From contig CAVRAL010000004.1 in the NCBI GenBank assembly GCA_963719085.1, positions 1,184,001-1,248,000 on the forward strand: a stretch of 64,000 nt of DNA, read 5' to 3'. This DNA is from a candidate division FCPU426 bacterium (GTDB lineage: Bacteria; Oederibacteriota; Muellerivitia; Muellerivitales; Muellerivitaceae). A program made the translations under genes and the position numbers. Positions 1 through 64,000 of the stretch are shown here, in pieces; positions within the stretch are counted from its first letter, which is position 1, and every line of letters starts with the position of its first letter. Below the pieces are notes generated by a model. That model saw only the letters and a list, made by a program, of their open reading frames with translations. It did no database searches and was not told the DNA's origin.

Positions 1-44
1 ACAGCGAAATAAATCAGAATTTGAATCCATTGGTTGCCTGTCAT
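1..44 (-). CDS. kdpA: Potassium-transporting ATPase subunit A, 5' end only (runs off the window)
   Basis: Minus-strand ATG at 44 reads MTGNQWIQILIYFA..., like a KdpA N-terminus, directly downstream of kdpF. Confidence 0.65.
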   Translation of the reverse strand, partial: MTGNQWIQILIYFA

Positions 45-57
45 TTGAGCCGCTCCT

Positions 58-147
58 TTAAAACCATTCGGGTTTCAACAAGGCGATCACCAGATAAACT
101 AAAAGCGCCGCCGCCACCAGGCCGCTGACGATATATAGAAGGGTCAT
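58..147 (-). CDS. kdpF: K+-transporting ATPase subunit F
   Basis: 29-aa hydrophobic peptide MTLLYIVSGLVAAALLVYLVIALLKPEWF with the KdpF signature YLxxALxxPExF. Confidence 0.9.
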   Translation of the reverse strand: MTLLYIVSGLVAAALLVYLVIALLKPEWF

Positions 148-460
148 GAGTCGCCTCCCATCATTTTGTCCAGGGCGCCGATCAACCACAGGCTGGACAA
201 GGTCAAGACCAGGAAAATCCCAGCGCAATAAAGTTCCAACATGATTTCCCCCTTTTTTCAAAAAGTTTTCTACTTGAATCCTAGAGGCTTCCACGCATGC
301 TCTTTATGTCCCGAGTCATAGTCGGGCCCTCTTTCAGATTCGATGAAAACCATAGGATGAAAGGGTGTTAAGATGTTGTAGAGATGGGAAGGCGGGTTGT
401 GGAGAAGTTGTGGAGGTGAAAAACCCGCCCAAACATTATTTCACCGGTTCGGGAGAAAAC

Positions 461-1204
461 ATGGAAACGCGTGTTTTGCGGTGGGTCTTGACGCTGGGAT
501 GGTTTTTGGCGCCGGCGGCGCTTTGGGCTGAACCGCCTTTCAATACCGGGGACCCCGAACCCACCGACCCCGGGCATTTTGAGATTTATCTCTCCGGTTC
601 CTACACGTCCAACGATTCGGGAAGCGAAGGCGAACTGCCCGAACTGGAAGTGGATTACGGGGCGCTTCCGGATCTTCAGCTTCATATCGCCACGCCCTTT
701 CTTTATAACAACCCCCATGGAGGCGGCGGCGCTTATGGTTATGGAGACACCGAATTAGGCGCGAAGCTCCGCCTGTACAGCAATCCGGATAAGGCCTTCC
801 AATGGGGGATCTATCCCTTAATGGAAGTTCCCACGGGCGACGCTTCCAAGGGACTCGGCAACGGGCAGGCGCAATTTTTTATTCCGATCTGGTTTCAGAA
901 GCAAATCGGAACCTGGAAAAGTTACGGCGGCGGGGGCTATTGGTTTAATCCGGGGCCGGGGCACTTGGACTGGGTTTATATCGGATGGGTTTTACAGGAT
1001 TCGGTTTCTCCCTTGTTGGATTTGGGCGGCGAGGTGTTTTTTCATACGGCTTCCGAAACCGGAACCGCGGACGCTTTGGGATGGGACGTGGGCGGGGGGT
1101 TGAATTTCAACGAGGACCATCACCTTTTAATGACAATGGGGCGGGATACGGTGGAAGACCAGGTGACCTATACCCTTTACGCCGCCTATGAATTGGACCT
1201 ATAA
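461..1204 (+). CDS. Putative outer-membrane beta-barrel/transporter family protein
   Basis: Signal peptide, PPFNTGDPEP and GYGDTELGAKLR motifs, alternating beta-strand pattern. Confidence 0.6.
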   Translation: METRVLRWVLTLGWFLAPAALWAEPPFNTGDPEPTDPGHFEIYLSGSYTSNDSGSEGELPELEVDYGALPDLQLHIATPFLYNNPHGGGGAYGYGDTELGAKLRLYSNPDKAFQWGIYPLMEVPTGDASKGLGNGQAQFFIPIWFQKQIGTWKSYGGGGYWFNPGPGHLDWVYIGWVLQDSVSPLLDLGGEVFFHTASETGTADALGWDVGGGLNFNEDHHLLMTMGRDTVEDQVTYTLYAAYELDL

Positions 1205-3320
1205 CCCGGTGAAATCCGGATATGGCGCCCTTTTTTGGGTTGGGGGAACCCTGCTGTGGGCCCTGTTGATTTTCGGTCATTACTTTTCCCTAAGCTTTTT
1301 CCAGGACTTCTCATTTCTGAGCCAAGTGAAGCGGGACTTTGAGCAAGCGAATGGGGACATCCTGCGCGCCTCCCTGGCGGACCGGGGGCCGGGGGTCCTT
1401 TGGGATTTCATGATGGGGCTCACCTTGTGGGCCTGGGGAAAACGCTTGGGTGATTGGATTGGATTGCCGAAGCTCCCGATGGCCTTAAAGATCGCTTTTC
1501 AAGCGGCGCTGGGAATCGTTTTTTTCAACAGCCTTTGGCTGGGGTTGGGCTTGAGCGGGTTGTGGTTTAAAAGTCTTTTTTTAATTCTCTCCCTGTTGTT
1601 CATGGGTCCGGCGCTTTGGTTTTTAACGAAAGATTTACCGCGGGCCTGGAAAGGCTTCCGCTCGGGCTTTGATTTCCCGCCGCGGGCCTGGGTATTCGCG
1701 CCGGTTCTTTTAGCGGTTCTTTTGTACCTGCTGGCCTTGGCCCAAAGTTTGGTTCCTGAGATTTATTTTGACGGGTTGGTTTACCATCTTTCGGTCCTCC
1801 AGTTTTGGTGGGACCGCCACGGCATCCTGGATTTCGCCACGAATTTTCATTCCTATTATCCCTTCGGCGCCGAGCTTTATTTTTTAAACGGGTTTTGGCC
1901 CTCGGGAGCGGGGGAAGACGCCAAGCTTCTGAATGTTTTTGCCTTGGGGCTGACGGTTTTGGCGGCGGCGGGCTGGGTGGCGGAGGAATCGGGGGCGGCT
2001 CTGGCGTGGTTGACGGGCGCGTCGCTTTTATTTCTTCCCTGGGTTTCCACGACGGTTTGGACCACGCAAAACGAGGTGGTGCTGGCTTTTTTCCTGCTGC
2101 TTTTCTTTTACGCGGCGCGGCGCTGGGCCCGCGCGGCCGCCGCGGGACCCCGGTTGGCTTGGGTGCTGCTGGCCGGACTTGCCGGCGGCGCGGCCTTGAG
2201 CGTGAAATACACGGCGGCTCCGGCTTTTTTGGCCGCGGGAGCCGCGCTTTTCATCGAGAATCCCAAAAGTTTTGGACGGGACCGTTGGAAAGAATGGCTT
2301 TTATTGGCCGGCCTTTTGGCGGGGGCCTTGGGTCCTTGGCTTTTGAAAAACTTCTTTTATACGGGCAACTTGATTTATCCCTATTTGGCCCAATGGGTCG
2401 GCGGACGGAGCCTTTCGCCCGAAAGATTCCAGGAACTATTGGCCAATCACGAGTCGGTTTTTGGCGTGGGCGGCGCGCCTTTTTGGAAGTGGCCTTATGA
2501 GGCGGCGGTCCATCATGTTGATCGCACGATGGGCCCCCTGCTTTTTTCCTTCCTTCCATTTTTGGCGGCGGGGCTGGCGGGGTGGAAGAAAGAAAGGTAC
2601 TTGTTGGCGCTGGTCTTACTTTACCTGGCGGGCGGTTTTTTGATTTCCTACCAGACCCGGCTGATGATCCCTGAAATGGTTCTGTTTTTAGCGGGGACCG
2701 GTTGTTTTTTAGGCGGGCTCAAAAAACCGGGCCTCGCCGGTATTTGGGCCGTCGTTCTTTTGGTTTTCGGGCTGACCACCTTTTTATCCTTGATTCGTTT
2801 AAGCGCGGACTATACGCAAAGCCAGAAGATTTGGCTTGGCGTTCAAACCCGGGAAGATTTTTTGAGAACATCCCCCCAAACGGCTTCGTTTTATTCCTTG
2901 GCGCGGGCCTGCGGGAGCCTGGCTTCCGGAGACCGTCTTTTGGTGGTGGGCGACGCCCGGGGGCTTTATTATCCAAGGGCTTACTTCACCAACAGCGTTT
3001 TTGACGACCCCCAGCTGGTCAAGATCACCCGGGAGGCGTCCAACGCCCAGGGGATTGGGCGGGAACTGCGGCAATTGGGAGTGGACGATTTAGTGATTCC
3101 CGGCGAGGAAGAAATGCGCCTTTCCCGCCTTTACCCGGAAGACTACGCCTTGACCGCGGCCCAGTGGAAAAACCTGGATGATTTCATCCAACGGGGCGCC
3201 GATTTGGTTTATTGGAGGGGCCCCCAAGCGATTTACCACCTGCGCCCGGTTTTAAGCTCCCGGGCCCAACCCATTCCGGATCTTTTACTTTTATTACCCA
3301 ATTCCAAAGTCAAACCATAA
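1188..3320 (+). CDS. Polytopic membrane glycosyltransferase (GT-C, ArnT/PMT-like)
   Basis: Many transmembrane helices; FDGLVYHL, VKYTA and KNFFYTGNLIYPY motifs. Confidence 0.65.
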   Translation: MNWTYNPVKSGYGALFWVGGTLLWALLIFGHYFSLSFFQDFSFLSQVKRDFEQANGDILRASLADRGPGVLWDFMMGLTLWAWGKRLGDWIGLPKLPMALKIAFQAALGIVFFNSLWLGLGLSGLWFKSLFLILSLLFMGPALWFLTKDLPRAWKGFRSGFDFPPRAWVFAPVLLAVLLYLLALAQSLVPEIYFDGLVYHLSVLQFWWDRHGILDFATNFHSYYPFGAELYFLNGFWPSGAGEDAKLLNVFALGLTVLAAAGWVAEESGAALAWLTGASLLFLPWVSTTVWTTQNEVVLAFFLLLFFYAARRWARAAAAGPRLAWVLLAGLAGGAALSVKYTAAPAFLAAGAALFIENPKSFGRDRWKEWLLLAGLLAGALGPWLLKNFFYTGNLIYPYLAQWVGGRSLSPERFQELLANHESVFGVGGAPFWKWPYEAAVHHVDRTMGPLLFSFLPFLAAGLAGWKKERYLLALVLLYLAGGFLISYQTRLMIPEMVLFLAGTGCFLGGLKKPGLAGIWAVVLLVFGLTTFLSLIRLSADYTQSQKIWLGVQTREDFLRTSPQTASFYSLARACGSLASGDRLLVVGDARGLYYPRAYFTNSVFDDPQLVKITREASNAQGIGRELRQLGVDDLVIPGEEEMRLSRLYPEDYALTAAQWKNLDDFIQRGADLVYWRGPQAIYHLRPVLSSRAQPIPDLLLLLPNSKVKP

Positions 3321-3342
3321 AACTTAGGGGACATTTCAATTT

Positions 3343-3448
3343 TTTCACCACCAAGACGCCAAGGCACCAAGGAAACCAAAACGCGAGATTCTGAATTAAA
3401 CCTAGGAATTTAAGTCTTTCTTGGTGTCTTGGCGTCTTGGTGGTGAAA
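3343..3448. repeat. Palindromic intergenic repeat, family A (CCAAGACGCCAAG arms)
   Basis: 32-bp inverted arms at 3343-3374 and 3417-3448 with 2 mismatches and an AT-rich spacer. Confidence 0.85.
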
Positions 3449-3534
3449 GAGTTTTGACGTGTTCTTAATAGAATGCGGTGAAAGTCGTCCCCTGGGTCGA
3501 TTATCATAAGAGACACTAAAAGACGGGAGCGGGC

Positions 3535-4890
3535 ATGGGCAAACCATTGGTGGCGATCATCCTGGCGGCGGGCGAGGGCACCCGCATGAAATCCAATCTC
3601 CCCAAGGTGCTTCACCCGGTCGGGGGCAGGCCCATGCTGGATTACGCCCTGGACCACGCCTTGGAAGCCGGCGCGTCAAAAGTTTATCTGGTGGTCGGCG
3701 CCCACGCCCAAAAAGTCCTGGCCCACGCGGGCAAGCGCGCGACCGCGGTCGTCCAAAAAGAGCGCCGGGGAACCGGACACGCGGTGCAAAGCGTGATGCC
3801 CCGGATTAAAAATTTTTCCGGCGACCTGTTGGTGATTTACGCCGATTCAGCCCTGCTGCGCCCCCAAACTTTGATGGCGCTTAGCCAGTTCCACCGTTTT
3901 CATGGCGGCGCGGCCACCTTGTTGACCGCCCGTGTGGCGGACCCATTTGGCTATGGCCGGATCGTGCGGGACCGGAACGGGAAAGTGGAAAAAATCGTCG
4001 AGGAAAAAGACGCCGATGAGGCCACCCGGCGCCTTTCGGAAGTGAACGGGGGGGCTTATCTGTTTAAAGCCGCTTCCTTGCGGGAGGCTTTGAAAAAGAT
4101 AAAACCTAAAAACGCCAAGGGCGAGTTGTATCTGACCGACGCCGTGGGCGAGATGATTTGGCGCGATGAGAAAGTCGAGGCCTTAACGGTTCCGGACGCG
4201 CGGGAAATCTTGGGCGTGAACGACCGGGGACAATGGGCCCAGGCGCACCGAATTTTGACCGAACGAAGAATTGAGACGCATCAACAAAACGGCGTGACCT
4301 TCCTCAATCCTTCCACGGTGGAGATCGAGGAAGGCGTCAAGATCGGCCAGGACTCGATCATCGAAGGCGGCGTTTATTTGGGAGGGAACACGGTCCTGGG
4401 CGCGGCTTGCCGGGTGGAATCGGGCAGCCGCTTGGTGAACGCCAAACTCGGGCGTCAAGTGACGGTGAAAAGCTCCAGGATATCCGACAGCCAAGTGGGC
4501 GATCACTCGGATGTGGGACCGAACGCCCATGTGCGGGCCGGCTCGGTCATCGGCCAGGGCGTCCATATCGGGACCAACGCCGAACTCAAAAACGCCAAGC
4601 TCCAGCCGGGCGCCAAGGTGGGGCATTTTTCCTACGTGGGCGACGCGGTTTTGGGCCGGGACGTGAATGTGGGCGCGGGGTGCGTATTCGCCAATTTCGA
4701 TGGGTTGAAAAAACACCGGACGATTGTGGGGGATAAGGCTTTTTTGGGAAGCAATAGCACGCTGGTGGCCCCGCTTAAGATCGGCGCCGGCGCCATTGTG
4801 GGCGCGGGGGCGGTGGTTACGAAAAACGTGGCCGCGAAGGCGATTGTGGCGGGTGTGCCCGCGAAACCCATGAAAAAGAAGAAGCCATAA
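3535..4890 (+). CDS. glmU: Bifunctional UDP-N-acetylglucosamine pyrophosphorylase / glucosamine-1-phosphate N-acetyltransferase
   Basis: LAAGEGTRMKSNLPKVLH, GYGRIVR and hexapeptide-repeat C-terminal domain. Confidence 0.97.
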   Translation: MGKPLVAIILAAGEGTRMKSNLPKVLHPVGGRPMLDYALDHALEAGASKVYLVVGAHAQKVLAHAGKRATAVVQKERRGTGHAVQSVMPRIKNFSGDLLVIYADSALLRPQTLMALSQFHRFHGGAATLLTARVADPFGYGRIVRDRNGKVEKIVEEKDADEATRRLSEVNGGAYLFKAASLREALKKIKPKNAKGELYLTDAVGEMIWRDEKVEALTVPDAREILGVNDRGQWAQAHRILTERRIETHQQNGVTFLNPSTVEIEEGVKIGQDSIIEGGVYLGGNTVLGAACRVESGSRLVNAKLGRQVTVKSSRISDSQVGDHSDVGPNAHVRAGSVIGQGVHIGTNAELKNAKLQPGAKVGHFSYVGDAVLGRDVNVGAGCVFANFDGLKKHRTIVGDKAFLGSNSTLVAPLKIGAGAIVGAGAVVTKNVAAKAIVAGVPAKPMKKKKP

Positions 4891-5017
4891 AATTGTGAAG
4901 TCCCCCGTCCGAGGGGCGAAATCCGTCAATAAGAACGGCCCTGTTAAAAAATAACCCAAACGACCCGATTTCTTTTAAAATCAACGAGCTGAAATTACGA
5001 CTTTCCGAGGAACAACC

Positions 5018-5980
5018 ATGAGCCCCAAATCGCCTAAATTGGAAGGCCTGAAAGTTTTCAGCGGAACCGCCAATTTGGCCCTGGCCAAAAATATCGCCAA
5101 GTCCTTGGGCGTGCCCCTGGGCGAGGTTTTGGTCACCCGTTTTTCCGAAGGCGAGACCCGGGTGAAGATCAACGAGGACGTCCGCGGCCGGGATATTTTC
5201 CTCATCCAACCCACCTGCCCGCCGGTCAACGATAACGTCATTGAGCTTCTCATTATGTTGGACGCTTTCAAGCGCGCGTCGGCCCGCCGAGTCACCTCGG
5301 TGCTTCCTTACTACGGGTACGCCCGGCAGGACCGCAAAGACCAACCCCGGGTTCCCATTACGGCCAAGCTCATGGCCAACATCATCACCGTGGCCGGCAC
5401 GAACCGGGTTTTGACCATGGACCTTCACGCCCAGCAGATCCAGGGCTTCTTTGACATCCCGGTGGACCACCTTTACGCCTATCCGGTCTTGTCGGGTTAT
5501 TTCCGGAAGAAAAAGCTTAAAGACCTCACCGTAGTGTCCCCTGACGTGGGCGGCATCAAGATGGCCCGGGCCTATGCCAAGGGCTTGGGGGCGGATCTAG
5601 CTATTGTGGATAAGCGCCGCACCGGCCCCAACGAGGTGGAGGCGATGAACCTGATTGGGGAGGTCAAAAACCGAACCGTGCTCATCCCGGATGACATTAT
5701 CGCCACCGGAAGCTCCCTGGTGGAGGCCGTCAACGCCTTGGTCAAGTTTGGGGCGGGAGACATCTATGCCTGCTGTACCCACGCCATTTTGTCGGGAAAT
5801 GCCGTGCAAAAACTGCAAAAATCGGCCTTGAAAGAAATCGTGGTTACGGATACCATTCCTCTTCCCCCGGAGAAGCGGGTTGATAAGATCAAGGTTCTCA
5901 CGGTGGCGCCCCTCTTGGGCGAAGCGATCATGCGGATACACAATGAGCGGTCCATCAGCACGTTGTTTGACGATCCCTAG
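5018..5980 (+). CDS. prs: Ribose-phosphate pyrophosphokinase
   Basis: PYYGYARQDRK, DLHAQQIQGFFDIPVD and VVSPDVGG motifs; follows glmU. Confidence 0.97.
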   Translation: MSPKSPKLEGLKVFSGTANLALAKNIAKSLGVPLGEVLVTRFSEGETRVKINEDVRGRDIFLIQPTCPPVNDNVIELLIMLDAFKRASARRVTSVLPYYGYARQDRKDQPRVPITAKLMANIITVAGTNRVLTMDLHAQQIQGFFDIPVDHLYAYPVLSGYFRKKKLKDLTVVSPDVGGIKMARAYAKGLGADLAIVDKRRTGPNEVEAMNLIGEVKNRTVLIPDDIIATGSSLVEAVNALVKFGAGDIYACCTHAILSGNAVQKLQKSALKEIVVTDTIPLPPEKRVDKIKVLTVAPLLGEAIMRIHNERSISTLFDDP

Positions 5981-6036
5981 ACGCGAAAAATAACCGACCA
6001 CTCGCTAATATCATTCTGTTGAGGAGCCGTGCCGAA

Positions 6037-6762
6037 ATGAAACAAGTACCTATTACCGCTAAAATCCGTACCACCCGGGGCAGCGCCCAAACCCGCCGTC
6101 TGCGCGCCGAAGGCCTGGTGCCGGCCGAGCTTTACGGCCACAAAGAAACCAACCAATCGATCGCGGTGGAAGAGAAGGACCTGAACAAGATCCTGGCCAC
6201 TTCCCGCGGCGAGAACATCTTTTTCGCCTTGAACGTGGAAGGTCAAAAGGGCGATCCGGCCTTGGCCATCATCAAGGAAATCCAATACGACAAGATCAAG
6301 AGCTCGATCATCCACGCTGATTTCCATAAAGTGAACATGAACGAGAAGATCCGCATCAAGGTTCCCATCAAGATCGTCAACGGCGACATGGCCGAAGGCG
6401 TGAAGTCGGGCGGCACCTTGCAAACCTTCATCCGTTCGCTGGAAGTTTATTGCCTGCCGTCCCAAATCCCGGAAGCCATCCCGGTGGATGTGCTCACCCT
6501 GAAGGTCGGGGAAGCGGTCCACGTTTCCGACTTGAAGCTGACCGGCGATGTGCGGGCCACTTTGAGCGGGGAAAATGTCATCGTTTCCGTGGCCGCTCAA
6601 GCCGCCGAGGAAGTCAAGGCGGAGGCCGTCGCGGCCGCCCCGGGCGCCGCGGTTGCGGGAGCCACGGGAGCTACCGAGCCCGAAGTCATCACGGCCAAGA
6701 AGAAAGACGACGCCGCGGCGCCTGCCGCCGGCGCCGACAAGAAGCCGGCCGAAAAGAAGTAA
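6037..6762 (+). CDS. rplY: 50S ribosomal protein bL25 (Ctc form)
   Basis: RRLRAEGLVPAELYG and HADF motifs, long Ctc C-terminus; conserved prs-rplY-pth order. Confidence 0.95.
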   Translation: MKQVPITAKIRTTRGSAQTRRLRAEGLVPAELYGHKETNQSIAVEEKDLNKILATSRGENIFFALNVEGQKGDPALAIIKEIQYDKIKSSIIHADFHKVNMNEKIRIKVPIKIVNGDMAEGVKSGGTLQTFIRSLEVYCLPSQIPEAIPVDVLTLKVGEAVHVSDLKLTGDVRATLSGENVIVSVAAQAAEEVKAEAVAAAPGAAVAGATGATEPEVITAKKKDDAAAPAAGADKKPAEKK

Positions 6763-6794
6763 CCGCCGGTTTTTTCGCCTCGCTGAATTTTTTC

Positions 6795-6827
6795 AAGCCA
6801 CTTCGCCTGGGGCGGGGTGGCTTTTTT
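6795..6827 (+). terminator. Intrinsic terminator after rplY
   Basis: AAGCCACTTCGCC..GGCGGGGTGGC hairpin followed by a T-tract. Confidence 0.75.
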
Positions 6828-6866
6828 GTTTCGTGATTAAGAAAGTTTAACAGAAAATCCAATTAA

Positions 6867-6948
6867 CAATGATGGACGCAGATAAACGCGGATTCGATTG
6901 GAATAAAATTATCCTATCTTCATCGGTGTTCATCAGCGTCCATCATTG
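6867..6948. repeat. Palindromic intergenic repeat, family B (GATGGACGCAGAT(A/G)AACGCGGAT arms)
   Basis: CAATGATGGACGCAGATAAAC pairs with GTTCATCAGCGTCCATCATTG; the same left arm recurs at 24442. Confidence 0.8.
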
Positions 6949-6971
6949 CAAAATGCCTTGCGAGGTGTTTT

Positions 6972-7556
6972 ATGGCTTCTGAAACTTGGCTGGTGGTGGG
7001 GTTGGGCAACCCGGGCCCCCGCTATGCCCATACCCGGCACAACGCGGGGTTTGAGGCCGTTGAGACCTTGGTCCTGCGGCGCTCGGTTCCGCTTAAGGAA
7101 AAGGATGAGGCCATCTTTGGCTCCTATGTTTTGGAAGACCGGGAAGTCATCCTCTTTTTCCCCCAGACCTTCATGAATGAATCGGGCCGGGCCGTGGCGC
7201 CGTTCCTTCGTTACCGTCAAATCCCCTTAAACCGGCTTTTGGTTTTATCCGACGATTTGGACCTGCCGGTGGGAAAACTCCGGGCCAAACCTTTCGGATC
7301 TTCCGGCGGCCAGCATGGGCTGGATTCCATCATCGCCCATGTGGGAGCCAGCGATTTTCCCCGGATCCGCGTCGGCATTGGGAAGCCCCCGAATCCTACG
7401 CAAGGCGCGGAGCATGTGCTGTCCAAATTCACTCCGGACGAAAAACCCTTGATCGAAAAGGCCATTGCCCGGGCGGGCGCCGGGATTGAGACCTATATCC
7501 TGCGAGGGCCGGACGCCGCCATGCGGGAACTCAACGGCGATATGCCTGAAAACTGA
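6972..7556 (+). CDS. pth: Peptidyl-tRNA hydrolase
   Basis: VGLGNPG, TRHNAGF, PQTFMNESG and DDLDLP motifs. Confidence 0.97.
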   Translation: MASETWLVVGLGNPGPRYAHTRHNAGFEAVETLVLRRSVPLKEKDEAIFGSYVLEDREVILFFPQTFMNESGRAVAPFLRYRQIPLNRLLVLSDDLDLPVGKLRAKPFGSSGGQHGLDSIIAHVGASDFPRIRVGIGKPPNPTQGAEHVLSKFTPDEKPLIEKAIARAGAGIETYILRGPDAAMRELNGDMPEN

Positions 7557-7557
7557 G

Positions 7558-7691
7558 AACCAAAACCAACCGCTCACGCAAAGACGCCAAGACGCTAAGA
7601 AATAAAAAATTTTTTGATTTTCAAATTTGATGATTCCGGCTTTGACTACCTTTTCGTCTTGGCGTCTTTGCGTGAGCCGTTTTTGTTGGTT
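7558..7691. repeat. Palindromic intergenic repeat, family A, empty copy
   Basis: Perfect 23-bp inverted repeat GCTCACGCAAAGACGCCAAGACG (7572-7594 / 7655-7677) with a 60-bp AT-rich spacer, between convergent genes. Confidence 0.9.
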
Positions 7692-7699
7692 GAAGTTTG

Positions 7700-9244
7700 T
7701 TACTTTAACTTAAATACATAATTCAGCGGCACGCCTTCGCGTTTCACCACGTAGACAATTTTGGAAGCGTCCACCAGCTTGTCTTTATCATCCCGGGTGG
7801 TAGACAGGTAATAGTCGGCCTTTTTCAAATCATCCGTCCAGGCCAACCGATCGTCAAAGTAGCAGGCCACTTGGTAGGAATTGCCGCTGGCATTAATGAG
7901 AATGGGTGTTTTGCCCATTGGGTTTTCTCGTGTTTTAACCCACTCCACCGCTTCCTTGAAACTGGCGCCCCAATAGTCGGTCTCAAAGCGGGCTTGAGCC
8001 CCCCTGAGCCCTCCGGTTAACTCGTTGAAATAAACATACTCATAAGGATGCAGTCGAATCAAATCGACCGCCACAAACAGCGCCAAAAAGGCCGTGGTGA
8101 GGCCGATTACACGGCGGTTTCGTTGGGTCAGCAGGAATTCGGCGAAAGCCCCCGCCGCCATCACTCCCATCACCGGCAATAGAAATAGGAAATGCCGTAA
8201 ACCGTCGTATACCACGGGCTTCAGAAGGAAGTAAAAGGCCAGGTTCACCAATAGGGCTAGGGCCAGGAGCAGCCAGAGGGGGTTTGCCTTTGTTTTTTTC
8301 AGCGCCGTGAAGGAAGCCAAAAACCAGCCCAGGATGAAGAGGGGCGTGGTGACGAGCAAGAAAACCGGCAGATAGCTTCGAGGCAGGTCGTTCGACTGAA
8401 TCTCACGGCCCATAAACAGGACCGGACTACTCCAAGGATAATTCTTCGCCGCGTCCAGAAGCTCGATCATGCGGTGGAAGTAATCGGCGCCCAGATAGGG
8501 CCAGGTGGCGACCAGGATGAAATTAGACAAAATGAAAACCAAAAGGAACGCCGGAATCCGGTCGCTCCAAAAGGGAGTTGGTTTTGCCTTAGGTTTTCTA
8601 TTCGTCTTGGCGGCTTCCCACCGCCAAAGAATCATTTCATAACAGGGCCAGATGAGGAAAAGCGTGAATCCCACCAGCCTTTGGGAAACGGTGAGGCCGA
8701 AAAGGGCGCCCAAGATCAAAATTTTCCCCAAGCTCGGGAAGGGTTTTTGGTTCAGCAGGAAGACGGCGGCCAGGGACACAAAATAAAGCACGGCGAAGGG
8801 CCCGTCTTTCGGGTTGGCCGGAAGATCGCCGGTGAGACGGGGCGTGAGAAAAAGAAAAACCGGCCCCAGAACCGCGGCCCAGGGTTTTCGCGTTTGAGCC
8901 AATAAAACCTCGTAAGCGGCGGCGAAGAGAAAAAAACCGAAGGCCAGGTTTAACCAGTGGTCGTAAGCGATATCCATGGAGGGATTCAGCAGCGAAAGGA
9001 CCCAGGCGTACCAATGGTCGTAAAGCACGGTGGCGTCGTTCGGGGAGGCCTTTTGAATAAGGCCCATCCATTGGCCGTCGAGAAGATAGCGGCCCAACAC
9101 CAAGCCGCGCGCGTAAACACCCGATTCATCCCAGGTCTCCCCGTAATTCCGGTAGGTCAGGGCGATAAATAGAAAATAAAAGAACGAAAAGAAAACCAAG
9201 GGATAGCGTTTTTCAAAAAAGGTCGGGGAAGCGGCTTGGGCCAT
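7700..9244 (-). CDS. Membrane glycosyltransferase (GT-C, ArnT/PMT-like)
   Basis: YGETWDE, NPKDGPFA, YDGLRHFLFLLP, HPYEYVYFNEL and DYWG motifs with many transmembrane helices. Confidence 0.7.
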   Translation of the reverse strand: MAQAASPTFFEKRYPLVFFSFFYFLFIALTYRNYGETWDESGVYARGLVLGRYLLDGQWMGLIQKASPNDATVLYDHWYAWVLSLLNPSMDIAYDHWLNLAFGFFLFAAAYEVLLAQTRKPWAAVLGPVFLFLTPRLTGDLPANPKDGPFAVLYFVSLAAVFLLNQKPFPSLGKILILGALFGLTVSQRLVGFTLFLIWPCYEMILWRWEAAKTNRKPKAKPTPFWSDRIPAFLLVFILSNFILVATWPYLGADYFHRMIELLDAAKNYPWSSPVLFMGREIQSNDLPRSYLPVFLLVTTPLFILGWFLASFTALKKTKANPLWLLLALALLVNLAFYFLLKPVVYDGLRHFLFLLPVMGVMAAGAFAEFLLTQRNRRVIGLTTAFLALFVAVDLIRLHPYEYVYFNELTGGLRGAQARFETDYWGASFKEAVEWVKTRENPMGKTPILINASGNSYQVACYFDDRLAWTDDLKKADYYLSTTRDDKDKLVDASKIVYVVKREGVPLNYVFKLK

Positions 9245-9302
9245 GGGCCCATTTAACAGGAGCCGAGGGTCCGCTTCAACAGCGGAATGAGGGGTTTAAA
9301 AG

Positions 9303-9331
9303 AAAAGGCCGGGCGGACTTGCCCGGCCTTT
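9303..9331 (-). terminator. Intrinsic terminator after the RND gene
   Basis: AAAAGGCCGGGC-GGACTT-GCCCGGCCTTT hairpin. Confidence 0.7.
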
Positions 9332-9350
9332 GGATAAATCAGGATAAAAA

Positions 9351-12300
9351 CTAGGCGCTGGATTTACGGCGTTTACGGTTTCCGGTGGTTAGGTTTCCAT
9401 CCTCGTCAAACTCGAACTTGTGGATATCACCCCGCTCCAGGTTTGACATCAAGCTATAGGCGCAGGGAACCACGACCAGGGTCAGGATGGTGGAGAAAAA
9501 CATCCCGCCGATGATGGCCACCGACATACCCTGGCGGAGTTCCGCGCCCGGGCCAAAGGCCAAAGCCGCCGGGATGGCGCCCGCGATGGTCGCGGCGGAG
9601 GTCATCAGAATGGGACGGAAGCGGATCGGGCAGGCCGCCATCAAGGCGTCCTTCACGTTCATATTGTCCAACCGGCGGCGTTGATTGGTGAAGTCTACCA
9701 GCATGATGGAATTCTTTTTCACCAGCCCCAACAACAGGATGATGCCGATGAAGCTGTACATATTGAAGGATTGGCCGGTAATGAGCAGCGCGAAGAACGC
9801 CCCGGTGATGCTGAAGGGAAGCGCCAACAGGATCACGATGGGCTGGATAAAGCTGTTAAATTGGCTTCCCAGAACCATGTAAGCCACGATGATGCCTAAA
9901 ATCATCACGATGCCCAATTGGGAGAAGGCGCCGCTGTTGGTTTGGGAGCTGCCGGTCAACTGTACGCTGTAGCCGCCGGTCGTGGGAAGACAGCTTTGGG
10001 CGTCGTCGGTGGCTTCCTTCAAGGCTTCGGCCTGGGAAGTTCCCGGTCCCGCGTTGGCGTAAAAATAAACGGCGGGTTGCCGCATGTCACGGGTAATTTG
10101 TTGCAAAGAAGTGGTGACGGCCAAGCTGGAGACGGCCGAGACCGGCAAAACCTCGCCCCGGTTGTTGCGGACGTAAATATGATTAATGTCGGTAGGAAGC
10201 AGGCGCTGCTCATCCGGTACCCGGAGCAGGATGGGATTGTCGTGCCCGTCTTCGTGGAAATAAATCCCCTGGAAGGTATAGCCGCCGATCAAGGAACCTA
10301 CCACGTTGCCCAAATCATCCATATTGACGCCCATGGCGGCGGCTTTGGCCCTATCCGGAATGATCCGGATTTCAGGCTGGCCGTCCAAGAAATTGTCGGT
10401 CACGTCGGCCAACTTGCTATCGTCTTTGAGTTTGGCCCGGATGGCTTGGACTGATTGGGACAGGACGGTCCAGTCCGGACCCGTGACGATAAACTCCGCC
10501 GCGTAACCCTTGCCGGTCGACATACCGCGCTGGGACAAATCCTGGATCGAGACTTGGAGATCGGGGGAAACCTTGCTCAGCTTCGCCCGGAGCAACTGGG
10601 AGAACTCCATCTGGGTCAGCCGTTTATGCACCTTCTTCTTGGGTTTTCCCTTGCCCTGGCTCAGTTCCTCGTCCACCACCGGACGGGCGCCGGGATCTTT
10701 CATGGTGACGAACAAAATGGCCGCGTTGGTGGCGCTGGTGCCGAATCCGCCGACGGCGGAATAGAGGTTCTTGATCTCGCCGCGGTCTTTAAGCGCCGCC
10801 TCGCATTGTTTGACGATGCCGTCGGTGTGCGTCAGTGAGGATTGCACGGGCAATTTCAAGTTCACGATGAAGACGCTTTGGTCGGTCACCGGCACGAATT
10901 CCTTCTTGACCAACATAAATGAGAAAAGGGAGCCCGCGAAAATGGCCAGGGAGGTGATCAAGATAAGCCAACGGTGGCCCAGCGACCAACCCAGGACCCG
11001 GGTATAAAATCTCGTCAACCGGTGGAATTGGGTGTTGACGAAATGATTAAAGCGGCTGTGCTCATCGGCGCTATGCACGAATTCCGAGCAGCGCATGGGC
11101 GTCAAGGTGATGGCTTCCAGCAGGGAGATCAGCACCGCGCCTGAAAGGGTGACGCCGAATTGAAAGAAGAACTTTCCGATGACGCCCTGCATGAAGGCGA
11201 TGGGCAGGAAGATGGCGATGATGGCGATCGAGGTGGCGATGGCGGCGAAGGTCACTTCCCGGGCTCCCTTGAGGGCGGCCTCGACCTGGTGCTCGCCCTT
11301 TTCCTGGTGACGGACGATGTTTTCCAGCACCATGATGGCGTCATCAACGACCACGCCGATAGACAAGGAAAGCGCCAAAAGAGTGAAGGTGTTCAAGGTG
11401 AAACCAAAGAAATAAATGATCATCATCGTGCCGAACAAGGAAGTGGGGATGGCGAGGAACACGTTCAAGGTCGAGGTCCAACTTCCCAGGAAGAGGAAAC
11501 AGACCAACCCGGTCAATAAGGCGGCCAGGAAGATGGTCAGTTCCAATTCATGGACGTTGTCCTTGATGAAGGTGGTCGTGTCGAAATTGACCGCGATGTG
11601 GTAGCCGGGGGGAAGCTGTTTTTGCACTTCCGCCATGCGCTGTTTGGCGAGGTCGGCCACCTCGACGGCGTTATAGCCGTCCTGCATCACGATGCCTAAG
11701 CCGACCGCCGTGGTGCCGTTGAAGCGCGAAAGCCTAACCGTGGGGGAAACGATGCCGTCCTCAATGGTGGCTACGTCCTTCAAACGGGCCGCGCCGTAGT
11801 TGGGCGCGCCCCCGCGGGTGATGATGGGTAGGTCGCCAAAGGCGGGAACCGTGTAAGCCTCGCCCATGGAACGGATGTCATATTGGACATCGGGTGTTTC
11901 CATGGACCCCGCGGGAACCTCATCGTGCTGGTGCTGGATGGTGTCGATCAGGTCCTGGACGGTCAATTCATGGGCGTTCAGCTTATTGTTGTCCACCCAA
12001 ATATTGACCTCGCGGTTCATGAACCCGCCCAGGAAAACATTGGAAACACCCGGCAGGCTGGTGAAGTGGTCCTCGATATGGTCGCGGGTGTAGAGCATCA
12101 TGTCCTTGACCGTCAAGGGCGGGTCGACCGTGACGGCGAACCAGATGATGGGGGAGCTGTTGGGGTTTTGCTTGCGGATGACGGCCGGATAAACGTTGGT
12201 CGGCAGCTGCTTTTGAACGGAGGCCACCAGGGTTTGGACGTCTTGGACCGCGGCGTCCACGGGCCGGCTGATATCCAGGAACACCGTGATATTGGCTTGG

Positions 12301-12560
12301 CCCTGGGTACAGGTGCTTTGAACGTCCTGCACGCCTTCCACGCCCAAAACCGCCTGTTCCACCACGTCGGAGACGTCGGATTCCACGACCTCAGGGGCGG
12401 CGTTGGGCAAGGTGATGGAAACGTTTACGACAGGGAAATCCACATCGGGCATTTGGGCTAATCCCATCCGGCTGAAACAAATAAAACCGAATAAAAGCAG
12501 GGCGGCCATGAACATCCAGGCCATCACGGGGTTGCGGATGGAAATATCAGACAGGGTCAT
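9351..12560 (-). CDS. RND efflux transporter permease (AcrB/MdtB-like)
   Basis: 1069 aa; GVVVDDAIMVLENI and RFRPILMTS motifs. Confidence 0.95.
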   Translation of the reverse strand: MTLSDISIRNPVMAWMFMAALLLFGFICFSRMGLAQMPDVDFPVVNVSITLPNAAPEVVESDVSDVVEQAVLGVEGVQDVQSTCTQGQANITVFLDISRPVDAAVQDVQTLVASVQKQLPTNVYPAVIRKQNPNSSPIIWFAVTVDPPLTVKDMMLYTRDHIEDHFTSLPGVSNVFLGGFMNREVNIWVDNNKLNAHELTVQDLIDTIQHQHDEVPAGSMETPDVQYDIRSMGEAYTVPAFGDLPIITRGGAPNYGAARLKDVATIEDGIVSPTVRLSRFNGTTAVGLGIVMQDGYNAVEVADLAKQRMAEVQKQLPPGYHIAVNFDTTTFIKDNVHELELTIFLAALLTGLVCFLFLGSWTSTLNVFLAIPTSLFGTMMIIYFFGFTLNTFTLLALSLSIGVVVDDAIMVLENIVRHQEKGEHQVEAALKGAREVTFAAIATSIAIIAIFLPIAFMQGVIGKFFFQFGVTLSGAVLISLLEAITLTPMRCSEFVHSADEHSRFNHFVNTQFHRLTRFYTRVLGWSLGHRWLILITSLAIFAGSLFSFMLVKKEFVPVTDQSVFIVNLKLPVQSSLTHTDGIVKQCEAALKDRGEIKNLYSAVGGFGTSATNAAILFVTMKDPGARPVVDEELSQGKGKPKKKVHKRLTQMEFSQLLRAKLSKVSPDLQVSIQDLSQRGMSTGKGYAAEFIVTGPDWTVLSQSVQAIRAKLKDDSKLADVTDNFLDGQPEIRIIPDRAKAAAMGVNMDDLGNVVGSLIGGYTFQGIYFHEDGHDNPILLRVPDEQRLLPTDINHIYVRNNRGEVLPVSAVSSLAVTTSLQQITRDMRQPAVYFYANAGPGTSQAEALKEATDDAQSCLPTTGGYSVQLTGSSQTNSGAFSQLGIVMILGIIVAYMVLGSQFNSFIQPIVILLALPFSITGAFFALLITGQSFNMYSFIGIILLLGLVKKNSIMLVDFTNQRRRLDNMNVKDALMAACPIRFRPILMTSAATIAGAIPAALAFGPGAELRQGMSVAIIGGMFFSTILTLVVVPCAYSLMSNLERGDIHKFEFDEDGNLTTGNRKRRKSSA

Positions 12561-12593
12561 CGGGTCATCCTTCGGAGTTGATGTGCGGCACGG

Positions 12594-14015
12594 CTACTTT
12601 TTCTCGTCCGGCAGTTTCGGCAACTCACCCACGGCCACCCCCAGCCAGATTTGGTCGTAAAGGGTTTGGTACCGGGTTTTGACGTAATCAGCTTTGGCGG
12701 TTTCCAACGAGTTCAGGGTTTGTAAAAGGGTCAACGGCGTCTGAAGATTTAATTTGTAATCATGCAAAACGGCATCGTAGGCGGCTTGGGAGGCGTCCAT
12801 GGCATTTTGGTAGGCGGCGGTTTGCTGGATGGAATCCCCAAGGCCCTTATAGACTTGGCGGATTTCTTCCAGGGCGGCTCTCCGGGTTTGGCTCCAGGCG
12901 AGTTTCGCCTGGTTCCGTTTGGAATCGGCTTCCCGTTCCTGGGCCACGATCTGGCCTCCTTCGAAAACCGGAAGCGAGGCTTCCAGCCCGACAGTCCATT
13001 CCCGGGGGTCGTTGCCGCCATCGGCGGCCAGGTAGTAGTTGCCCGTGGCGACGAGGGACGGCAGGTGTTCCCCATGGGCCTGCAGGACAGAGGCTTCCGC
13101 CACGTCCAAGCTGGCCTTGGCTTGCTGGACATCGGGACGCTCGTCCACATGGGTCACCGCATCGTCCAGGCCGAAGGGCGGGATGGCGTAATTCTCGTCG
13201 GTGGATTGAAGTTCGGTGTCGGGCTTAATCCCGGCCAAAAAGGCAAGCGTTTCCCGTTCCTGGGTGAGTTGGGTCTTGTCATTCTGGATGGTCGCGTCAA
13301 GCTGGGCCAATTGAGCCGTGGTGGTCAACATGTCGCTTTTTTGGGCGCGTCCGATCGAGACCCAGTTTTTTTGAACGTCTAATATTTTTTGGGTCAGGTC
13401 CCTTGAGTCCATATCCGTCTGCAGGGAGTCCTGCAATTCCAAAACGGAATAAAAGGCTTGAGCCACATTCAGAAGCAGGCGGCTGGACGCTTGGCGTAAT
13501 CCGAAATTTTGAGCGTCGATATTGGCCTTCGCGCCTTGGAGAGCGGCTACTTGATTTAAACCGGACCAGATGGTTTCCGCGCCGCTTAAATAAAGGGAAT
13601 CCCCGGCCGCGTTGGAGGAAGTGTTGCCGGGCCCGGATTGGGCGAAGGTCCCGGAGGCCCAAGTTTTTTGTCCAACCAAACCTATCTGAGGAAGCCAGGC
13701 TCCCAAGGCCTGCTGCTGCTGGGCTTCGGCTTGTTCGACATTTTCCACTTGGCTGGCGAGGGTCTCCGTGCGTTCCACCGCCAGCGCGTAAACATCCCAA
13801 AGATTCAAGTTAGTCTTTTCGGCTGCGGCTTTCGCTAGGTCCGTGTTGACGCCCGTATAGGCGGGAAGGGGATTGTCGACCCGCTCCTGATCGACCTCAA
13901 CATGGTAATGCGCGCAGCCCGAAAGTAACCCCAGGGCCGCCAAGCCGGCGGCGAAGGTTTTGAAGGTTTGGATGTTTTTCAAAAGACGATCCTTGATCGG
14001 GTATTGACGTCTCAA
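12594..14015 (-). CDS. TolC-family outer membrane efflux lipoprotein
   Basis: Lipobox LLSGC, two OEP repeats (WLPQIGL; HLPSLVA..LPVFEGG). True start uncertain. Confidence 0.88.
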   Translation of the reverse strand: MRRQYPIKDRLLKNIQTFKTFAAGLAALGLLSGCAHYHVEVDQERVDNPLPAYTGVNTDLAKAAAEKTNLNLWDVYALAVERTETLASQVENVEQAEAQQQQALGAWLPQIGLVGQKTWASGTFAQSGPGNTSSNAAGDSLYLSGAETIWSGLNQVAALQGAKANIDAQNFGLRQASSRLLLNVAQAFYSVLELQDSLQTDMDSRDLTQKILDVQKNWVSIGRAQKSDMLTTTAQLAQLDATIQNDKTQLTQERETLAFLAGIKPDTELQSTDENYAIPPFGLDDAVTHVDERPDVQQAKASLDVAEASVLQAHGEHLPSLVATGNYYLAADGGNDPREWTVGLEASLPVFEGGQIVAQEREADSKRNQAKLAWSQTRRAALEEIRQVYKGLGDSIQQTAAYQNAMDASQAAYDAVLHDYKLNLQTPLTLLQTLNSLETAKADYVKTRYQTLYDQIWLGVAVGELPKLPDEKK

Positions 14016-14054
14016 AATAGGCCAAACGGCTTGAGCAAAATAGCAACAGGCCTC

Positions 14055-14663
14055 TTAGGGTTTCAAGAGTCCTTGGGCGAAAACTTTGGAGAGCGACCGC
14101 GCGTACTCCTCGTCGCCTCCCTCAAACTTCATGCATCCGCCTAAAATTTTCTCGTCCATGGTGTAATTCATGATGGCGCCCACGAACTGAAAGGCCACCA
14201 GCTTCATGGCGTTGGGGGACATTTTCCCCTCGAGAAAAGGGCCCAGCACTTGTTTGATGTTCTGGTCCACCCGGTCCTGGATGTTTTCCATGTAGATTTT
14301 CTTCAGATAATTGTTTTTCAGGCTCTCCGACAGCAAAATCTTGGTGAACTCCACATTCTCATCCTTTTTCATCTGCTCCAGGAAACCCCGGGCGGTTTGA
14401 TAAAGGCATTCCTCCAAGGTGCGGGGGGTGCCCAGGCCTTGGACCAATTCCTCATCCTGCCGCCAACGCAACTCAAAGATGCCGTGCAGGATGGTTTCCT
14501 TGCTTTTGAAATAATGATAAAGCGTGGCCTTGGTCAGCCGGCAGGCCCGGGCGATTTGGGACATGCTGGTTTCTTTCACGCCTTTTTCCGAAAAAAGCTT
14601 CCGGGCTTCCGCCAAAATTTTAACCATCTGTTGCTGGTGTTTGTGGGGGTCGAGCACTTTCAT
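14055..14663 (-). CDS. TetR/AcrR family transcriptional regulator
   Basis: HTH motif TSMSQIARACRLTKATLYHYFKSKE. Confidence 0.93.
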   Translation of the reverse strand: MKVLDPHKHQQQMVKILAEARKLFSEKGVKETSMSQIARACRLTKATLYHYFKSKETILHGIFELRWRQDEELVQGLGTPRTLEECLYQTARGFLEQMKKDENVEFTKILLSESLKNNYLKKIYMENIQDRVDQNIKQVLGPFLEGKMSPNAMKLVAFQFVGAIMNYTMDEKILGGCMKFEGGDEEYARSLSKVFAQGLLKP

Positions 14664-14743
14664 AAGGCCATAAACCTACCCTGCGGTTGATTTTTTTTGT
14701 AAGGGCCCGTCATCCTTTTCATTCCTTCAAAAACCTTTCTTAC

Positions 14744-15187
14744 TTACTTAGCGGAGCAGGGGGCCGAATTCGGGCACGAGGCCGGCGGCATGTGATGGAA
14801 CAGGAACCAAAACCATCCCTCCAACCCCGGTTTCACGGGTGGATGATCGTGTTGCGCCTTTAAGGCGTCCAATTTTTTAATCTGTTCGGCGGACAAGAGC
14901 GGGCGAATCTTCGCGTCGATCTTGTCCCGGATGGCGCAGAACTTATCGCGGTCCAAGTCCCGTAATTTGTTAATGTCGGCGTCTTCGGTTTTGAGAATGG
15001 CCTCGACCTTGATTTTTTGGTCGGGAGTCAAGCTCAGTTCGCAGGCGAGGCGGTCCAAAACATGATGATGATCCCCGCTGTTGAGCCACATCCGGTTCAT
15101 GCAATGGCTGATGTAAAGCACGGTGATCATGGAGCCCACCAAAAGGCCGATGATGAAAATAAGGGAACCCTTGATCCAGTTTTTCAT
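14744..15187 (-). CDS. Membrane-anchored periplasmic helical protein (Spy/CpxP-like)
   Basis: N-terminal TM, ELSLTPDQ and LLSAEQ (LTxxQ-like) motifs; third gene of an ECF operon. Confidence 0.6.
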   Translation of the reverse strand: MKNWIKGSLIFIIGLLVGSMITVLYISHCMNRMWLNSGDHHHVLDRLACELSLTPDQKIKVEAILKTEDADINKLRDLDRDKFCAIRDKIDAKIRPLLSAEQIKKLDALKAQHDHPPVKPGLEGWFWFLFHHMPPASCPNSAPCSAK

Positions 15188-15188
15188 G

Positions 15189-15650
15189 TTATTGCCCCTC
15201 GTCGTAGCTGATGAGCGAAACCGTGAGGTTGCTCGAGGCCGGGAGAACCGGAGCCGCGACGGCGGTCGAGGCCACTTGGGATCCGCTTTCATTTAACAGC
15301 GAGGAATCCGAGGCCAAACCCGGAAGGTTGGGCAGAACGGCGGTCCAAACCCAGGCGGCGGCCGCGAAGGAGCCCACCAACGGCAGGGACCAGGGCATCA
15401 GGGATTTCCACAACGATTGTTCCCGATTGGGTTCCAGGCGGGCCATCACTTTTTGGGTGAAAAGATCCTCGCTCCATTCGGAGAATAAGGGCTTGGCGAA
15501 AAGGAAGCGCGAATGGGTCTGCCATTGACGAAGGGTTTGCCGGCAGGAGGGGCAGGCTTCCAGATGGCTTTCCACTTCCCAACGCTCGGGTTGGGGAAGC
15601 CTTTGGTCATAATAAGCCGAGAGCTTTTCGGCTAGTTTGGCGTGATTCAT
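15189..15650 (-). CDS. Zinc-finger (zf-HC2) anti-sigma factor
   Basis: LSAYYD..HLEACPSC motif plus one TM; overlaps the ECF sigma stop codon. Confidence 0.88.
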   Translation of the reverse strand: MNHAKLAEKLSAYYDQRLPQPERWEVESHLEACPSCRQTLRQWQTHSRFLFAKPLFSEWSEDLFTQKVMARLEPNREQSLWKSLMPWSLPLVGSFAAAAWVWTAVLPNLPGLASDSSLLNESGSQVASTAVAAPVLPASSNLTVSLISYDEGQ

Positions 15651-16258
15651 TCGCTTCTTTTCCTTTCGTAATTCACGGTTTGGACGCCCGGAAGCGCCTG
15701 GAAGTGTCGGACCCGTTCCTGCATGGCTTTGCGCGCCCGGGATAGGCGGCTTTTGACCGCGTCCACTGAACAGTGCAAAACTTTTCCCAGTTCCTCGTAA
15801 GACAAACCCTCCGCTTCGCGCAGGGTCAACAGGGTTCGATAGTCATCCGGCAGGGCGGACAATATTTTTTGGGCCAGATCCCGGTTTTCCAGGGCGGTGT
15901 CGGCGTCGGCCTCGGTCGAGGCCAATTTTTGCAGGAAGCCCGTTTCCTGCTCCATCAGCGCGTCCCAGGATACAGAAGGACGCCGTTTTCGTTTACGCAA
16001 AAGATCAAGACAATGGTTGGTCGTAATGCGGTAAAGCCAGGTGGAAAAAGCCGAGTCGCCCCGGAATTTGGCCAGGGATTGATAGGCCTTCACGAAAGAG
16101 TCCTGGGCGGCCTCATCGGCCTGAACCGGATCCCCCAGCATGGATTGGCAATAGCCCCGCACCTTGCGTTGGTAGCGTTGGACCAAATGGGCGTAAGATT
16201 CTTTATCGCCGGCCAAGATTTGTTGGACCAAAAGACGGTCTTCGATCACGGATTCCAT
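15647..16258 (-). CDS. ECF RNA polymerase sigma factor
   Basis: AQDSFVKAY, FSTWLYRI and VKSRLSRAR motifs. Confidence 0.95.
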   Translation of the reverse strand: MESVIEDRLLVQQILAGDKESYAHLVQRYQRKVRGYCQSMLGDPVQADEAAQDSFVKAYQSLAKFRGDSAFSTWLYRITTNHCLDLLRKRKRRPSVSWDALMEQETGFLQKLASTEADADTALENRDLAQKILSALPDDYRTLLTLREAEGLSYEELGKVLHCSVDAVKSRLSRARKAMQERVRHFQALPGVQTVNYERKRSE

Positions 16259-16394
16259 TCCCCTAATCTATATTGATATAAGGACGTTGAAAACCCCTCC
16301 GGGGGGTCGCGGCGGCTTTTTTATCCGGCGTTTTGAGGTTTTTTTCCGTTCTTTTCCTAGGCGCGGGGTTGGGGCTTATATAATAGGAGCCCTA

Positions 16395-16844
16395 ATGGAA
16401 TTTCCCCTTTCCAAGAAAGCAAGGTTTTTCACCGCTTTCCCGCTGACTTCAGCGGAAAAGAAGGTATTGGGTTTTTTGGGGTGTTTAGTCTTGCTGGGTT
16501 CGGCCACCTTAGGGTTTGAAAAGCTGGGCGGCCGGTTTCCCGAGCCCTCTTTCGCGTCGGCCTTGAGCCGGGTGCCTTTAAGGCCGCCGGTTTATGTCTC
16601 CCGCGCCGCGGGCGGCCAGGGCCGGTTTTCAGGTCTTTCCCGGGCTTTGGACATCAACCGGGCCGGCCTTGATCAGCTGCGCTGGGTTCCCGGCGTTGGA
16701 CCCGAGACGGCTAAGCGGATCGTCCAATACCGTAAGGCCCACGGGGATTTCGAAAGTTTGGAAGATTTAAAAAAAGTTCCCGGCGTGGGCGCGAAAAAAT
16801 ACAACAAGATGGCTCCCCATTTGAAAGTGGACGCCAAGCCTTGA
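16395..16844 (+). CDS. comEA: Competence DNA-binding protein (helix-hairpin-helix)
   Basis: N-terminal TM, then LDINRA..LRWVPGVGP..HGDFESLEDLKKVPGVG. Confidence 0.85.
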   Translation: MEFPLSKKARFFTAFPLTSAEKKVLGFLGCLVLLGSATLGFEKLGGRFPEPSFASALSRVPLRPPVYVSRAAGGQGRFSGLSRALDINRAGLDQLRWVPGVGPETAKRIVQYRKAHGDFESLEDLKKVPGVGAKKYNKMAPHLKVDAKP

Positions 16845-16864
16845 TCCTTTTTGAAAGGCTTCGG

Positions 16865-18205
16865 ATGAAAAAGAGCGCGAGCAGGTTCGGCTGGATTTTG
16901 GGGTTTTGGCTGTTGCCTTGGGCCGCTTGGGCGGACCTTCAAATTTTGACCCAAGTGCCTTCCACTTATATGTTTCCCGCCCAAGGATTCATGCCTTTCA
17001 ATATCCATCGGGGAACCCAAACCTTGTTGTCGCTCATGCTTCCCGATACTTCCTTTAATAATCCCCAAGGCATGGCCTGCGCCTTGCTCAATAAAGACCA
17101 CGACCCGAAGGCGCCCTTGAACGACGTGATTGTGACGGTGATCGGGGTCAACTCGGGCGCGGGGGAGATTTTTTACAACACGGGATTAAAGGAGTTGAAA
17201 AAGTTCGGCTCTTCGGGCGGCGGCCCCGGCCAATTTCTGTCCCCCACGGGCGCGGCCATCCATCCCAACGGTTCGGTGGCGATCGCGGACACGGGAAATA
17301 ACCGGGTGGCGCTTTTAAAAGACGACGGCTCGCGCCTGCGTTGGGTGAAAGCCTTGGGAACGCTGGGCGCGAAGGCCGGACAGTTCAACGCGCCCCAAGG
17401 CGTGGCCTATGACACGCCGGGCAATCTTTATATCGCCGACACAGGCAACAACCGGATCCAGGCGCGCGTCCCCACGGGAGCGTTCCGTGTTCTTCCCATC
17501 AGCGGATTGGACCATCCCACGGCCCTTTGCGTGATCGACGCCAAGGCCGATTGGAGCTTTTACAAAACCGGGGACCTGGCCAACCGATTGGCCGTCATCG
17601 ACCAGCAGGGGCAACGGCTTCAGACTTTCACGCTGGACGGAAAACCGCTGGCCCAATTTACCGCCGACCAAGCCAGCGACGGACCCATGCAGTTGTGGGG
17701 CTGCGCTTTTGATTATTACGGAAACGTGGTGGCCACGGATTTCGCCAAAGGCTGCCTGCGAAAATTTGGAAGAAACCTGGAATACCTGACCACCTTCGGA
17801 AGCATGGGGGACGAGGATTACCAGTTTGACGAGCCCCGGGGCATCTGCCTGAACACCCAGTTCGGCCAAATGTTCGTGTCGGAAAAAGACAGCGCCCAAT
17901 ATTACTGGGTGGGGGCGGACGCCCAAAACCTGGCTTTCCAGAAAACCGCCCAAGGATTCCGGTTCCCCTTCTTTCTCACCGAGCGGGCCCTGGTCAGCGC
18001 CGTGATCCAAGACGCCTCGGGCAACACGGTTAAAAACCTGGGAGACGGCATGGACTTGGAAGAGGGCGCCCAGGAGCTGGACTGGAACCCGGACGCCTCA
18101 GTCCCGTCAGGCGATTACACCCTGCGGCTGACGGTCATGGCCACCTATTCCACGCGGGAAAGGGAAGCCAAGCAGTTGACCCTGACCGTTACCTACGCCA
18201 AATAA
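16865..18205 (+). CDS. Secreted NHL-repeat beta-propeller protein with C-terminal FlgD-Ig-like domain
   Basis: Signal peptide, repeated GQFxxPxG..IADTGNNR; C-terminal LDWNP..PSGDYTLRL. Confidence 0.8.
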   Translation: MKKSASRFGWILGFWLLPWAAWADLQILTQVPSTYMFPAQGFMPFNIHRGTQTLLSLMLPDTSFNNPQGMACALLNKDHDPKAPLNDVIVTVIGVNSGAGEIFYNTGLKELKKFGSSGGGPGQFLSPTGAAIHPNGSVAIADTGNNRVALLKDDGSRLRWVKALGTLGAKAGQFNAPQGVAYDTPGNLYIADTGNNRIQARVPTGAFRVLPISGLDHPTALCVIDAKADWSFYKTGDLANRLAVIDQQGQRLQTFTLDGKPLAQFTADQASDGPMQLWGCAFDYYGNVVATDFAKGCLRKFGRNLEYLTTFGSMGDEDYQFDEPRGICLNTQFGQMFVSEKDSAQYYWVGADAQNLAFQKTAQGFRFPFFLTERALVSAVIQDASGNTVKNLGDGMDLEEGAQELDWNPDASVPSGDYTLRLTVMATYSTREREAKQLTLTVTYAK

Positions 18206-18244
18206 TTGTTAGTGTATTAGTTTGAAGGGTAATTGGTTTTAAGA

Positions 18245-18414
18245 TGTCTTTGCGAGGGGCGTTTTTCATTGGTTTTAGCGACGAAGCAATCTCAGTTTAT
18301 GGGTGTTTAATCGGTCTTTTGTTGTTGGATTTATTGAGGTTGGAATTTTATTTTAAACTGGGTTTGCTTCGTCATGAACGCCTGCCTATTCGGCGGGCAT
18401 TCCTCGCAATGACA
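18245..18414. repeat. Palindromic intergenic repeat, family C (TGTCATTGCGAG...CTCGCAATGACA), empty copy
   Basis: Terminal inverted repeats plus inner pairing GACGAAGCAATCTCAGTTTA / TAAACTGGGTTTGCTTCGTC; homologous to the copies at 52962 and 54581. Confidence 0.85.
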
Positions 18415-18511
18415 GACTAATTCCCTAAGCTCATTTCGTTTCCCCGCCCGAATCAATCGGGTACACTAACCCCCAGTTTGAAGACTTCTATATAGAACAG
18501 GGAGGCGTGCC

Positions 18512-19210
18512 ATGGCCGTTCCGAAGTTGTTACAGACCAACCGCATGAACGAAACCGCCGGCGGAGTCACTTACCACATCGAGGGCGAGTTGGTTCCGGT
18601 TTTGCATGTGGAACTGGGGAATACCCCGGTTTATTTCGAGCACCATATCCTTCTTTGGAAAGATCCTTCCGCCACCATCGGCATCAAGGCCCTTAAGGGC
18701 GCTTTCAAGCGGGTTTTGGCCGGTATGCCGGTTTTGATGACCGAGGCCAAGGGCCCGGGCCGGATCGCCTTCAGCCGGGACGGCGTGGGGCATGTGTTCG
18801 CCATCCATTTGGACAAAGGCCAGTCGATCAACGTTCGGGAACACCAGTTTTTGGCCGCCACCGACAACGTGAGTTACAACTTCACCCGGGTGAAAGGTGT
18901 GGCCAATATGTTTTTAGGCGGCTCAGGATTTTTCATCGATACCTTCGCCTGCGAGTCGGGGACCGAAGGCGTGTTGTGGCTGCACGGCTATGGCAATGTT
19001 TTTGAGGTCGACCTCAAGGCCGGGGAACAGATCGACATTGAGCCGGGCGGTTGGATTTACAAAGACCCGGGTGTGAAGATGGAAACCATCTTCCAGCGCC
19101 TATCCACCGGGCTTTTCGGCGGCGCGGGCCAGCTTTGCTGGAATCGCTTCACCGGCCCCGGGCGCTTAGCGCTCCAATCGATGTACCTGCATATGCCCAC
19201 AGAGGAATAA
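18512..19210 (+). CDS. AIM24 family protein
   Basis: GPGRIAF, GGSGFFI, HGYGNVFE and FTGPGRLALQS motifs. Confidence 0.88.
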   Translation: MAVPKLLQTNRMNETAGGVTYHIEGELVPVLHVELGNTPVYFEHHILLWKDPSATIGIKALKGAFKRVLAGMPVLMTEAKGPGRIAFSRDGVGHVFAIHLDKGQSINVREHQFLAATDNVSYNFTRVKGVANMFLGGSGFFIDTFACESGTEGVLWLHGYGNVFEVDLKAGEQIDIEPGGWIYKDPGVKMETIFQRLSTGLFGGAGQLCWNRFTGPGRLALQSMYLHMPTEE

Positions 19211-19216
19211 AAACGG

Positions 19217-19239
19217 GGCCCCGCAAGGGGCCTTTTTTT
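19217..19239 (+). terminator. Intrinsic terminator
   Basis: GGCCCC-GCAA-GGGGCC followed by T7. Confidence 0.85.
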
Positions 19240-19272
19240 ATTGGGGACATTCGTCGAATGGGAGAGAACGTG

Positions 19273-20136
19273 ATGCAGGATAAACAAACCCCGGTGCCCG
19301 AGAGCACGGCCTTGCGGGTCGCCCTCTGGCGGGCCTTGCATATGCGGGTCGATCTGTTGCCGCATGTGTTTGAGGATGAGATCGGTTTCAAGCTGGCGGC
19401 GCCCGAGGAGGGTTGGCGCGAGCGCCCGGACATGAATCCGGAATGGACGAAGCCCTTCCGCGCCTCAATATTAGCCCGCGCGCGCTTCATTGAGGATTTA
19501 GTGGTCGAACAATCCGGCCTTGGCGTCAGTCAATATGTGATCCTGGGAGCGGGGCTTGATACCTTTTCCCAGCGCAGGCCGAAGATCGCTTCCCGCCTAA
19601 AAGTGTTTGAAGTTGACCAACCAGGACCCCAAGAATGGAAACGTAAAAGACTGATTGAACTTGGTTTTGGAATCCCGGAATGGCTCAAGTTTGTGCCGGT
19701 TGATTTTGAGACGGGGGATGGTTGGTGGAAACAATTGAAAGCCTCAGGATTTGATGTCGGCCGCCCGGCGGTCGCCGCCTCCACCGGCGTGAGCATGTAT
19801 CTCTCCCAGGAAGCCATCTCAGCGACCCTGCGCCAGGTGGCGGCCTTCGCCCCGGGATCGACGTTGGCCATGACTTTTCTTCTGCCGATCGAGTTGGCGG
19901 ACCCGGAAGTTCGTCCAGGGCTTGAGCGGGCGGTCAAGGGGGCGCAAGCCAGCGGGACGCCTTTTATCAGCTTTTTCACGCCGGATCGGATGCTGGCGCT
20001 GGCGCGCGAGGCCGGATTTAAGGAAGTACGGCACGTCTCGGCGGCGGAACTGGCCCAGCGTTATTTTTCGGGCAGGACGGACGGCCTTCGCCCGCCCAAT
20101 AATTCTGAAGAATTACTGGTGGCGACTTCCGGATGA
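19273..20136 (+). CDS. SAM-dependent methyltransferase (LCM/O-methyltransferase Omt-like)
   Basis: RARFIED, QYVILGAGLDT and VFEVDQP motifs; start chosen at an ATG with a GGAGA Shine-Dalgarno. Confidence 0.88.
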   Translation: MQDKQTPVPESTALRVALWRALHMRVDLLPHVFEDEIGFKLAAPEEGWRERPDMNPEWTKPFRASILARARFIEDLVVEQSGLGVSQYVILGAGLDTFSQRRPKIASRLKVFEVDQPGPQEWKRKRLIELGFGIPEWLKFVPVDFETGDGWWKQLKASGFDVGRPAVAASTGVSMYLSQEAISATLRQVAAFAPGSTLAMTFLLPIELADPEVRPGLERAVKGAQASGTPFISFFTPDRMLALAREAGFKEVRHVSAAELAQRYFSGRTDGLRPPNNSEELLVATSG

Positions 20137-20169
20137 GATGCCTTTGAAAAAATATAGGCGGAGCCAGCG

Positions 20170-20580
20170 ATGAAACTAGGAACCCATCTCACCTTTAGCG
20201 GACGGTGCGAGGAAGCCTTTCGGTTTTACGAACAATGCCTGGGCGGCGGCAGCCTTCGCCTGCTTACCTATGGCGATTCACCGATGGGCGCCAAGATGCC
20301 GCCTGAATGGCGCGGGAAAATCGTCCATGCCTCCCTCGCGGTCGGCAATATGGAATTAACGGGCGTGGATCTTTTGCCGAAAGATTATGAACCGCCGAAG
20401 GGTTTTTTCGTCCTCTTGAACCTGAGCACCCCGGAACAGACGGAGCGGATATTTCAAGCCTTGTCCGAAAAGGGCGTGGTTCGGATGCCGCTCCAGGAAA
20501 CCTTTTGGTCGGTCCGTTTCGGCATACTGGTGGACCCCTTTGGGGTGCCTTGGGAGATCAATTGTGAGGCCGCTCCCTAG
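20170..20580 (+). CDS. VOC/PhnB family protein
   Basis: HLTFSGRCEEAFRFY and MPLQETFW..FGILVDPFGVPW motifs. Confidence 0.9.
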   Translation: MKLGTHLTFSGRCEEAFRFYEQCLGGGSLRLLTYGDSPMGAKMPPEWRGKIVHASLAVGNMELTGVDLLPKDYEPPKGFFVLLNLSTPEQTERIFQALSEKGVVRMPLQETFWSVRFGILVDPFGVPWEINCEAAP

Positions 20581-20693
20581 TTCACGGGAAGTTTACACAT
20601 AAGTTCCTATGGCGTTTGGGTTTTGGTTTATTGTAGGCTATCTGTGCTTTTGGGCTTGATCTTCAAATCCCAAGGAATTCGAGGCTGGACCGA

Positions 20694-21296
20694 ATGGACG
20701 CTTCTTCAGTAGCGGAAAGCTATCGGCGCTATTCCCGAATTTATGTCTTTCACCTGAACCCCGGGCGCTCCGTGGCGGTCCAGCGGATGGAGCTGAAAAG
20801 CGACGATCGGGTATTGGAAATCGGGATTGGGACCGGTTTGTCCCTGCCGCTTTATCCTACCCATGTCAATGTCACTGGCATCGACATCACAGCCGAAATG
20901 CTGGAACGGGCCCAACAACGGGTTGATCTTTTAAACATGGACCACGTTGAGCTTCATTTGATGGACGCGCAAAAGCTGAGCTTCCCCGACCATTCCTTTG
21001 ATAAAAGCATCGCCATGTTCGTGGCGTCGGTCGCGCCCGATCCCGTGGCCATGATTCGGGAAATGAAGCGGGTGACCCGTCCTGGAGGCGGAATCTACAT
21101 CTTGAACCACTTCAGCCAAAAAGGCTCCTTCATGAGTCTGGTGGAAAAAGCGCTGAGTCCCTTCGCCCCCCAATTGGGGTTTGAGCCGCTTTTTTACTTG
21201 GATGATTTTATCGAACGGGCCGGGCTTCAGGGCGCGGTGGACATCCCCATCCAACCTTTCGGTTATTGGCGTTTGCTCTGCTTCAAAAACGAATAA
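20694..21296 (+). CDS. Class I SAM methyltransferase, PmtA (phospholipid N-methyltransferase)-like
   Basis: VLEIGIGTGLSLPLY, MDAQKLSFPD and ILNHF motifs. Confidence 0.75.
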   Translation: MDASSVAESYRRYSRIYVFHLNPGRSVAVQRMELKSDDRVLEIGIGTGLSLPLYPTHVNVTGIDITAEMLERAQQRVDLLNMDHVELHLMDAQKLSFPDHSFDKSIAMFVASVAPDPVAMIREMKRVTRPGGGIYILNHFSQKGSFMSLVEKALSPFAPQLGFEPLFYLDDFIERAGLQGAVDIPIQPFGYWRLLCFKNE

Positions 21297-21311
21297 TCGA
21301 AAAAGCGGGTC

Positions 21312-21797
21312 TTGCCATTGACTAGCCCGAAAAAATTATCTTTTCTACTACTTTTATTTCCGCTGGCCGGATGTTTTTCCGGGCCGCCGCCGGTGCCGAT
21401 CAACGTGGACCAAGCCAAGCAATTCGCCGATCAAGTGGCCCTGGATTATTTCGACAACGACGTCCATGACCTTTATCCGAGGCTGGACCTGGGCTTTAAA
21501 AGCGAGGTCCACAATGAAAACGATTTAAAAGCCGTCCTCCACCACATCCGCTTTTTGTACGGCACCCCCATCGCCTATGACTACAAGGTCGCCACCTATG
21601 GGCACCGTCCCACGGACTCGGGCCCTAAAGCCTATGTGGACCTTTGGTACATCCTGCGCACCAAGCAATATCCGAAAGGGGATCACTACCTCAAGATTGA
21701 GGTGGTTCAAGCGCAGGGAGCTACCTTCTTGGATCTGGGGGGCTTGGGAATTTTGACTTTTCCCGATGGATTGCCGGCTTACTTAAAACAGAATTAA
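21312..21797 (+). CDS. Hypothetical lipoprotein
   Basis: Lipobox LAGC after a hydrophobic leader. Confidence 0.65.
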   Translation: MPLTSPKKLSFLLLLFPLAGCFSGPPPVPINVDQAKQFADQVALDYFDNDVHDLYPRLDLGFKSEVHNENDLKAVLHHIRFLYGTPIAYDYKVATYGHRPTDSGPKAYVDLWYILRTKQYPKGDHYLKIEVVQAQGATFLDLGGLGILTFPDGLPAYLKQN

Positions 21798-21817
21798 GAA
21801 ACCCTGACAAAAACCTA

Positions 21818-21933
21818 TTTCACCGCCAAGACGCCAAGTTCGCCAAGAAAAACAAAGGACTATATTTCAAAAAATCGCCGAAAATAGGTATTGTTTTTGT
21901 CTTCCTTGCGCGCTTGGTGTCTTGCCGGTTAAA
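21818..21933. repeat. Palindromic intergenic repeat, family A (degenerate)
   Basis: TTTCACCGCCAAGACGCCAAG left arm pairs imperfectly with CTTGGTGTCTTGCCGGTTAAA. Confidence 0.75.
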
Positions 21934-22056
21934 ATTGTCTTTGCTTTGATTATTGTTATAAGTCCTAAATTGTGCAAAAATAATTTAACGCCATTTGTTT
22001 TTTGCGTCCCCGGGTCTTCGTGGTAAAAAGGGTCATCCTTAAAGGCCCTGGATCCT

Positions 22057-24411
22057 ATGAGACCCTATCTAACGCTTGCCTTTGTCTTGGCGGCGATCGC
22101 GCTACGTTTTTTCCAAGCCGAAGCCGATTTCGCCCGCCAACAAACTGTTTTCCCCCAACCGGTCAAAGGCTCCTTTAAAGTTTGGGTCGCGGAAGAGCCG
22201 GAAGTTCTTTTTGACCGGGAGCCGGGAAGCCATTTCAGCGGCCGCCGGAACGGGTTTTACGAGCCGAACGTCTTTGAGGTCCGCGCGGTTTGCACCCTTC
22301 TTTCGTTCAACGGCCAAGCTGAGCCGCCGGTCAGGGCGAGGGTGAGCTTTAGGCTTTCTCCCGATTCGACTTGCCCCTTGCTCAACGACGGCGAGACGGT
22401 GGAATTTCAGGGCTGGATGGGAATTCCGCCGCCGCCCCAAAATCCCGGCCAGTTTGACTATGCCCAATTTCTCAAAAACCGGGGAGTCGCCTATACGGCC
22501 GCGGTATTGCCCGGGGCTTTCAAGGCTGACCCTGAGGAAAAGCTTCGGGGATTTTTCCTCAACCGCTGGGCGGCTTTTTTAAAGCGCTCGGTGGAAGAAC
22601 GGATTGATTTTCTTTTGCCCTATCCCGAAAACGCCCTGCTTTCGGGCATCCTTTTGGGCGAGCGGGTGGGGTTACCGCAGGATCTGGTGGAAACCTTTAT
22701 CGTTACCGGAACGGTCCATATCTTGGCGGTTTCCGGGCTGATCACGGCTTTTGTGGCCGGAATTCTTTTTCTTTTCTTCCGGGCCGCTCAAGTTCCCCGA
22801 AAAGGCGCCGCGGCGCTGACCCTGCTTGGCATCCTTTTTTTCGTCCTGATGACCGGGGCCCATCCGCCGGTTTGCCGCGCCGGGCTTTTTTCCGGGCTCG
22901 CTTTATTGGCGCTTTTATTGGAACGCCGGGTTTTGGGTGGGACCTTACTTCTGACGACGGCCAGCCTGCTCATCCTGATTAATCCCTTTGTGTTGACCGA
23001 CCTTTCTTTTCAAATTTCTTTTTTGGCCACGGCGGGGCTCATGGTGATGGGACCCTTTCTTATGGAAAAACTATCGTTTTTTTGGAAACCCGCGGCGCTG
23101 GTGGCGGCGGCCACCCTGGCCGCCCAGCTTTCGGTGTGGGCGCTCATTTTGGGTGATTTCAATTTGTTGGCGGTTTATTCGGTTCCGGCCAACCTAGTGG
23201 TGGTGCCTTTGGTTTTATTTAGCACGGCGGGTGGGCTGGCCGCGCTGGGCGCCTCCTTTCTAAACCTTTCTTTAGGAAAACTTTTGGCCGCCGGAGTCTC
23301 AGGTCCCCTGCATCTGTTGATGGCCCTGGCCGCCGGGATGGCCCGTTGGCCCTTGGCCCAGATTATTGTGGCCACGCCGCCGCTCCCCTGGACCCTTCTT
23401 TTTCACGCCTGGCTTTTGGCGGCTTTCTTCGCCTATTGGCCCCGGCCCGAGCCCGAAAAGCCTTCCGAACGCTGGAAGCGGAAAAATATTTTTTATCAGC
23501 GGGCGCGAAAACTGGCGGCGGGCAGCGGGTGTTTGCTTCTCTTTTTGTCCCTGGTCCTGGCGGGGATGGATCGCTTCGCGTCGCGGCCGGCTTTGCGGGT
23601 CACTTTTCTGGCCGTCGGGCACGGCAACGCCGTGGTGGCGCGATCGCCCCAGGGACGGATTTTGATCGTGGATGGGGGAAAGGAAACCATCGGGCCCGAC
23701 CGTTACCTGCCGTTGGTTTCCTATCTGCGTTTTTTAGGGACCCGCGAGGTGGACTCGGCCTTGGACACCCATCCGGACGAGGATCATGTGGGTGGTTTGG
23801 TGAATCTGGTTTCCGCTTTTCCGGTGCGCCGCGCTTACGAGGGCGCGGGCGCGAAGGCTTCCACGGATATTTACCAGGCCTTCCACGCCGAGTTGAGCCT
23901 GCGCGGGGTGCCGCTTTATTTTTTGAAGCAAGGCGATTCGCTTCCCGAAATGGCGCCCGCGGAGGCGCGGGTGCTTCATCCACCGCTGAACTTCAAACCT
24001 CCCCAGGCGGATAATAACCGGTCGGTGGTGACCGAACTGTGCTATCCGGCGGGGCCTTCGGGCGTCTCGGTGCTCTTGCCCGGGGATTTGGAAAAGGACG
24101 GACTGTTAAAATTATTGGCGGATAACCGGCCCTTTCCCCGGATCGATTGGCTCATGGCCCCCCACCATGGCCGCGCCAGCGGGGAGCCGGCCCTTTGCGC
24201 GCGCCGCCTCAAACCCCGGTTTGTGGTCTTTAGCGATCAGGTGGACTATCCCGCGTCCCGCGCCCTCTATGAAAAAAATGATCCCGGCGTGAGGGTTTTT
24301 TCCACGGCTCGGGAGGGCGCGGTGGAACTGGAAATATTTTCCGACGGCCAAAGCCGCTACCGGACCCGCCGGAACCCCCAATGGACAACACTTTCCCCGT
24401 CTATCCATTAA
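22057..24411 (+). CDS. comEC: DNA internalization competence protein ComEC/Rec2
   Basis: NPGQFDY, GTVHILAVSG, SFQISFLA and metallo-beta-lactamase THPDEDHVGG / APHHG motifs. Confidence 0.93.
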   Translation: MRPYLTLAFVLAAIALRFFQAEADFARQQTVFPQPVKGSFKVWVAEEPEVLFDREPGSHFSGRRNGFYEPNVFEVRAVCTLLSFNGQAEPPVRARVSFRLSPDSTCPLLNDGETVEFQGWMGIPPPPQNPGQFDYAQFLKNRGVAYTAAVLPGAFKADPEEKLRGFFLNRWAAFLKRSVEERIDFLLPYPENALLSGILLGERVGLPQDLVETFIVTGTVHILAVSGLITAFVAGILFLFFRAAQVPRKGAAALTLLGILFFVLMTGAHPPVCRAGLFSGLALLALLLERRVLGGTLLLTTASLLILINPFVLTDLSFQISFLATAGLMVMGPFLMEKLSFFWKPAALVAAATLAAQLSVWALILGDFNLLAVYSVPANLVVVPLVLFSTAGGLAALGASFLNLSLGKLLAAGVSGPLHLLMALAAGMARWPLAQIIVATPPLPWTLLFHAWLLAAFFAYWPRPEPEKPSERWKRKNIFYQRARKLAAGSGCLLLFLSLVLAGMDRFASRPALRVTFLAVGHGNAVVARSPQGRILIVDGGKETIGPDRYLPLVSYLRFLGTREVDSALDTHPDEDHVGGLVNLVSAFPVRRAYEGAGAKASTDIYQAFHAELSLRGVPLYFLKQGDSLPEMAPAEARVLHPPLNFKPPQADNNRSVVTELCYPAGPSGVSVLLPGDLEKDGLLKLLADNRPFPRIDWLMAPHHGRASGEPALCARRLKPRFVVFSDQVDYPASRALYEKNDPGVRVFSTAREGAVELEIFSDGQSRYRTRRNPQWTTLSPSIH

Positions 24412-24440
24412 GAACCCCTAACGAAAACCAAATTAATTGA

Positions 24441-24578
24441 ACAATGATGGACGCAGATGAACGCGGATTTGTAGAAACATTAGGATTTCCGCCATTTTCT
24501 ATCGGCGTTTATCCGCGTTCGCGTCGCTTATCCATATCCTAGTTAGGGGAGAGCGACATTGCCCCGGCGCATCATTGT
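24441..24578. repeat. Palindromic intergenic repeat, family B, with a secondary hairpin in the right arm
   Basis: ACAATGATGGACGCAGATGAACGCGGAT...ATCGGCGTTTATCCGCGT[GTCGCT..AGCGAC]..GCATCATTGT. Confidence 0.75.
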
Positions 24579-24621
24579 AAAAAGGTTTTATTGGAGACTC
24601 TAAATTTTAAATAAGCGGGGA

Positions 24622-25839
24622 ATGTCCTTTTGGTTGATTCCCGCTAAGATGAGCCCGAAGTCATTCACTTCAGTTAGGAGGTTTGTGGCTCCCTTGATTC
24701 CTTCCCCGTCCGGCACAGCGCGAAAAACCGTCATTGATCTTGTCCGGTTCTTCAGTATCTTTGTCGTGTTGGGCTGCCATTTTTATCCCCGCTGGGTCGC
24801 CAACTCGGGCGACTATCCCCACTGGCTGCGCTGGCTTATCCAGACCCTCTTTTTGAACGGGGGCAACGGAGTCACTTGTTTTTTCGTCGTGTCCGGTTTT
24901 TTGATCACCCAAATGATGGCCGAGTCGGCGCCTCGCTTTTCCCACCTGGACCTCCGGGATTTTTACGTGAAGCGGGCGGCCCGCATCGTCCCGCTTTTGT
25001 TGTTGGTGGTCTCGCTGGGATTTGTTTTGGCCCAATGGCAGCCGATTTTCAGCATGCGCCGCTATATTTTTTTTGACGTGCCCACGGGGTTCACCTGGGA
25101 CTTTTGGCTGTCGTTAACGACCTTTACCTTTAATTGGTTCTTGGTGCTTCAAGGATTGACCGGAAAAATCGGACTCCACTGGGCCCTGCTTTGGTCCTTG
25201 GCGGTTGAGGAACAATTTTATTTTCTCTACCCGCTCTTTTTTAAAAGGCTGGGCGGCAAGCGGTCCCTATGTTTTTTCCTGGTACTGATGGCGGTCGTCC
25301 CGGTGCTTTTCCGGGTTTTCGTGGATAAGACGCTGGGGGATGACATTGGCTGGGGCCGTAATTTTTCGCTCGGGGTCTTCGACGCCTTGGCCATCGGATG
25401 CCTGGCTTATTGGGCTTGGCCTTTATTTAAAAGATGGGGCCGCGCCGGTTGGGGGCTTGGTTTCAGCGTTCTTTTGTTGGCTTGGGGTTATACCGGGTTT
25501 GGCTTGAGCGATTCCGTCGATTTTATTTTCGGCCCCTCGTTCGTGGCATTGGGCTGCGCCGGGGTTATTTTAAACGGGCTGGAAATGAAAACTTTTGAGA
25601 GGCCTTTTTGGCGGTGGTTGAGCGGGCCGGGCCGGCTGAGCTATGGAGGCTATTTATGGCAGGTGATCCTCCTTTATTTCCTCATGCCGATCGTATTTCC
25701 CTGGGGCGGTTTGCCCGCCCTTTTCGCTTGGATGCTGGCGGTGTGGGTTTGGTCTTTTATTTCTTACCAATGGTTTGAACAACCGATGAATCGTTGGGTC
25801 CGCTCCTGGTTCAAGATTCGGCCGTCGAAATCCCTGTAA
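24622..25839 (+). CDS. Acyltransferase family 3 (OafA-like) membrane protein
   Basis: GVTCFFVVSGFLIT, FYVKRAARI and LWSLAVEEQFY motifs. Confidence 0.92.
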   Translation: MSFWLIPAKMSPKSFTSVRRFVAPLIPSPSGTARKTVIDLVRFFSIFVVLGCHFYPRWVANSGDYPHWLRWLIQTLFLNGGNGVTCFFVVSGFLITQMMAESAPRFSHLDLRDFYVKRAARIVPLLLLVVSLGFVLAQWQPIFSMRRYIFFDVPTGFTWDFWLSLTTFTFNWFLVLQGLTGKIGLHWALLWSLAVEEQFYFLYPLFFKRLGGKRSLCFFLVLMAVVPVLFRVFVDKTLGDDIGWGRNFSLGVFDALAIGCLAYWAWPLFKRWGRAGWGLGFSVLLLAWGYTGFGLSDSVDFIFGPSFVALGCAGVILNGLEMKTFERPFWRWLSGPGRLSYGGYLWQVILLYFLMPIVFPWGGLPALFAWMLAVWVWSFISYQWFEQPMNRWVRSWFKIRPSKSL

Positions 25840-25851
25840 TGGGGCCCCCGG

Positions 25852-25880
25852 TTGAAATCCCGGCCGAAGCTACTTATAAT
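25852..25880 (+). promoter_or_regulatory. Sigma70-type promoter of the HU/IHF gene
   Basis: TTGAAA-N17-TATAAT, ending 7 nt before the ATG at 25888. Confidence 0.7.
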
Positions 25881-25887
25881 GGGGCTC

Positions 25888-26190
25888 ATGAAGCTAGTGC
25901 TACAAGATATAGTACGGGCTGTGGCCAAGGCCTCCGGCTTGAAGGTCCCCGACGCTAAAGTTGTCACCCAACGCATCATCGACACCCTGGAAGAAGGCTT
26001 GCTCCGGGGAGAAACCATTGAAATCCGCGACTTCGGGGTCTTTAAGACTAAGCTCGTTCAAGGCCGGGTCGGCCGGGACCTTAACCGGGGAATTTCGATC
26101 GCTTTGCCGCCCACGCGCCGGATTAAATTTAAGCCCGGCAAAAAGCTCAAACCCATTCCGGTGGGTGAAAAGCAACTCACTTTGGTCTAA
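25888..26190 (+). CDS. HU/IHF family DNA-binding protein
   Basis: GETIEIRDFGVF..GR..KFKPGK motifs. Confidence 0.85.
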   Translation: MKLVLQDIVRAVAKASGLKVPDAKVVTQRIIDTLEEGLLRGETIEIRDFGVFKTKLVQGRVGRDLNRGISIALPPTRRIKFKPGKKLKPIPVGEKQLTLV

Positions 26191-26214
26191 GGTGTTTTGA
26201 GACAGGGAGCCAGG

Positions 26215-26715
26215 ATGTCCACGACGGTGCATTATTTCGGAAAAATTAAAAGCCCGGAATCCATCCGTGAGTTGAAGGAAGAGTTCCAGGAAATCGCCCA
26301 AGTGAGCGGTTGGACCTTTGAGAAGGTCGACCACGTTTTCGCGCCCACGGAGAACCCGGGTCCGGCCCGGTTGACCCTCAAGGGCATCCGCCTGACCCTG
26401 GGCAAATCCTTCAGCCCGGTTCAATTGACCTTCGATAAAGACGGCTATCTTTCCCATATCTATTACGAGACGGTCATGACCGAAAATCCCTTGCGGGTGG
26501 GCGTGGAAAAAACCACCCAGATCCTCCATCAGGTCCACACCAGCACCACGATGAAGAATCCCGACGCCCAAGACCATATCAGCTTGATCAAGGTTTTGGA
26601 TTATGTGAAGAAAAAATACGTTCCCAATTTGGAAGTGATCGACAATACTGGTTATTGGTATAGCCGGGACTTGGCGGCGCTACGCTCCAAGAGCCTGCAG
26701 TTAATTCCCAAGTAA
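26215..26715 (+). CDS. Hypothetical protein
   Basis: ORF with a GGAG Shine-Dalgarno, host-like codon usage and a downstream terminator. Confidence 0.7.
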   Translation: MSTTVHYFGKIKSPESIRELKEEFQEIAQVSGWTFEKVDHVFAPTENPGPARLTLKGIRLTLGKSFSPVQLTFDKDGYLSHIYYETVMTENPLRVGVEKTTQILHQVHTSTTMKNPDAQDHISLIKVLDYVKKKYVPNLEVIDNTGYWYSRDLAALRSKSLQLIPK

Positions 26716-26725
26716 GTCTCCCCAA

Positions 26726-26770
26726 TAAAAAAACCCCTTTGCGCCCCTTTGGCGGCAAAGGGGTTTTTTT
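26726..26770 (+). terminator. Intrinsic (bidirectional-type) terminator
   Basis: AAAAAAACCCCTTTGC...GCAAAGGGGTTTTTTT. Confidence 0.75.
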
Positions 26771-26804
26771 ATTTGGCGGCGAATTCTTTAAAAGCGAGAC
26801 AAAG

Positions 26805-28904
26805 TTGAGAAAACGGCTTGGCTTAAAATGGGTGTTTCCGGGGTTGGCGGTTCTTTGTTTTTTTACCGCCGAAAACGGCCGGTCGGATGATTTTTCGAAG
26901 TCCTTAGGGATGGATTTCAACGCGGGCCGATTCGCCCAAGTCGAGGACAGCCTCCAGAATTCCTTGGACCAAAATCCCGCCCAGCCCCGGCTGTGGCTGG
27001 AATTGGGCGCTTTGCGGCAGGCCCGGGGGGACAACGCCTCGGCCTTGGCCGCCTATCAGACCTGCCTTTCAAAAGTTGATTCTTTTCCCGTGGCGCTGGA
27101 TGACGCCAAGACGCTGCTGCGCCTCGCCCGGCTGAAGGACGCCGAGGCGGCCTATTTAAAATTAAACGCCCAGCAGCCGGACAATCCGGAGGTCCTTTGG
27201 GGATTGGCGCAGGTTAAAAATTACGAGTCTCAATGGATTCATTACAAAAAATTCGCCGATCGGCAGGCCGACCGGGTTCAAGCCCAGAGCTGGCTTTTAA
27301 AGACCGTCCAGGTCGAGCCTTCCTTCGCCCTGGCCTTTTGGCAATTGGCCGATGTGTCCCGCCGCTTGGGCGATGACAAGACGGCCTTGTGGGCCTATGA
27401 GCAAACCCTCAAGCTGGACGGCAGTTTCAAGGAAGCCCACCGGCATATCGCGGAGCTCCTGGCCAAGCATAAAGATTTCAAAGACGCCCTGGCCAAATAC
27501 GACCAAGCCCTGGCCATCGACCCGAATGATTTGGCGTTAAAAAAAGAGGACCAGCGGGTGGCGGAGCAGGTACCCGAGCAGGCGGGTGAGCGCCGTGAGG
27601 CGCGGCTGGCGCAATGGGAAAGTTTTAAGCCGCCGGCGGCGTCTTATCTGCCTGATTCTTCCGTGACCATCCGGGTGGGGTTGGCCCGGGGTTTGGGACG
27701 GCTTCATTTTAAATGCGACAGCGATTTGTCCGTCACGACGCCCGCGGGCACGGCGGTTACCGTTTTGCCCGGCGGCGGGGAATACAAGATTGTTTATGAC
27801 TCGGCGGGCAAATCGCCCACGGGTTCGGAGCGGTGGCGGCTGGAAACCGAGCATGGCAAGCTTTTGCTGGCCTTCAGCAACCGGCTTTGGTTCATCCCTT
27901 CGGACAAACAAAAAACCATCGCCTTGCACGCGCTTGTGTCCAACGCCGGTTATTTTTTCGCCCGGGAACAGGACAAGGCTTACCGGGGCATCCTTGAGAT
28001 TTATCCCAAGCCCGGGTCAGGGTTCCAGGTCGTGAACCGGGTGACCCTGGAGCAATATCTGGGGGGCGTGGTGCCCTCCGAGATGGTCTCGTCTTGGCCC
28101 GCGGCCGCCCTTCAAGTGCAGGCCATCCTGGCCCGCACTTACGTGCTTTCCAAGATGGGCCGACACGAATCGGAGGGGTTCGACGTCTGTGATAGCGTGC
28201 ATTGCCAAGTTTATGGCGGGATCGGGGCCGAGAATATCCATTCCAACGAGGCGATCCTCAAAACCGCGGGCGAGGTTTTGGAGGCCCACGGCCATATTTT
28301 GCCGGTGGCTTTCTCCGCCCAATGCGGCGGACACACGCAGGATTACCAAGAAGCCTGGGGCGCCAAGGTGCCGGTTATCGGCGTCCGGGATGACGCGCCG
28401 GGCGAGAATCCGGACATGGATTTTCCGCTGTCGCCTTATTCCTTGGAAACCTGGATCCATGAGGACCGCCCGTCCTATTGCCGGATCCCGGGGCTCAAGG
28501 GATACCAAAATTACCGCTGGGTGGTGGTGGTGCCGGCGGCCGATCTTTCGGCCAAGGCCCCCAAATTGGGGAAAATCAGGCGGTTGGTGGTGGAACACCG
28601 CTCCAGCGCGGGTTGGGCCGACCGGCTTTTAGTGGAAGGGGATTCGGGAAGCCAAGAGCTGAAGGGGGATGTTATCCGTAGTTTTTTAGGCGGGATTCGG
28701 AGTAATCTGATTTGGATCGAGACCCAGTTCAACCCCCAAGGCTGGCCGGAAGCTTTCATCATTTACGGCGGGGGTTGGGGCCATGGCGTGGGTCTCTGCC
28801 AAGTGGGAACTTTGGGGATGGTGAGGCAAGGTAAAAGCGTGGAGGATGTTTTGAAACATTATTTCCCCCTGGCGAGTTTGGAAAAACTGCCCGCGAATCC
28901 GTAA
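26805..28904 (+). CDS. TPR-repeat SpoIID/LytB-domain lytic transglycosylase
   Basis: N-terminal TPRs; LEQYLGGVVPSEM, ALQVQAILARTY, CQVYGG and GGWGHGVGLCQ motifs. Start uncertain. Confidence 0.88.
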   Translation: MRKRLGLKWVFPGLAVLCFFTAENGRSDDFSKSLGMDFNAGRFAQVEDSLQNSLDQNPAQPRLWLELGALRQARGDNASALAAYQTCLSKVDSFPVALDDAKTLLRLARLKDAEAAYLKLNAQQPDNPEVLWGLAQVKNYESQWIHYKKFADRQADRVQAQSWLLKTVQVEPSFALAFWQLADVSRRLGDDKTALWAYEQTLKLDGSFKEAHRHIAELLAKHKDFKDALAKYDQALAIDPNDLALKKEDQRVAEQVPEQAGERREARLAQWESFKPPAASYLPDSSVTIRVGLARGLGRLHFKCDSDLSVTTPAGTAVTVLPGGGEYKIVYDSAGKSPTGSERWRLETEHGKLLLAFSNRLWFIPSDKQKTIALHALVSNAGYFFAREQDKAYRGILEIYPKPGSGFQVVNRVTLEQYLGGVVPSEMVSSWPAAALQVQAILARTYVLSKMGRHESEGFDVCDSVHCQVYGGIGAENIHSNEAILKTAGEVLEAHGHILPVAFSAQCGGHTQDYQEAWGAKVPVIGVRDDAPGENPDMDFPLSPYSLETWIHEDRPSYCRIPGLKGYQNYRWVVVVPAADLSAKAPKLGKIRRLVVEHRSSAGWADRLLVEGDSGSQELKGDVIRSFLGGIRSNLIWIETQFNPQGWPEAFIIYGGGWGHGVGLCQVGTLGMVRQGKSVEDVLKHYFPLASLEKLPANP

Positions 28905-28914
28905 AGGAGAATCC

Positions 28915-29478
28915 GTGAAAAAGCTTTTTTTCATTTTACTGTTCCTGTCCTTCGGGCTGACGTCCTGCCGGACCCTAGGAACGGATTTGGGGCTCGTGCA
29001 CCTCACCGACCTCCAGCAGCGGGAAGGCCCCACGGGAACCCTGGCCCAACCGGCCCCGCTCGATCCTTTCAAAAGCTATGACTTGGTCATGGCGGCCAAC
29101 GAATGCCGCTATTTCCAGATGAACCTGCCGGAAGGATGGTATTGGAAGTTGTTCGTGACCGCGGTCAACCGCTCGAAGGATACCTCCGGGGTCCTGAAGG
29201 CCGGGGTGCTTCCCTCGACGCCCGCGTGGGACGCGGTGCCGCTTTGTGTTTCCCAAAAAGAGTTCGACTTAAAAACCGAGGGCGAAGAGGAAGTTTTGGG
29301 CGTGTCCAATAAAGGCCCCACCCGCCCGGCGGTTTTGGAATTGTGCCAGGAAGGCTCGCCCATCCGGGTCACCTTGAAAAGCGAGGTGTCGCCGATCAAT
29401 GGCGAGCTCATGAGTCCCTTGGGCATGAAACTGCCCGTTCGTTTACCGGGAACCTCTTCCGCGTTCGCGGGGGAATAA
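28915..29478 (+). CDS. Hypothetical lipoprotein
   Basis: AAGGAG Shine-Dalgarno, lipobox LTSC. Confidence 0.7.
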   Translation: MKKLFFILLFLSFGLTSCRTLGTDLGLVHLTDLQQREGPTGTLAQPAPLDPFKSYDLVMAANECRYFQMNLPEGWYWKLFVTAVNRSKDTSGVLKAGVLPSTPAWDAVPLCVSQKEFDLKTEGEEEVLGVSNKGPTRPAVLELCQEGSPIRVTLKSEVSPINGELMSPLGMKLPVRLPGTSSAFAGE

Positions 29479-29481
29479 ACC

Positions 29482-29943
29482 TTGCCCCTTTACTTCGCCT
29501 ATGGAACCAGCCTGCACCGGGCTCAAATGGAGCGGCGCATGATGGGCAACAAACCCGTGACCCGGGGCTACCTGCGGGGTTTTCGGCTGGCCTTCATGGG
29601 CCACTCGGTGGAACGCAAGGGCGCGGTGGTGAACTGCCTGCCCGATCCGGACCGGTTCATCCCCGGAACGCTTTATGATTTAAATGAGGTCATGATCGCG
29701 TATTTGGACCGATGCGAGGCCTGTGAAAAAGGAACCTACCAAAAACTCGACGTGATCATTGAAAAAGACGACGGCGAGAAGGTGGCGGCGGTTTGCTACC
29801 AGTTGGCCATGCCCGACCCGCCCTTTGGGAAACCCAATCTGGGCTATCAAATGCAGGTCAAGCAAGGCTATAAGGAATGGGGATTGCCCGAGGAAGTTTT
29901 GGAAGAAGCCTTGAGGTGGAGCGAAGAAAAAATTTCTTCCTGA
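29482..29943 (+). CDS. Gamma-glutamylcyclotransferase family protein
   Basis: LYFAYGTSL, GFRLAF and LDRCE motifs. Confidence 0.85.
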   Translation: MPLYFAYGTSLHRAQMERRMMGNKPVTRGYLRGFRLAFMGHSVERKGAVVNCLPDPDRFIPGTLYDLNEVMIAYLDRCEACEKGTYQKLDVIIEKDDGEKVAAVCYQLAMPDPPFGKPNLGYQMQVKQGYKEWGLPEEVLEEALRWSEEKISS

Positions 29944-29973
29944 AAAGTACCCAGTTTGAGTAAAAATAAAAAA

Positions 29974-29994
29974 ACCGTCCAACTATTGGTCGGT
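29974..29994. promoter_or_regulatory. Candidate enhancer (UAS) for a sigma54 activator
   Basis: ACCGTCCAA-CTA-TTGGTCGGT dyad with core CGTCCA-N5-TGGTCG, like the site at 36596. Confidence 0.5.
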
Positions 29995-30043
29995 CCCGCT
30001 GACGCCCTCCGCTTTAAATCCGTTTAAACCCGCCAAAAAAGTT

Positions 30044-30059
30044 TGGTACGGCCTTTGCT
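30044..30059 (+). promoter_or_regulatory. Sigma54 (-24/-12) promoter
   Basis: TGGTAC-GGCCT-TTGCT, exact GG-N10-GC spacing, ~37 nt before ATG 30096. Confidence 0.75.
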
Positions 30060-30095
30060 TTTAGCTTCCGTGGATTTCATCCCACGGAGGAAAAA

Positions 30096-30416
30096 ATGCC
30101 CGTTAAAAATGTCGAAGCTTATCAGGAGCTCGAAAACCAACTTTCGCGCTTGCGGACCCATTACGATTATTTTGAGGGATCGGAGGCCAAGGAAGTGTTG
30201 GAGTGGGCCCGGTTTTTCCAGAAGTGGAGCAAGCAGGCCTCGAACCAGGGTTTTTCCTGGGCGCGCCTCCATTTTCAACAGGCCAATTTTTTAGTCTCGG
30301 AGTTTTCCGGACGAAAAACCACGATTCGCGCTTACGAGACTTTGCGCCGGTTGATGGACGAGGCGGCGGAAGACCTGCGGGGGGAAAGCGCCCAATTTGA
30401 GGAAAAGAGCCGGTAA
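30096..30416 (+). CDS. Unknown small helical protein, paralog 1
   Basis: GGAGG Shine-Dalgarno; ungapped alignment to the 47712..48044 product (43 identities over 106 aa by hand count). Confidence 0.85.
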   Translation: MPVKNVEAYQELENQLSRLRTHYDYFEGSEAKEVLEWARFFQKWSKQASNQGFSWARLHFQQANFLVSEFSGRKTTIRAYETLRRLMDEAAEDLRGESAQFEEKSR

Positions 30417-30486
30417 TTAAAGGGGAATTGCCCGCCTTGGATCGCTTGTTTAGCGGTTGGAATGAGTGTGTTAAAATCGCCCGGTT

Positions 30487-33400
30487 ATGGACCATTTTAA
30501 CGAAAAACTCCTGGACCAAATTCCGGAAGGTTTAGCGGCTTTCGATTTAGAAGGCCGGTTTATCTTTTGGAATAAAACCCTTCAAGCCTTGACCGGACTT
30601 GCCCCGTCGAGCGTTTTAGGCAAAAAGTTTTTTGAGCTTTTCCCCGACTTTAAAGTCAAAAACCAGGATTTCCACCTCCGGGAAGCCTTCGCCGGACGCT
30701 CGGCCCTGGCCCATCATTTTCCCTTCGGCGATATTCAGGATCCCCAACTTTTCTTCGAGACATTTTACGGCCCCTTAAAAAACGAGGCCGGTCAGGTGAC
30801 CGGCGCGGTGGCGCTGGCGCGCGACCTGTCAGAGCGCATGAAAGAACTGCGCCTTTTGGAAGACCGGGAAAAGAGGCTTCGGCAATTTTTTGAGATCGCC
30901 GAGGAAGCCATCATGGTCCACGAACAGGGCGTGATCCGGGACGTGAACCCGGCCTTGGCGCGTATGCTGGGTTATGGGCCCGAGGAGATGATCGGCCGTC
31001 CCGTTTCCGATTTTTCCGATCCCGTCTCAGCCAAAAAGACCCAAACCTATCTGGCGGTGGGCTACCCGGAGGGCACTTATGAGTACTTGGCCAAACGCAA
31101 GGACGGAACCACCTTTCCCATGGAGGTCCGGGGCCGGGATTTTGAGATCGGGGGAAAAACCTTGCGGGTTTCCACGGGATGGGACATTACTTACCGTAAA
31201 AAAATAGAGCGGGCGATCCAAGAAAGCGAGGAGCGCTTCAAACGATTCGCGGAGATCACCCGGGAAGGCATCCTGTTCCACAAAGACGGGAAAATCCTGG
31301 ACGCTAACCAAACTTTGCTCGACTTGACCGGTCGAACGGCGTCCGAAGTGGTCGACAAGAACAATTTAGACTTCATGACCGAGGAATCGATCGAGAAAGT
31401 CCGCCGGTTCCGAGGCGAAGGTTATCCGATACACCCTTACGAGGTGACCCTGCGCCACAAAGACGGGACCTTGATTCCCGCGGAAGCCTTGGGCCGTTAT
31501 TTCACGCTCGACGGGGAACAAGCCCGGGTGGTCAGCGTTTGGGACATCCGGGACCGTAAAAAAGCCGAGGACGCCTTGCGCCAGTCCGAGGAAAAGTTCC
31601 GCAGCCTCATCGAGAATTCACTCGACATGCATTCGCTGATTGACGCCGGTGGCCGGGTGATTTACGACAGCCCCTCGGTCCAAAAGGTCATGGGGTTTCC
31701 GCCGGAAGAAAGGCTGGGCCGCGATTATTTGAGGCATGTGCATCCGGAGGACAAGCCGCGAATCGCGGAATTGATCGGGGAGACGTTGAAAGCGCCCGGA
31801 ATGACCGTGGCCGCCGAGTTCCGGGCCCTGCGCGCGGACGGCCAGTGGCATTTGATGGAAGGCTCGGCCACCAACCTGCTCGATCATCCGTCGGTGAAAG
31901 GCATTGTGGCCAACTTCCGCGACATCACGGAGCGAAAGGCCGCCGAGGAGGCCCTGCGCAAGTCGGAGGCCAAGTTCCGCAGCTTGATCGAGAATTCCTA
32001 TGACCTCATCACGGTCCTGGACCGGGAGGGCAAACGAATCTACGAGAGCCCTTCGCTCGAGCGGATATTGGGCTATAAACCCGGGGAGCGCCAGGGCTTG
32101 ACCTTCGATACCCAGCCCCCGGAAGACCGTGAAAAAGGACAAGCGATCTTCCGGGAGGCGCTGGCTAATCCCGGAAAACCCATTCAAGCGCAATTGAAAG
32201 CCCTGCGCAAAGACGGCACCACCATCGACGGGGACATGGTTCTCACCAACCTTCTGGATGACCCGGCTGTGGGGGGCGTGGTGGTCAATGGGCGCGACGT
32301 GACCGAGCGAAAACTGGCCGAGGAGGCGCTAAAGCAATCCGAACAAAACTTCAGGACCCTCATTGAGAGGGCGCCGGAGGCTATTTTCGTCCATGAGGGC
32401 TTGAAGATCCTTTACGCCAATCCCCGGCTGGTGGAGCTGTTGGAATACCAAAATCAGGAGCAACTATTGGGAAGCGCGCCTTTGACCCATATCCGTTCCG
32501 AGGACCGGGAAAAAATCCGATCCCGCATTGAGCGGGCCCAATCGGGACTGCAAAATCCCCCATTGGAAATACGGGTTTTATGCCGAGACGGAAGCGAAAA
32601 GATCGTGGAAACGGTCAGCGTGGGGGTTTTGTTCGAGGGCCGGGCGGCCACCATGGTGATGCTCCGGGACCTGACCGAGCAGAAAAAAGCCCAGGAAAAG
32701 ATAAGGCAGCAGGATGATTTTTACCGCGCGCTTTTGGAAAACACCCATGACATGATCACCGTGGTGGGGCCGGACGGCCGCAGTCTTTATTTGGGCCCCG
32801 GCATCCAAAAGGTTTTGGGTTACAGCGTGGAAGAGCGGCTGGGAAAGAACGCCTTTGAGTTCATCCATCCGGACGACCTGGCCTGGGCCCGGGAAGCCTT
32901 CGCGAAATTGGCCCAAACGCCCGCTGAGGAGCTGGTGCCCTTCACCCTGCGCATGCGCCACAAGGATGGAAATTGGCGGCGGGTGGCCGGGGTGGCGCAA
33001 AATCTCCTCGCCCATCCGCTGGTCAAGGGAACGCTGATCAATTACCGCGATGTCACGGAGCAAGAGGCGGCTGAGGAGGCCCGGCGCCAGTCCGAGGAGA
33101 AGTTCCGCAGCCTCATCGAGAATTCCCACGACGTCATCTCGGTCACCGAAAAAGACGGATTGATGAGTTATATCAGCCCCTCGGTCAAGCATGTGCTGGG
33201 TTATGAGCCCGCGGAGCGCATCGGCCAAGGCTACATCCATATCATGCACCCCGAGGACATGGAATATGTCCGGAAGGAATTTTCGAAGCTGCTCCAAACC
33301 CAGGGTGTGGCTTGGACTTTGGAATTTAGGCTGCGCCACAAGGACGGTTCTTGGAGGCAGGTCGAGTCCACCGGCATCAACCTGCTGGAAAACCCCTCGG

Positions 33401-34503
33401 TGCGGGGAATTGTCTATAACCTCCGGGATGTGACCGAGAAAAAGCTGGCCGAGGAAGCCAAGCGCCAATCCGAAGAGCGGTTCCGCCGCTTCGCCGAGGT
33501 CACCCAGGAAGGCATTTTGATCCATGACCAGGGCGTCGCGCTGGACGCCAACCAGGTTTTCGCCGACATGGTGGGATTGCCCCTGTCCAAAATCGTCGGC
33601 CAATCCAGCTTTGAGTTCATGGACGAGGAGTCCCGCCTGCGGATCGAGGGCTATCAGCGCGACGGCTATCCGCCGACTTACGAGGTTCGGGTGAAACGCA
33701 AGGACGGCACGACTTTCCCGGCCGAAGTCCACGGCCGCCACTTCCAATGGGAAGGACGGGACGTGCGGGTGATCAGTTTGTTCGACATCACGGAGCGAAA
33801 AAACACCGAGCAAGTCCTGCTCAAATTAGAGCGGCTTTCCACCATCGGCGAGATGGCCGCCGGCATGGCCCATGAGATCCGAAACCCCCTGGCCGCCATC
33901 TCCATGGCCGCCCAGCTCATGAAACGAAAAAAAGTGGAAGGCGTGGAGACTTTCCTTCAAACCATCCTGGAACAAAGCGCGCGGCTCGAGCAGTAGGTCA
34001 AGGACACCTTGGATTACGCCCGAATTGAGAAGGGGACCGCCGTTCCCAGCCTTTCGCTTAAAACCGCGCTGGAAAGCGCCCTGAGGCTCAGCCAAATCCA
34101 GATCGGCCCCAGCCAGGAAAAGGTCCGGGTGGAATGGGAAGCGGTGCCGGGCGGTTACCTGGCCCGGGCCCAGTCCCAGCGCGTCCAGCAGATTTTCATC
34201 AACTTAATTTTAAACGCGTACCAGGCCATGCCCGAAGGCGGGCGGTTGACGCTGGGTCTCGCCGAGGAGGGCGAAAAGGTTTTGGTCCGGATCGCCGACA
34301 CCGGGCCCGGTTTGCCGAAAAAAGATTTGCAGAGGCTCTTTGAGCCGTTCTTCACCACCAAAGGAACGGGTTCGGGGTTGGGATTGGCCGTCAGCCAGCG
34401 TATCGCCGCCCAATATGGCGGCCGGATCACCGCCGATCGGTTAAAACCCCATGGAATGGCCTTCACCTTGGAACTACCCCGCGCCGAAGGGAGCCCCGCT
34501 TGA
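30487..34503 (+). pseudogene. Cytoplasmic nine-PAS sensor histidine kinase interrupted by an in-frame TAG at 33994-33996
   Basis: Nine PAS/PAC repeats and H-box AHEIRNPL; the frame continues past the stop (RLEQ*VKDTLDYAR) into N, G1, F and G2 boxes (NLILNAYQA, DTGPG, FEPFFTTK, GSGLGL). Confidence 0.8.
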
Positions 34504-35837
34504 AAATCCTTTTGGTGGATGACGAGAAACCCCTGCGCGATTTGATGGTGCCTTTCCTGAAAGAGTTGGGGCATGAGGTCCAATCGGCGGCTTCTCTGCG
34601 GGAAGGGTTGGAAAAGTTGGTGAAGTTCAAGCCCGACACGGTTCTTTTGGACGTGTACCTGCCCGACGGAACGGGCCTGGATTTTTTAAAACAAACCCAG
34701 CATCACTCCTCCGAGACCAGCGTGGTCATGATTACGGCTACGGTGGACGTGAAGGTGGCCGTGGAAGCGGTCAAGCAGGGAGCGGAGGATTATTTGGCCA
34801 AGCCCCTGAACCTGGAAGAGCTTGAGGCCATCCTGAAGGGAATCGAGGAAAAGCGGGGCCTCAAACGCGAGGTGGCCGCGCTTAAAAGTTTTCAAAAAGA
34901 CCTTTACCAAAAGGACTATCTATTTCTTTCCGACCCCGCCATGCAGAAGGTGTACCAGCAAATCGACCAGGTGGCCGGCCAGTCCCGGGTGACGGTCCTT
35001 ATCCTGGGAGAAACGGGAACGGGCAAGGAACATGTGGCCAAACTGATCCATGTGCTGTCGCCCCGCAACGCCGGTCCCTTCCTGGAACTGCATTGCGGGG
35101 CCATGCCGGAAAACCTTTTGGAGTCCGAGCTTTTCGGATACGAGCCCGGGGCCTTTACGGACGCGCGCAAATCCAAACCGGGGCTTTTTGAGGTGGCCCA
35201 TGGGGGCACGGTTTTCCTGGATGAGGTGGGGGAAATGCCGCTGACCCTCCAGACCAAACTGCTCAAGGTGCTGGAACAAAAGACCCTGCGCCGGCTGGGA
35301 AGCACCCGGGAAATCCGCATTGACGTCAGGATCGTGGCCGCCACCAACCGGGATTTAAAACAAGAGGTCCAGGCGGGCCATTTTCGGGCCGATCTATTTT
35401 ACCGGCTGAATGTGGCGTCGATTTTCCTTCCGCCGCTTCGCGCCCGCCCGGAGGATATCCGGGGGTTGGCCCGGTTTTTTTTCAAGGAACTTTGCGGGTT
35501 GTTCAATAAGCCCTTGAAGCCGCTTTCCAAAAATTGGCTGGACGCCCTGGTGGCCTACGCCTGGCCCGGCAATGTGCGGGAATTAAAGAACGTGGTCGAA
35601 AGGGCGGTTTTATACGCCAAGGGGGCTGAGCTGACCATGAAAGACCTGCCCCCGGAGCTCGTCCAATCCCGCGGCGCCCCGGCCCCGGCCTTTGTTTTGA
35701 GCCAGGACGAGGCGGAAAAAGAAAATATCCGCAAGGTCTTGGCCGCTTTCGAGGGAAACAAAACCCAAGCCGCCAAACAGCTGGGCGTAAGCCGCACCAC
35801 CCTGCTGAGCAAAATTAAAAAGTTTAATTTAGAGTAA
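34500..35837 (+). CDS. NtrC/AtoC-family sigma54-dependent response regulator
   Basis: Receiver domain, GETGTGKE, ESELFGYEPGAFTDA, FLDEVGE and a Fis-type HTH. Confidence 0.96.
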   Translation: MKILLVDDEKPLRDLMVPFLKELGHEVQSAASLREGLEKLVKFKPDTVLLDVYLPDGTGLDFLKQTQHHSSETSVVMITATVDVKVAVEAVKQGAEDYLAKPLNLEELEAILKGIEEKRGLKREVAALKSFQKDLYQKDYLFLSDPAMQKVYQQIDQVAGQSRVTVLILGETGTGKEHVAKLIHVLSPRNAGPFLELHCGAMPENLLESELFGYEPGAFTDARKSKPGLFEVAHGGTVFLDEVGEMPLTLQTKLLKVLEQKTLRRLGSTREIRIDVRIVAATNRDLKQEVQAGHFRADLFYRLNVASIFLPPLRARPEDIRGLARFFFKELCGLFNKPLKPLSKNWLDALVAYAWPGNVRELKNVVERAVLYAKGAELTMKDLPPELVQSRGAPAPAFVLSQDEAEKENIRKVLAAFEGNKTQAAKQLGVSRTTLLSKIKKFNLE

Positions 35838-35843
35838 ACCCAG

Positions 35844-36557
35844 AACCAACAAAAACTGCTCACGCAAAGACGCTAAGACGCAAAAGTAGGCGAGACAAAG
35901 ATTCTCGTTTAAGTCCCTCAAGATTCTGTCCAAAAAATGGTAATGGATCAGTTTGAGTTATCTATGTTCTCGACGAGTACGATTTCAATAGCCTTATAGC
36001 GAGCCAGCTGATCGACCTTGTCCCAGTCACTGGGCATTTTGGATTGCAAGCCAGCAGCGGTTAGCATGGCGTCCTCATCCGCTGTGATGATGGCACACAC
36101 TTCGTATTTTTCCAGAATGGGCCGTACCGTTTCGGCGGTTACCTCAGTCAGTTCCATCAAAGCCTTCAGCTCATAGGAAAATGGGATAGCGTGGTCGTAG
36201 ATGATTTCCCGCCGGCCCCACTTGAGGCCCACGGCGGCTTGGCTACGATACTTAGCGGATTTAGCCTTTGAACCTAATCGGGACGTCCAGACAAAGTAAA
36301 TCGCTTCGCGTAGTGTTTTGGCGTATCCCGCTGCTGGCATACCCATTAATTTAACGCGCTGGCAATATTGAACGGCTTCTACAATCAGTTGCAAGCGTTG
36401 TGTGTCATCCACGCAAGAACTCCCTCTGAAATCTAAAATCTTAGTGATTCTACTCGGCTGTTGCCCATTTAGAAACCTAACTATATTTCCCCAATAATTT
36501 ATTGTTTCTTCTTAACTTGGCGTCTTAGCGTCTTTGCGTGAGCTGTTTTTGTTGGTT
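35844..36557. mobile_element. Family A inverted-repeat element loaded with a cargo gene
   Basis: 38-bp inverted repeats (35844-35881 / 36520-36557, 1 mismatch) enclose one lower-GC ORF; arms nearly identical to the empty copy at 7558-7691. Mobility is inferred. Confidence 0.65.
35948..36412 (-). CDS. Hypothetical protein, possible HNH/His-Me finger-like nuclease
   Basis: YDHAIP...CAIITADEDAML..MP..RY pattern; atypical codon usage. Confidence 0.6.
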   Translation of the reverse strand: MDDTQRLQLIVEAVQYCQRVKLMGMPAAGYAKTLREAIYFVWTSRLGSKAKSAKYRSQAAVGLKWGRREIIYDHAIPFSYELKALMELTEVTAETVRPILEKYEVCAIITADEDAMLTAAGLQSKMPSDWDKVDQLARYKAIEIVLVENIDNSN

Positions 36558-36595
36558 AATGGTTTTTAGATTTTTCCCCCGAATGAGTACACGCG

Positions 36596-36618
36596 AATCG
36601 TCCAGAATCTGGACGATT
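36596..36618. promoter_or_regulatory. Candidate enhancer (UAS) for a sigma54 activator
   Basis: Perfect dyad AATCGTCCAGA-A-TCTGGACGATT centred ~90 bp upstream of the -24 GG. Confidence 0.6.
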
Positions 36619-36696
36619 ACCCAAAATGAGAAAGCTTCCCACCGCTGATTTCCCGCCGAAACGCTTTGCCCGTCACGAAAAACAGAAAACCAAAGT

Positions 36697-36711
36697 TGGC
36701 ACATGCTTTGC
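36697..36711 (+). promoter_or_regulatory. Sigma54 (-24/-12) promoter of the chemosensory operon
   Basis: TGGCAC-ATGCT-TTGC, consensus match. Confidence 0.85.
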
Positions 36712-36758
36712 CTTAAGAGGAATGCGTCGAGCCCATTTCTCAAAGACGAGGTGAAACT

Positions 36759-37247
36759 ATGCCGTCCTATGTTCCCGCTCCTTTGGAGCCCCAGGAATTC
36801 CCCAAGTCCGAGCTCCGGGCGGTCCTGGAATCCATGCGGTTGGTGATGAACTCCTGGGCCTATCTGGCGCCCTTTGACATCGGGTTTCCCGCCGAAGGCC
36901 CCACTTTTTTGAATTTGGAAAAATCGGTTCATTTTACCGGCCGGGCCCGGGGAATCCTCAATGTGCGCACCACGCCCGAACTGGGCGCGCTTTTGGCCGA
37001 GTACACCCAAGGGGAACCCGGAACACCCGAAGCGGCCGATGACGCTTTCCGGGAGTTCGTGAATATTTACTGCGGCCATCTGATGACTTTTCTTTGGGGC
37101 CAGGAAAACGCCGCCTTTGATCCCTACCTGCCCGTGGATTCCACGCCCGCCCAATGGCCCTCGGCTTCCCCTTCGGCGGCTTGCTGTTTTTTAGTGGGGG
37201 ACGCGCCGGTCGAGGTGAGGCTCTGGGTCGAACGGGAGGTCTTTTGA
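36759..37247 (+). CDS. cheX: CheX-like chemotaxis phosphatase
   Basis: VHFTG..G..DDAFREFVNIYCGHL with the E-x-x-N motif; stop overlaps the cheA start. Confidence 0.7.
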   Translation: MPSYVPAPLEPQEFPKSELRAVLESMRLVMNSWAYLAPFDIGFPAEGPTFLNLEKSVHFTGRARGILNVRTTPELGALLAEYTQGEPGTPEAADDAFREFVNIYCGHLMTFLWGQENAAFDPYLPVDSTPAQWPSASPSAACCFLVGDAPVEVRLWVEREVF

Positions 37248-39235
37248 TGGCCTCGGCCCCTGAAAAGCAATTGAACGGTTTGGCGCTGGAGCTGTCCCTT
37301 TTGGGGGCGCGGCTGCTCGCGCCCAAACCGCTTTCCACGGTGGAGACCTCGGCGTTGGCCGGGGACTTTTTGGCCTGGAGTGAAAAGGCCGCGGCTTGGG
37401 TGGGCGCTTGGGGGCGGGAAACCTTGGTTTTGGCCCGCAAGATCGTGGCGGGATTGAGCGCGGGACGCCCGGCGGAAAAGGCCCGGGAGCGTTTATCCGC
37501 GGCCTTGAGCGAGGCTTCGGAAAAGCTGGAAATGGAATCGATCCTGCCCCAAGGCGGCGAAGGCGTAAGCCAAACCCCTTCGGCGGCCTCAGGCCCGGCG
37601 GAGGATGGTTTTTTCAATATCCCTTCGGACGATCTGGCCGGATTCAAAGATTTTGTCGGTGAGGCGCCCGAGCATGTGCAGGTCATTGAAACCGGATTAT
37701 TGGCCCTTTCCCAAACCGGCGTGACCGACATCCTGCCGGTCTATCGGGGTTTTCACACCCTCAAGGGCATTTCGGCCTTTATGGGACTTTCCCAATTGTC
37801 GGCCTTGGCCCACCAGGCGGAGGCGATCCTGGAGCCTTTCAAAAACAGCGGGGGCCGTCCCACCGAAGACCAAGTGGATTGGCTGCTGCAGGCCTGCGAC
37901 CTCATCCGCGAGCAGGTGCAAGCCGTGGTCCAGGGATTGCCCGCGGGCCGGTTCCGGATTGTTTTTCACGACCAGGCCCCTCTGGCGCAAAGCCGCGCGG
38001 CCGCCGCCGCGCCGGCGGGACTCAAGGCCGTTGAAAACGCCGATCCGGCCGCCGCTTCGTCCTCCGCCGATCTTTCCATGCGCGTCCAAGTGGAAAAGAT
38101 CGACGCGCTTTTAGAAATCGTCGGCGAACTGGCCATTTGCCAGGCCCAGGTTTCCGCGGGGGTCGAGGCCGTCGGTGTGTCCAGCCACCTGGCTTCCGAG
38201 TCCTCAAGGCTTGGCAAAATTTGCCGCCAGCTCCAGCAGCTGGTCCTTTCCATCCGCATGGTGCCGGTCCAGCCCTTGTTTCTTCGCATGTCCCGGCTGG
38301 CCCGGGACCTTTCGCGAAAAACCGGCAAGCCCCTAAGGCTGGCATTGGAAGGCGGCGAGACCGAGATCGACCGCCGGCTGGTGGAATCCCTGGCCGAGCC
38401 CTTGGTGCACCTCATCCGCAACGCCGTGGACCACGGCTTGGAAAAAACGGAGGAGCGTCTGAAAGCCGGCAAGCCGCAAGAGGCGGTTTTGACCCTCTCG
38501 GCCCGGCACCAAAGCGGTGATTTCATCCTGGAACTTTCCGACGACGGCCGGGGACTGAATTACGAAAAGCTGGCCTTCAAAGCGCGCCAGGCCGGATGGC
38601 TGGCCGAAGGCGAGGCCCCCACGCGGGAGAAATTGACCGAGTTTATTTTCCGCCCCGGTTTTTCCACCGCGGAGACCGTGACCGAGGTCTCGGGGCGCGG
38701 CGTGGGACTGGACGCGGTGCGGCGGAAGATTCAGTCGCTCAAGGGGTCTTTGGCGGTCGAGAGCGAGCCGGGCCAAGGCACGAAATTTCGCCTGCGCATT
38801 CCCCGGACGCTTTTGCTCATGGAGGGAATCTTGGTGCGGATGGGCTCGGAGCGCTACGTGTTGCCCGCCTCCCAAGTGATGGGATTTCTGGCGCTGGACG
38901 GGACCCAAACCCACGCGGTGGGCGAGGGACGCTCCTGGCTGGACACGGACCAAGGGCAATTGCTCTTGATCGATTTGGAAGAGGATTTTGGAAGCCGGGT
39001 CGACGGCAAGACCCGGTCCCTGGCCGTGCAGGTCGAGGTGGACGGGCGCCGGGCCTGCCTGGTGGTGGATGAGGTGCTGGGCAAGCAGCAGGTGGTTCTG
39101 AAGGAACTGGGCGAAAGCCTGCATGACCTGAAGGGCGTCCTGGGCGGGGCCATCTTGGGGGAAGGAAGAGTCGGGCTCATCCTGGATATGGAATGGCTGG
39201 TTCGGATGATGAGCGGGGCGTCGTCGAGAAATTAG
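37247..39235 (+). CDS. cheA: Chemotaxis histidine kinase
   Basis: HPt YRGFHTLKG, HLIRNAVDHG, DDGRG, SGRGVGLD and a C-terminal CheW-like domain. Confidence 0.96.
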   Translation: MASAPEKQLNGLALELSLLGARLLAPKPLSTVETSALAGDFLAWSEKAAAWVGAWGRETLVLARKIVAGLSAGRPAEKARERLSAALSEASEKLEMESILPQGGEGVSQTPSAASGPAEDGFFNIPSDDLAGFKDFVGEAPEHVQVIETGLLALSQTGVTDILPVYRGFHTLKGISAFMGLSQLSALAHQAEAILEPFKNSGGRPTEDQVDWLLQACDLIREQVQAVVQGLPAGRFRIVFHDQAPLAQSRAAAAAPAGLKAVENADPAAASSSADLSMRVQVEKIDALLEIVGELAICQAQVSAGVEAVGVSSHLASESSRLGKICRQLQQLVLSIRMVPVQPLFLRMSRLARDLSRKTGKPLRLALEGGETEIDRRLVESLAEPLVHLIRNAVDHGLEKTEERLKAGKPQEAVLTLSARHQSGDFILELSDDGRGLNYEKLAFKARQAGWLAEGEAPTREKLTEFIFRPGFSTAETVTEVSGRGVGLDAVRRKIQSLKGSLAVESEPGQGTKFRLRIPRTLLLMEGILVRMGSERYVLPASQVMGFLALDGTQTHAVGEGRSWLDTDQGQLLLIDLEEDFGSRVDGKTRSLAVQVEVDGRRACLVVDEVLGKQQVVLKELGESLHDLKGVLGGAILGEGRVGLILDMEWLVRMMSGASSRN

Positions 39236-39255
39236 CCGAAAGCGGGGATGTGCGT

Positions 39256-39359
39256 TTGAGAAGCCAAGTCCGCTAAGAACGCGTTGGAGTCCGGAAAAAC
39301 ACCCAGCCTCACCTTGGGGTTCAACGCTTTTGGTGTTCTTGGCGGATTTGGAGTCTCAA
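39256..39359. repeat. Long imperfect intergenic hairpin between cheA and the TonB-dependent receptor
   Basis: TTGAGAAGCCAAGTCCGCTAAGAAC pairs with GTTCTTGGCGGATTTGGAGTCTCAA; inner GCGTTGGA/TTCAACGC. Confidence 0.65.
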
Positions 39360-39397
39360 GCGGTCAAAAAAAGTAGTTCAAACTTAAGGAGGCAGTC

Positions 39398-41557
39398 ATG
39401 AAGGTTCGAGGATTCAGGATGGGCGTGACGCTGGTTTTGGCCGGCGCGCTTTGTTTAGGGTCGGTTCAGGCGCAGGACGCCGCTCCGGCGGCCGCGGCCA
39501 ACGGCGGTCATGATTTGACGGCGGTCAGTTTAGAAAGCCTGATGGGCTTGAACGTGGTGGTCACTTCGGCGTCCAAAAAAGCCGAGTCTTTGCGGGACGC
39601 GACCTCCGCTATTTTCGTCATCACCCAGGACGACATCCGCCACAGCGGGTTCAAGACCATTCCGGACCTTTTGTCCATGGTGCCCGGGGTGCAGGTGGCG
39701 CGGCAATCGGGGGATGAGTGGGCCGTGAGCGCGCGCGGGTTCAACAGCAATTACAACAACAAGATGCTGGTGCTGGTGGACGGACGCAGCGTGTACGATC
39801 CGGTTTTGGGCGGCGTCAACTGGGACGAGCAGGGCGTGATCCTGGAAGACATCGACCATATCGAGGTCATCCGCGGACCCGGCGGGACCCTCTGGGGATC
39901 CAACGCGGTCAACGGCGTCATCAACATCATCACCAAGGACGCCAAACTGACCCAGGGCCTTTATGTCTCGGCCCTGGGCGGCGCCAATCTTTATAAAAAC
40001 GGCGTCTCCTCCCCGACGGCCCTGAACGGCCAAGGCGAGGCGCGCTACGGCGGCCAATTGGGCGGCGACCTTTATTACCGGGTCTACGGCAAAGCCGATA
40101 ACCAGAACCCCTTCGAGAACCCGGATCAGGGAACCGCGGAACAGGCGCTGAACGGCCCCTGGCATGACGGTTCCTACGATTTCCAGGCGGGTTTCCGCGG
40201 CGACCTGCACCAGGACAGCGACCAATGGACCTTCGAGGGCGCGGCCGAGCAAGGTCATTTCGACTATACCCGGTTGAACACGACCGCCAGCCCTATTTTC
40301 GATCCGATCACCTTCACCAATGTCAACGACATCAACACCGACATCGACCAGAACGCCCATTTGCTGGCGGGCTGGACCAAGGATTTCAACGACGACTCCG
40401 AAATCCAGGCGCAAGGCTATTACGACTTCAACCACCTCACGACCTCCAACGACGATCGCTTAAGCGACGTGGGCCAGGCCGACCTCCAGTTCCAGCACCG
40501 GTTCCATTTGGGGGATGTCAACGAGATCACCTGGGGCGGCAGCTGGCACAACGACACGGTGCGGTTCGCCAATCCGTTGAACTGGTATTACGTCCCGCAA
40601 AACCAAACCGTCAACATCTACTCGGGATTCCTGCAGGACCGGTTGACCCTGGAACGGGACCGCTGGAGCCTGACGGTCGGCACCAAGCTGGAGAACAACC
40701 CCTACACGGGGAACGAGTGGCAGCCTTCCGCCCGATTGCTCTTCACCCCCAACGAGAAGGACAGCTTCTGGGGCGCGGTGTCGAAGGCGGTCCGCATTCC
40801 GACCCTCAGCGCGGAGACCGGTTATGTCTACCTGGCGGGAGTTCCGGCCGGTACTTTCGGCCCCGGCTCCCCGGCGGAAAACACCTATGGCGCCCTGGTC
40901 CCCAATCCGGACCTGAAGGCGGAAAACCTGGTGTCCTACGAATTGGGCTACCGCACGAACCCGACCAAGGAAACCTCGATCGACCTGGCTTCCTTCTATA
41001 ACCACTATGAGCAATTGATCAACATCCCGATCGTGCCGGGAAGCTTTTCCTCGCCCGCGGGCGGGGTCATCTCCGAGGGCGGCTACGGCTTGCCGGTTTT
41101 GCAGGAACAGAACACCGGCACGGGCGATATTTGGGGCTTGGAACTGAGCGCCACCTGGAACCCTTCGGCCCAATGGCGCGCGGCCTTGTCCTACAGCTAT
41201 CAGGACTATGACCAAGCCATGATCCAGGCTTCCAGCACCAATCTGGGGGGGCCGCCGCCGCACAACTTGGCGAGCCTGCGCTTGGCCTACACGCCGGTGA
41301 CGGGACTTTCCTTCAACGGGGAGATTTATTACACCGACGCGACTTTCTTGTACGACTTGAGCACGGACGACGGCAGCATCACGCCCGACTATGTGCGCCT
41401 CAACCTGGGCGCGGACTGGAAAGCCACCGACAACCTGGAACTGGCCTTGGAAGGCCTGGATTTGGAAGGGGCCCACTCGGAAACCCTGCAAGCCTACGGC
41501 ATCTCGCCGGTTCAAGTGGTGCCGAGCTTTTACGCCCAAGCCACGCTTCGCTACTAA
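39398..41557 (+). CDS. TonB-dependent outer membrane receptor
   Basis: Signal peptide, plug motifs LVLVDGRSVY and IDHIEVIRGPGGTLWGSNAVNGVINIITK, beta-barrel ending in Y. Confidence 0.93.
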   Translation: MKVRGFRMGVTLVLAGALCLGSVQAQDAAPAAAANGGHDLTAVSLESLMGLNVVVTSASKKAESLRDATSAIFVITQDDIRHSGFKTIPDLLSMVPGVQVARQSGDEWAVSARGFNSNYNNKMLVLVDGRSVYDPVLGGVNWDEQGVILEDIDHIEVIRGPGGTLWGSNAVNGVINIITKDAKLTQGLYVSALGGANLYKNGVSSPTALNGQGEARYGGQLGGDLYYRVYGKADNQNPFENPDQGTAEQALNGPWHDGSYDFQAGFRGDLHQDSDQWTFEGAAEQGHFDYTRLNTTASPIFDPITFTNVNDINTDIDQNAHLLAGWTKDFNDDSEIQAQGYYDFNHLTTSNDDRLSDVGQADLQFQHRFHLGDVNEITWGGSWHNDTVRFANPLNWYYVPQNQTVNIYSGFLQDRLTLERDRWSLTVGTKLENNPYTGNEWQPSARLLFTPNEKDSFWGAVSKAVRIPTLSAETGYVYLAGVPAGTFGPGSPAENTYGALVPNPDLKAENLVSYELGYRTNPTKETSIDLASFYNHYEQLINIPIVPGSFSSPAGGVISEGGYGLPVLQEQNTGTGDIWGLELSATWNPSAQWRAALSYSYQDYDQAMIQASSTNLGGPPPHNLASLRLAYTPVTGLSFNGEIYYTDATFLYDLSTDDGSITPDYVRLNLGADWKATDNLELALEGLDLEGAHSETLQAYGISPVQVVPSFYAQATLRY

Positions 41558-41581
41558 TGCCGAACGGTCAAGGAGACCTTT

Positions 41582-42133
41582 ATGAAAAAGTTTAAACGCG
41601 TTCTTCTTCTGAGCTTGATGGGCCTGGCCTGGCCGGTGTTCGGACAGGGAGTGTCCGAATACACGGTCAAGGCCGCCTATCTTTACAACTTCGCCCAGTT
41701 CGTGGACTGGCCCAAGGGCGCCTTCGGGGGCGACGCCGCCCCCCTGGTGATCGGCATCGTGGGCGACGACCCTTTCGGATCCTCGCTGGATGACGCCGTC
41801 AGCGGCAAAACCGCCGGCGGCCACCCGCTGTCGGTGAGGCGCCTGGGGGCTTTTGACCCGGCCAAAGCCGCGGGGCTGGGCCGCTGCCAGATGCTTTTTA
41901 TTTCTTACTCCGAAAAGGACCACCTGCGGGACATCCTGCAGGCCCTTTCGGGCGCGAAGACGCTCACGGTCTCGGAGATCGACCGGTTTCCCATGAAGGG
42001 CGGCATGATCCAGTTCGACCAAGTGGGCGACAAGATCACCCTGGACGTGAACCCCACGGCCGCCAAACACGCGGGGCTTTCCCTGCGCGCGCAGCTGCTT
42101 CAGGTTTCCAAAATACAAGACTCGGAGGAATAG
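41582..42133 (+). CDS. YfiR family (DUF4154) periplasmic protein
   Basis: Signal peptide, EYTVKAAYLYNFAQFVDWP, CQMLFIS, GGMIQF and GLSLRAQLL motifs. Confidence 0.9.
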   Translation: MKKFKRVLLLSLMGLAWPVFGQGVSEYTVKAAYLYNFAQFVDWPKGAFGGDAAPLVIGIVGDDPFGSSLDDAVSGKTAGGHPLSVRRLGAFDPAKAAGLGRCQMLFISYSEKDHLRDILQALSGAKTLTVSEIDRFPMKGGMIQFDQVGDKITLDVNPTAAKHAGLSLRAQLLQVSKIQDSEE

Positions 42134-42135
42134 CC

Positions 42136-43650
42136 ATGAGGTTCGTTCATTTCAAGGGATTTTCCCTCCGGGACAAAATCATCTGGATCACGGGACTCTC
42201 GACCACCGTCTCGCTTTTGCTGGCCTGCCTGGTGCTGGCCCTGAACGAGCGGATGTCGTACCCGAAAATTATGGCGGGACACTTGGGTGAGCTGGCCCAG
42301 GTGATCGGGGACAACAGCACGGCGGCCTTGAGCTTCAACGACGCCAAGACCGCGCAAACCTTGCTGGAGACCCTCAAGGGCAACCCCCATATCGTCTCGG
42401 CGCTGCTTTATGACGCGCAGGGAAAAATTTTCGCCCAGTATTCGCAAGACTCGGCCGCGCCCCTGCCGGTTTCGGCGGTCACCGCCCAGCCCCAGGGCTG
42501 GTCGCTTTCGGGCGGGTCGCTGGCGCTTTACCAGGACATCAACCTGGGCGGGCAAAAGGTCGGGACGGTGCGCCTGCAATCGGACCTCAAGGAAATGAGC
42601 GCCCGCATGGCCGCTTACAGCCTGGTGACCTTGGCGGTCTTGGTCTTGTCCGTCTTTGTTTCTTTCTTAACCTCCGCCACGCTTCAAAGGCAGGTGTCGG
42701 ACCCCTTAAGGACGGTCATTGAGGGGTTGAACGACAGCGCCCAGCAAATGACCGCCAGCTCCGGGCAAATTTCCACCGCCAGCCAACAGCTGGCCGAGGG
42801 AGCGTCGGAGTCGGCCAGCAGTTTGGAAGAAACCATCTCGTCCTTGGAAGAGATGGCTTCCATGACCCGGCAAAACGCCGAGAGCGCCGGACGGGCTAAA
42901 AGGCTGATGGAGGAGACCCAATCCACGGTCTCCCGGGGCAACCAATGCGTTTCGGAGACCCTCGGTGCGATGCAAGAAATGAACGACAGCGCCCAAAAGG
43001 TCGCCAAAATTTTGAAGACGATCGAGGAGATCGCCTTCCAAACCAACCTGTTATCCCTCAACGCGGCCGTGGAAGCGGCCCGCGCCGGGGAGCAGGGGAG
43101 GGGTTTCGCCGTGGTGGCCGAGGAAGTGAGGAGCCTGGCCCAGCGCAGCTCCGCCGCGGCCAAGGACACCGCCAATCTGATCGAGGAAAACGCCCGCCGC
43201 GCGGCCCAAGGCCTCAAGGTCAGCGACGAGGCGGGACGGGCCCTGACCCAAATCGTGGATCAGTCCAAGAAGGTGTCGGGCCTCATTGAGGAGATCGCGG
43301 TGGCCAGCGAGGAACAATCCCGGGGCATCCAAGAAATCAACGGCGCCGTGGCCCAGATGGACAAGGTCACCCAGCGCAACAGCGCCAATTCGGAGGAATT
43401 GTCCTCCTTCAGCGAGGAAATGTCGGGCCAATCCAAGGGGCTTAAAGAAATGGTCGGCGGACTATTGCAAGTCTTGAACGGCGTCAAAGCCGGCCTCGCG
43501 CCCGAGCCCTTCGCCGCGGCGCCGGCGCCGATAGCAAGTGTTCCGGCCAAACCAGCCGCCGCCCCGGCGTCGTCGCGCCGGGAAGCGCGCGTCAAGCGCG
43601 CCCCGGAGCGGGTGGTGGCCTTGAGCGCCGAGGAATTACGGAACTTTTAA
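42136..43650 (+). CDS. Methyl-accepting chemotaxis protein with a CHASE8 (YfiN-type) periplasmic domain
   Basis: Two TMs flank NSTAALSFNDAKTAQTLLETL..IVSALLYDAQGKIFAQY; hairpin [34 protein letters not shown]; tail ends ELRNF. Confidence 0.9.
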   Translation: MRFVHFKGFSLRDKIIWITGLSTTVSLLLACLVLALNERMSYPKIMAGHLGELAQVIGDNSTAALSFNDAKTAQTLLETLKGNPHIVSALLYDAQGKIFAQYSQDSAAPLPVSAVTAQPQGWSLSGGSLALYQDINLGGQKVGTVRLQSDLKEMSARMAAYSLVTLAVLVLSVFVSFLTSATLQRQVSDPLRTVIEGLNDSAQQMTASSGQISTASQQLAEGASESASSLEETISSLEEMASMTRQNAESAGRAKRLMEETQSTVSRGNQCVSETLGAMQEMNDSAQKVAKILKTIEEIAFQTNLLSLNAAVEAARAGEQGRGFAVVAEEVRSLAQRSSAAAKDTANLIEENARRAAQGLKVSDEAGRALTQIVDQSKKVSGLIEEIAVASEEQSRGIQEINGAVAQMDKVTQRNSANSEELSSFSEEMSGQSKGLKEMVGGLLQVLNGVKAGLAPEPFAAAPAPIASVPAKPAAAPASSRREARVKRAPERVVALSAEELRNF

Positions 43651-43663
43651 CCTGGAACAAAGA

Positions 43664-44173
43664 ATGGAGAAGGCAATGACCGATCAAAAGGGTGAGGACA
43701 AGTACCTGACCTTCGCCGTGGGCCGGGAAGAGTACGGCGTGGAAATCCTCAGGGTGAAAGAAATCGTCGGGCTCTTGGATATCACGGCGGTCCCCATGAC
43801 CACCACCCATATCCGGGGGGTCATCAACTTAAGGGGGAAGATCATCCCGGTCTTGGACCTGCGGCACAAGCTGGGGCTTCCGCCGGCCGCGAGCGCCAAG
43901 GAAAACTGCATCGTGATCGTTTCGGTTTCGGGCCGCCAGGGCGAGAGCCCGGTGGGCCTGTTGGTGGACAGCGTGAACGAGGTCTTTAAGGAGGCGGACG
44001 CGCAAAAAGAGCCCCTGCCCGAGGTGGGGGAAGGCAAGAGCCTGGATTTCGTGAAGGGGCTGGCCAAGGTCAAAGGGCGGCTGGTGATTTTGCTCGATGT
44101 GGAAAAAACCGTCCTGCGGGAAGAGCTCGAGGGCTTGGAAGAACTTGAAAATTTGGCGAAGGCGGGCCGGTAA
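43664..44173 (+). CDS. cheW: Chemotaxis coupling protein
   Basis: YLTF..EEYGV..GVINLRGKIIPVLDL..GLLVDSV. Confidence 0.95.
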   Translation: MEKAMTDQKGEDKYLTFAVGREEYGVEILRVKEIVGLLDITAVPMTTTHIRGVINLRGKIIPVLDLRHKLGLPPAASAKENCIVIVSVSGRQGESPVGLLVDSVNEVFKEADAQKEPLPEVGEGKSLDFVKGLAKVKGRLVILLDVEKTVLREELEGLEELENLAKAGR

Positions 44174-44175
44174 GG

Positions 44176-45012
44176 ATGGAAACCATGACAGTCAAGGAAA
44201 TGCGGTTGGCGGAGTTTGAGAAGCTGGCGCGGCTGGTCTATGAGCAAAGCGGCATCAAGCTGGAGCTTCCCAAACGGGATCTTTTACAGGCGCGCCTGCG
44301 CAAACGGCTGAAGGCCCTGGGCTTAAGCGGGTTTAAGGATTATTTAAAGTTCGTGGCCCAGGATTCGACCGGCGGGGAAGTCATCCAGATGATGGATTGC
44401 GTGACGACGAACAAGACCGAGTTTTTCAGGGAAGGGCGCCATTTCGAGCATTTGGCCGAACAAGCCTTGCCGGCTTTGCTTCAGCGCCCGGACCGCCGGG
44501 AAGAGCCCTTGCGGCTTTGGAGCGCGGCTTGTTCCACGGGCGAGGAAGTTTACAGCCTGGCCATGACCGCCCTGGAAAGGGTGGGCGGGACCCGGGTGGT
44601 GAAGGTTTTGGGCACCGACCTGTCCACCCAGGTCCTTCAAAAGGCCTTGGAAGGGCGCTATGACGCCGACAAAACCCGGGGCGTGCCGGAAGCCTGGCGG
44701 GTGAAGTATTTCATCCAAGAAGAAGCCGAGGGCCGGTGGGTCGACCGCGCCGGGCATCTGCTAAAGCGGGTGACGCGTTTTTCCCGGCTCAACTTGAACG
44801 GCGGGGATTACGCGTTCCGCGCGCCGTTTGACGTGATCTTTTGCCGCAACGTGATGATTTATTTTGACGCGGCCGTCCAGCAAAAGCTGGTGGACCGCTT
44901 GACGGGCTGTTTAAAGCGGGGCGGCTATCTTTATACCGGCCTCTCCGAAAGCCTGCTTCGGGTCAAGCATGGGCTCGTCAATATCGGACCGTCGATTTAT
45001 CAAAAACCATGA
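44176..45012 (+). CDS. cheR: Chemoreceptor methyltransferase
   Basis: TTNKTEFFRE, WSAACSTGEEVYS and FDVIFCRNVMIYFD motifs. Confidence 0.96.
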   Translation: METMTVKEMRLAEFEKLARLVYEQSGIKLELPKRDLLQARLRKRLKALGLSGFKDYLKFVAQDSTGGEVIQMMDCVTTNKTEFFREGRHFEHLAEQALPALLQRPDRREEPLRLWSAACSTGEEVYSLAMTALERVGGTRVVKVLGTDLSTQVLQKALEGRYDADKTRGVPEAWRVKYFIQEEAEGRWVDRAGHLLKRVTRFSRLNLNGGDYAFRAPFDVIFCRNVMIYFDAAVQQKLVDRLTGCLKRGGYLYTGLSESLLRVKHGLVNIGPSIYQKP

Positions 45013-45026
45013 AGCGGGAGATTTTA

Positions 45027-45512
45027 ATGACGACGGACCAGAAGGTCATCGTGGGCGTGGGCGACTATTGGGTGACGAATGACCGGGCCAAGACCCTGGT
45101 GACTTATTCGCTCGGGTCTTGCGTGGGCGTGACGGCTTTTGACCCCCAGGCGGGGGTCGGGGGGATTTTGCACTTTAAGCTTCCCCACTCCGAGCTCAAT
45201 CCCCGCATGGCGGCCGACAAGCCGGGGGTTTTTGGCGACACGGGATTGAAGGCTTTTTTGGAGGAGCTTTTCGGGCAGGGTGCCACCCGGCCCCAATTGG
45301 AAATCAAACTGGCGGGCGGGGCCCAGTCCCTGGGGACCGGTTCCTTCAATATCGGCCAGCGCAATTTGCTGCTCGCCCGGCGGTTTTTATGGATGAACGG
45401 CCTATTGGTTTCCCGCGAGGACACCGGCGGGCATGACTACCGCACCTTGCGTTTGGAAATGGCCACGGGGCGGGTTTTGCTGCAGGACCCGAGGGGCGCT
45501 TACGAGCTGTAA
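45027..45512 (+). CDS. cheD: Chemoreceptor glutamine deamidase
   Basis: TYSLGSCVGV..GILHFKLP, KLAGGA and IGQRN motifs. Confidence 0.93.
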   Translation: MTTDQKVIVGVGDYWVTNDRAKTLVTYSLGSCVGVTAFDPQAGVGGILHFKLPHSELNPRMAADKPGVFGDTGLKAFLEELFGQGATRPQLEIKLAGGAQSLGTGSFNIGQRNLLLARRFLWMNGLLVSREDTGGHDYRTLRLEMATGRVLLQDPRGAYEL

Positions 45513-45666
45513 CAGAAGGGTGAGAAAGTCCCGAAACCGGACTTTCTCATATTAGCCAACGAGCCGCGAGGCGAAATGAGGCGGCGCGTTTTAGCCCGGG
45601 GCTGTTTCGGGGCGGTTTCAAGATTTTTCGGGCGCCCCGTGATTTTTTAAAAATGAGGAGGATGGA

Positions 45667-46062
45667 ATGGCTTTTAATTTCTTGATCGTGGATGACTCGA
45701 CGACCAGCCGGGGCATCATCAAAAAAACGCTGAAACTGACCCGGCTGCCCCTGGGCGATATTTGGGAAGCGGCCAACGGCCGGGAAGGCCTGGACCAGAT
45801 GCGCTCCAACTGGGTGGACCTGGTTTTGGCGGACCTGAACATGCCCGACATGACGGGCCAGGAAATGATCGAGGCCATGGGCCAAGATCCCCTGCTTTCC
45901 AAGCTGCAAGTGGTGGTGGTGAGCTCGGAAGGGAACCAAGCGGTGCTGGACTCGCTCTTTAAAAAAGGAGTCCGGCAGGTGGTGCGCAAGCCCTTCGAGC
46001 CGGCCTTGCTTCGGGACGTGATTGAGAAGGCGCTCCAAATTAAATCCGAGAGCCAAGACTAA
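45667..46062 (+). CDS. cheY: CheY-like single-domain response regulator
   Basis: IVDDS..LADLNMPDMTG..VSS..KPF. Confidence 0.85.
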   Translation: MAFNFLIVDDSTTSRGIIKKTLKLTRLPLGDIWEAANGREGLDQMRSNWVDLVLADLNMPDMTGQEMIEAMGQDPLLSKLQVVVVSSEGNQAVLDSLFKKGVRQVVRKPFEPALLRDVIEKALQIKSESQD

Positions 46063-46075
46063 AAAGGGGGAGAGG

Positions 46076-46846
46076 ATGACGAACACACAGCTCAAAAACG
46101 TGCTTTTGATCGACGGGGCCGCGATGTCCCGGAAACTTTTGGCGGTACGCCTGCAGTCCATCGACTTGAACCCGGTGGAAGCCGCCAACGCGGCGGAGCT
46201 TCACAAGTTGACCGGACCCGGCCGTTCGTTTGATTTGGTCGTGACCGAGCAGACTTTGGAGGGAATGGAAAGGCCGGAGTTGCTTCAGAAATTAAGGGAC
46301 TTGGGATGCCCCGTCCTTATCTTTACCGACCAACCGGTGACCGAGGCCCAAGAAAAGCCTTCTTATATAAGGGGAGTCTTTCACAAGAGCCAGCGCAATG
46401 ACCTGCTGAAGGCCGTGGTGGTGGCCCTGGGCGCTGTGCCCGCCCGTGAAATGAAGGAAGTGGAACGCCATATCCTGGTGATCGAGGATTCGCCCACCAT
46501 CCGCAATTTCCTGCGGCGCATTTTAGAGAAAAGTTTCCCCGGCAGCGTGATCCGGGAAGCCTCCGACGGACGGGAAGCCCTGTCCGAGATGTCGAATAAA
46601 AAGGTCGATTTTATCCTCACGGACCTTCAGATGCCGGGCATGGACGGCCACGCTTTTTTAAAGATGCTGCATTCCAATCCCATCCTCAAGCACAAGCCCG
46701 TGGTGGTGCTGTCCTCTTCCATCACGTCCGAACTGCGCGAGCAGGTGAAAGGCTTTGAGAAGGTGCGGCTTTTGGCCAAGCCCTCCTCGGCCGAGGAAAT
46801 TTCAAAAACCCTGGGCGAACTGATGGTCTTGTCGACGGCGGTTTAA
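46076..46846 (+). CDS. Tandem receiver protein (degenerate REC plus canonical REC)
   Basis: First domain LIDG..VVTEQ has Glu at the phospho-Asp position; second has VIEDS..LTDLQMPGMDG..KP. Confidence 0.8.
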   Translation: MTNTQLKNVLLIDGAAMSRKLLAVRLQSIDLNPVEAANAAELHKLTGPGRSFDLVVTEQTLEGMERPELLQKLRDLGCPVLIFTDQPVTEAQEKPSYIRGVFHKSQRNDLLKAVVVALGAVPAREMKEVERHILVIEDSPTIRNFLRRILEKSFPGSVIREASDGREALSEMSNKKVDFILTDLQMPGMDGHAFLKMLHSNPILKHKPVVVLSSSITSELREQVKGFEKVRLLAKPSSAEEISKTLGELMVLSTAV

Positions 46847-46866
46847 CCCTGGTTTTTTTAAAAGGC

Positions 46867-47445
46867 TTATAAAATGTAAAAAACCAGGCCGGCTTCCAGC
46901 GGCATGAAAACCGCCGGATTGGTGGTGCCGCCGCTGGAAATATTTTTGGAGATAAAGTCCACGTCTAACCGGCCTTGGGCGAAAAGGGCCGCGTTCGGAA
47001 AGGCCCGCCAAAGCACGCCCGCGCCCGGCGCCATCAACAGATCGGTCTGGGTCGTTGAAACAGTCGATACCTTCAGGGTATTGAAAGCCGCGCCGAACCC
47101 GAAGAAAACATAAGGTCTTAAATCCTCGCCGCCGAGGGTGATCTTGGTGACTTCCATCAAAGGCACGTAGGAAAAGTCATCTCCCGAAGGGGCGCTTTGA
47201 AGGTTGAATTGGTAATAGCCCGTCAGGATGCCTTCACTGAGATTGGGCGTAATCCGGTAGCTGATCCCTAAGTCGCCGCCGAAGCCGACTTGGTAGGCTT
47301 TGGACGCGTCGCCGCTGGAAGGGATGGCCACCGAACCGCCGATCTGTTCCACCCAATGCTCATCCGGGCCCAGGGTCGCCTGAGCGAAACTGAGGCCGCC
47401 CGAAAGCCAAGCCAGCGTCAAAGCCAATAAGCCTAATTTTTTCAT
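46867..47445 (-). CDS. Small outer membrane beta-barrel protein
   Basis: Signal peptide, RPYVFFGFG motif, ~8 amphipathic strands. Confidence 0.75.
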   Translation of the reverse strand: MKKLGLLALTLAWLSGGLSFAQATLGPDEHWVEQIGGSVAIPSSGDASKAYQVGFGGDLGISYRITPNLSEGILTGYYQFNLQSAPSGDDFSYVPLMEVTKITLGGEDLRPYVFFGFGAAFNTLKVSTVSTTQTDLLMAPGAGVLWRAFPNAALFAQGRLDVDFISKNISSGGTTNPAVFMPLEAGLVFYIL

Positions 47446-47655
47446 GATCGGCTCCTTAATGAGTATTGCGTCTTGGTGGTTATCTTCCCATAGTCTAAGC
47501 GGCTCCATTATGACGCCGGTCACCATGGGTTTGATAGGGAGGGCGTGGATAAAATTTGGGTCGTTTTTTCCCTTCTGGGTAAAAGGCGGCGGGGGCGCCG
47601 GTCCCCGCTTTACCCGGAATCCCTTGAAAACCCTTTAAAAAAACCGAAGGCCGGT

Positions 47656-47671
47656 TGGTACGATCCATGCT
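47656..47671 (+). promoter_or_regulatory. Sigma54-like (-24/-12) promoter
   Basis: TGGTAC-GATCC-ATGCT, exact GG-N10-GC spacing, ~41 nt before ATG 47712. Confidence 0.6.
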
Positions 47672-47711
47672 TTACAACACCTGTCGTTAAATAAACCGGA
47701 GGTTGAATAGC

Positions 47712-48044
47712 ATGATCCCCAACCAGCTGAAATCCTGCGTGGAGCTCGAGAAGGAACTTTTCCGTTTGAAGGAACATTTTGAGTACTTCAAGGACTCCGA
47801 GCCTAAAGAACTGTTGGATTGGGCCCTTTATTTCCAAAAGTGGGGCAAAAGGGTTTCCAACCAAGGATTGAGCTGGGTGCGGCCCTATTTGGAATTGGCC
47901 AACCTGATGGTGAGCAGCCTGAGCGGCCGCCGGGCGCCGGCGGGGGCCTTTGACTTGATGCTGCGGGCCATGCGGGGAGCGCAACGGGATATGCAGAGGG
48001 AAATCGACCAGCTGCAACACGAAAAGATCGCGGTGGGCTTCTAA
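47712..48044 (+). CDS. Unknown small helical protein, paralog 2
   Basis: GGAGG Shine-Dalgarno; homologous to the 30096..30416 product (shared FQKW.K..SNQG.SW.R). Confidence 0.85.
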   Translation: MIPNQLKSCVELEKELFRLKEHFEYFKDSEPKELLDWALYFQKWGKRVSNQGLSWVRPYLELANLMVSSLSGRRAPAGAFDLMLRAMRGAQRDMQREIDQLQHEKIAVGF

Positions 48045-48048
48045 ATCC

Positions 48049-49584
48049 TCATTCGGGCCGGGCGGGCCCCAACTTGGGAATCTTGTAAAGCGCCAGGGCC
48101 AAGGCCTTTCGCTCGGCGTGGTTGACGATGGGAGCGGGGTAACCGGCGGGGCGGTTCAAGCCTTCCGGGGCGTGGATGGCCTTTGAATCAAGGCCGGCCA
48201 ATTCAGGCACATACTCCCTTATATAGTGGCCTTCGGGATCAAATCTTTCGCTTTGAAGCTTGGGGTTAAAGACCCGAAAGTAAGGTTGGGGGTCGCAGCC
48301 GGTGGAGGCCGCCCATTGCCAGCCGCCGTTGTTGGGGGCCAGGTCCCCATCCAGCAAAGTTTCCATGAAATACTTCTCGCCCCAGCGCCAATCAATGAGC
48401 AGGTCTTTGGTCAAAAAAGAAGCGACGATCATCCGGACCCGGTTGTGCATCCAGCCGGTCTTTTTCAATTGGCGCATGCCCGCGTCCACGATTGGATAGC
48501 CGGTTTTGCCTTCTTTCCAAGCCGCGAAATAATCCTTCCGGTTTTCCCACTTGAGGTTTTTATATTTTTCCAGGAAAGCCTCTTTTTCAACCCGGGGGCA
48601 GTGGTAAAGGATGTGGTAATAAAACTCCCGCCAAACCACCTCCATTAAAAAACGCGCGGGTCCGCCGGGCGCTTGGAACTTTTCCCCGGCCAAGTCCATC
48701 TCGCCCAGGGCCAGGGCCGTCGTCAGCGATCCATTTTTAAAGTAAAGGCTCATCTTCGAGGTGCCGTCCTGCCCGGGGAAATCCCGGTCTTTGGAATAAG
48801 CGCCCAAGTGTTTTTTAAAAGCTTTCAGGCGCTCCAGCGCCGCCAGGGTCCCGGCGGGGGGGATGGGAACCGTCACTTTTTTTGAATTTTCTTCCGCCAC
48901 CCGGTTGAAATGGTCTTTGACGGGACAGGCGCCGCCAAAAAGTTTGTCCCAGGTGAGGCTGAATAATTTGGGGGTTTCCCCCTGGGCCCGGGCCCGCAGA
49001 TACTTTAAGGCCTGCTTTTGGGAGGAGACCCTTTGGCGCATCCGGTCGGATTGGAACAAGGCGAACCAGCGTTTGGCAAAGGGGGTATAGATCTGATAGT
49101 AGGAGCCGGGAGCCTCATCCTTGAAAATTTCGGAAGGCTCGATCAGCAGATGGTCCCGTTCGGTATGGACGGTCATGCCTAATTCTTTCGATAAAAAGCC
49201 GGTCATGGCCTTGTCCCGCTCCCGGGCGAAGGGCTCATAGTCCCGGTTAAAAGAGACGGTGGCGGGCAAGGGAATGGCTTTTTTTCTCAAGGCCTTCACC
49301 AGTTGATCGAAGCCTTCCTTTGGTCCCTGGTCCAAAACAATCAAGTCGCCTCCGGTTTGCCTAAGTTCTTTCTTTAGCTCTTTTAGGTTTTCCAAGAAAA
49401 AGGCAAACCGGTTATGGGAAAAATCGGGGCGGGATAGAAACTTGGAATCAAAACAAAAGACACCCAGAACCCGGCCCTGGTGTTCTTTCCAGCTCCATTG
49501 AAGCGAGGGATTCCCGGCCACCCGAAGGTCCCGGCGAAACCAATGAAGGCCATAGGATGGGGTGGACACGAGGGCTCCGATCAA
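48049..49584 (-). CDS. phrB: Deoxyribodipyrimidine photolyase (class I CPD type)
   Basis: WFRRDLRV, WREFY, GKTGYPIVDAGMRQL and GWMHNRVRMIVASFL motifs. Confidence 0.93.
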   Translation of the reverse strand: MIGALVSTPSYGLHWFRRDLRVAGNPSLQWSWKEHQGRVLGVFCFDSKFLSRPDFSHNRFAFFLENLKELKKELRQTGGDLIVLDQGPKEGFDQLVKALRKKAIPLPATVSFNRDYEPFARERDKAMTGFLSKELGMTVHTERDHLLIEPSEIFKDEAPGSYYQIYTPFAKRWFALFQSDRMRQRVSSQKQALKYLRARAQGETPKLFSLTWDKLFGGACPVKDHFNRVAEENSKKVTVPIPPAGTLAALERLKAFKKHLGAYSKDRDFPGQDGTSKMSLYFKNGSLTTALALGEMDLAGEKFQAPGGPARFLMEVVWREFYYHILYHCPRVEKEAFLEKYKNLKWENRKDYFAAWKEGKTGYPIVDAGMRQLKKTGWMHNRVRMIVASFLTKDLLIDWRWGEKYFMETLLDGDLAPNNGGWQWAASTGCDPQPYFRVFNPKLQSERFDPEGHYIREYVPELAGLDSKAIHAPEGLNRPAGYPAPIVNHAERKALALALYKIPKLGPARPE

Positions 49585-49707
49585 GTGACCGCCGATTTTA
49601 ACCTTTGCCTCCGGCGGAAGGCAATTGGGCCAGCCCGTTGTAGCCCAAAAAAGGAGATGTTACACTAGTTCAGCTTCAATCCTGACCCGCTTATATAGAA
49701 AGCTCCC

Positions 49708-50886
49708 ATGTCCAAAGTCTATCTCGATCACGCCGCCACCACGCCCCTGGATGAGAAGGTCTTGGAAGCCATGCTTCCTTACTTAAAAGAGGAATTCGGC
49801 AATCCTTCCAGCGTCCACGCTTACGGCCGGGAAGCCCGCGCCGCCATTGAAAGGGCCCGGGAAAAGGTCGCCTTCACCCTGAACGCGGACCTGAAAGAAA
49901 TCGTCTTCACCAGCGGCGGCACCGAAAGCGTCAACGCGGTGCATAAGGGCGTGGCTTACGCCAGCCACGGCAAGGCCCGGCATTTTGTTATTTCCGCCAT
50001 CGAGCACAGCTGTGTTTTGGAAACGGCCGAATGGCTGACCAACCAGGGTTTCCCCGTGACGGTCGTGGGCTGCAACGCCGAAGGCTGGGTCGACCCGAAA
50101 GAGGTCCAAAAGGCCATTCGGCCCGGGGAAACCCGCATGATCTCCATTATGGCCGTCAACAATGAGGTGGGAACCCTCCAGCCGGTGCGGGAAATCGGCA
50201 AGCTGGCCCGCGAGCAGGGCATTCTTTTTCACACCGACGCCGTGCAGGCTTACGGCAAAATCCCCTTGGATGTCCAAAAGGACTACATCGATTTTCTCTC
50301 GGTGTCGGGCCACAAAATTTACGGGCCCAAGGGCTCGGGCTTTTTTTACCACCGCCGGGGCCTGGACCTGGTGCCCTTGATCCACGGCGGCGGCCAGGAA
50401 AAGGACCGGCGGGGAGGGACGGAGAATGTGGCCGCCATCGTGGGGATGGCCGAGGCCGCTTGGATGATTTGCAACGACCGAGCGGAGCACGCCCGCCTGA
50501 CGGCCTTGAGCGAGCTGTTTCTGGCGGAACTGGGAAAAAGCCTGCCGAAGTTTAAACTCAATGGACCCGAGCGGGCCGAGCGCCGTTTGCCCGGTCTTTT
50601 GAACATCACCATTGAAGGCATTGAGGGCGAAAGCCTGGTCCACAGTTTGGATTCCAAGGGGTTCGCGGTTTCGTCGGGAGCCGCCTGCGCGGCCGGTTCG
50701 GCCCCTCCCTCCCACGTATTGGTGGCCATGGGACGCACCCCGAAAGAAGCCAAGCAAGGCCTGCGCTTAAGCTTCGGCCGCTCCACCGGCGAAACCCAAG
50801 TGAAGTTATTGGTGAATGTGCTCCCGGAGATCGTGGAACAGTTGAGGAAAATGGCATCTTTCTTTGACGAGGACCCCTCCAAATAA
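49708..50886 (+). CDS. iscS: Cysteine desulfurase (IscS/NifS group I)
   Basis: YLDHAATTP, FTSGGTE, SGHKIYGPKG and SSGAAC motifs. Confidence 0.9.
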   Translation: MSKVYLDHAATTPLDEKVLEAMLPYLKEEFGNPSSVHAYGREARAAIERAREKVAFTLNADLKEIVFTSGGTESVNAVHKGVAYASHGKARHFVISAIEHSCVLETAEWLTNQGFPVTVVGCNAEGWVDPKEVQKAIRPGETRMISIMAVNNEVGTLQPVREIGKLAREQGILFHTDAVQAYGKIPLDVQKDYIDFLSVSGHKIYGPKGSGFFYHRRGLDLVPLIHGGGQEKDRRGGTENVAAIVGMAEAAWMICNDRAEHARLTALSELFLAELGKSLPKFKLNGPERAERRLPGLLNITIEGIEGESLVHSLDSKGFAVSSGAACAAGSAPPSHVLVAMGRTPKEAKQGLRLSFGRSTGETQVKLLVNVLPEIVEQLRKMASFFDEDPSK

Positions 50887-50911
50887 AAATTTAATCGAGG
50901 GGGGGCCGAAG

Positions 50912-50968
50912 CCCCCGCCATGTGTGACGATTCACGGAATATCTTGCCCGTGAATCGTCTGGCGGGGG
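50912..50968. repeat. Strong intergenic hairpin after iscS
   Basis: CCCCCGCCA/TGGCGGGGG and GACGATTCACGG/CCGTGAATCGTC stems. Confidence 0.7.
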
Positions 50969-51072
50969 AAGCTGGCGGGACGCGCCGATTTTTAACTTTA
51001 TAAATCGACATTATTTCGATCTCTTTGACTGGTTTATATGAAATCGGAATAGGGCGATTCCGTTAACGCTTA

Positions 51073-51108
51073 CCCCTCACCCTGGCCCTCTCCCTCAAGG
51101 GGAGAGGG
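51073..51108. repeat. REP-like element (family D)
   Basis: CCCCTCACCCTGGCCCTCTCCCTCAAGGGGAGAGGG, a widespread REP-like motif type; one copy in this window. Confidence 0.6.
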
Positions 51109-51282
51109 AAGATTCGTTAAAATTTAAGCCTTCAAAGAAGGTGCGGGGCGAGGGATTTCGATTTAAAATATGGCCCCAGTGGACATCCAGGAATTGGTTC
51201 AACCCAAGACTGATTTTTCATCGGCGTTCATCAGAATTTATCAATGCAAAATGGGTTTTATTAAAGAAAGGTTTCCAAGTCC

Positions 51283-52947
51283 TTGTTCCCTAAAAAGCTG
51301 AGTTTCAAAATCGGTTTTTTCCTGGCCCTTTCGATCCTGATCATCGAGGCTTTGGTCATCTTTTCCACCGTGTTCCAGGAAAAGAACAAGCAGATTGACC
51401 AGAAGGTGGAACTGCTCAACCTGGTCACCCAAGCCCTGCAGGGGGATTTCACCCGGTCGATCCAGCATTCCCACTTCCTTTTACTTTCGGACACCCTGAC
51501 CGAGATCACCCAGCAGTTCGGCGCCAGCTCGCTGATCCTTTTTGACGCCCATGGCAAGATCCTGGTTTTTGAAAAACCCGATCCGGACGCCAATCCGGAA
51601 ACCTCGGACCTGAGGACCGAGCTCATTAAGGCCAGCGTCCACAAAAAGCCCGAAGTCTCGGTGTTGAAGTCGGTTTCGGGCATCACCCTGCGCTACGTGA
51701 ACGCCGTGCGCGACGCCAACGGCCAGTTGGTGGCCGGGTTGGCCGTGGAAATTCCCATGAGCGTGGTGAATGAGGCCGTGGGCGCCTACGTGCTGAAAAG
51801 CGTGGGCTGGGTGCTTTTGATCGTCTTGGGCGTGACCGGCTTTTTTATCTACGTGATGATCCGGCTGGTGGTGAACCCCATCAACGAAATGAAGGCGGAG
51901 CTCATCGCCGTGGCCAAGGGCGAGGGGGATTTGACCCACCGCATCAAGGTGCGCTCCAAGGATGAGATCGGCCAGATGGCCGATTGGTTCAACGCCTTCA
52001 TCGACAAGATCCGCGACATGGTGTCGGTCATCCAAAACCACTCGGAGCATCTCAATGAGGAAGTGCAGGGCATCACGCACTCCACGGCGGAGGTGAGCGC
52101 CATGAGCGATGACATGGCCACCACCATCCAGCAGATCGCCAAGGGCGCGGAAGAACAAGCCGCCAAGATCGCCGACGTCCATCACTTGATGCAGGAAATG
52201 CAGGAGAGCATGAAGGCCGTGGAGCAAAAGGCCCGGGAGACCGCGGGCTCGGCCGACCAAGCCACCCAAACCGCGCAGGCCGGCGGGCGCATGGTGCAGG
52301 AAACCATCCAAAAGATGGTGGACTTGAACGAGACCATCTTGAGCAACTCCACGCTGGTGCACCACCTGGGGGAAAAGAGCCAGCAGATTTCCCGGGTGGT
52401 GGATATTATTTCCGGGATCGCCGAGCAGACGAATCTTTTGTCCTTGAACGCCGCCATCGAGGCGGCCCGCGCCGGGGAACAGGGCAAGGGTTTCGCCGTG
52501 GTGGCCGAAGAAATCCGCGCGCTGGCCGACGGGGCCAGCAAGGCTTCCCATGAGATCGAGGACCTGGTCCAACAGATCCAAGACCAAACGCAGGACACCG
52601 TGCGGTCCATGGAAAAAAGCGCCCAGGAAGCCGAGCAAAGCCGAGGCGGCATCCGGGTCATGGGCGATGCCTTGAACGACATCATCCGGGTGATTGAGGA
52701 AGTGGAAAGCCAAAGCCGCGCCATTACGGAGCTCATGGCCCAGCAGACCCAGCGTTACAACCTGATCGTGAACGGCATCCAAGACATCAACGCCGTGTCG
52801 GAAGAATCCGCCGCTTCCACCGAGGAAGTCTCGGCCAGCACCGAGGAACAAACCGCCAGCATGGAACAAGTGACCGCCACCTGCCGGGAATTGGCCCAAA
52901 TGGCGCAAAACATGAAAATGATGGTGGAAAAGTTTAAGGTGAAGTAG
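51283..52947 (+). CDS. Methyl-accepting chemotaxis protein with a HAMP domain
   Basis: Two TMs, HAMP GDLTHRI..DEIGQMA, hairpin [33 protein letters not shown]. Confidence 0.95.
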
Positions 52948-52961
52948 CTTCGCGATTTAGA

Positions 52962-53118
52962 TGTCATTGCGCGGAGCGTCTTTCATTGGTTTAAGCGACA
53001 AAGCAATCTCAGTTTATGAGTAGCCTTCAATCAGCTTTTTGAAGTTGCTTTGTTATAAAGCGAAAACAACCCATAAACTGGGATTGCCGCGTCGCAAAGT
53101 CCGCTCCTCGCAATGACA
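52962..53118. repeat. Palindromic intergenic repeat, family C, empty copy
   Basis: TGTCATTGCG...CGCAATGACA termini; inner GCAATCTCAGTTTATG / CATAAACTGGGATTGC. Confidence 0.88.
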
Positions 53119-53249
53119 AATCAACCCGAACCTAAGATTTGCCGATAAAAGTTACTTATAGTTACCGTGATTAGCCATTGATTTCCGGGCGTTCCCTCCG
53201 TTAAATATTTCCCTCTAGACGTGAAATTACCGACCTAAAGAGGCCTGCC

Positions 53250-54566
53250 ATGTCCCAGCCGATTTCCCTCGATTTAAGCTATATCCACGAGTTGGTTTCC
53301 GAAAAAGAACTGATGGACGCCCGCCCCAAGGCCGAGGCCGCCCTGAAGACCCTGCTGGAGCACAAGGGCCGGGGCAGTGATTATTTGGGCTGGATCAACC
53401 TGCCGCTGGACGTTGAGAAACAATTGGCCGCCCTTCAAAAGACCGCCGCGGAACTGGCGAAGTTTGACGCCGTCATTTGCGTCGGCATCGGCGGGTCCTA
53501 CTTGGGCGCCCGGGCCACCATCGAGGCTTTAGGCAAGGGCCAACCGGAGATCCATTACCTGGGCAACCACTTGTCCTCGACGACTTACGTGGACCTAATG
53601 GAAAAGCTCAAGGACAAGTCGGTCGGCATCTACGTCATTTCCAAATCCGGAACCACGACCGAGCCGGCGGTGGCTTTTCGTCTGCTGAAGACTTGGATGG
53701 AAAAAAAGGTCGGCAAGGCGGAGGCGAAGAAACATATCGTGGCCATCACGGACGAGTCCAAAGGCGCCTTGAAGACCCTGGCCGACGCCGAAGGCTATCC
53801 CAGCTACGTGATTCCCGACGATGTGGGCGGCCGCTACTCCGTCTTGACGCCGGTGGGGCTTCTTCCCATCGCCTCGGCGGGCGTGGACATCGCCCAGTTA
53901 TTGAAGGGCGCCCAAGTGGCGATGAGGGACGGCGCCTCGACGGATTGGAACGTGAACCTGTCGCTTCGCTACGCGGCGGCCCGCCAGCTTCTTTATCAAA
54001 AGGGAAAAACCATCGAGGTCTTGGCGAACTTCCGGCCCGACTTTCATTACATCAGCGAGTGGTGGAAACAGCTGTACGGGGAGTCCGAGGGCAAAGAGGG
54101 CAAAGGCGCGTTCCCCGCGTCGGTGGATTTAACGACCGACCTTCACAGCATGGGCCAGTATTTACAGGAAGGCCGCCGCGACTTGTACGAAACCATTTTG
54201 TGGGTGGCGAAAGAAGCCAAAGACATTCTCGTCCCCTCCGACCCGGAGGACCGGGAAGGCCTTAACTTTTTGGCGGGCAAGCCCCTGGCTTGGGTCAATG
54301 AGCAGGCGATGAAGGCCACCGCTTTGGCGCACAAGGACGGCGGACTGCCGGTGATGCGCGTCACGCTCAACCAGCTCGACGCTTTCACGCTCGGCTATCT
54401 TTATTATTTTTTCGAGATGGCCTGCGGCATCTCAGGAACTATGCTTGGCATTAATCCTTTCGACCAACCGGGCGTGGAGGCTTACAAAAAAAATATGTTC
54501 GCCTTGCTCGGTAAAAAGGGGTATGAACCCCTTCTTGCCGAATTACGGGCGAAGGGTGTTGAGTAA
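53250..54566 (+). CDS. pgi: Glucose-6-phosphate isomerase
   Basis: GIGGSYLG, SKSGTTTEP, VGGRYSVLT, QLYGESEGK and PFDQPGVEAYK motifs. Confidence 0.97.
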   Translation: MSQPISLDLSYIHELVSEKELMDARPKAEAALKTLLEHKGRGSDYLGWINLPLDVEKQLAALQKTAAELAKFDAVICVGIGGSYLGARATIEALGKGQPEIHYLGNHLSSTTYVDLMEKLKDKSVGIYVISKSGTTTEPAVAFRLLKTWMEKKVGKAEAKKHIVAITDESKGALKTLADAEGYPSYVIPDDVGGRYSVLTPVGLLPIASAGVDIAQLLKGAQVAMRDGASTDWNVNLSLRYAAARQLLYQKGKTIEVLANFRPDFHYISEWWKQLYGESEGKEGKGAFPASVDLTTDLHSMGQYLQEGRRDLYETILWVAKEAKDILVPSDPEDREGLNFLAGKPLAWVNEQAMKATALAHKDGGLPVMRVTLNQLDAFTLGYLYYFFEMACGISGTMLGINPFDQPGVEAYKKNMFALLGKKGYEPLLAELRAKGVE

Positions 54567-54580
54567 GCCTGTTCGTCATC

Positions 54581-54984
54581 TGTCGTTGCGAGGAGCGTCT
54601 TTCATAGGTGTTAGCGACGAAGCAATCCCAGTTGATGGTGGTCCATGCCTTTTTACGTCTATATCACTACGACTAAATCAAACAAGGTCCTTTATACGGG
54701 CATGACTCGCGACCTGGGTCGGAGGATCCGGGAACATTGTTCGATGAAAAAGAACGGGTTCACCCAACGCTACGAGGTGAATAAATTGGTCTATTACGAA
54801 GTCTTGGAAACTTCCCAAGCGGCAAGGGAACGCGAAAAACAGATCAAGGCTGGTTCCCGGCAAAAGAAGGTTGATCTTGTCTGCGGATTTAATCCAAAGT
54901 GGGAAGATTTGGGCGGGAGTCTTTAAAATGGAAATAATTTTTTGAACAAAAGATGGCTCGGCAAAGGAGCGCCTCGCCATAACA
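54581..54984. mobile_element. Family C repeat element enclosing a GIY-YIG nuclease gene
   Basis: Left half (54581-54633) matches the empty copies; degenerate right half AGATGGCTCGG..CCTCGCCATAACA (54951-54984). Mobility is inferred. Confidence 0.6.
54645..54926 (+). CDS. GIY-YIG nuclease (YhbQ-like)
   Basis: FYVYI..LYTGMTRDLGRRIREH..LVYYE..REKQIK..NPKW. Confidence 0.92.
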   Translation: MPFYVYITTTKSNKVLYTGMTRDLGRRIREHCSMKKNGFTQRYEVNKLVYYEVLETSQAAREREKQIKAGSRQKKVDLVCGFNPKWEDLGGSL

Positions 54985-55105
54985 AAAAGTTCTGTTGAAA
55001 TTTTACGCAGTTACTTTTTGTTAACTTTTTTTTTACCCGGCTGAGATTTAACACGAACCCATTGAAAAATGGCCCTTTTCTACCGCTTCGTGAGTCACAT
55101 TTCCT

Positions 55106-55159
55106 TTGACAACACTAAGGATGGTAGGTTATAAATCCAACACAGACTAAATGTGGGGT
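55106..55159 (+). promoter_or_regulatory. nrdJ sigma70-type promoter with two NrdR boxes
   Basis: TTGACA at 55106 and TATAAA at 55130; ACACTAAGGATGGTAG (55112) and AGACTAAATGTGGGGT (55144) resemble acaCwAtATaTwGtg and lie 32 bp apart. Confidence 0.7.
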
Positions 55160-55451
55160 AAAAACCATTATTTATCTGGTTTTTTTGGCGTCATGGGGAG
55201 CTGTGAAGGCGCCAGATCGACAACCTAAGGGGGACCAAAGCCGAACCAACACCGCGAAAGCCAGCCCTAACTACTTGTCAGCCAGCCTTAAGTTACTGCC
55301 TATACCATTCGACAACCCATTTTCCGATCATAAAGATAAGGGCACTCTTGCCCCTAAGGGACTGTTTTCCCTATAGGACAGGCGTCACTCTTCAAGGGGT
55401 TTTTTCACCCCTGGACCACCTTGATCGGTCATCTATATAGAGGAGGACTTC

Positions 55452-58226
55452 ATGTCCACTAATCCGAACGCTTCGACGAAAAGATCATTTGACCGGCCCA
55501 ACACCTTCACCCGGGACGGTGGATTGAAGATTAAGCGCTATTTCACCAAGAAGGGCGTCCACCCCTTCGAGGACGTGGAATGGGAATTGCGCTCCGCCAC
55601 CATCAGCGATGAGAAGGGCAAGGTGATCTTCGAGCAAAAAGACGTCGAGGTACCGAAGGGTTGGTCGCAGACCGCCACCAATATCGTGGTATCCAAATAT
55701 TTCCACGGGCTCATGGGAACCGAAGCCCGGGAGCGTTCCGTCAAGCAGCTGATCCGCCGGGTGGCCGATACCATCTCGGAGTGGGGCAAAGACATGGGCT
55801 ATTTCGCCTCCGACGACGACGCGGAGATCTTCCACATGGAACTCACGCATTTGCTCGTTCACCAGAAGATGGCCTTCAACTCCCCGGTGTGGTTCAACGT
55901 CGGCATCGAGGAACGCCCGCAGTGCTCGGCTTGCTTCATCAACAGCGTCTCGGACAGCATGGAATCCATTTTGGACTTGGCTAAGACCGAGGGCATGCTC
56001 TTTAAGTACGGCTCGGGAACGGGCACGAACTTTTCCAACCTGCGTTCTTCCAAAGAAAAGCTCTCGGGCGGCGGCACGGCCTCGGGCCCGGTTTCCTTCC
56101 TCAAAGGTTTTGACAGCTTCGCCGGCGTCATCAAGTCGGGTGGACGCACGCGCCGCGCGGCCAAGATGGTCATTTTGGACGCCGATCATCCGGACATCAT
56201 CGACTTCGTGAAGTCAAAGTCGGATGAAGAGAAAAAAGCTTGGGCCTTGATCGACGCCGGCTATGACGGCGGGTTCAACGTGCCGGGCGGGGCTTATGAC
56301 TCCGTGCAATTCCAAAACGCCAACCACTCGGTGCGCGTGTCGGATGAGTTTATGCAAGCGGCCGCCAACGGCGGCACTTGGACCACCAAGGCCCGCAAAG
56401 ACGGCGCTCCCGTGGATACCTTCCACGCGAAAGATATTTTGCGCATGATCGCCGAATCCACTTGGATCTGCGGCGACCCGGGCATGCAATACGACACCAT
56501 GATCAACAAATGGCACACGTCGAGCAACACGGCCCGCATCAACTCCTCCAACCCCTGCTCCGAATACATGTACCTGGATGATTCGGCCTGTAACTTGGCC
56601 TCGCTCAACCTCATGAAGTTCCGCAACGGCGAGAGCGAGTTTGATATCGACGCCTTCAAGCACGCGGTCGACATCACTATCTTGGCGCAGGAAATCACGG
56701 TGGATAACGCCAGCTACCCCACGAAGCCGATCGAGCGTAACAGCCACGATTACCGGCCTTTGGGATTGGGCTACGCCAACCTGGGCGCGCTTCTCATGTC
56801 GCGCGGATTGCCTTATGACGGTGACGAAGGCCGCAACTACGCCGCCGCCATCACCGCTTTGATGCAGGGTGAGGCCAACCTCATGTCGTCGCGCATCGCC
56901 AAAGAAGTGGGTCCGTTCCAGGGCTATGCCCGCAACCGGGAACCCATGCTCAAGGTCATGAAGATGCACCAAACGGAGGCCGCTAAGATCAAGCATAACC
57001 CCGTGACCGAGGGCCTCTACTTGGCCGCCCAGAAGGTCTGGAAAGAAGTGCAGGATCACGGTAAAGAGTGGGGTTTCCGCAACGGCCAGGTCAGCGTTTT
57101 GGCTCCGACCGGCACCATCGGTTTCATGATGGATTGCGACACCACGGGCGTTGAGCCCGATATCGCCTTGGTCAAATACAAGAAGCTGGTGGGTGGCGGG
57201 GTCATCAAGATCGTCAACCAAACCGTGCCCGAGGCGCTTCGTAACCTCAAGTACACCGAGTCGCAAACCGAGGATATTTTGGCTTATATCAACGCCCACG
57301 ACACGATCGAAGGCGCGCCGCATTTGAAAGCCGACCACTTAACCGTGTTCGACTGCGCTTTCAAGCCGTCCAACGGGACCCGGTCCATCCACTATATGGG
57401 CCACATCCGGATGATGGCGGCGGTTCAGCCCTTCTTGTCGGGCGCGATCTCCAAGACCGTCAATTTGCCGACGGACGCGACCGTGGAAGACATCATGCAG
57501 GCTTATATCGAGTCCTGGAAGTTGGGCCTCAAGGCGGTCGCCATTTACCGCGACGGCTGCAAGCGCTCCCAGCCCTTGTCGACCAACCTGGATGGCGAAA
57601 AGGCCAAGGTTGCCAAGCCGGCGCGCCGGCGCCTGCCGGACGAACGCGAAGCCATTACCCACAAGTTTTCCATCGCGGGCCACGAGGGTTATATCACCGT
57701 GGGTAAGTTCGAGGATGGAACGCCGGGCGAACTCTTTATCTTGATGTCCAAAGAAGGCTCGACGGTTTCGGGGCTCATGGACAGCTTCGCCACCGCGATC
57801 TCGCTGGCGCTTCAATACGGCGTGCCCTTTAAGGTACTCGTGGATAAGTTCAGCCACAGCCGCTACGAGCCGTCGGGGATCACGACCAACCCGGAAGTGC
57901 GCATTGCCAAGTCGATCACGGACTACATTTTCCGCTGGATGGCCTTGAAGTTCATGCCGAAGGGGGAACGCGGCGCCGCCGAAATTTCGGACGCTGTTGA
58001 GCGCCAAGCGGCCTTGAACAGCGCCTCACCCGCGCAAGCCTCGGCTCCTGCCGCCGCGCCGGCTCCCGTCAAGATGACGGAAGCCCCGCAATCGGACGCC
58101 GCTGAAAAGCGCATCTTCGTGACCCAGGCGGATGCTCCGCCTTGTCCGGAATGCGGAACCATCATGGTCCGTAACGCCGCCTGCTATAAGTGTCTCAATT
58201 GCGGGTCGACGAGCGGATGCTCTTAA
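55452..58226 (+). CDS. nrdJ: Class II (B12-dependent) ribonucleotide reductase with C-terminal TSCPD and zinc-ribbon domains
   Basis: PQCSACFI, NPCSEY, LAPTGTIG and AIYRDG motifs; terminal CPECG..CLNCG. Confidence 0.95.
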   Translation: MSTNPNASTKRSFDRPNTFTRDGGLKIKRYFTKKGVHPFEDVEWELRSATISDEKGKVIFEQKDVEVPKGWSQTATNIVVSKYFHGLMGTEARERSVKQLIRRVADTISEWGKDMGYFASDDDAEIFHMELTHLLVHQKMAFNSPVWFNVGIEERPQCSACFINSVSDSMESILDLAKTEGMLFKYGSGTGTNFSNLRSSKEKLSGGGTASGPVSFLKGFDSFAGVIKSGGRTRRAAKMVILDADHPDIIDFVKSKSDEEKKAWALIDAGYDGGFNVPGGAYDSVQFQNANHSVRVSDEFMQAAANGGTWTTKARKDGAPVDTFHAKDILRMIAESTWICGDPGMQYDTMINKWHTSSNTARINSSNPCSEYMYLDDSACNLASLNLMKFRNGESEFDIDAFKHAVDITILAQEITVDNASYPTKPIERNSHDYRPLGLGYANLGALLMSRGLPYDGDEGRNYAAAITALMQGEANLMSSRIAKEVGPFQGYARNREPMLKVMKMHQTEAAKIKHNPVTEGLYLAAQKVWKEVQDHGKEWGFRNGQVSVLAPTGTIGFMMDCDTTGVEPDIALVKYKKLVGGGVIKIVNQTVPEALRNLKYTESQTEDILAYINAHDTIEGAPHLKADHLTVFDCAFKPSNGTRSIHYMGHIRMMAAVQPFLSGAISKTVNLPTDATVEDIMQAYIESWKLGLKAVAIYRDGCKRSQPLSTNLDGEKAKVAKPARRRLPDEREAITHKFSIAGHEGYITVGKFEDGTPGELFILMSKEGSTVSGLMDSFATAISLALQYGVPFKVLVDKFSHSRYEPSGITTNPEVRIAKSITDYIFRWMALKFMPKGERGAAEISDAVERQAALNSASPAQASAPAAAPAPVKMTEAPQSDAAEKRIFVTQADAPPCPECGTIMVRNAACYKCLNCGSTSGCS

Positions 58227-58285
58227 GAAGAATGTAGAAAGATGTCATTGTCCCTTCTGCAAGTAGGGGCAACCTAAATTAGGAC

Positions 58286-58319
58286 AAAGCCTCGCTCCCT
58301 GAAGGGGGCGGGGCTTTTT
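58286..58319 (+). terminator. Intrinsic terminator after nrdJ
   Basis: AAAGCCTCGCTCCC..GGGGGCGGGGCTTTTT. Confidence 0.7.
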
Positions 58320-58339
58320 GCAATTTATTAGGAGTAAAT

Positions 58340-58984
58340 ATGTGTGAATTCCTTTGTGGAATTTATTTGTTATTAATCGATCCCAAAACCTGGATAGAGG
58401 CGGTGATTGTTTTGGGTGGAACTTATCTTGGCGTTCTTTGGGCAACCAGGAAGAACAAAGAGGAATGGATTGAGCATCAAGGGGAACTGGAAAGAAAATC
58501 CAAAGAGAACGACGAAAAACTATTAATTGTTCACTTGAGGCATTCCTATGCATTGACAAAAACAAACATAACAGTAGCGGAAGAAGCAATAAACAGACTT
58601 TCTGGAGCTGGTACGGCCTTGGCCGATTATTTGGGTTACATGGCAAAAATCAAAGATGGCTTATCAAATGATACCTACTTAGAATTGCTTCACACAGGAC
58701 TCCACAAGCAGCTTAGTAAAGATTTTCAAAACTCTTTATTGTTTGCGAGATTCAAGGTTAATGCAGTGAAAGTCTATTGCTCTGCGAGCTATGCGCGTAT
58801 CAATTCTTTCAAACACATGAGCACCTTTGATTCGACAGCGAGAGACGAATGGGCTATGGATGTAAATGAGATTCGTGACTTGAAAAAAGATTCGTTGGAA
58901 GGGCTTTTGGAGATAACGAGAGAATATTTAGAAGGCAAAGGAGTTGTTTTTGACGTGGCTGGAGAGATCATTGATTTTTTATAA
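58340..58984 (+). CDS. Hypothetical AT-rich protein with N-terminal membrane anchor
   Basis: AGGAG Shine-Dalgarno, 214-aa ORF, visibly lower GC than its neighbours. Confidence 0.7.
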   Translation: MCEFLCGIYLLLIDPKTWIEAVIVLGGTYLGVLWATRKNKEEWIEHQGELERKSKENDEKLLIVHLRHSYALTKTNITVAEEAINRLSGAGTALADYLGYMAKIKDGLSNDTYLELLHTGLHKQLSKDFQNSLLFARFKVNAVKVYCSASYARINSFKHMSTFDSTARDEWAMDVNEIRDLKKDSLEGLLEITREYLEGKGVVFDVAGEIIDFL

Positions 58985-59009
58985 ATCGATAAAAGAGATC
59001 GGTTATAGA

Positions 59010-59948
59010 TTATAAAGATTGCATAGGTTTCGTCGAATCCGCTTCAAAATGTCTCTTCACGTCGTTCGCGTAGTTTTTCCCTAATTCCCCCGCATTCAAT
59101 TTCAGCCATTCGGTTACTGATTCCCGACCCAAGGGCTTTTGATCCGAACATAAAAGCTCCTGCTCAAGACCCAATAATTCCTCTCGAGTAAGGATAACGT
59201 CCTGCAGGATTGGCTCAATCATTCGAAGCCCCGCCAATGAAACCCAATTGGGGGTTCCTATCAGAATTGGTTTCACCCCGCAAAAGCCCGCTAACAAACC
59301 AAGATATTCCCGGAAGGTGAAGGTACTTGGTCCTGCCGCGTCTACCGTTAGGTTTTCCTTTTTCTCGGCTGCATCGGTGATAATCCTGGCCGTATCAGTC
59401 AAGGTAACTGGTTGCAGACGGTAGTTGCCGCCTTGGGGAACTGGGAAAATAGGGAAGCGACGAAGGAACCAGGCGATATTATTGGTCAAGACGTCCTTGG
59501 GTCCCAGGATGAGGGTGGGGCGGACGATGGCGTAAGAAAGCCCGGAAGCGGCAATGAACTTTTCTAACTCATATTTACCCCGGTAATAACCCAGGTTAGT
59601 GCCTTGCTCACAGCGGCTGACGCTGACATGGACAAACCTTGGCACTTTGGCGGCCGCGACGGCCTTCACCAATAATTGGGTATTGTCGATGGCGGTTTGG
59701 AAGTTGGTGCCTTTCCAGGGAAGCCGAACCCAATAGGTGTTGATGAAAAGATCAGCGCCCTGTAATTGTTCTTGGAGATAGGGAAGATTGAATTTCAGAG
59801 GACTTGAGGTGATGCCCTGGGTCTCAGTCGGCGGGATTCGGTTGGTGAGGGTATGAACCTTCCAGCCACGACTCAGCAATTCCGCCGCCACGGCGGCTCC
59901 TGTAAAGCTAAAAGCCCCTGTGATTACCGCGCGTTTTTTTTTGGGCAA
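59010..59948 (-). CDS. NAD-dependent epimerase/SDR (NDUFA9-like) family protein
   Basis: ITGAFSFTG, YYRGK and YAIVRPTLILG motifs. Confidence 0.88.
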   Translation of the reverse strand: MPKKKRAVITGAFSFTGAAVAAELLSRGWKVHTLTNRIPPTETQGITSSPLKFNLPYLQEQLQGADLFINTYWVRLPWKGTNFQTAIDNTQLLVKAVAAAKVPRFVHVSVSRCEQGTNLGYYRGKYELEKFIAASGLSYAIVRPTLILGPKDVLTNNIAWFLRRFPIFPVPQGGNYRLQPVTLTDTARIITDAAEKKENLTVDAAGPSTFTFREYLGLLAGFCGVKPILIGTPNWVSLAGLRMIEPILQDVILTREELLGLEQELLCSDQKPLGRESVTEWLKLNAGELGKNYANDVKRHFEADSTKPMQSL

Positions 59949-60044
59949 TTAAAATTCCTGAATTGAAATAAAGTCGACAAATCTTAACGCCATTGGCTTA
60001 AAATTTGGCAGAAATTATATTCCCGAAGTCTGGAGTATTTAGAC

Positions 60045-60260
60045 ATGAACGTCAAATATATTTTTTTTCTCATGTCAGTGTTTTTTGGAATTGTGGCCAT
60101 TGTGGATCTTTATACGGGACATTCGACAAGTGGAACTCGATATGGAGGTTCTCTCGAGTACTATCGTGAGATCGATCCGACCATGTATTGGATAAGTGTC
60201 AGTTTTCATGTTTTTCTGGGGGCACTTTGTATTTATTGTTTCACGCGCATTAAAGATTAA
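60045..60260 (+). CDS. Small AT-rich two-TM membrane protein
   Basis: GGAG Shine-Dalgarno; two hydrophobic segments with a DPTMYW motif. Confidence 0.6.
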   Translation: MNVKYIFFLMSVFFGIVAIVDLYTGHSTSGTRYGGSLEYYREIDPTMYWISVSFHVFLGALCIYCFTRIKD

Positions 60261-60329
60261 TATTTGTCAAAGGGGTCAGGCTTGACGATTGACAAATTCC
60301 GAGTCGAATTGAAAAGTGTCAGACATAAA

Positions 60330-60420
60330 TTATAAAGATTAAACCGGTTTCGTCGAATCCCCTTCGAAATGCCGCTTCACATCGTTCGCGTAGGTTTTTC
60401 CCAAATTCCCCGCGTTCAGT
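60330..60420 (-). pseudogene. 3' remnant of a second epimerase copy (direct repeat of 59010..59100)
   Basis: LNAGNLGKTYANDVKRHFEGDSTKPV*SL* versus LNAGELGKNYANDVKRHFEADSTKPMQSL*; offset exactly 1320 bp. Confidence 0.85.
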
Positions 60421-60718
60421 CTCGATTGTCCCGCCGCCCTTGAAAAGCCAATTCTGACCCGCTTGAAATGACGTCCATAAAAGGGTTTCGGGCTGATGGG
60501 TCTGCGGCCAGCATCTACTCGAAATGTGTTAATATTTGACCTATTCGCTGGCGGCAATCTATGGTTTTGATCGTCTTTTATGGGGGAGTGGTTATTGAAG
60601 CGTCTTTATCTTTTTTTAGCCCTGCCATTTTTCCCTGAGCTCGCGATCATCCCCTCCGGTTGTTCCAGCCAAGGAAGCCTTTCTTTTTAAGAAAAGTCGT
60701 ATAGGGAATTTTGTTTCT

Positions 60719-61978
60719 ATGCGTCGACATCCATATCTAAATCTAAAACGGGCCTTTCTGATTTTCGCCGCGCTAGGTTTGGGCTCCCGGGCGGCGGCCC
60801 AAAGCATTGTTGAAACCGACTTGGGGAGCCAATCCCCGTCGATTTTGGTACAAGCCCTCTTGGGTACGGGCGTTTCTTACAGCAACGTCACTTACCAAGG
60901 GGTCGGCACTTCGGCGGGAACCTTTACCGGCGGGAACGGGATCATCGGTTTCGATTCGGGGATCATCTTGAGCACGGGGGCCGCGGGCGGCGTGACGGGA
61001 TCGCCCGGCTCCGCCAGCACCTGTAATTCGACGCCCGGGGACAGTGATTTATCGGCCTTGATCGGAGGGCAGGCCACGAATGACGCCACCGTCCTTTCGT
61101 TCGATTTCGTGCCAGCCTACGGCACCCTTTCGCTCCAATATGTGTTCGCTTCAGACGAGTACAACCAGTATGTGGGGAGTATTAACGACGCTTTCGCCTT
61201 TTTCGTGAACGGCACCAACGCGGCCTTGATCCCCGGCACCAACACGATCGTTTCCATCGCCAACGTCAATGCCTGTCAAAATTCGGCTTATTTCATCAAC
61301 AACACCGCACAATCAACCAATTTAGGGGCTTGTTCTTTGACCCTGCCTTCGAGCAACTTGAATACCTCCATGAACGGCTTGACCACCGTTTTGACGGTCA
61401 ACGTGGCGGTCACCCCCGGGGTCAACAACCATATCAAGTTGGCCATCGCCGACGCGCTGGATTGTATCCTCGATTCGGATGTGTTCATCAAGGCTTCCAG
61501 TTTTGTCAGCGTTCCAACCGCCACCCCCACGCCGACTTCGACTCCCACCGTAACCCTGACTCCCACGGCCACCATTACCCTGACGCCCACCGTGACCTTT
61601 ACCCCCACGCCGACCCTGACTCCGACTGTGACCTTCACCCCCACGCCAACCTTTACTCCCACCGCGACCGTCACGCTCACCCCCACGCCGACCGCGACGC
61701 CCATCTGCCCCTTCCACGCCTGGCCTGACCCATTTGACCCGAGATACGCCTACGGAGGCACGCTCAAATTCGGCTGCCTGCCGCCGGATGCCTTGGTTTC
61801 GATCTATACGGTCTCCGGTGAATTGGTGCAGGGAGGCCTGGCACCTGTCAACGGCGAAGCGTATTGGAACGGCAAGAACAGCACCGGGGCCCCTGCTTCC
61901 CCAGGTATCTATTACTACGTGGCCCTCGAGGGCCGGACCATTTATACGCGGGGCAAGTTTTTGATGGTCGGGCATTAA
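60719..61978 (+). CDS. Secreted choice-of-anchor L-like protein with Pro/Thr linker and FlgD/T9SS-like C-terminal domain
   Basis: Signal peptide; GIILSTG, YVFASDEY, NDAFAFFVNG and DSDVFI motifs; (TP)n linker; WPDPFDP..IYTVSGELV..WNGKN..PGIYY. Confidence 0.75.
   Translation: MRRHPYLNLKRAFLIFAALGLGSRAAAQSIVETDLGSQSPSILVQALLGTGVSYSNVTYQGVGTSAGTFTGGNGIIGFDSGIILSTGAAGGVTGSPGSASTCNSTPGDSDLSALIGGQATNDATVLSFDFVPAYGTLSLQYVFASDEYNQYVGSINDAFAFFVNGTNAALIPGTNTIVSIANVNACQNSAYFINNTAQSTNLGACSLTLPSSNLNTSMNGLTTVLTVNVAVTPGVNNHIKLAIADALDCILDSDVFIKASSFVSVPTATPTPTSTPTVTLTPTATITLTPTVTFTPTPTLTPTVTFTPTPTFTPTATVTLTPTPTATPICPFHAWPDPFDPRYAYGGTLKFGCLPPDALVSIYTVSGELVQGGLAPVNGEAYWNGKNSTGAPASPGIYYYVALEGRTIYTRGKFLMVGH
61514..61702 (+). 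repeat. Coding Thr-Pro tandem repeat linker
   Basis: Repeated TPTxTx units. Confidence 0.9.
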
Positions 61979-62078
61979 GGCGCGTACCAGGGGCAACCTC
62001 AGGGATTTCCTGGAGTTTGAGCGAGGAATGGCCTATAAAGTTTCTGTTATTCAATCGTAGTTTATTGGGAGTGAATTT

Positions 62079-63086
62079 ATGAAAACGGTTCGTATTTTCT
62101 TATGCTTTTTGTGGGTCATGGCTTTGCCCGTCGTTCAAGCGGCGCGGGCCCAATCCGACGCTGATCAGTTTAAAACCGGATTCCTGAAAGATTTGACTCC
62201 GCCCTCCGTCCTGCCTAGCGCCGTCACCATTTCCGATGATCAGCCCGTGTTTTTCGTCGTAGGGATCGACCATGGCGCTTCCATTGACGTGCGCCCGGAG
62301 GCTCAACGGGACCAAGTGCGCTTCAAACTTTTGCTGGGAAAAGGCCAATTCGCCTCGATGGATTCTCCGGTTCAAAAAAGCGAGGGAGGCATTACGGTGA
62401 CGGTCGGTAACACGGATGTCGCGCCCGTCTTGTTTTTCCCCTCCGCGGGGGCAACCGCCTACCAAGTTGTGGCGGAAGCCCTGACCAAGGGGGATTCGGG
62501 TTCGGTGTCCTTCAGTTTTTCCCTGGGGGCTCCCGACAAAGCCGGCTTCTTAAAAGCGGCCCAATGGGGGGCCAAGTCCCAAGAGAAGTGGAAATTCGGG
62601 GACGCGGAAGTCATCCAGAAGACAACTATCCGTACTTTTGGGCTCGACGGCAAATCCACTTTGCCCGACCGGGTCAGCGCCCAGTACGAGAAATACCATG
62701 GAAGCAAAATTGAAGTCAGGGACAAGGATGCCTCCGGCAAAATCCTCCGGACGGTTTCACTGGATGAGGCCAAGATGGAAAAAAATTCAGATGTTTCGGT
62801 TTGGACGTCAAGTTGGGCCGTCGGTCCCTCGGATTATATTTTCCTTGAGAAGCACGAGCCGCCTCAAATGACCAGCTACAACTTATTTTTAGTCAATAAA
62901 GACAAGGGTCTTCTGGACGGCCTGGTGGGCTTAAGCCAACTGGGATACAGCCTGTCCGAAAACCAATACGTGAAAAAAGGCGATGTCTATTTCCCTTTGC
63001 TTGTGAAAGACGACAGCTTCAGCTATCAAGGCAAACAGACGGGGAGCATGGAGAGCAATTACCAAATCCTGTCTCCTCATAATTGA
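62079..63086 (+). CDS. Hypothetical secreted protein
   Basis: GGAG Shine-Dalgarno, signal peptide, 335 aa. Confidence 0.7.
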   Translation: MKTVRIFLCFLWVMALPVVQAARAQSDADQFKTGFLKDLTPPSVLPSAVTISDDQPVFFVVGIDHGASIDVRPEAQRDQVRFKLLLGKGQFASMDSPVQKSEGGITVTVGNTDVAPVLFFPSAGATAYQVVAEALTKGDSGSVSFSFSLGAPDKAGFLKAAQWGAKSQEKWKFGDAEVIQKTTIRTFGLDGKSTLPDRVSAQYEKYHGSKIEVRDKDASGKILRTVSLDEAKMEKNSDVSVWTSSWAVGPSDYIFLEKHEPPQMTSYNLFLVNKDKGLLDGLVGLSQLGYSLSENQYVKKGDVYFPLLVKDDSFSYQGKQTGSMESNYQILSPHN

Positions 63087-63142
63087 GCGCTTAAAAGATG
63101 TCGGGCCTAGATGATTAAAATTTAAGTCAAAAAGAGGGTTTC

Positions 63143-63673
63143 ATGAAAAGAACTTGTTTGGCGGCTTTGATTGGTTTGTTCCTTCTGGTCGGTAAGGCGC
63201 AGGCGGATTTTGGTTTAATTTCCTACATCATCTACACGGCGGAAACCCTTCCCAAAACCAGCGTGGACGTCAGTTGGAACGTACCGGAGAACACTTACCT
63301 CTATCCTCACGTCATCACCATGCATGACGCGGAAAGTAAGGCCTTTTACACTTCCTTGCTCGGACAACTCGCGGTATTTAAGCCCAAGCTTTACGCCGGC
63401 GCCGTCATTATGGACCCCGCGCCTAAAGATGGGGCTGATCCGCAGTTCGTCTTGGTCAAAACAACGGTCACCAACGAGGCCGATTTTAAAACCCTCATGA
63501 GCGAGGTGGTTTACACCTTCGCTTCCGGTAGCTTTGTTGATCAAAACGTCTCGGTCTTGTTTCATTTCACGGATACCGCGCTTGAGGAAAAGTACGGGGG
63601 CGTGAAATATAGTGAATCGGATGTGCCCTATGCGGTTTTCGCTCTGAAGCATCCCGAGGCCGCGGCGCAATAA
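63143..63673 (+). CDS. Hypothetical secreted protein
   Basis: GAGG Shine-Dalgarno, signal peptide ending AQA. Confidence 0.7.
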   Translation: MKRTCLAALIGLFLLVGKAQADFGLISYIIYTAETLPKTSVDVSWNVPENTYLYPHVITMHDAESKAFYTSLLGQLAVFKPKLYAGAVIMDPAPKDGADPQFVLVKTTVTNEADFKTLMSEVVYTFASGSFVDQNVSVLFHFTDTALEEKYGGVKYSESDVPYAVFALKHPEAAAQ

Positions 63674-63690
63674 GGGTCAAAAGGTTATTT

Positions 63691-63960
63691 CTATCTCGAT
63701 TGCCCGGCCACGATTAGCAATACGATCAGTGCTTTAAACAACAGGAAGAAAACTATCACCAGGCAGACGGTGACCCAGAAGGGGAGCGGCTTTTTGCCCC
63801 AGGGCCAGAGGGCGAAAAAGACGAAAACAGCCGCCAGGCCGAAAGCGGAAACGAACCCTTCCGCGGCGAAGCGCTTCAAGGGATGAAGGATTAAAAGCGC
63901 GCCCCCAAATGCCGCCAGGGCGGCCATGACGCCGGCCATGTAGCGGAAGACATAAATCAT
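63691..63960 (-). CDS. Small membrane protein, possibly starting further upstream
   Basis: Three hydrophobic segments. Confidence 0.5.
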   Translation of the reverse strand: MIYVFRYMAGVMAALAAFGGALLILHPLKRFAAEGFVSAFGLAAVFVFFALWPWGKKPLPFWVTVCLVIVFFLLFKALIVLLIVAGQSR

Positions 63961-64000
63961 CTCGGGGTTCCTTAAAATCAGCCGTTTTTAATAAGTGGTA

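Follow-up and report, generated by a model that had tools for sequence, protein, structure and literature searches.

A chemotaxis-output version of the TonB-dependent receptor, YfiR-like protein and CHASE8 sensor cassette

The genes for a TonB-dependent receptor (TBDR), a periplasmic YfiR-like protein and a CHASE8 chemoreceptor (MCP) in the window (the whole 64,000-nucleotide stretch of DNA analyzed, to which all coordinates refer; every feature lies on the forward strand) form a cassette that is widespread and catalogued. Its usual output is a histidine kinase, and the version with chemotaxis output seen here is rare. The cassette was shown to be conserved as a unit, and the window copy sits in a che cluster; embedded there, it must signal through the adjacently encoded CheA-CheW array. 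The best explanation, to which we gave a probability of roughly 0.55, was that this chemotaxis-output member of the TBDR, YfiR-like and CHASE8-sensor cassette forms a relay to CheA. The TBDR-YfiR-CHASE8 kinase version is already known, having been named by NCBIfam. The first-pass annotation knew of no characterized chemoreceptor version, and none was found in our literature searches; however, the replacement of the GGDEF domain by MCP domains in divergent YfiN homologues had already been stated by Malone et al. (2012; PMC3375315).

The cluster begins with a gene for a CheX-like small protein (36759..37247), whose Pfam CheX match was weak (20.8 bits, cut-off 27) and whose homologues lie directly 5' of cheA at loci L039, L041, L051, and L056. 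The CheA histidine kinase follows (37247..39235; Pfam Hpt, H-kinase_dim, HATPase_c, and CheW domains). Its longest open reading frame begins at 37154; the start is likely the ATG at 37247, as this codon shares one base with the stop of the preceding frame (TGATG), GGGAGG lies 5' of it, and relatives align from about residue 32. The trio consists of a TBDR of the YfiR-associated subfamily (39398..41557; Pfam Plug 9.2e-22, barrel 2.3e-32), the YfiR-like protein (41582..42133; DUF4154, "YfiR/HmsC-like", Pfam 1.2e-41), and the MCP (42136..43650; Pfam CHASE8 4.7e-19 over residues 50-147, MCPsignal 1.6e-47). The TBDR stop ends at 41557, 24 nt before the yfiR ATG at 41582, which is preceded by AAGGAG, and the yfiR stop ends at 42133, 2 nt before the MCP ATG at 42136. 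The open reading frames and HMM scan bore out the first-pass annotation, which had placed these proteins, with those gaps, between cheA and cheW and had assigned the CHASE8, DUF4154, and Plug domains. Our reading of the sequences suggests that the TBDR and the YfiR-like protein carry Sec-type signal peptides. Downstream lie the genes for CheW (43664..44173; Pfam 6.2e-35), the CheR methyltransferase (44176..45012; Pfam CheR 8.5e-53, CheR_N), CheD (45009..45512; Pfam 4.5e-24), a CheY-like single receiver (45667..46062; Pfam Response_reg 5.3e-21) with 70-84% identity to homologues in L039, L040, and L051, and a protein with two receiver domains (REC-REC, 46022..46846; Pfam Response_reg in two stretches). 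The REC-REC protein, whose true start is probably downstream of the TTG at 46022, is conserved in L039, L040, L051, and L056.

The genome of the uncultured source bacterium holds three TBDR-YfiR-CHASE8 trios, found in two of three CheA clusters plus one with a PAS histidine kinase, and these take up all three of its YfiR genes, all three of its CHASE8 genes, and three of its seven TBDRs. Among the 14 best CHASE8 matches in other genomes (family f1), 3 were TBDR-YfiR-CHASE8-MCP arrangements within che clusters and 10 were TBDR-YfiR-CHASE8 kinase arrangements followed by a receiver gene; at the kinase loci, one TBDR was split into two open reading frames and one was cut by a contig end. In the gene-neighborhood survey that the first-pass annotation had proposed, the order inside che clusters was conserved at L039, L040, L041, and L056, and in the genome's own second copy. 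A cross-phylum sample comprised 80 loci from many phyla, 73 of them evaluable for an upstream TBDR. A CHASE8 gene lay directly downstream of yfiR in 76 of the 80, and a co-directional TBDR lay directly upstream in 61 of the 73. Given this recurrence in relatives and across phyla, the trio order was far beyond chance. Kinases made up 68 of the 76 downstream CHASE8 genes, MCP output was represented by one intact and one frameshifted gene, and no cyclase lay directly downstream of yfiR anywhere in the 80-locus sample. MCP output of the cassette is thus rare, and it arose at least twice. The first-pass interpretation was partly supported: it held for the domains, the coupling, and the gene order, and the triads with kinase outputs that it mentioned exist, as these counts and the NCBIfam models show.

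At 12 of the 73 evaluable loci no co-directional TBDR was directly adjacent, and at 5 none lay within 9 kb, which indicated that YfiR-CHASE8 pairs can work without one. YfiN-YfiR pairs are likewise commonly without an outer-membrane partner (PMC3375315). The YfiR-like protein and the MCP could on these grounds be a self-contained periplasmic sensor, responding for instance to redox changes or stress on the envelope, beside a TBDR that is merely a co-transcribed nutrient transporter. We regard this as improbable in view of the 61 loci from many phyla with an adjacent upstream TBDR, the lack of an ABC importer or other uptake genes beside the TBDR in the window cluster (Pfam), and the absence of the redox-sensing cysteine pairs of YfiR from the YfiR-like protein. 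Further evidence against it was that the TBDR subfamily has a private N-terminal peptide, which in this genome occurs only beside yfiR, and that TBDR and yfiR were lost jointly in another genome (G002).

The YfiR-like protein passed the NCBIfam model NF053591 (TOL_0243 YfiR-like) with 142.9 bits (cut-off 125). Its AlphaFold2 model (pLDDT 89.5) had P. aeruginosa YfiR chains as its best Foldseek matches (E ~1e-7, target-normalised TM 0.72-0.80), confirming a YfiR fold in the predicted structure. The relationship to P. aeruginosa YfiR is distant (phmmer E 0.016), and the protein failed the NCBIfam model "sequestration protein YfiR" (19.9 bits, cut-off 85). One cysteine is retained, and the Cys145-Cys152 pair that stabilizes P. 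aeruginosa YfiR (PMC4655355) is missing. When 16 YfiR-like proteins were aligned, the invariant columns fell in helix 1, the loop after it, and the C-terminal part, the same regions that in P. aeruginosa YfiR form the surface for binding its partners (PMC4655355). Its fold also amounts to one half of that of a type I binding protein.

In the MCP, hydropathy placed two membrane helices (14-38 and 155-184) on either side of a domain of about 116 residues in the periplasm, giving the order TM1, CHASE8, TM2, and MCP signaling domain, with no HAMP found by Pfam. The N-terminal 196 residues matched NF053592 ("sensor histidine kinase, YfiR-like protein-associated") with 141.8 bits (cut-off 194) and the DgcN/YfiN model with 48.7 bits. 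Residues 63-67 (AALSF, 42322..42336) align with AAVVF of E. coli DgcN, the counterpart of the YfiN patch to which YfiR-insensitive mutations map (PMC3375315). A63, L65, and F67 were nearly invariant in the alignment, the patch was retained in every cassette-linked sequence aligned, and this conservation supports a link from YfiR to CHASE8. By analogy with YfiR and YfiN, the periplasmic YfiR-like protein probably binds the membrane-distal N-terminal CHASE8 helix at the AALSF patch and would thereby set the signaling state of the MCP.

Among the closest known systems is YfiBNR (TpbB/DgcN; HmsCDE) of P. aeruginosa, E. coli, and Yersinia (PMC3375315, PMC4655355, PMC4887326). Both have a DUF4154 periplasmic protein of YfiR fold, whose gene adjoins that of a sensor in the inner membrane carrying a CHASE8 (YfiN-type) domain in the periplasm. 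The A-A-x-x-F patch bound by YfiR in YfiN is conserved in the window MCP, and an outer-membrane partner is encoded in the same operon. In contrast, where YfiBNR has the Pal/OmpA-like lipoprotein YfiB, the window has a 22-strand TBDR, an MCP that feeds CheA replaces the GGDEF cyclase as output, the order is outer-membrane partner, YfiR, and sensor rather than yfiR-yfiN-yfiB, and the YfiR-like protein is without both cysteine pairs and fails the YfiR model noted above. The trio NF053590/NF053591/NF053592 matches the window cassette in its three families and in their order, and no paper on it was found in literature searches. The window YfiR-like protein scored above the cut-off of its model, and the TBDR and sensor scored below theirs, though these were the best or best N-terminal matches; unlike that trio, the window cassette has an MCP transmitter instead of a histidine kinase and lies within a che operon.

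The orthologous MCP of G002 (L051), nested within the MCP clade, stands where TBDR and yfiR were lost together; the one YfiR of G002 is encoded elsewhere in its genome. L051 has ADLEV instead of the patch. Of 16 columns that are otherwise invariant, it differs at 5, more than any other of the 22 sequences. This single case may be read as a natural experiment, in which loss of TBDR and yfiR was accompanied by loss of the patch.

The best NCBIfam match of the TBDR was NF053590 (TOL_0244 family; 466.7 bits, under the cut-off of 645), and its AlphaFold2 model was a plug plus barrel (pLDDT 85.5, pTM 0.87), with no STN domain in the Pfam scan. A conserved pre-TonB-box peptide and a TonB-box-like strand lie at residues 39-61 (39512..39580; DLTAVSLESLMGLNVVVTSASKK). 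The DLTAVSLESLM segment singled out by the first-pass annotation is real, corresponding to residues 39-49 within this conserved motif. Across 59 cassette TBDRs, L48 was invariant (59/59) and V55, T56, S57, and K/R60 were near invariant. With a motif HMM, only the three YfiR-linked TBDRs among the genome's seven had the peptide, 8 of 9 motif matches in five genomes had a yfiR about 2.3 kb downstream, and all tandem TBDR copies examined retained the peptide or a variant. TBDRs paired with PF04392 binding proteins had a different conserved peptide in the same place (8/8 in our sample). Such comparisons indicate that the peptide is specific to YfiR-linked TBDRs. Residues 16-49 had pLDDT <50; the model placed a short helix over residues 45-48 and a strand over 54-56, and the peptide is predicted to be flexible.

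We tentatively propose, at somewhat less than even odds, that the TBDR controls the amount of free YfiR-like protein through this peptide. Once the receptor is ligand-loaded or TonB-energized, the peptide would become available and contact the YfiR-like protein directly, and a cell-surface event would thereby be relayed to CheA. In the first-pass interpretation, the receptor would take over the part of YfiB by sequestering YfiR, and the ligand might act without entering the cell. A precedent for such a contact is YfiB, an outer-membrane partner whose short N-terminal stretch of residues 44-58 docks on YfiR (PMC4887326). It is equally conceivable that the peptide acts in a dedicated TonB or plug gating and not on YfiR. 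In FecA-FecR-FecI, a TBDR relays a surface event via a periplasmic element N-terminal to the TonB box. By contrast, the window TBDR has only a peptide of ~12-15 residues in place of an STN signaling domain, the window system has no anti-sigma/ECF sigma pair, and the proposed relay would run through a soluble protein of the periplasm.

Alternatively, the TBDR could import a small ligand that the YfiR-like protein or CHASE8 binds in the periplasm, the loaded protein docking on the chemoreceptor, with YfiR as a ligand-carrying activator co-receptor and not a sequestered repressor. This arrangement, akin to that of maltose-binding protein with Tar, seemed rather unlikely. The sole experimental precedent found for such a three-tier relay was PahS-PahP-PahK/PahR, the system of Cycloclasticus sp. 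P1 that senses polycyclic aromatic hydrocarbons at the cell surface, in which genes for a TBDR, a periplasmic protein, and an inner-membrane sensor likewise share an operon (Wang et al., 2023; PMC10570129). In this system the ligand is handed over, and the periplasmic protein is the activator. Direct binding between PahS and PahP, transfer of the ligand, and an enhancement of PahP-PahK binding by the ligand were reported (PMC10570129). The TonB-box-like strand with a full plug and barrel makes transport plausible in the window TBDR, the YfiR-like model was also similar to substrate-binding proteins in Foldseek, and P. aeruginosa YfiR weakly binds small molecules in the pocket that takes YfiB F57, although the reported affinities are in the ten-millimolar range (PMC4887326). 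However, PahP is a two-lobe binding protein of 318 residues, whereas the YfiR-like protein has 183 residues in one lobe, without a two-lobe cleft. PahK, according to its authors, is without a periplasmic sensor domain (PMC10570129), and the output of that system is a kinase rather than an MCP. Conservation of the AALSF patch and of the YfiR surface suggests instead that the MCP and the YfiR-like protein stay in contact, as YfiN and YfiR do, and import alone leaves the cassette-specific peptide outside the barrel unexplained.

Degeneration of the window cassette into disuse was considered very improbable. Its cluster is without cheB and without an extra cheW, both present in the clusters of relatives, a neighboring kinase has an in-frame TAG, and the genome's other two cassette loci have frameshifts (inside the L008 yfiR and in a kinase beside the L007 cassette), all of which would fit decay. 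These breaks elsewhere in the genome may, however, be assembly errors, and the TBDR, yfiR, and MCP genes of the window are all intact, with Shine-Dalgarno sites. The window MCP deviates at none of the 11 columns invariant in other sequences, and other samples contain proteins that are nearly the same (97% identity across the N-terminal 200 residues).

The chemosensory cluster of the window, read throughout on the plus strand (36759-46846), began with a weakly matching CheX-like ORF, followed by CheA, whose likely start overlapped the preceding stop codon by one base. Next came a TonB-dependent receptor (TBDR) at 39398-41557 (Pfam Plug, 9.2e-22; barrel, 2.3e-32), a YfiR-like protein with the DUF4154 domain, "YfiR/HmsC-like", at 41582-42133 (Pfam, 1.2e-41) and a chemoreceptor (MCP) with a CHASE8 periplasmic domain at 42136-43650 (CHASE8, 4.7e-19; MCPsignal, 1.6e-47). 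Downstream of the MCP, the run continued to 46846 with CheW, CheR, CheD, a CheY-like receiver and a double-receiver protein. The TBDR, YfiR-like protein and sensor were adjacent and co-directional in that order, with 24 nt between the first two genes and 2 nt between the last two, and a Shine-Dalgarno-like sequence preceded both yfiR and the MCP gene. Hydropathy placed the CHASE8 domain between two membrane helices. The first-pass annotation had described this trio, tightly coupled among the che genes, and every detail checked (ORFs, Pfam domains, gaps, hydropathy) proved correct. A promoter and terminator scan of the cluster yielded counts not above those of shuffles.

The trio corresponded to a cassette catalogued in NCBIfam as NF053590 (TOL_0244 TBDR), NF053591 (TOL_0243 YfiR-like) and NF053592 (sensor histidine kinase, YfiR-like protein-associated). 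The window YfiR-like protein passed NF053591, with 142.9 bits for a cut-off of 125. The TBDR matched NF053590 best, at 466.7 bits and under the cut-off of 645, and shared the subfamily's N-terminal peptide; MCP residues 10-196 matched NF053592 best, at 141.8 bits and under the cut-off of 194, and Pfam CHASE8 passed its own cut-off. Where the NCBIfam sensor is a histidine kinase, the window sensor carries an MCPsignal transmitter. Compared with the YfiBNR system of Pseudomonas, the window protein has the DUF4154 domain and the YfiR fold, but it scored only 19.9 bits for the YfiR equivalog model NF053586 (cut-off, 85) and lacks two conserved cysteine pairs, including the 145-152 pair that is stabilising in P. 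aeruginosa YfiR; Cys145 and Cys152 have P137 and Q144 as their counterparts in the alignment, and C102 alone remains. The window sensor shares CHASE8 with the diguanylate cyclase YfiN and has AALSF in place of its AAVVF patch, whereas Pfam detected no HAMP, GGDEF, HisKA or HATPase_c in the window MCP. The outer-membrane gene of the operon is the TBDR, and no Pal/OmpA-like lipoprotein gene of the YfiB type was found in the cluster by Pfam. Unlike in FecA-type transducers, STN was not found in the window TBDR (Pfam, E up to 0.01), and only about 13 residues lie between its signal peptide and the peptide motif. A full-text literature search found no paper on TBDR-YfiR cassettes and no characterised YfiR-controlled chemoreceptor; Malone et al. 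noted divergent YfiN homologues in which an MCP domain takes the place of GGDEF and called YfiR-YfiN[PAS] a modular core, in a main text from which "TonB" is absent (PMC3375315). The window trio is a real, conserved, MCP-output version of a catalogued cassette for which no experiment was found in the literature.

The genome of the window (G000; 3.04 Mb, 5 contigs, 99% complete) contained three DUF4154 and three CHASE8 matches, which were pairwise adjacent, with a TBDR before each pair. Cassette members thereby made up two of the six MCPs and three of the seven TBDRs of the genome and lay at two of its three CheA loci. The second che cluster (L008, G000:C1:1112000-1128000) comprised CheA, a TBDR, YfiR with CHASE8-HAMP-MCP, CheB, CheR and CheX, and the third cassette (L007, G000:C4:536000-552000) had as its sensor a 993-residue CHASE8-HAMP-PAS histidine kinase. 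FliG was present in G000 (C1:509951-510271), and Flagellin_N was not found by Pfam in the 99% complete assembly. An argument from missing flagella to a non-motility output was dropped, as FliG was present despite the absence of Flagellin_N, and nothing was concluded on output from these genes.

Among relatives in the window's taxonomic family, the first 200 residues of the MCP were matched in 22 of 24 other genomes, and the 14 best matches outside G000 were fetched and annotated by BLASTP using the window proteins. Three of the 14 loci (L039, L040, L041) carried TBDR-YfiR-CHASE8-MCP in che clusters syntenic with that of the window. In ten, the TBDR-YfiR-CHASE8 order ended in a kinase of 467-470 residues, with a receiver gene after it; the TBDR was split into two ORFs in one of these and cut by a contig end in another. 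The last, L051 (G002:C4:761000-780900), was an orthologous che cluster with a CHASE8-MCP at 9500-11029 and neither TBDR nor yfiR. At the weaker matches (n=14, short loci), TBDR and YfiR stood upstream of a long CHASE8 kinase in ten. The flanking of the MCP signalling domain by cheA, cheW and cheR was kept in L039, L040, L041 and L056, the last a che cluster from the wide survey. The clusters of the family relatives possessed cheB and an extra cheW that were missing from the window: relative to L039, L040 and L056, the window cluster had no cheW between cheA and the TBDR (39236-39397) and no cheB after cheY (45513-46062). The sole CheB homologue seen in the G000 loci examined was that of the second che cluster, L008. 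At another locus, L023 (G016:C53, 1438-1794, minus strand), a CHASE8-MCP gene was broken off after about 81 residues, with its AALSF patch retained; the fragment adjoined another MCP, and the sequence downstream was unrelated.

The cassette extended far beyond this family. One genome per species was scanned with an alignment of 16 YfiR-like proteins (A1), and the best 80 of at least 537 loci, from Verrucomicrobiota, Acidobacteriota, Bacteroidota, Pseudomonadota, Gemmatimonadota, Planctomycetota and other phyla, were kept and annotated with local phmmer probes. A CHASE8 gene lay directly downstream of yfiR in 76 of these best 80; the remaining four comprised one contig-end cut, two loci with the CHASE8 kinase before the TBDR and one (L094) without CHASE8. 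Seven loci were cut upstream, and in the 73 evaluable ones the TBDR was directly upstream of yfiR on the same strand in 61, elsewhere in the locus in seven and absent in five. The outputs of the 76 downstream CHASE8 genes were 68 kinases, three CHASE8-only ORFs, four contig-end cuts and a single intact MCP, which belonged to the che cluster of L056, a relative of the window's family. One of the CHASE8-only ORFs belongs to an independent cassette in which a frameshift or an assembly error has disrupted the MCP: in L113 (Phycisphaerales MAG, Planctomycetota; 6575-12934), after TBDR and YfiR came a CHASE8-HAMP ORF, and an ORF with MCPsignal overlapped it. A second MCP followed the L113 cassette. 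MCP output is rare, and two protein searches agreed on this: the 55 word-index matches to the CHASE8 module included eight with an MCP domain, three with GGDEF-EAL and 44 that were kinase-type or truncated, and in a CHASE8-module search, four of the best 150 out of 10,381 representatives had an MCP domain. In L094 (Chthoniobacter MAG; 1562-15279), a CHASE3-HAMP-MCP with neighbouring CheR-TPR and CheW genes lay on one side of the YfiR-like gene and four TBDRs in tandem on the other; the N-terminal peptide, in its usual or a variant form, was present in each of the four.

In a maximum-likelihood phylogeny built from 102 CHASE8 modules by quick search, with SH-aLRT as the sole support measure and with two loci that duplicated included contigs left out, the kinase and MCP modules of the window's family all fell into a single clade (support 100). 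That clade comprised an MCP clade of eight modules, the window's among them (support 90), and a kinase clade of 11 (support 87). The kinase cassette L007 of G000 fell in a distant clade, and the Phycisphaerales MCP (L113) was placed among Verrucomicrobiota kinases. At least two changes between kinase and MCP were forced by well-supported branches, and the fewest possible number was three; outputs were therefore swapped repeatedly on a constant TBDR-YfiR-CHASE8 input. The L051 receptor, which sat on a long branch, was nested within the MCP clade, indicating that its TBDR and yfiR were lost secondarily.

For the YfiR-like protein, an AlphaFold2 model (pLDDT 89.5) had crystal structures of P. aeruginosa YfiR as its best Foldseek matches (E about 1e-7; target-normalised TM 0.72-0.80), and the sequence relation between the two was remote (E 0.016). 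A PDB sequence search with the CHASE8 module returned no relevant solved relative. A conserved AAVVF stretch of YfiN was proposed by Malone et al. as the site of YfiR (PMC3375315). The AAVVF stretch of E. coli DgcN aligned with A63-A64-L65-S66-F67 of the window MCP, and the pattern (A/G)-(A/S)-L-x-F was kept in every cassette-linked CHASE8 sequence aligned. The orphan L051 had ADLEV at this position. Of the 16 columns that did not vary among the other 21 sequences, it deviated at five, and no other sequence reached as high a count; the single yfiR of its genome (G002) was at a kinase cassette. This pattern, although from one case only, fits what a YfiR-CHASE8 contact would predict. We infer, with a probability of roughly three in four, that the YfiR-like protein binds the AALSF helix of the MCP and biases the receptor.

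The window TBDR consisted of a Plug, a 22-strand barrel and a TonB-box-like strand, NVVVTS, which by eye aligned with the TonB-box regions of other TBDRs; five TonB_C genes were present in G000. The three cassette TBDRs of G000 carried DL-x3-SLE-x-L-x-GL-x-V-x-VTS-x-x-KK immediately behind the signal peptide, and the other four had ordinary TonB-box regions. An HMM of this motif, run on all G000 ORFs, retrieved just the three cassette TBDRs (E 9e-15 to 5e-9; next match, E 2.7). A 30-residue peptide query gave nine matches in five genomes: eight had a yfiR match about 2.3 kb downstream on their contig, and the contig of the ninth had no yfiR match. Across 59 cassette TBDRs from many phyla, conservation was 59/59 at L48, 58/59 at V55, 54/59 at T56, 54/59 at S57 and 59/59 at K/R60, and the usual peptide read about D-L-K-x-L-S-L-E-E-L-M-N-x-E-V-T-S-V-S-K. 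Where a cassette had tandem TBDRs (two to four copies), each kept the peptide or a variant. In the AlphaFold2 model of the window TBDR (pLDDT 85.5, pTM 0.87), plug and barrel were confident and residues 16-49 scored under 50 in pLDDT; a helix of one turn lay at 45-48, and a short strand lay at 54-56. A highly conserved segment that is predicted to be flexible by itself is typical of a docking motif. As a proxy for PahS, the TBDR of a related relay, TBDRs beside PF04392 proteins were compared: among 151 genomes of one class, 35 contained 45 PF04392 places; 40 of these places were fetched, and nine of the 40 had a TBDR directly upstream. One of the nine was cut at the N-terminus, and the eight complete TBDRs (L159, L161, L163, L164, L169, L170, L172, L173) had a different peptide at the same position, about E-D-F-L-x-E-M-P-V-V-L-S-A-T-R-L. 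A separate pre-TonB-box peptide for each partner class, YfiR-like and PF04392, fits partner-specific docking and is no proof of it. At one further locus (L146, G113:C153:1-4000), a TBDR close to that of the window (5e-107), its N-terminus cut by the contig end, was followed by a PF04392 protein instead of a YfiR-like one.

By analogy, the TBDR may act directly on YfiR through this peptide, a proposal that we hold tentatively, at somewhat under even odds, and that rests on the precedent of YfiB, whose extended N-terminal loop (residues 44-58) anchors F48, W55 and F57 in pockets of YfiR (PMC4887326). The main alternative is a hand-over of ligand from the TBDR to the periplasmic protein, as in the PahS-PahP system of Wang et al. 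(2023), in which the TBDR PahS and the 318-residue binding protein PahP feed PahK/PahR: PahS and PahP bound directly (KD 9.2e-8 M, two-hybrid, FRET), the ligand moves to PahP, and PahP then binds the kinase (PMC10570129). With PahS-PahP-PahK published, a three-tier relay as such is already in print, with another adaptor family; for the present cassette, we consider such a hand-over less likely than not. If the peptide does act directly, it could serve as a capture switch for YfiR, with a consensus of about D-L-K-x-L-S-L-E-E-L-M. Binding of a ligand at the surface would expose the pre-TonB-box peptide of the TBDR, the exposed peptide would strip YfiR from the AALSF patch of the chemoreceptor, and release of YfiR would shift CheA activity. 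Taken as a whole, this chain of steps is speculative and on the improbable side.

Chemoreceptors are thought to sense whatever arrives in the periplasm. If a TBDR signals to an MCP by way of a small adaptor in the periplasm, chemosensing would reach surface-bound molecules that are large or scarce and would also be tied to the proton-motive force via TonB. If the capture switch were true, it would constitute a third kind of TonB-receptor cell-surface signalling besides FecA-FecR and PahS-PahP, a chemosensory array would answer molecules unable to cross the outer membrane, and the partner classes, YfiR-like and PF04392, would each have a dedicated pre-TonB-box peptide. The value of the finding lies in its testable details: the AALSF patch, the orphan without it and the partner-specific peptides are precise, cheap targets for mutation, and the che-cluster cassette offers a convenient read-out, by CheA activity or FRET in a chimera, for the whole class of at least 537 loci in many phyla, for which family models exist and the literature search found no experiment.

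Several signalling genes of G000 appeared broken. In the second che cluster, YfiR and CHASE8-HAMP-MCP read as a single 701-residue ORF (L008, 7492-9597, minus strand), which was considered as a "Rosetta-stone" natural fusion and rejected: an additional base 13 codons ahead of the yfiR stop throws off the reading frame, and the fusion was not counted as natural because frame +1 contains the usual YfiR C-terminus and stop, and the MCP retains its first membrane helix (TM1). A true fusion was also unlikely since the retained TM1 would invert the topology. A database protein resembling this fusion (P0057) had frameshift-like stretches at the YfiR-MCP junction and the C-terminus. Beside the kinase cassette L007, a REC-PAS kinase was frameshifted between HisKA and HATPase_c (about 2760-2830, minus strand). 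Three broken signalling genes in a highly contiguous assembly suggest indel errors. In the window itself (30487-34503), a 1169-residue multi-PAS histidine kinase stops inside HisKA at an in-frame TAG (33994-33996), which is a nonsense mutation, an assembly error or a read-through site, and the next ORF (34009-34503) continues in this frame with HATPase_c.
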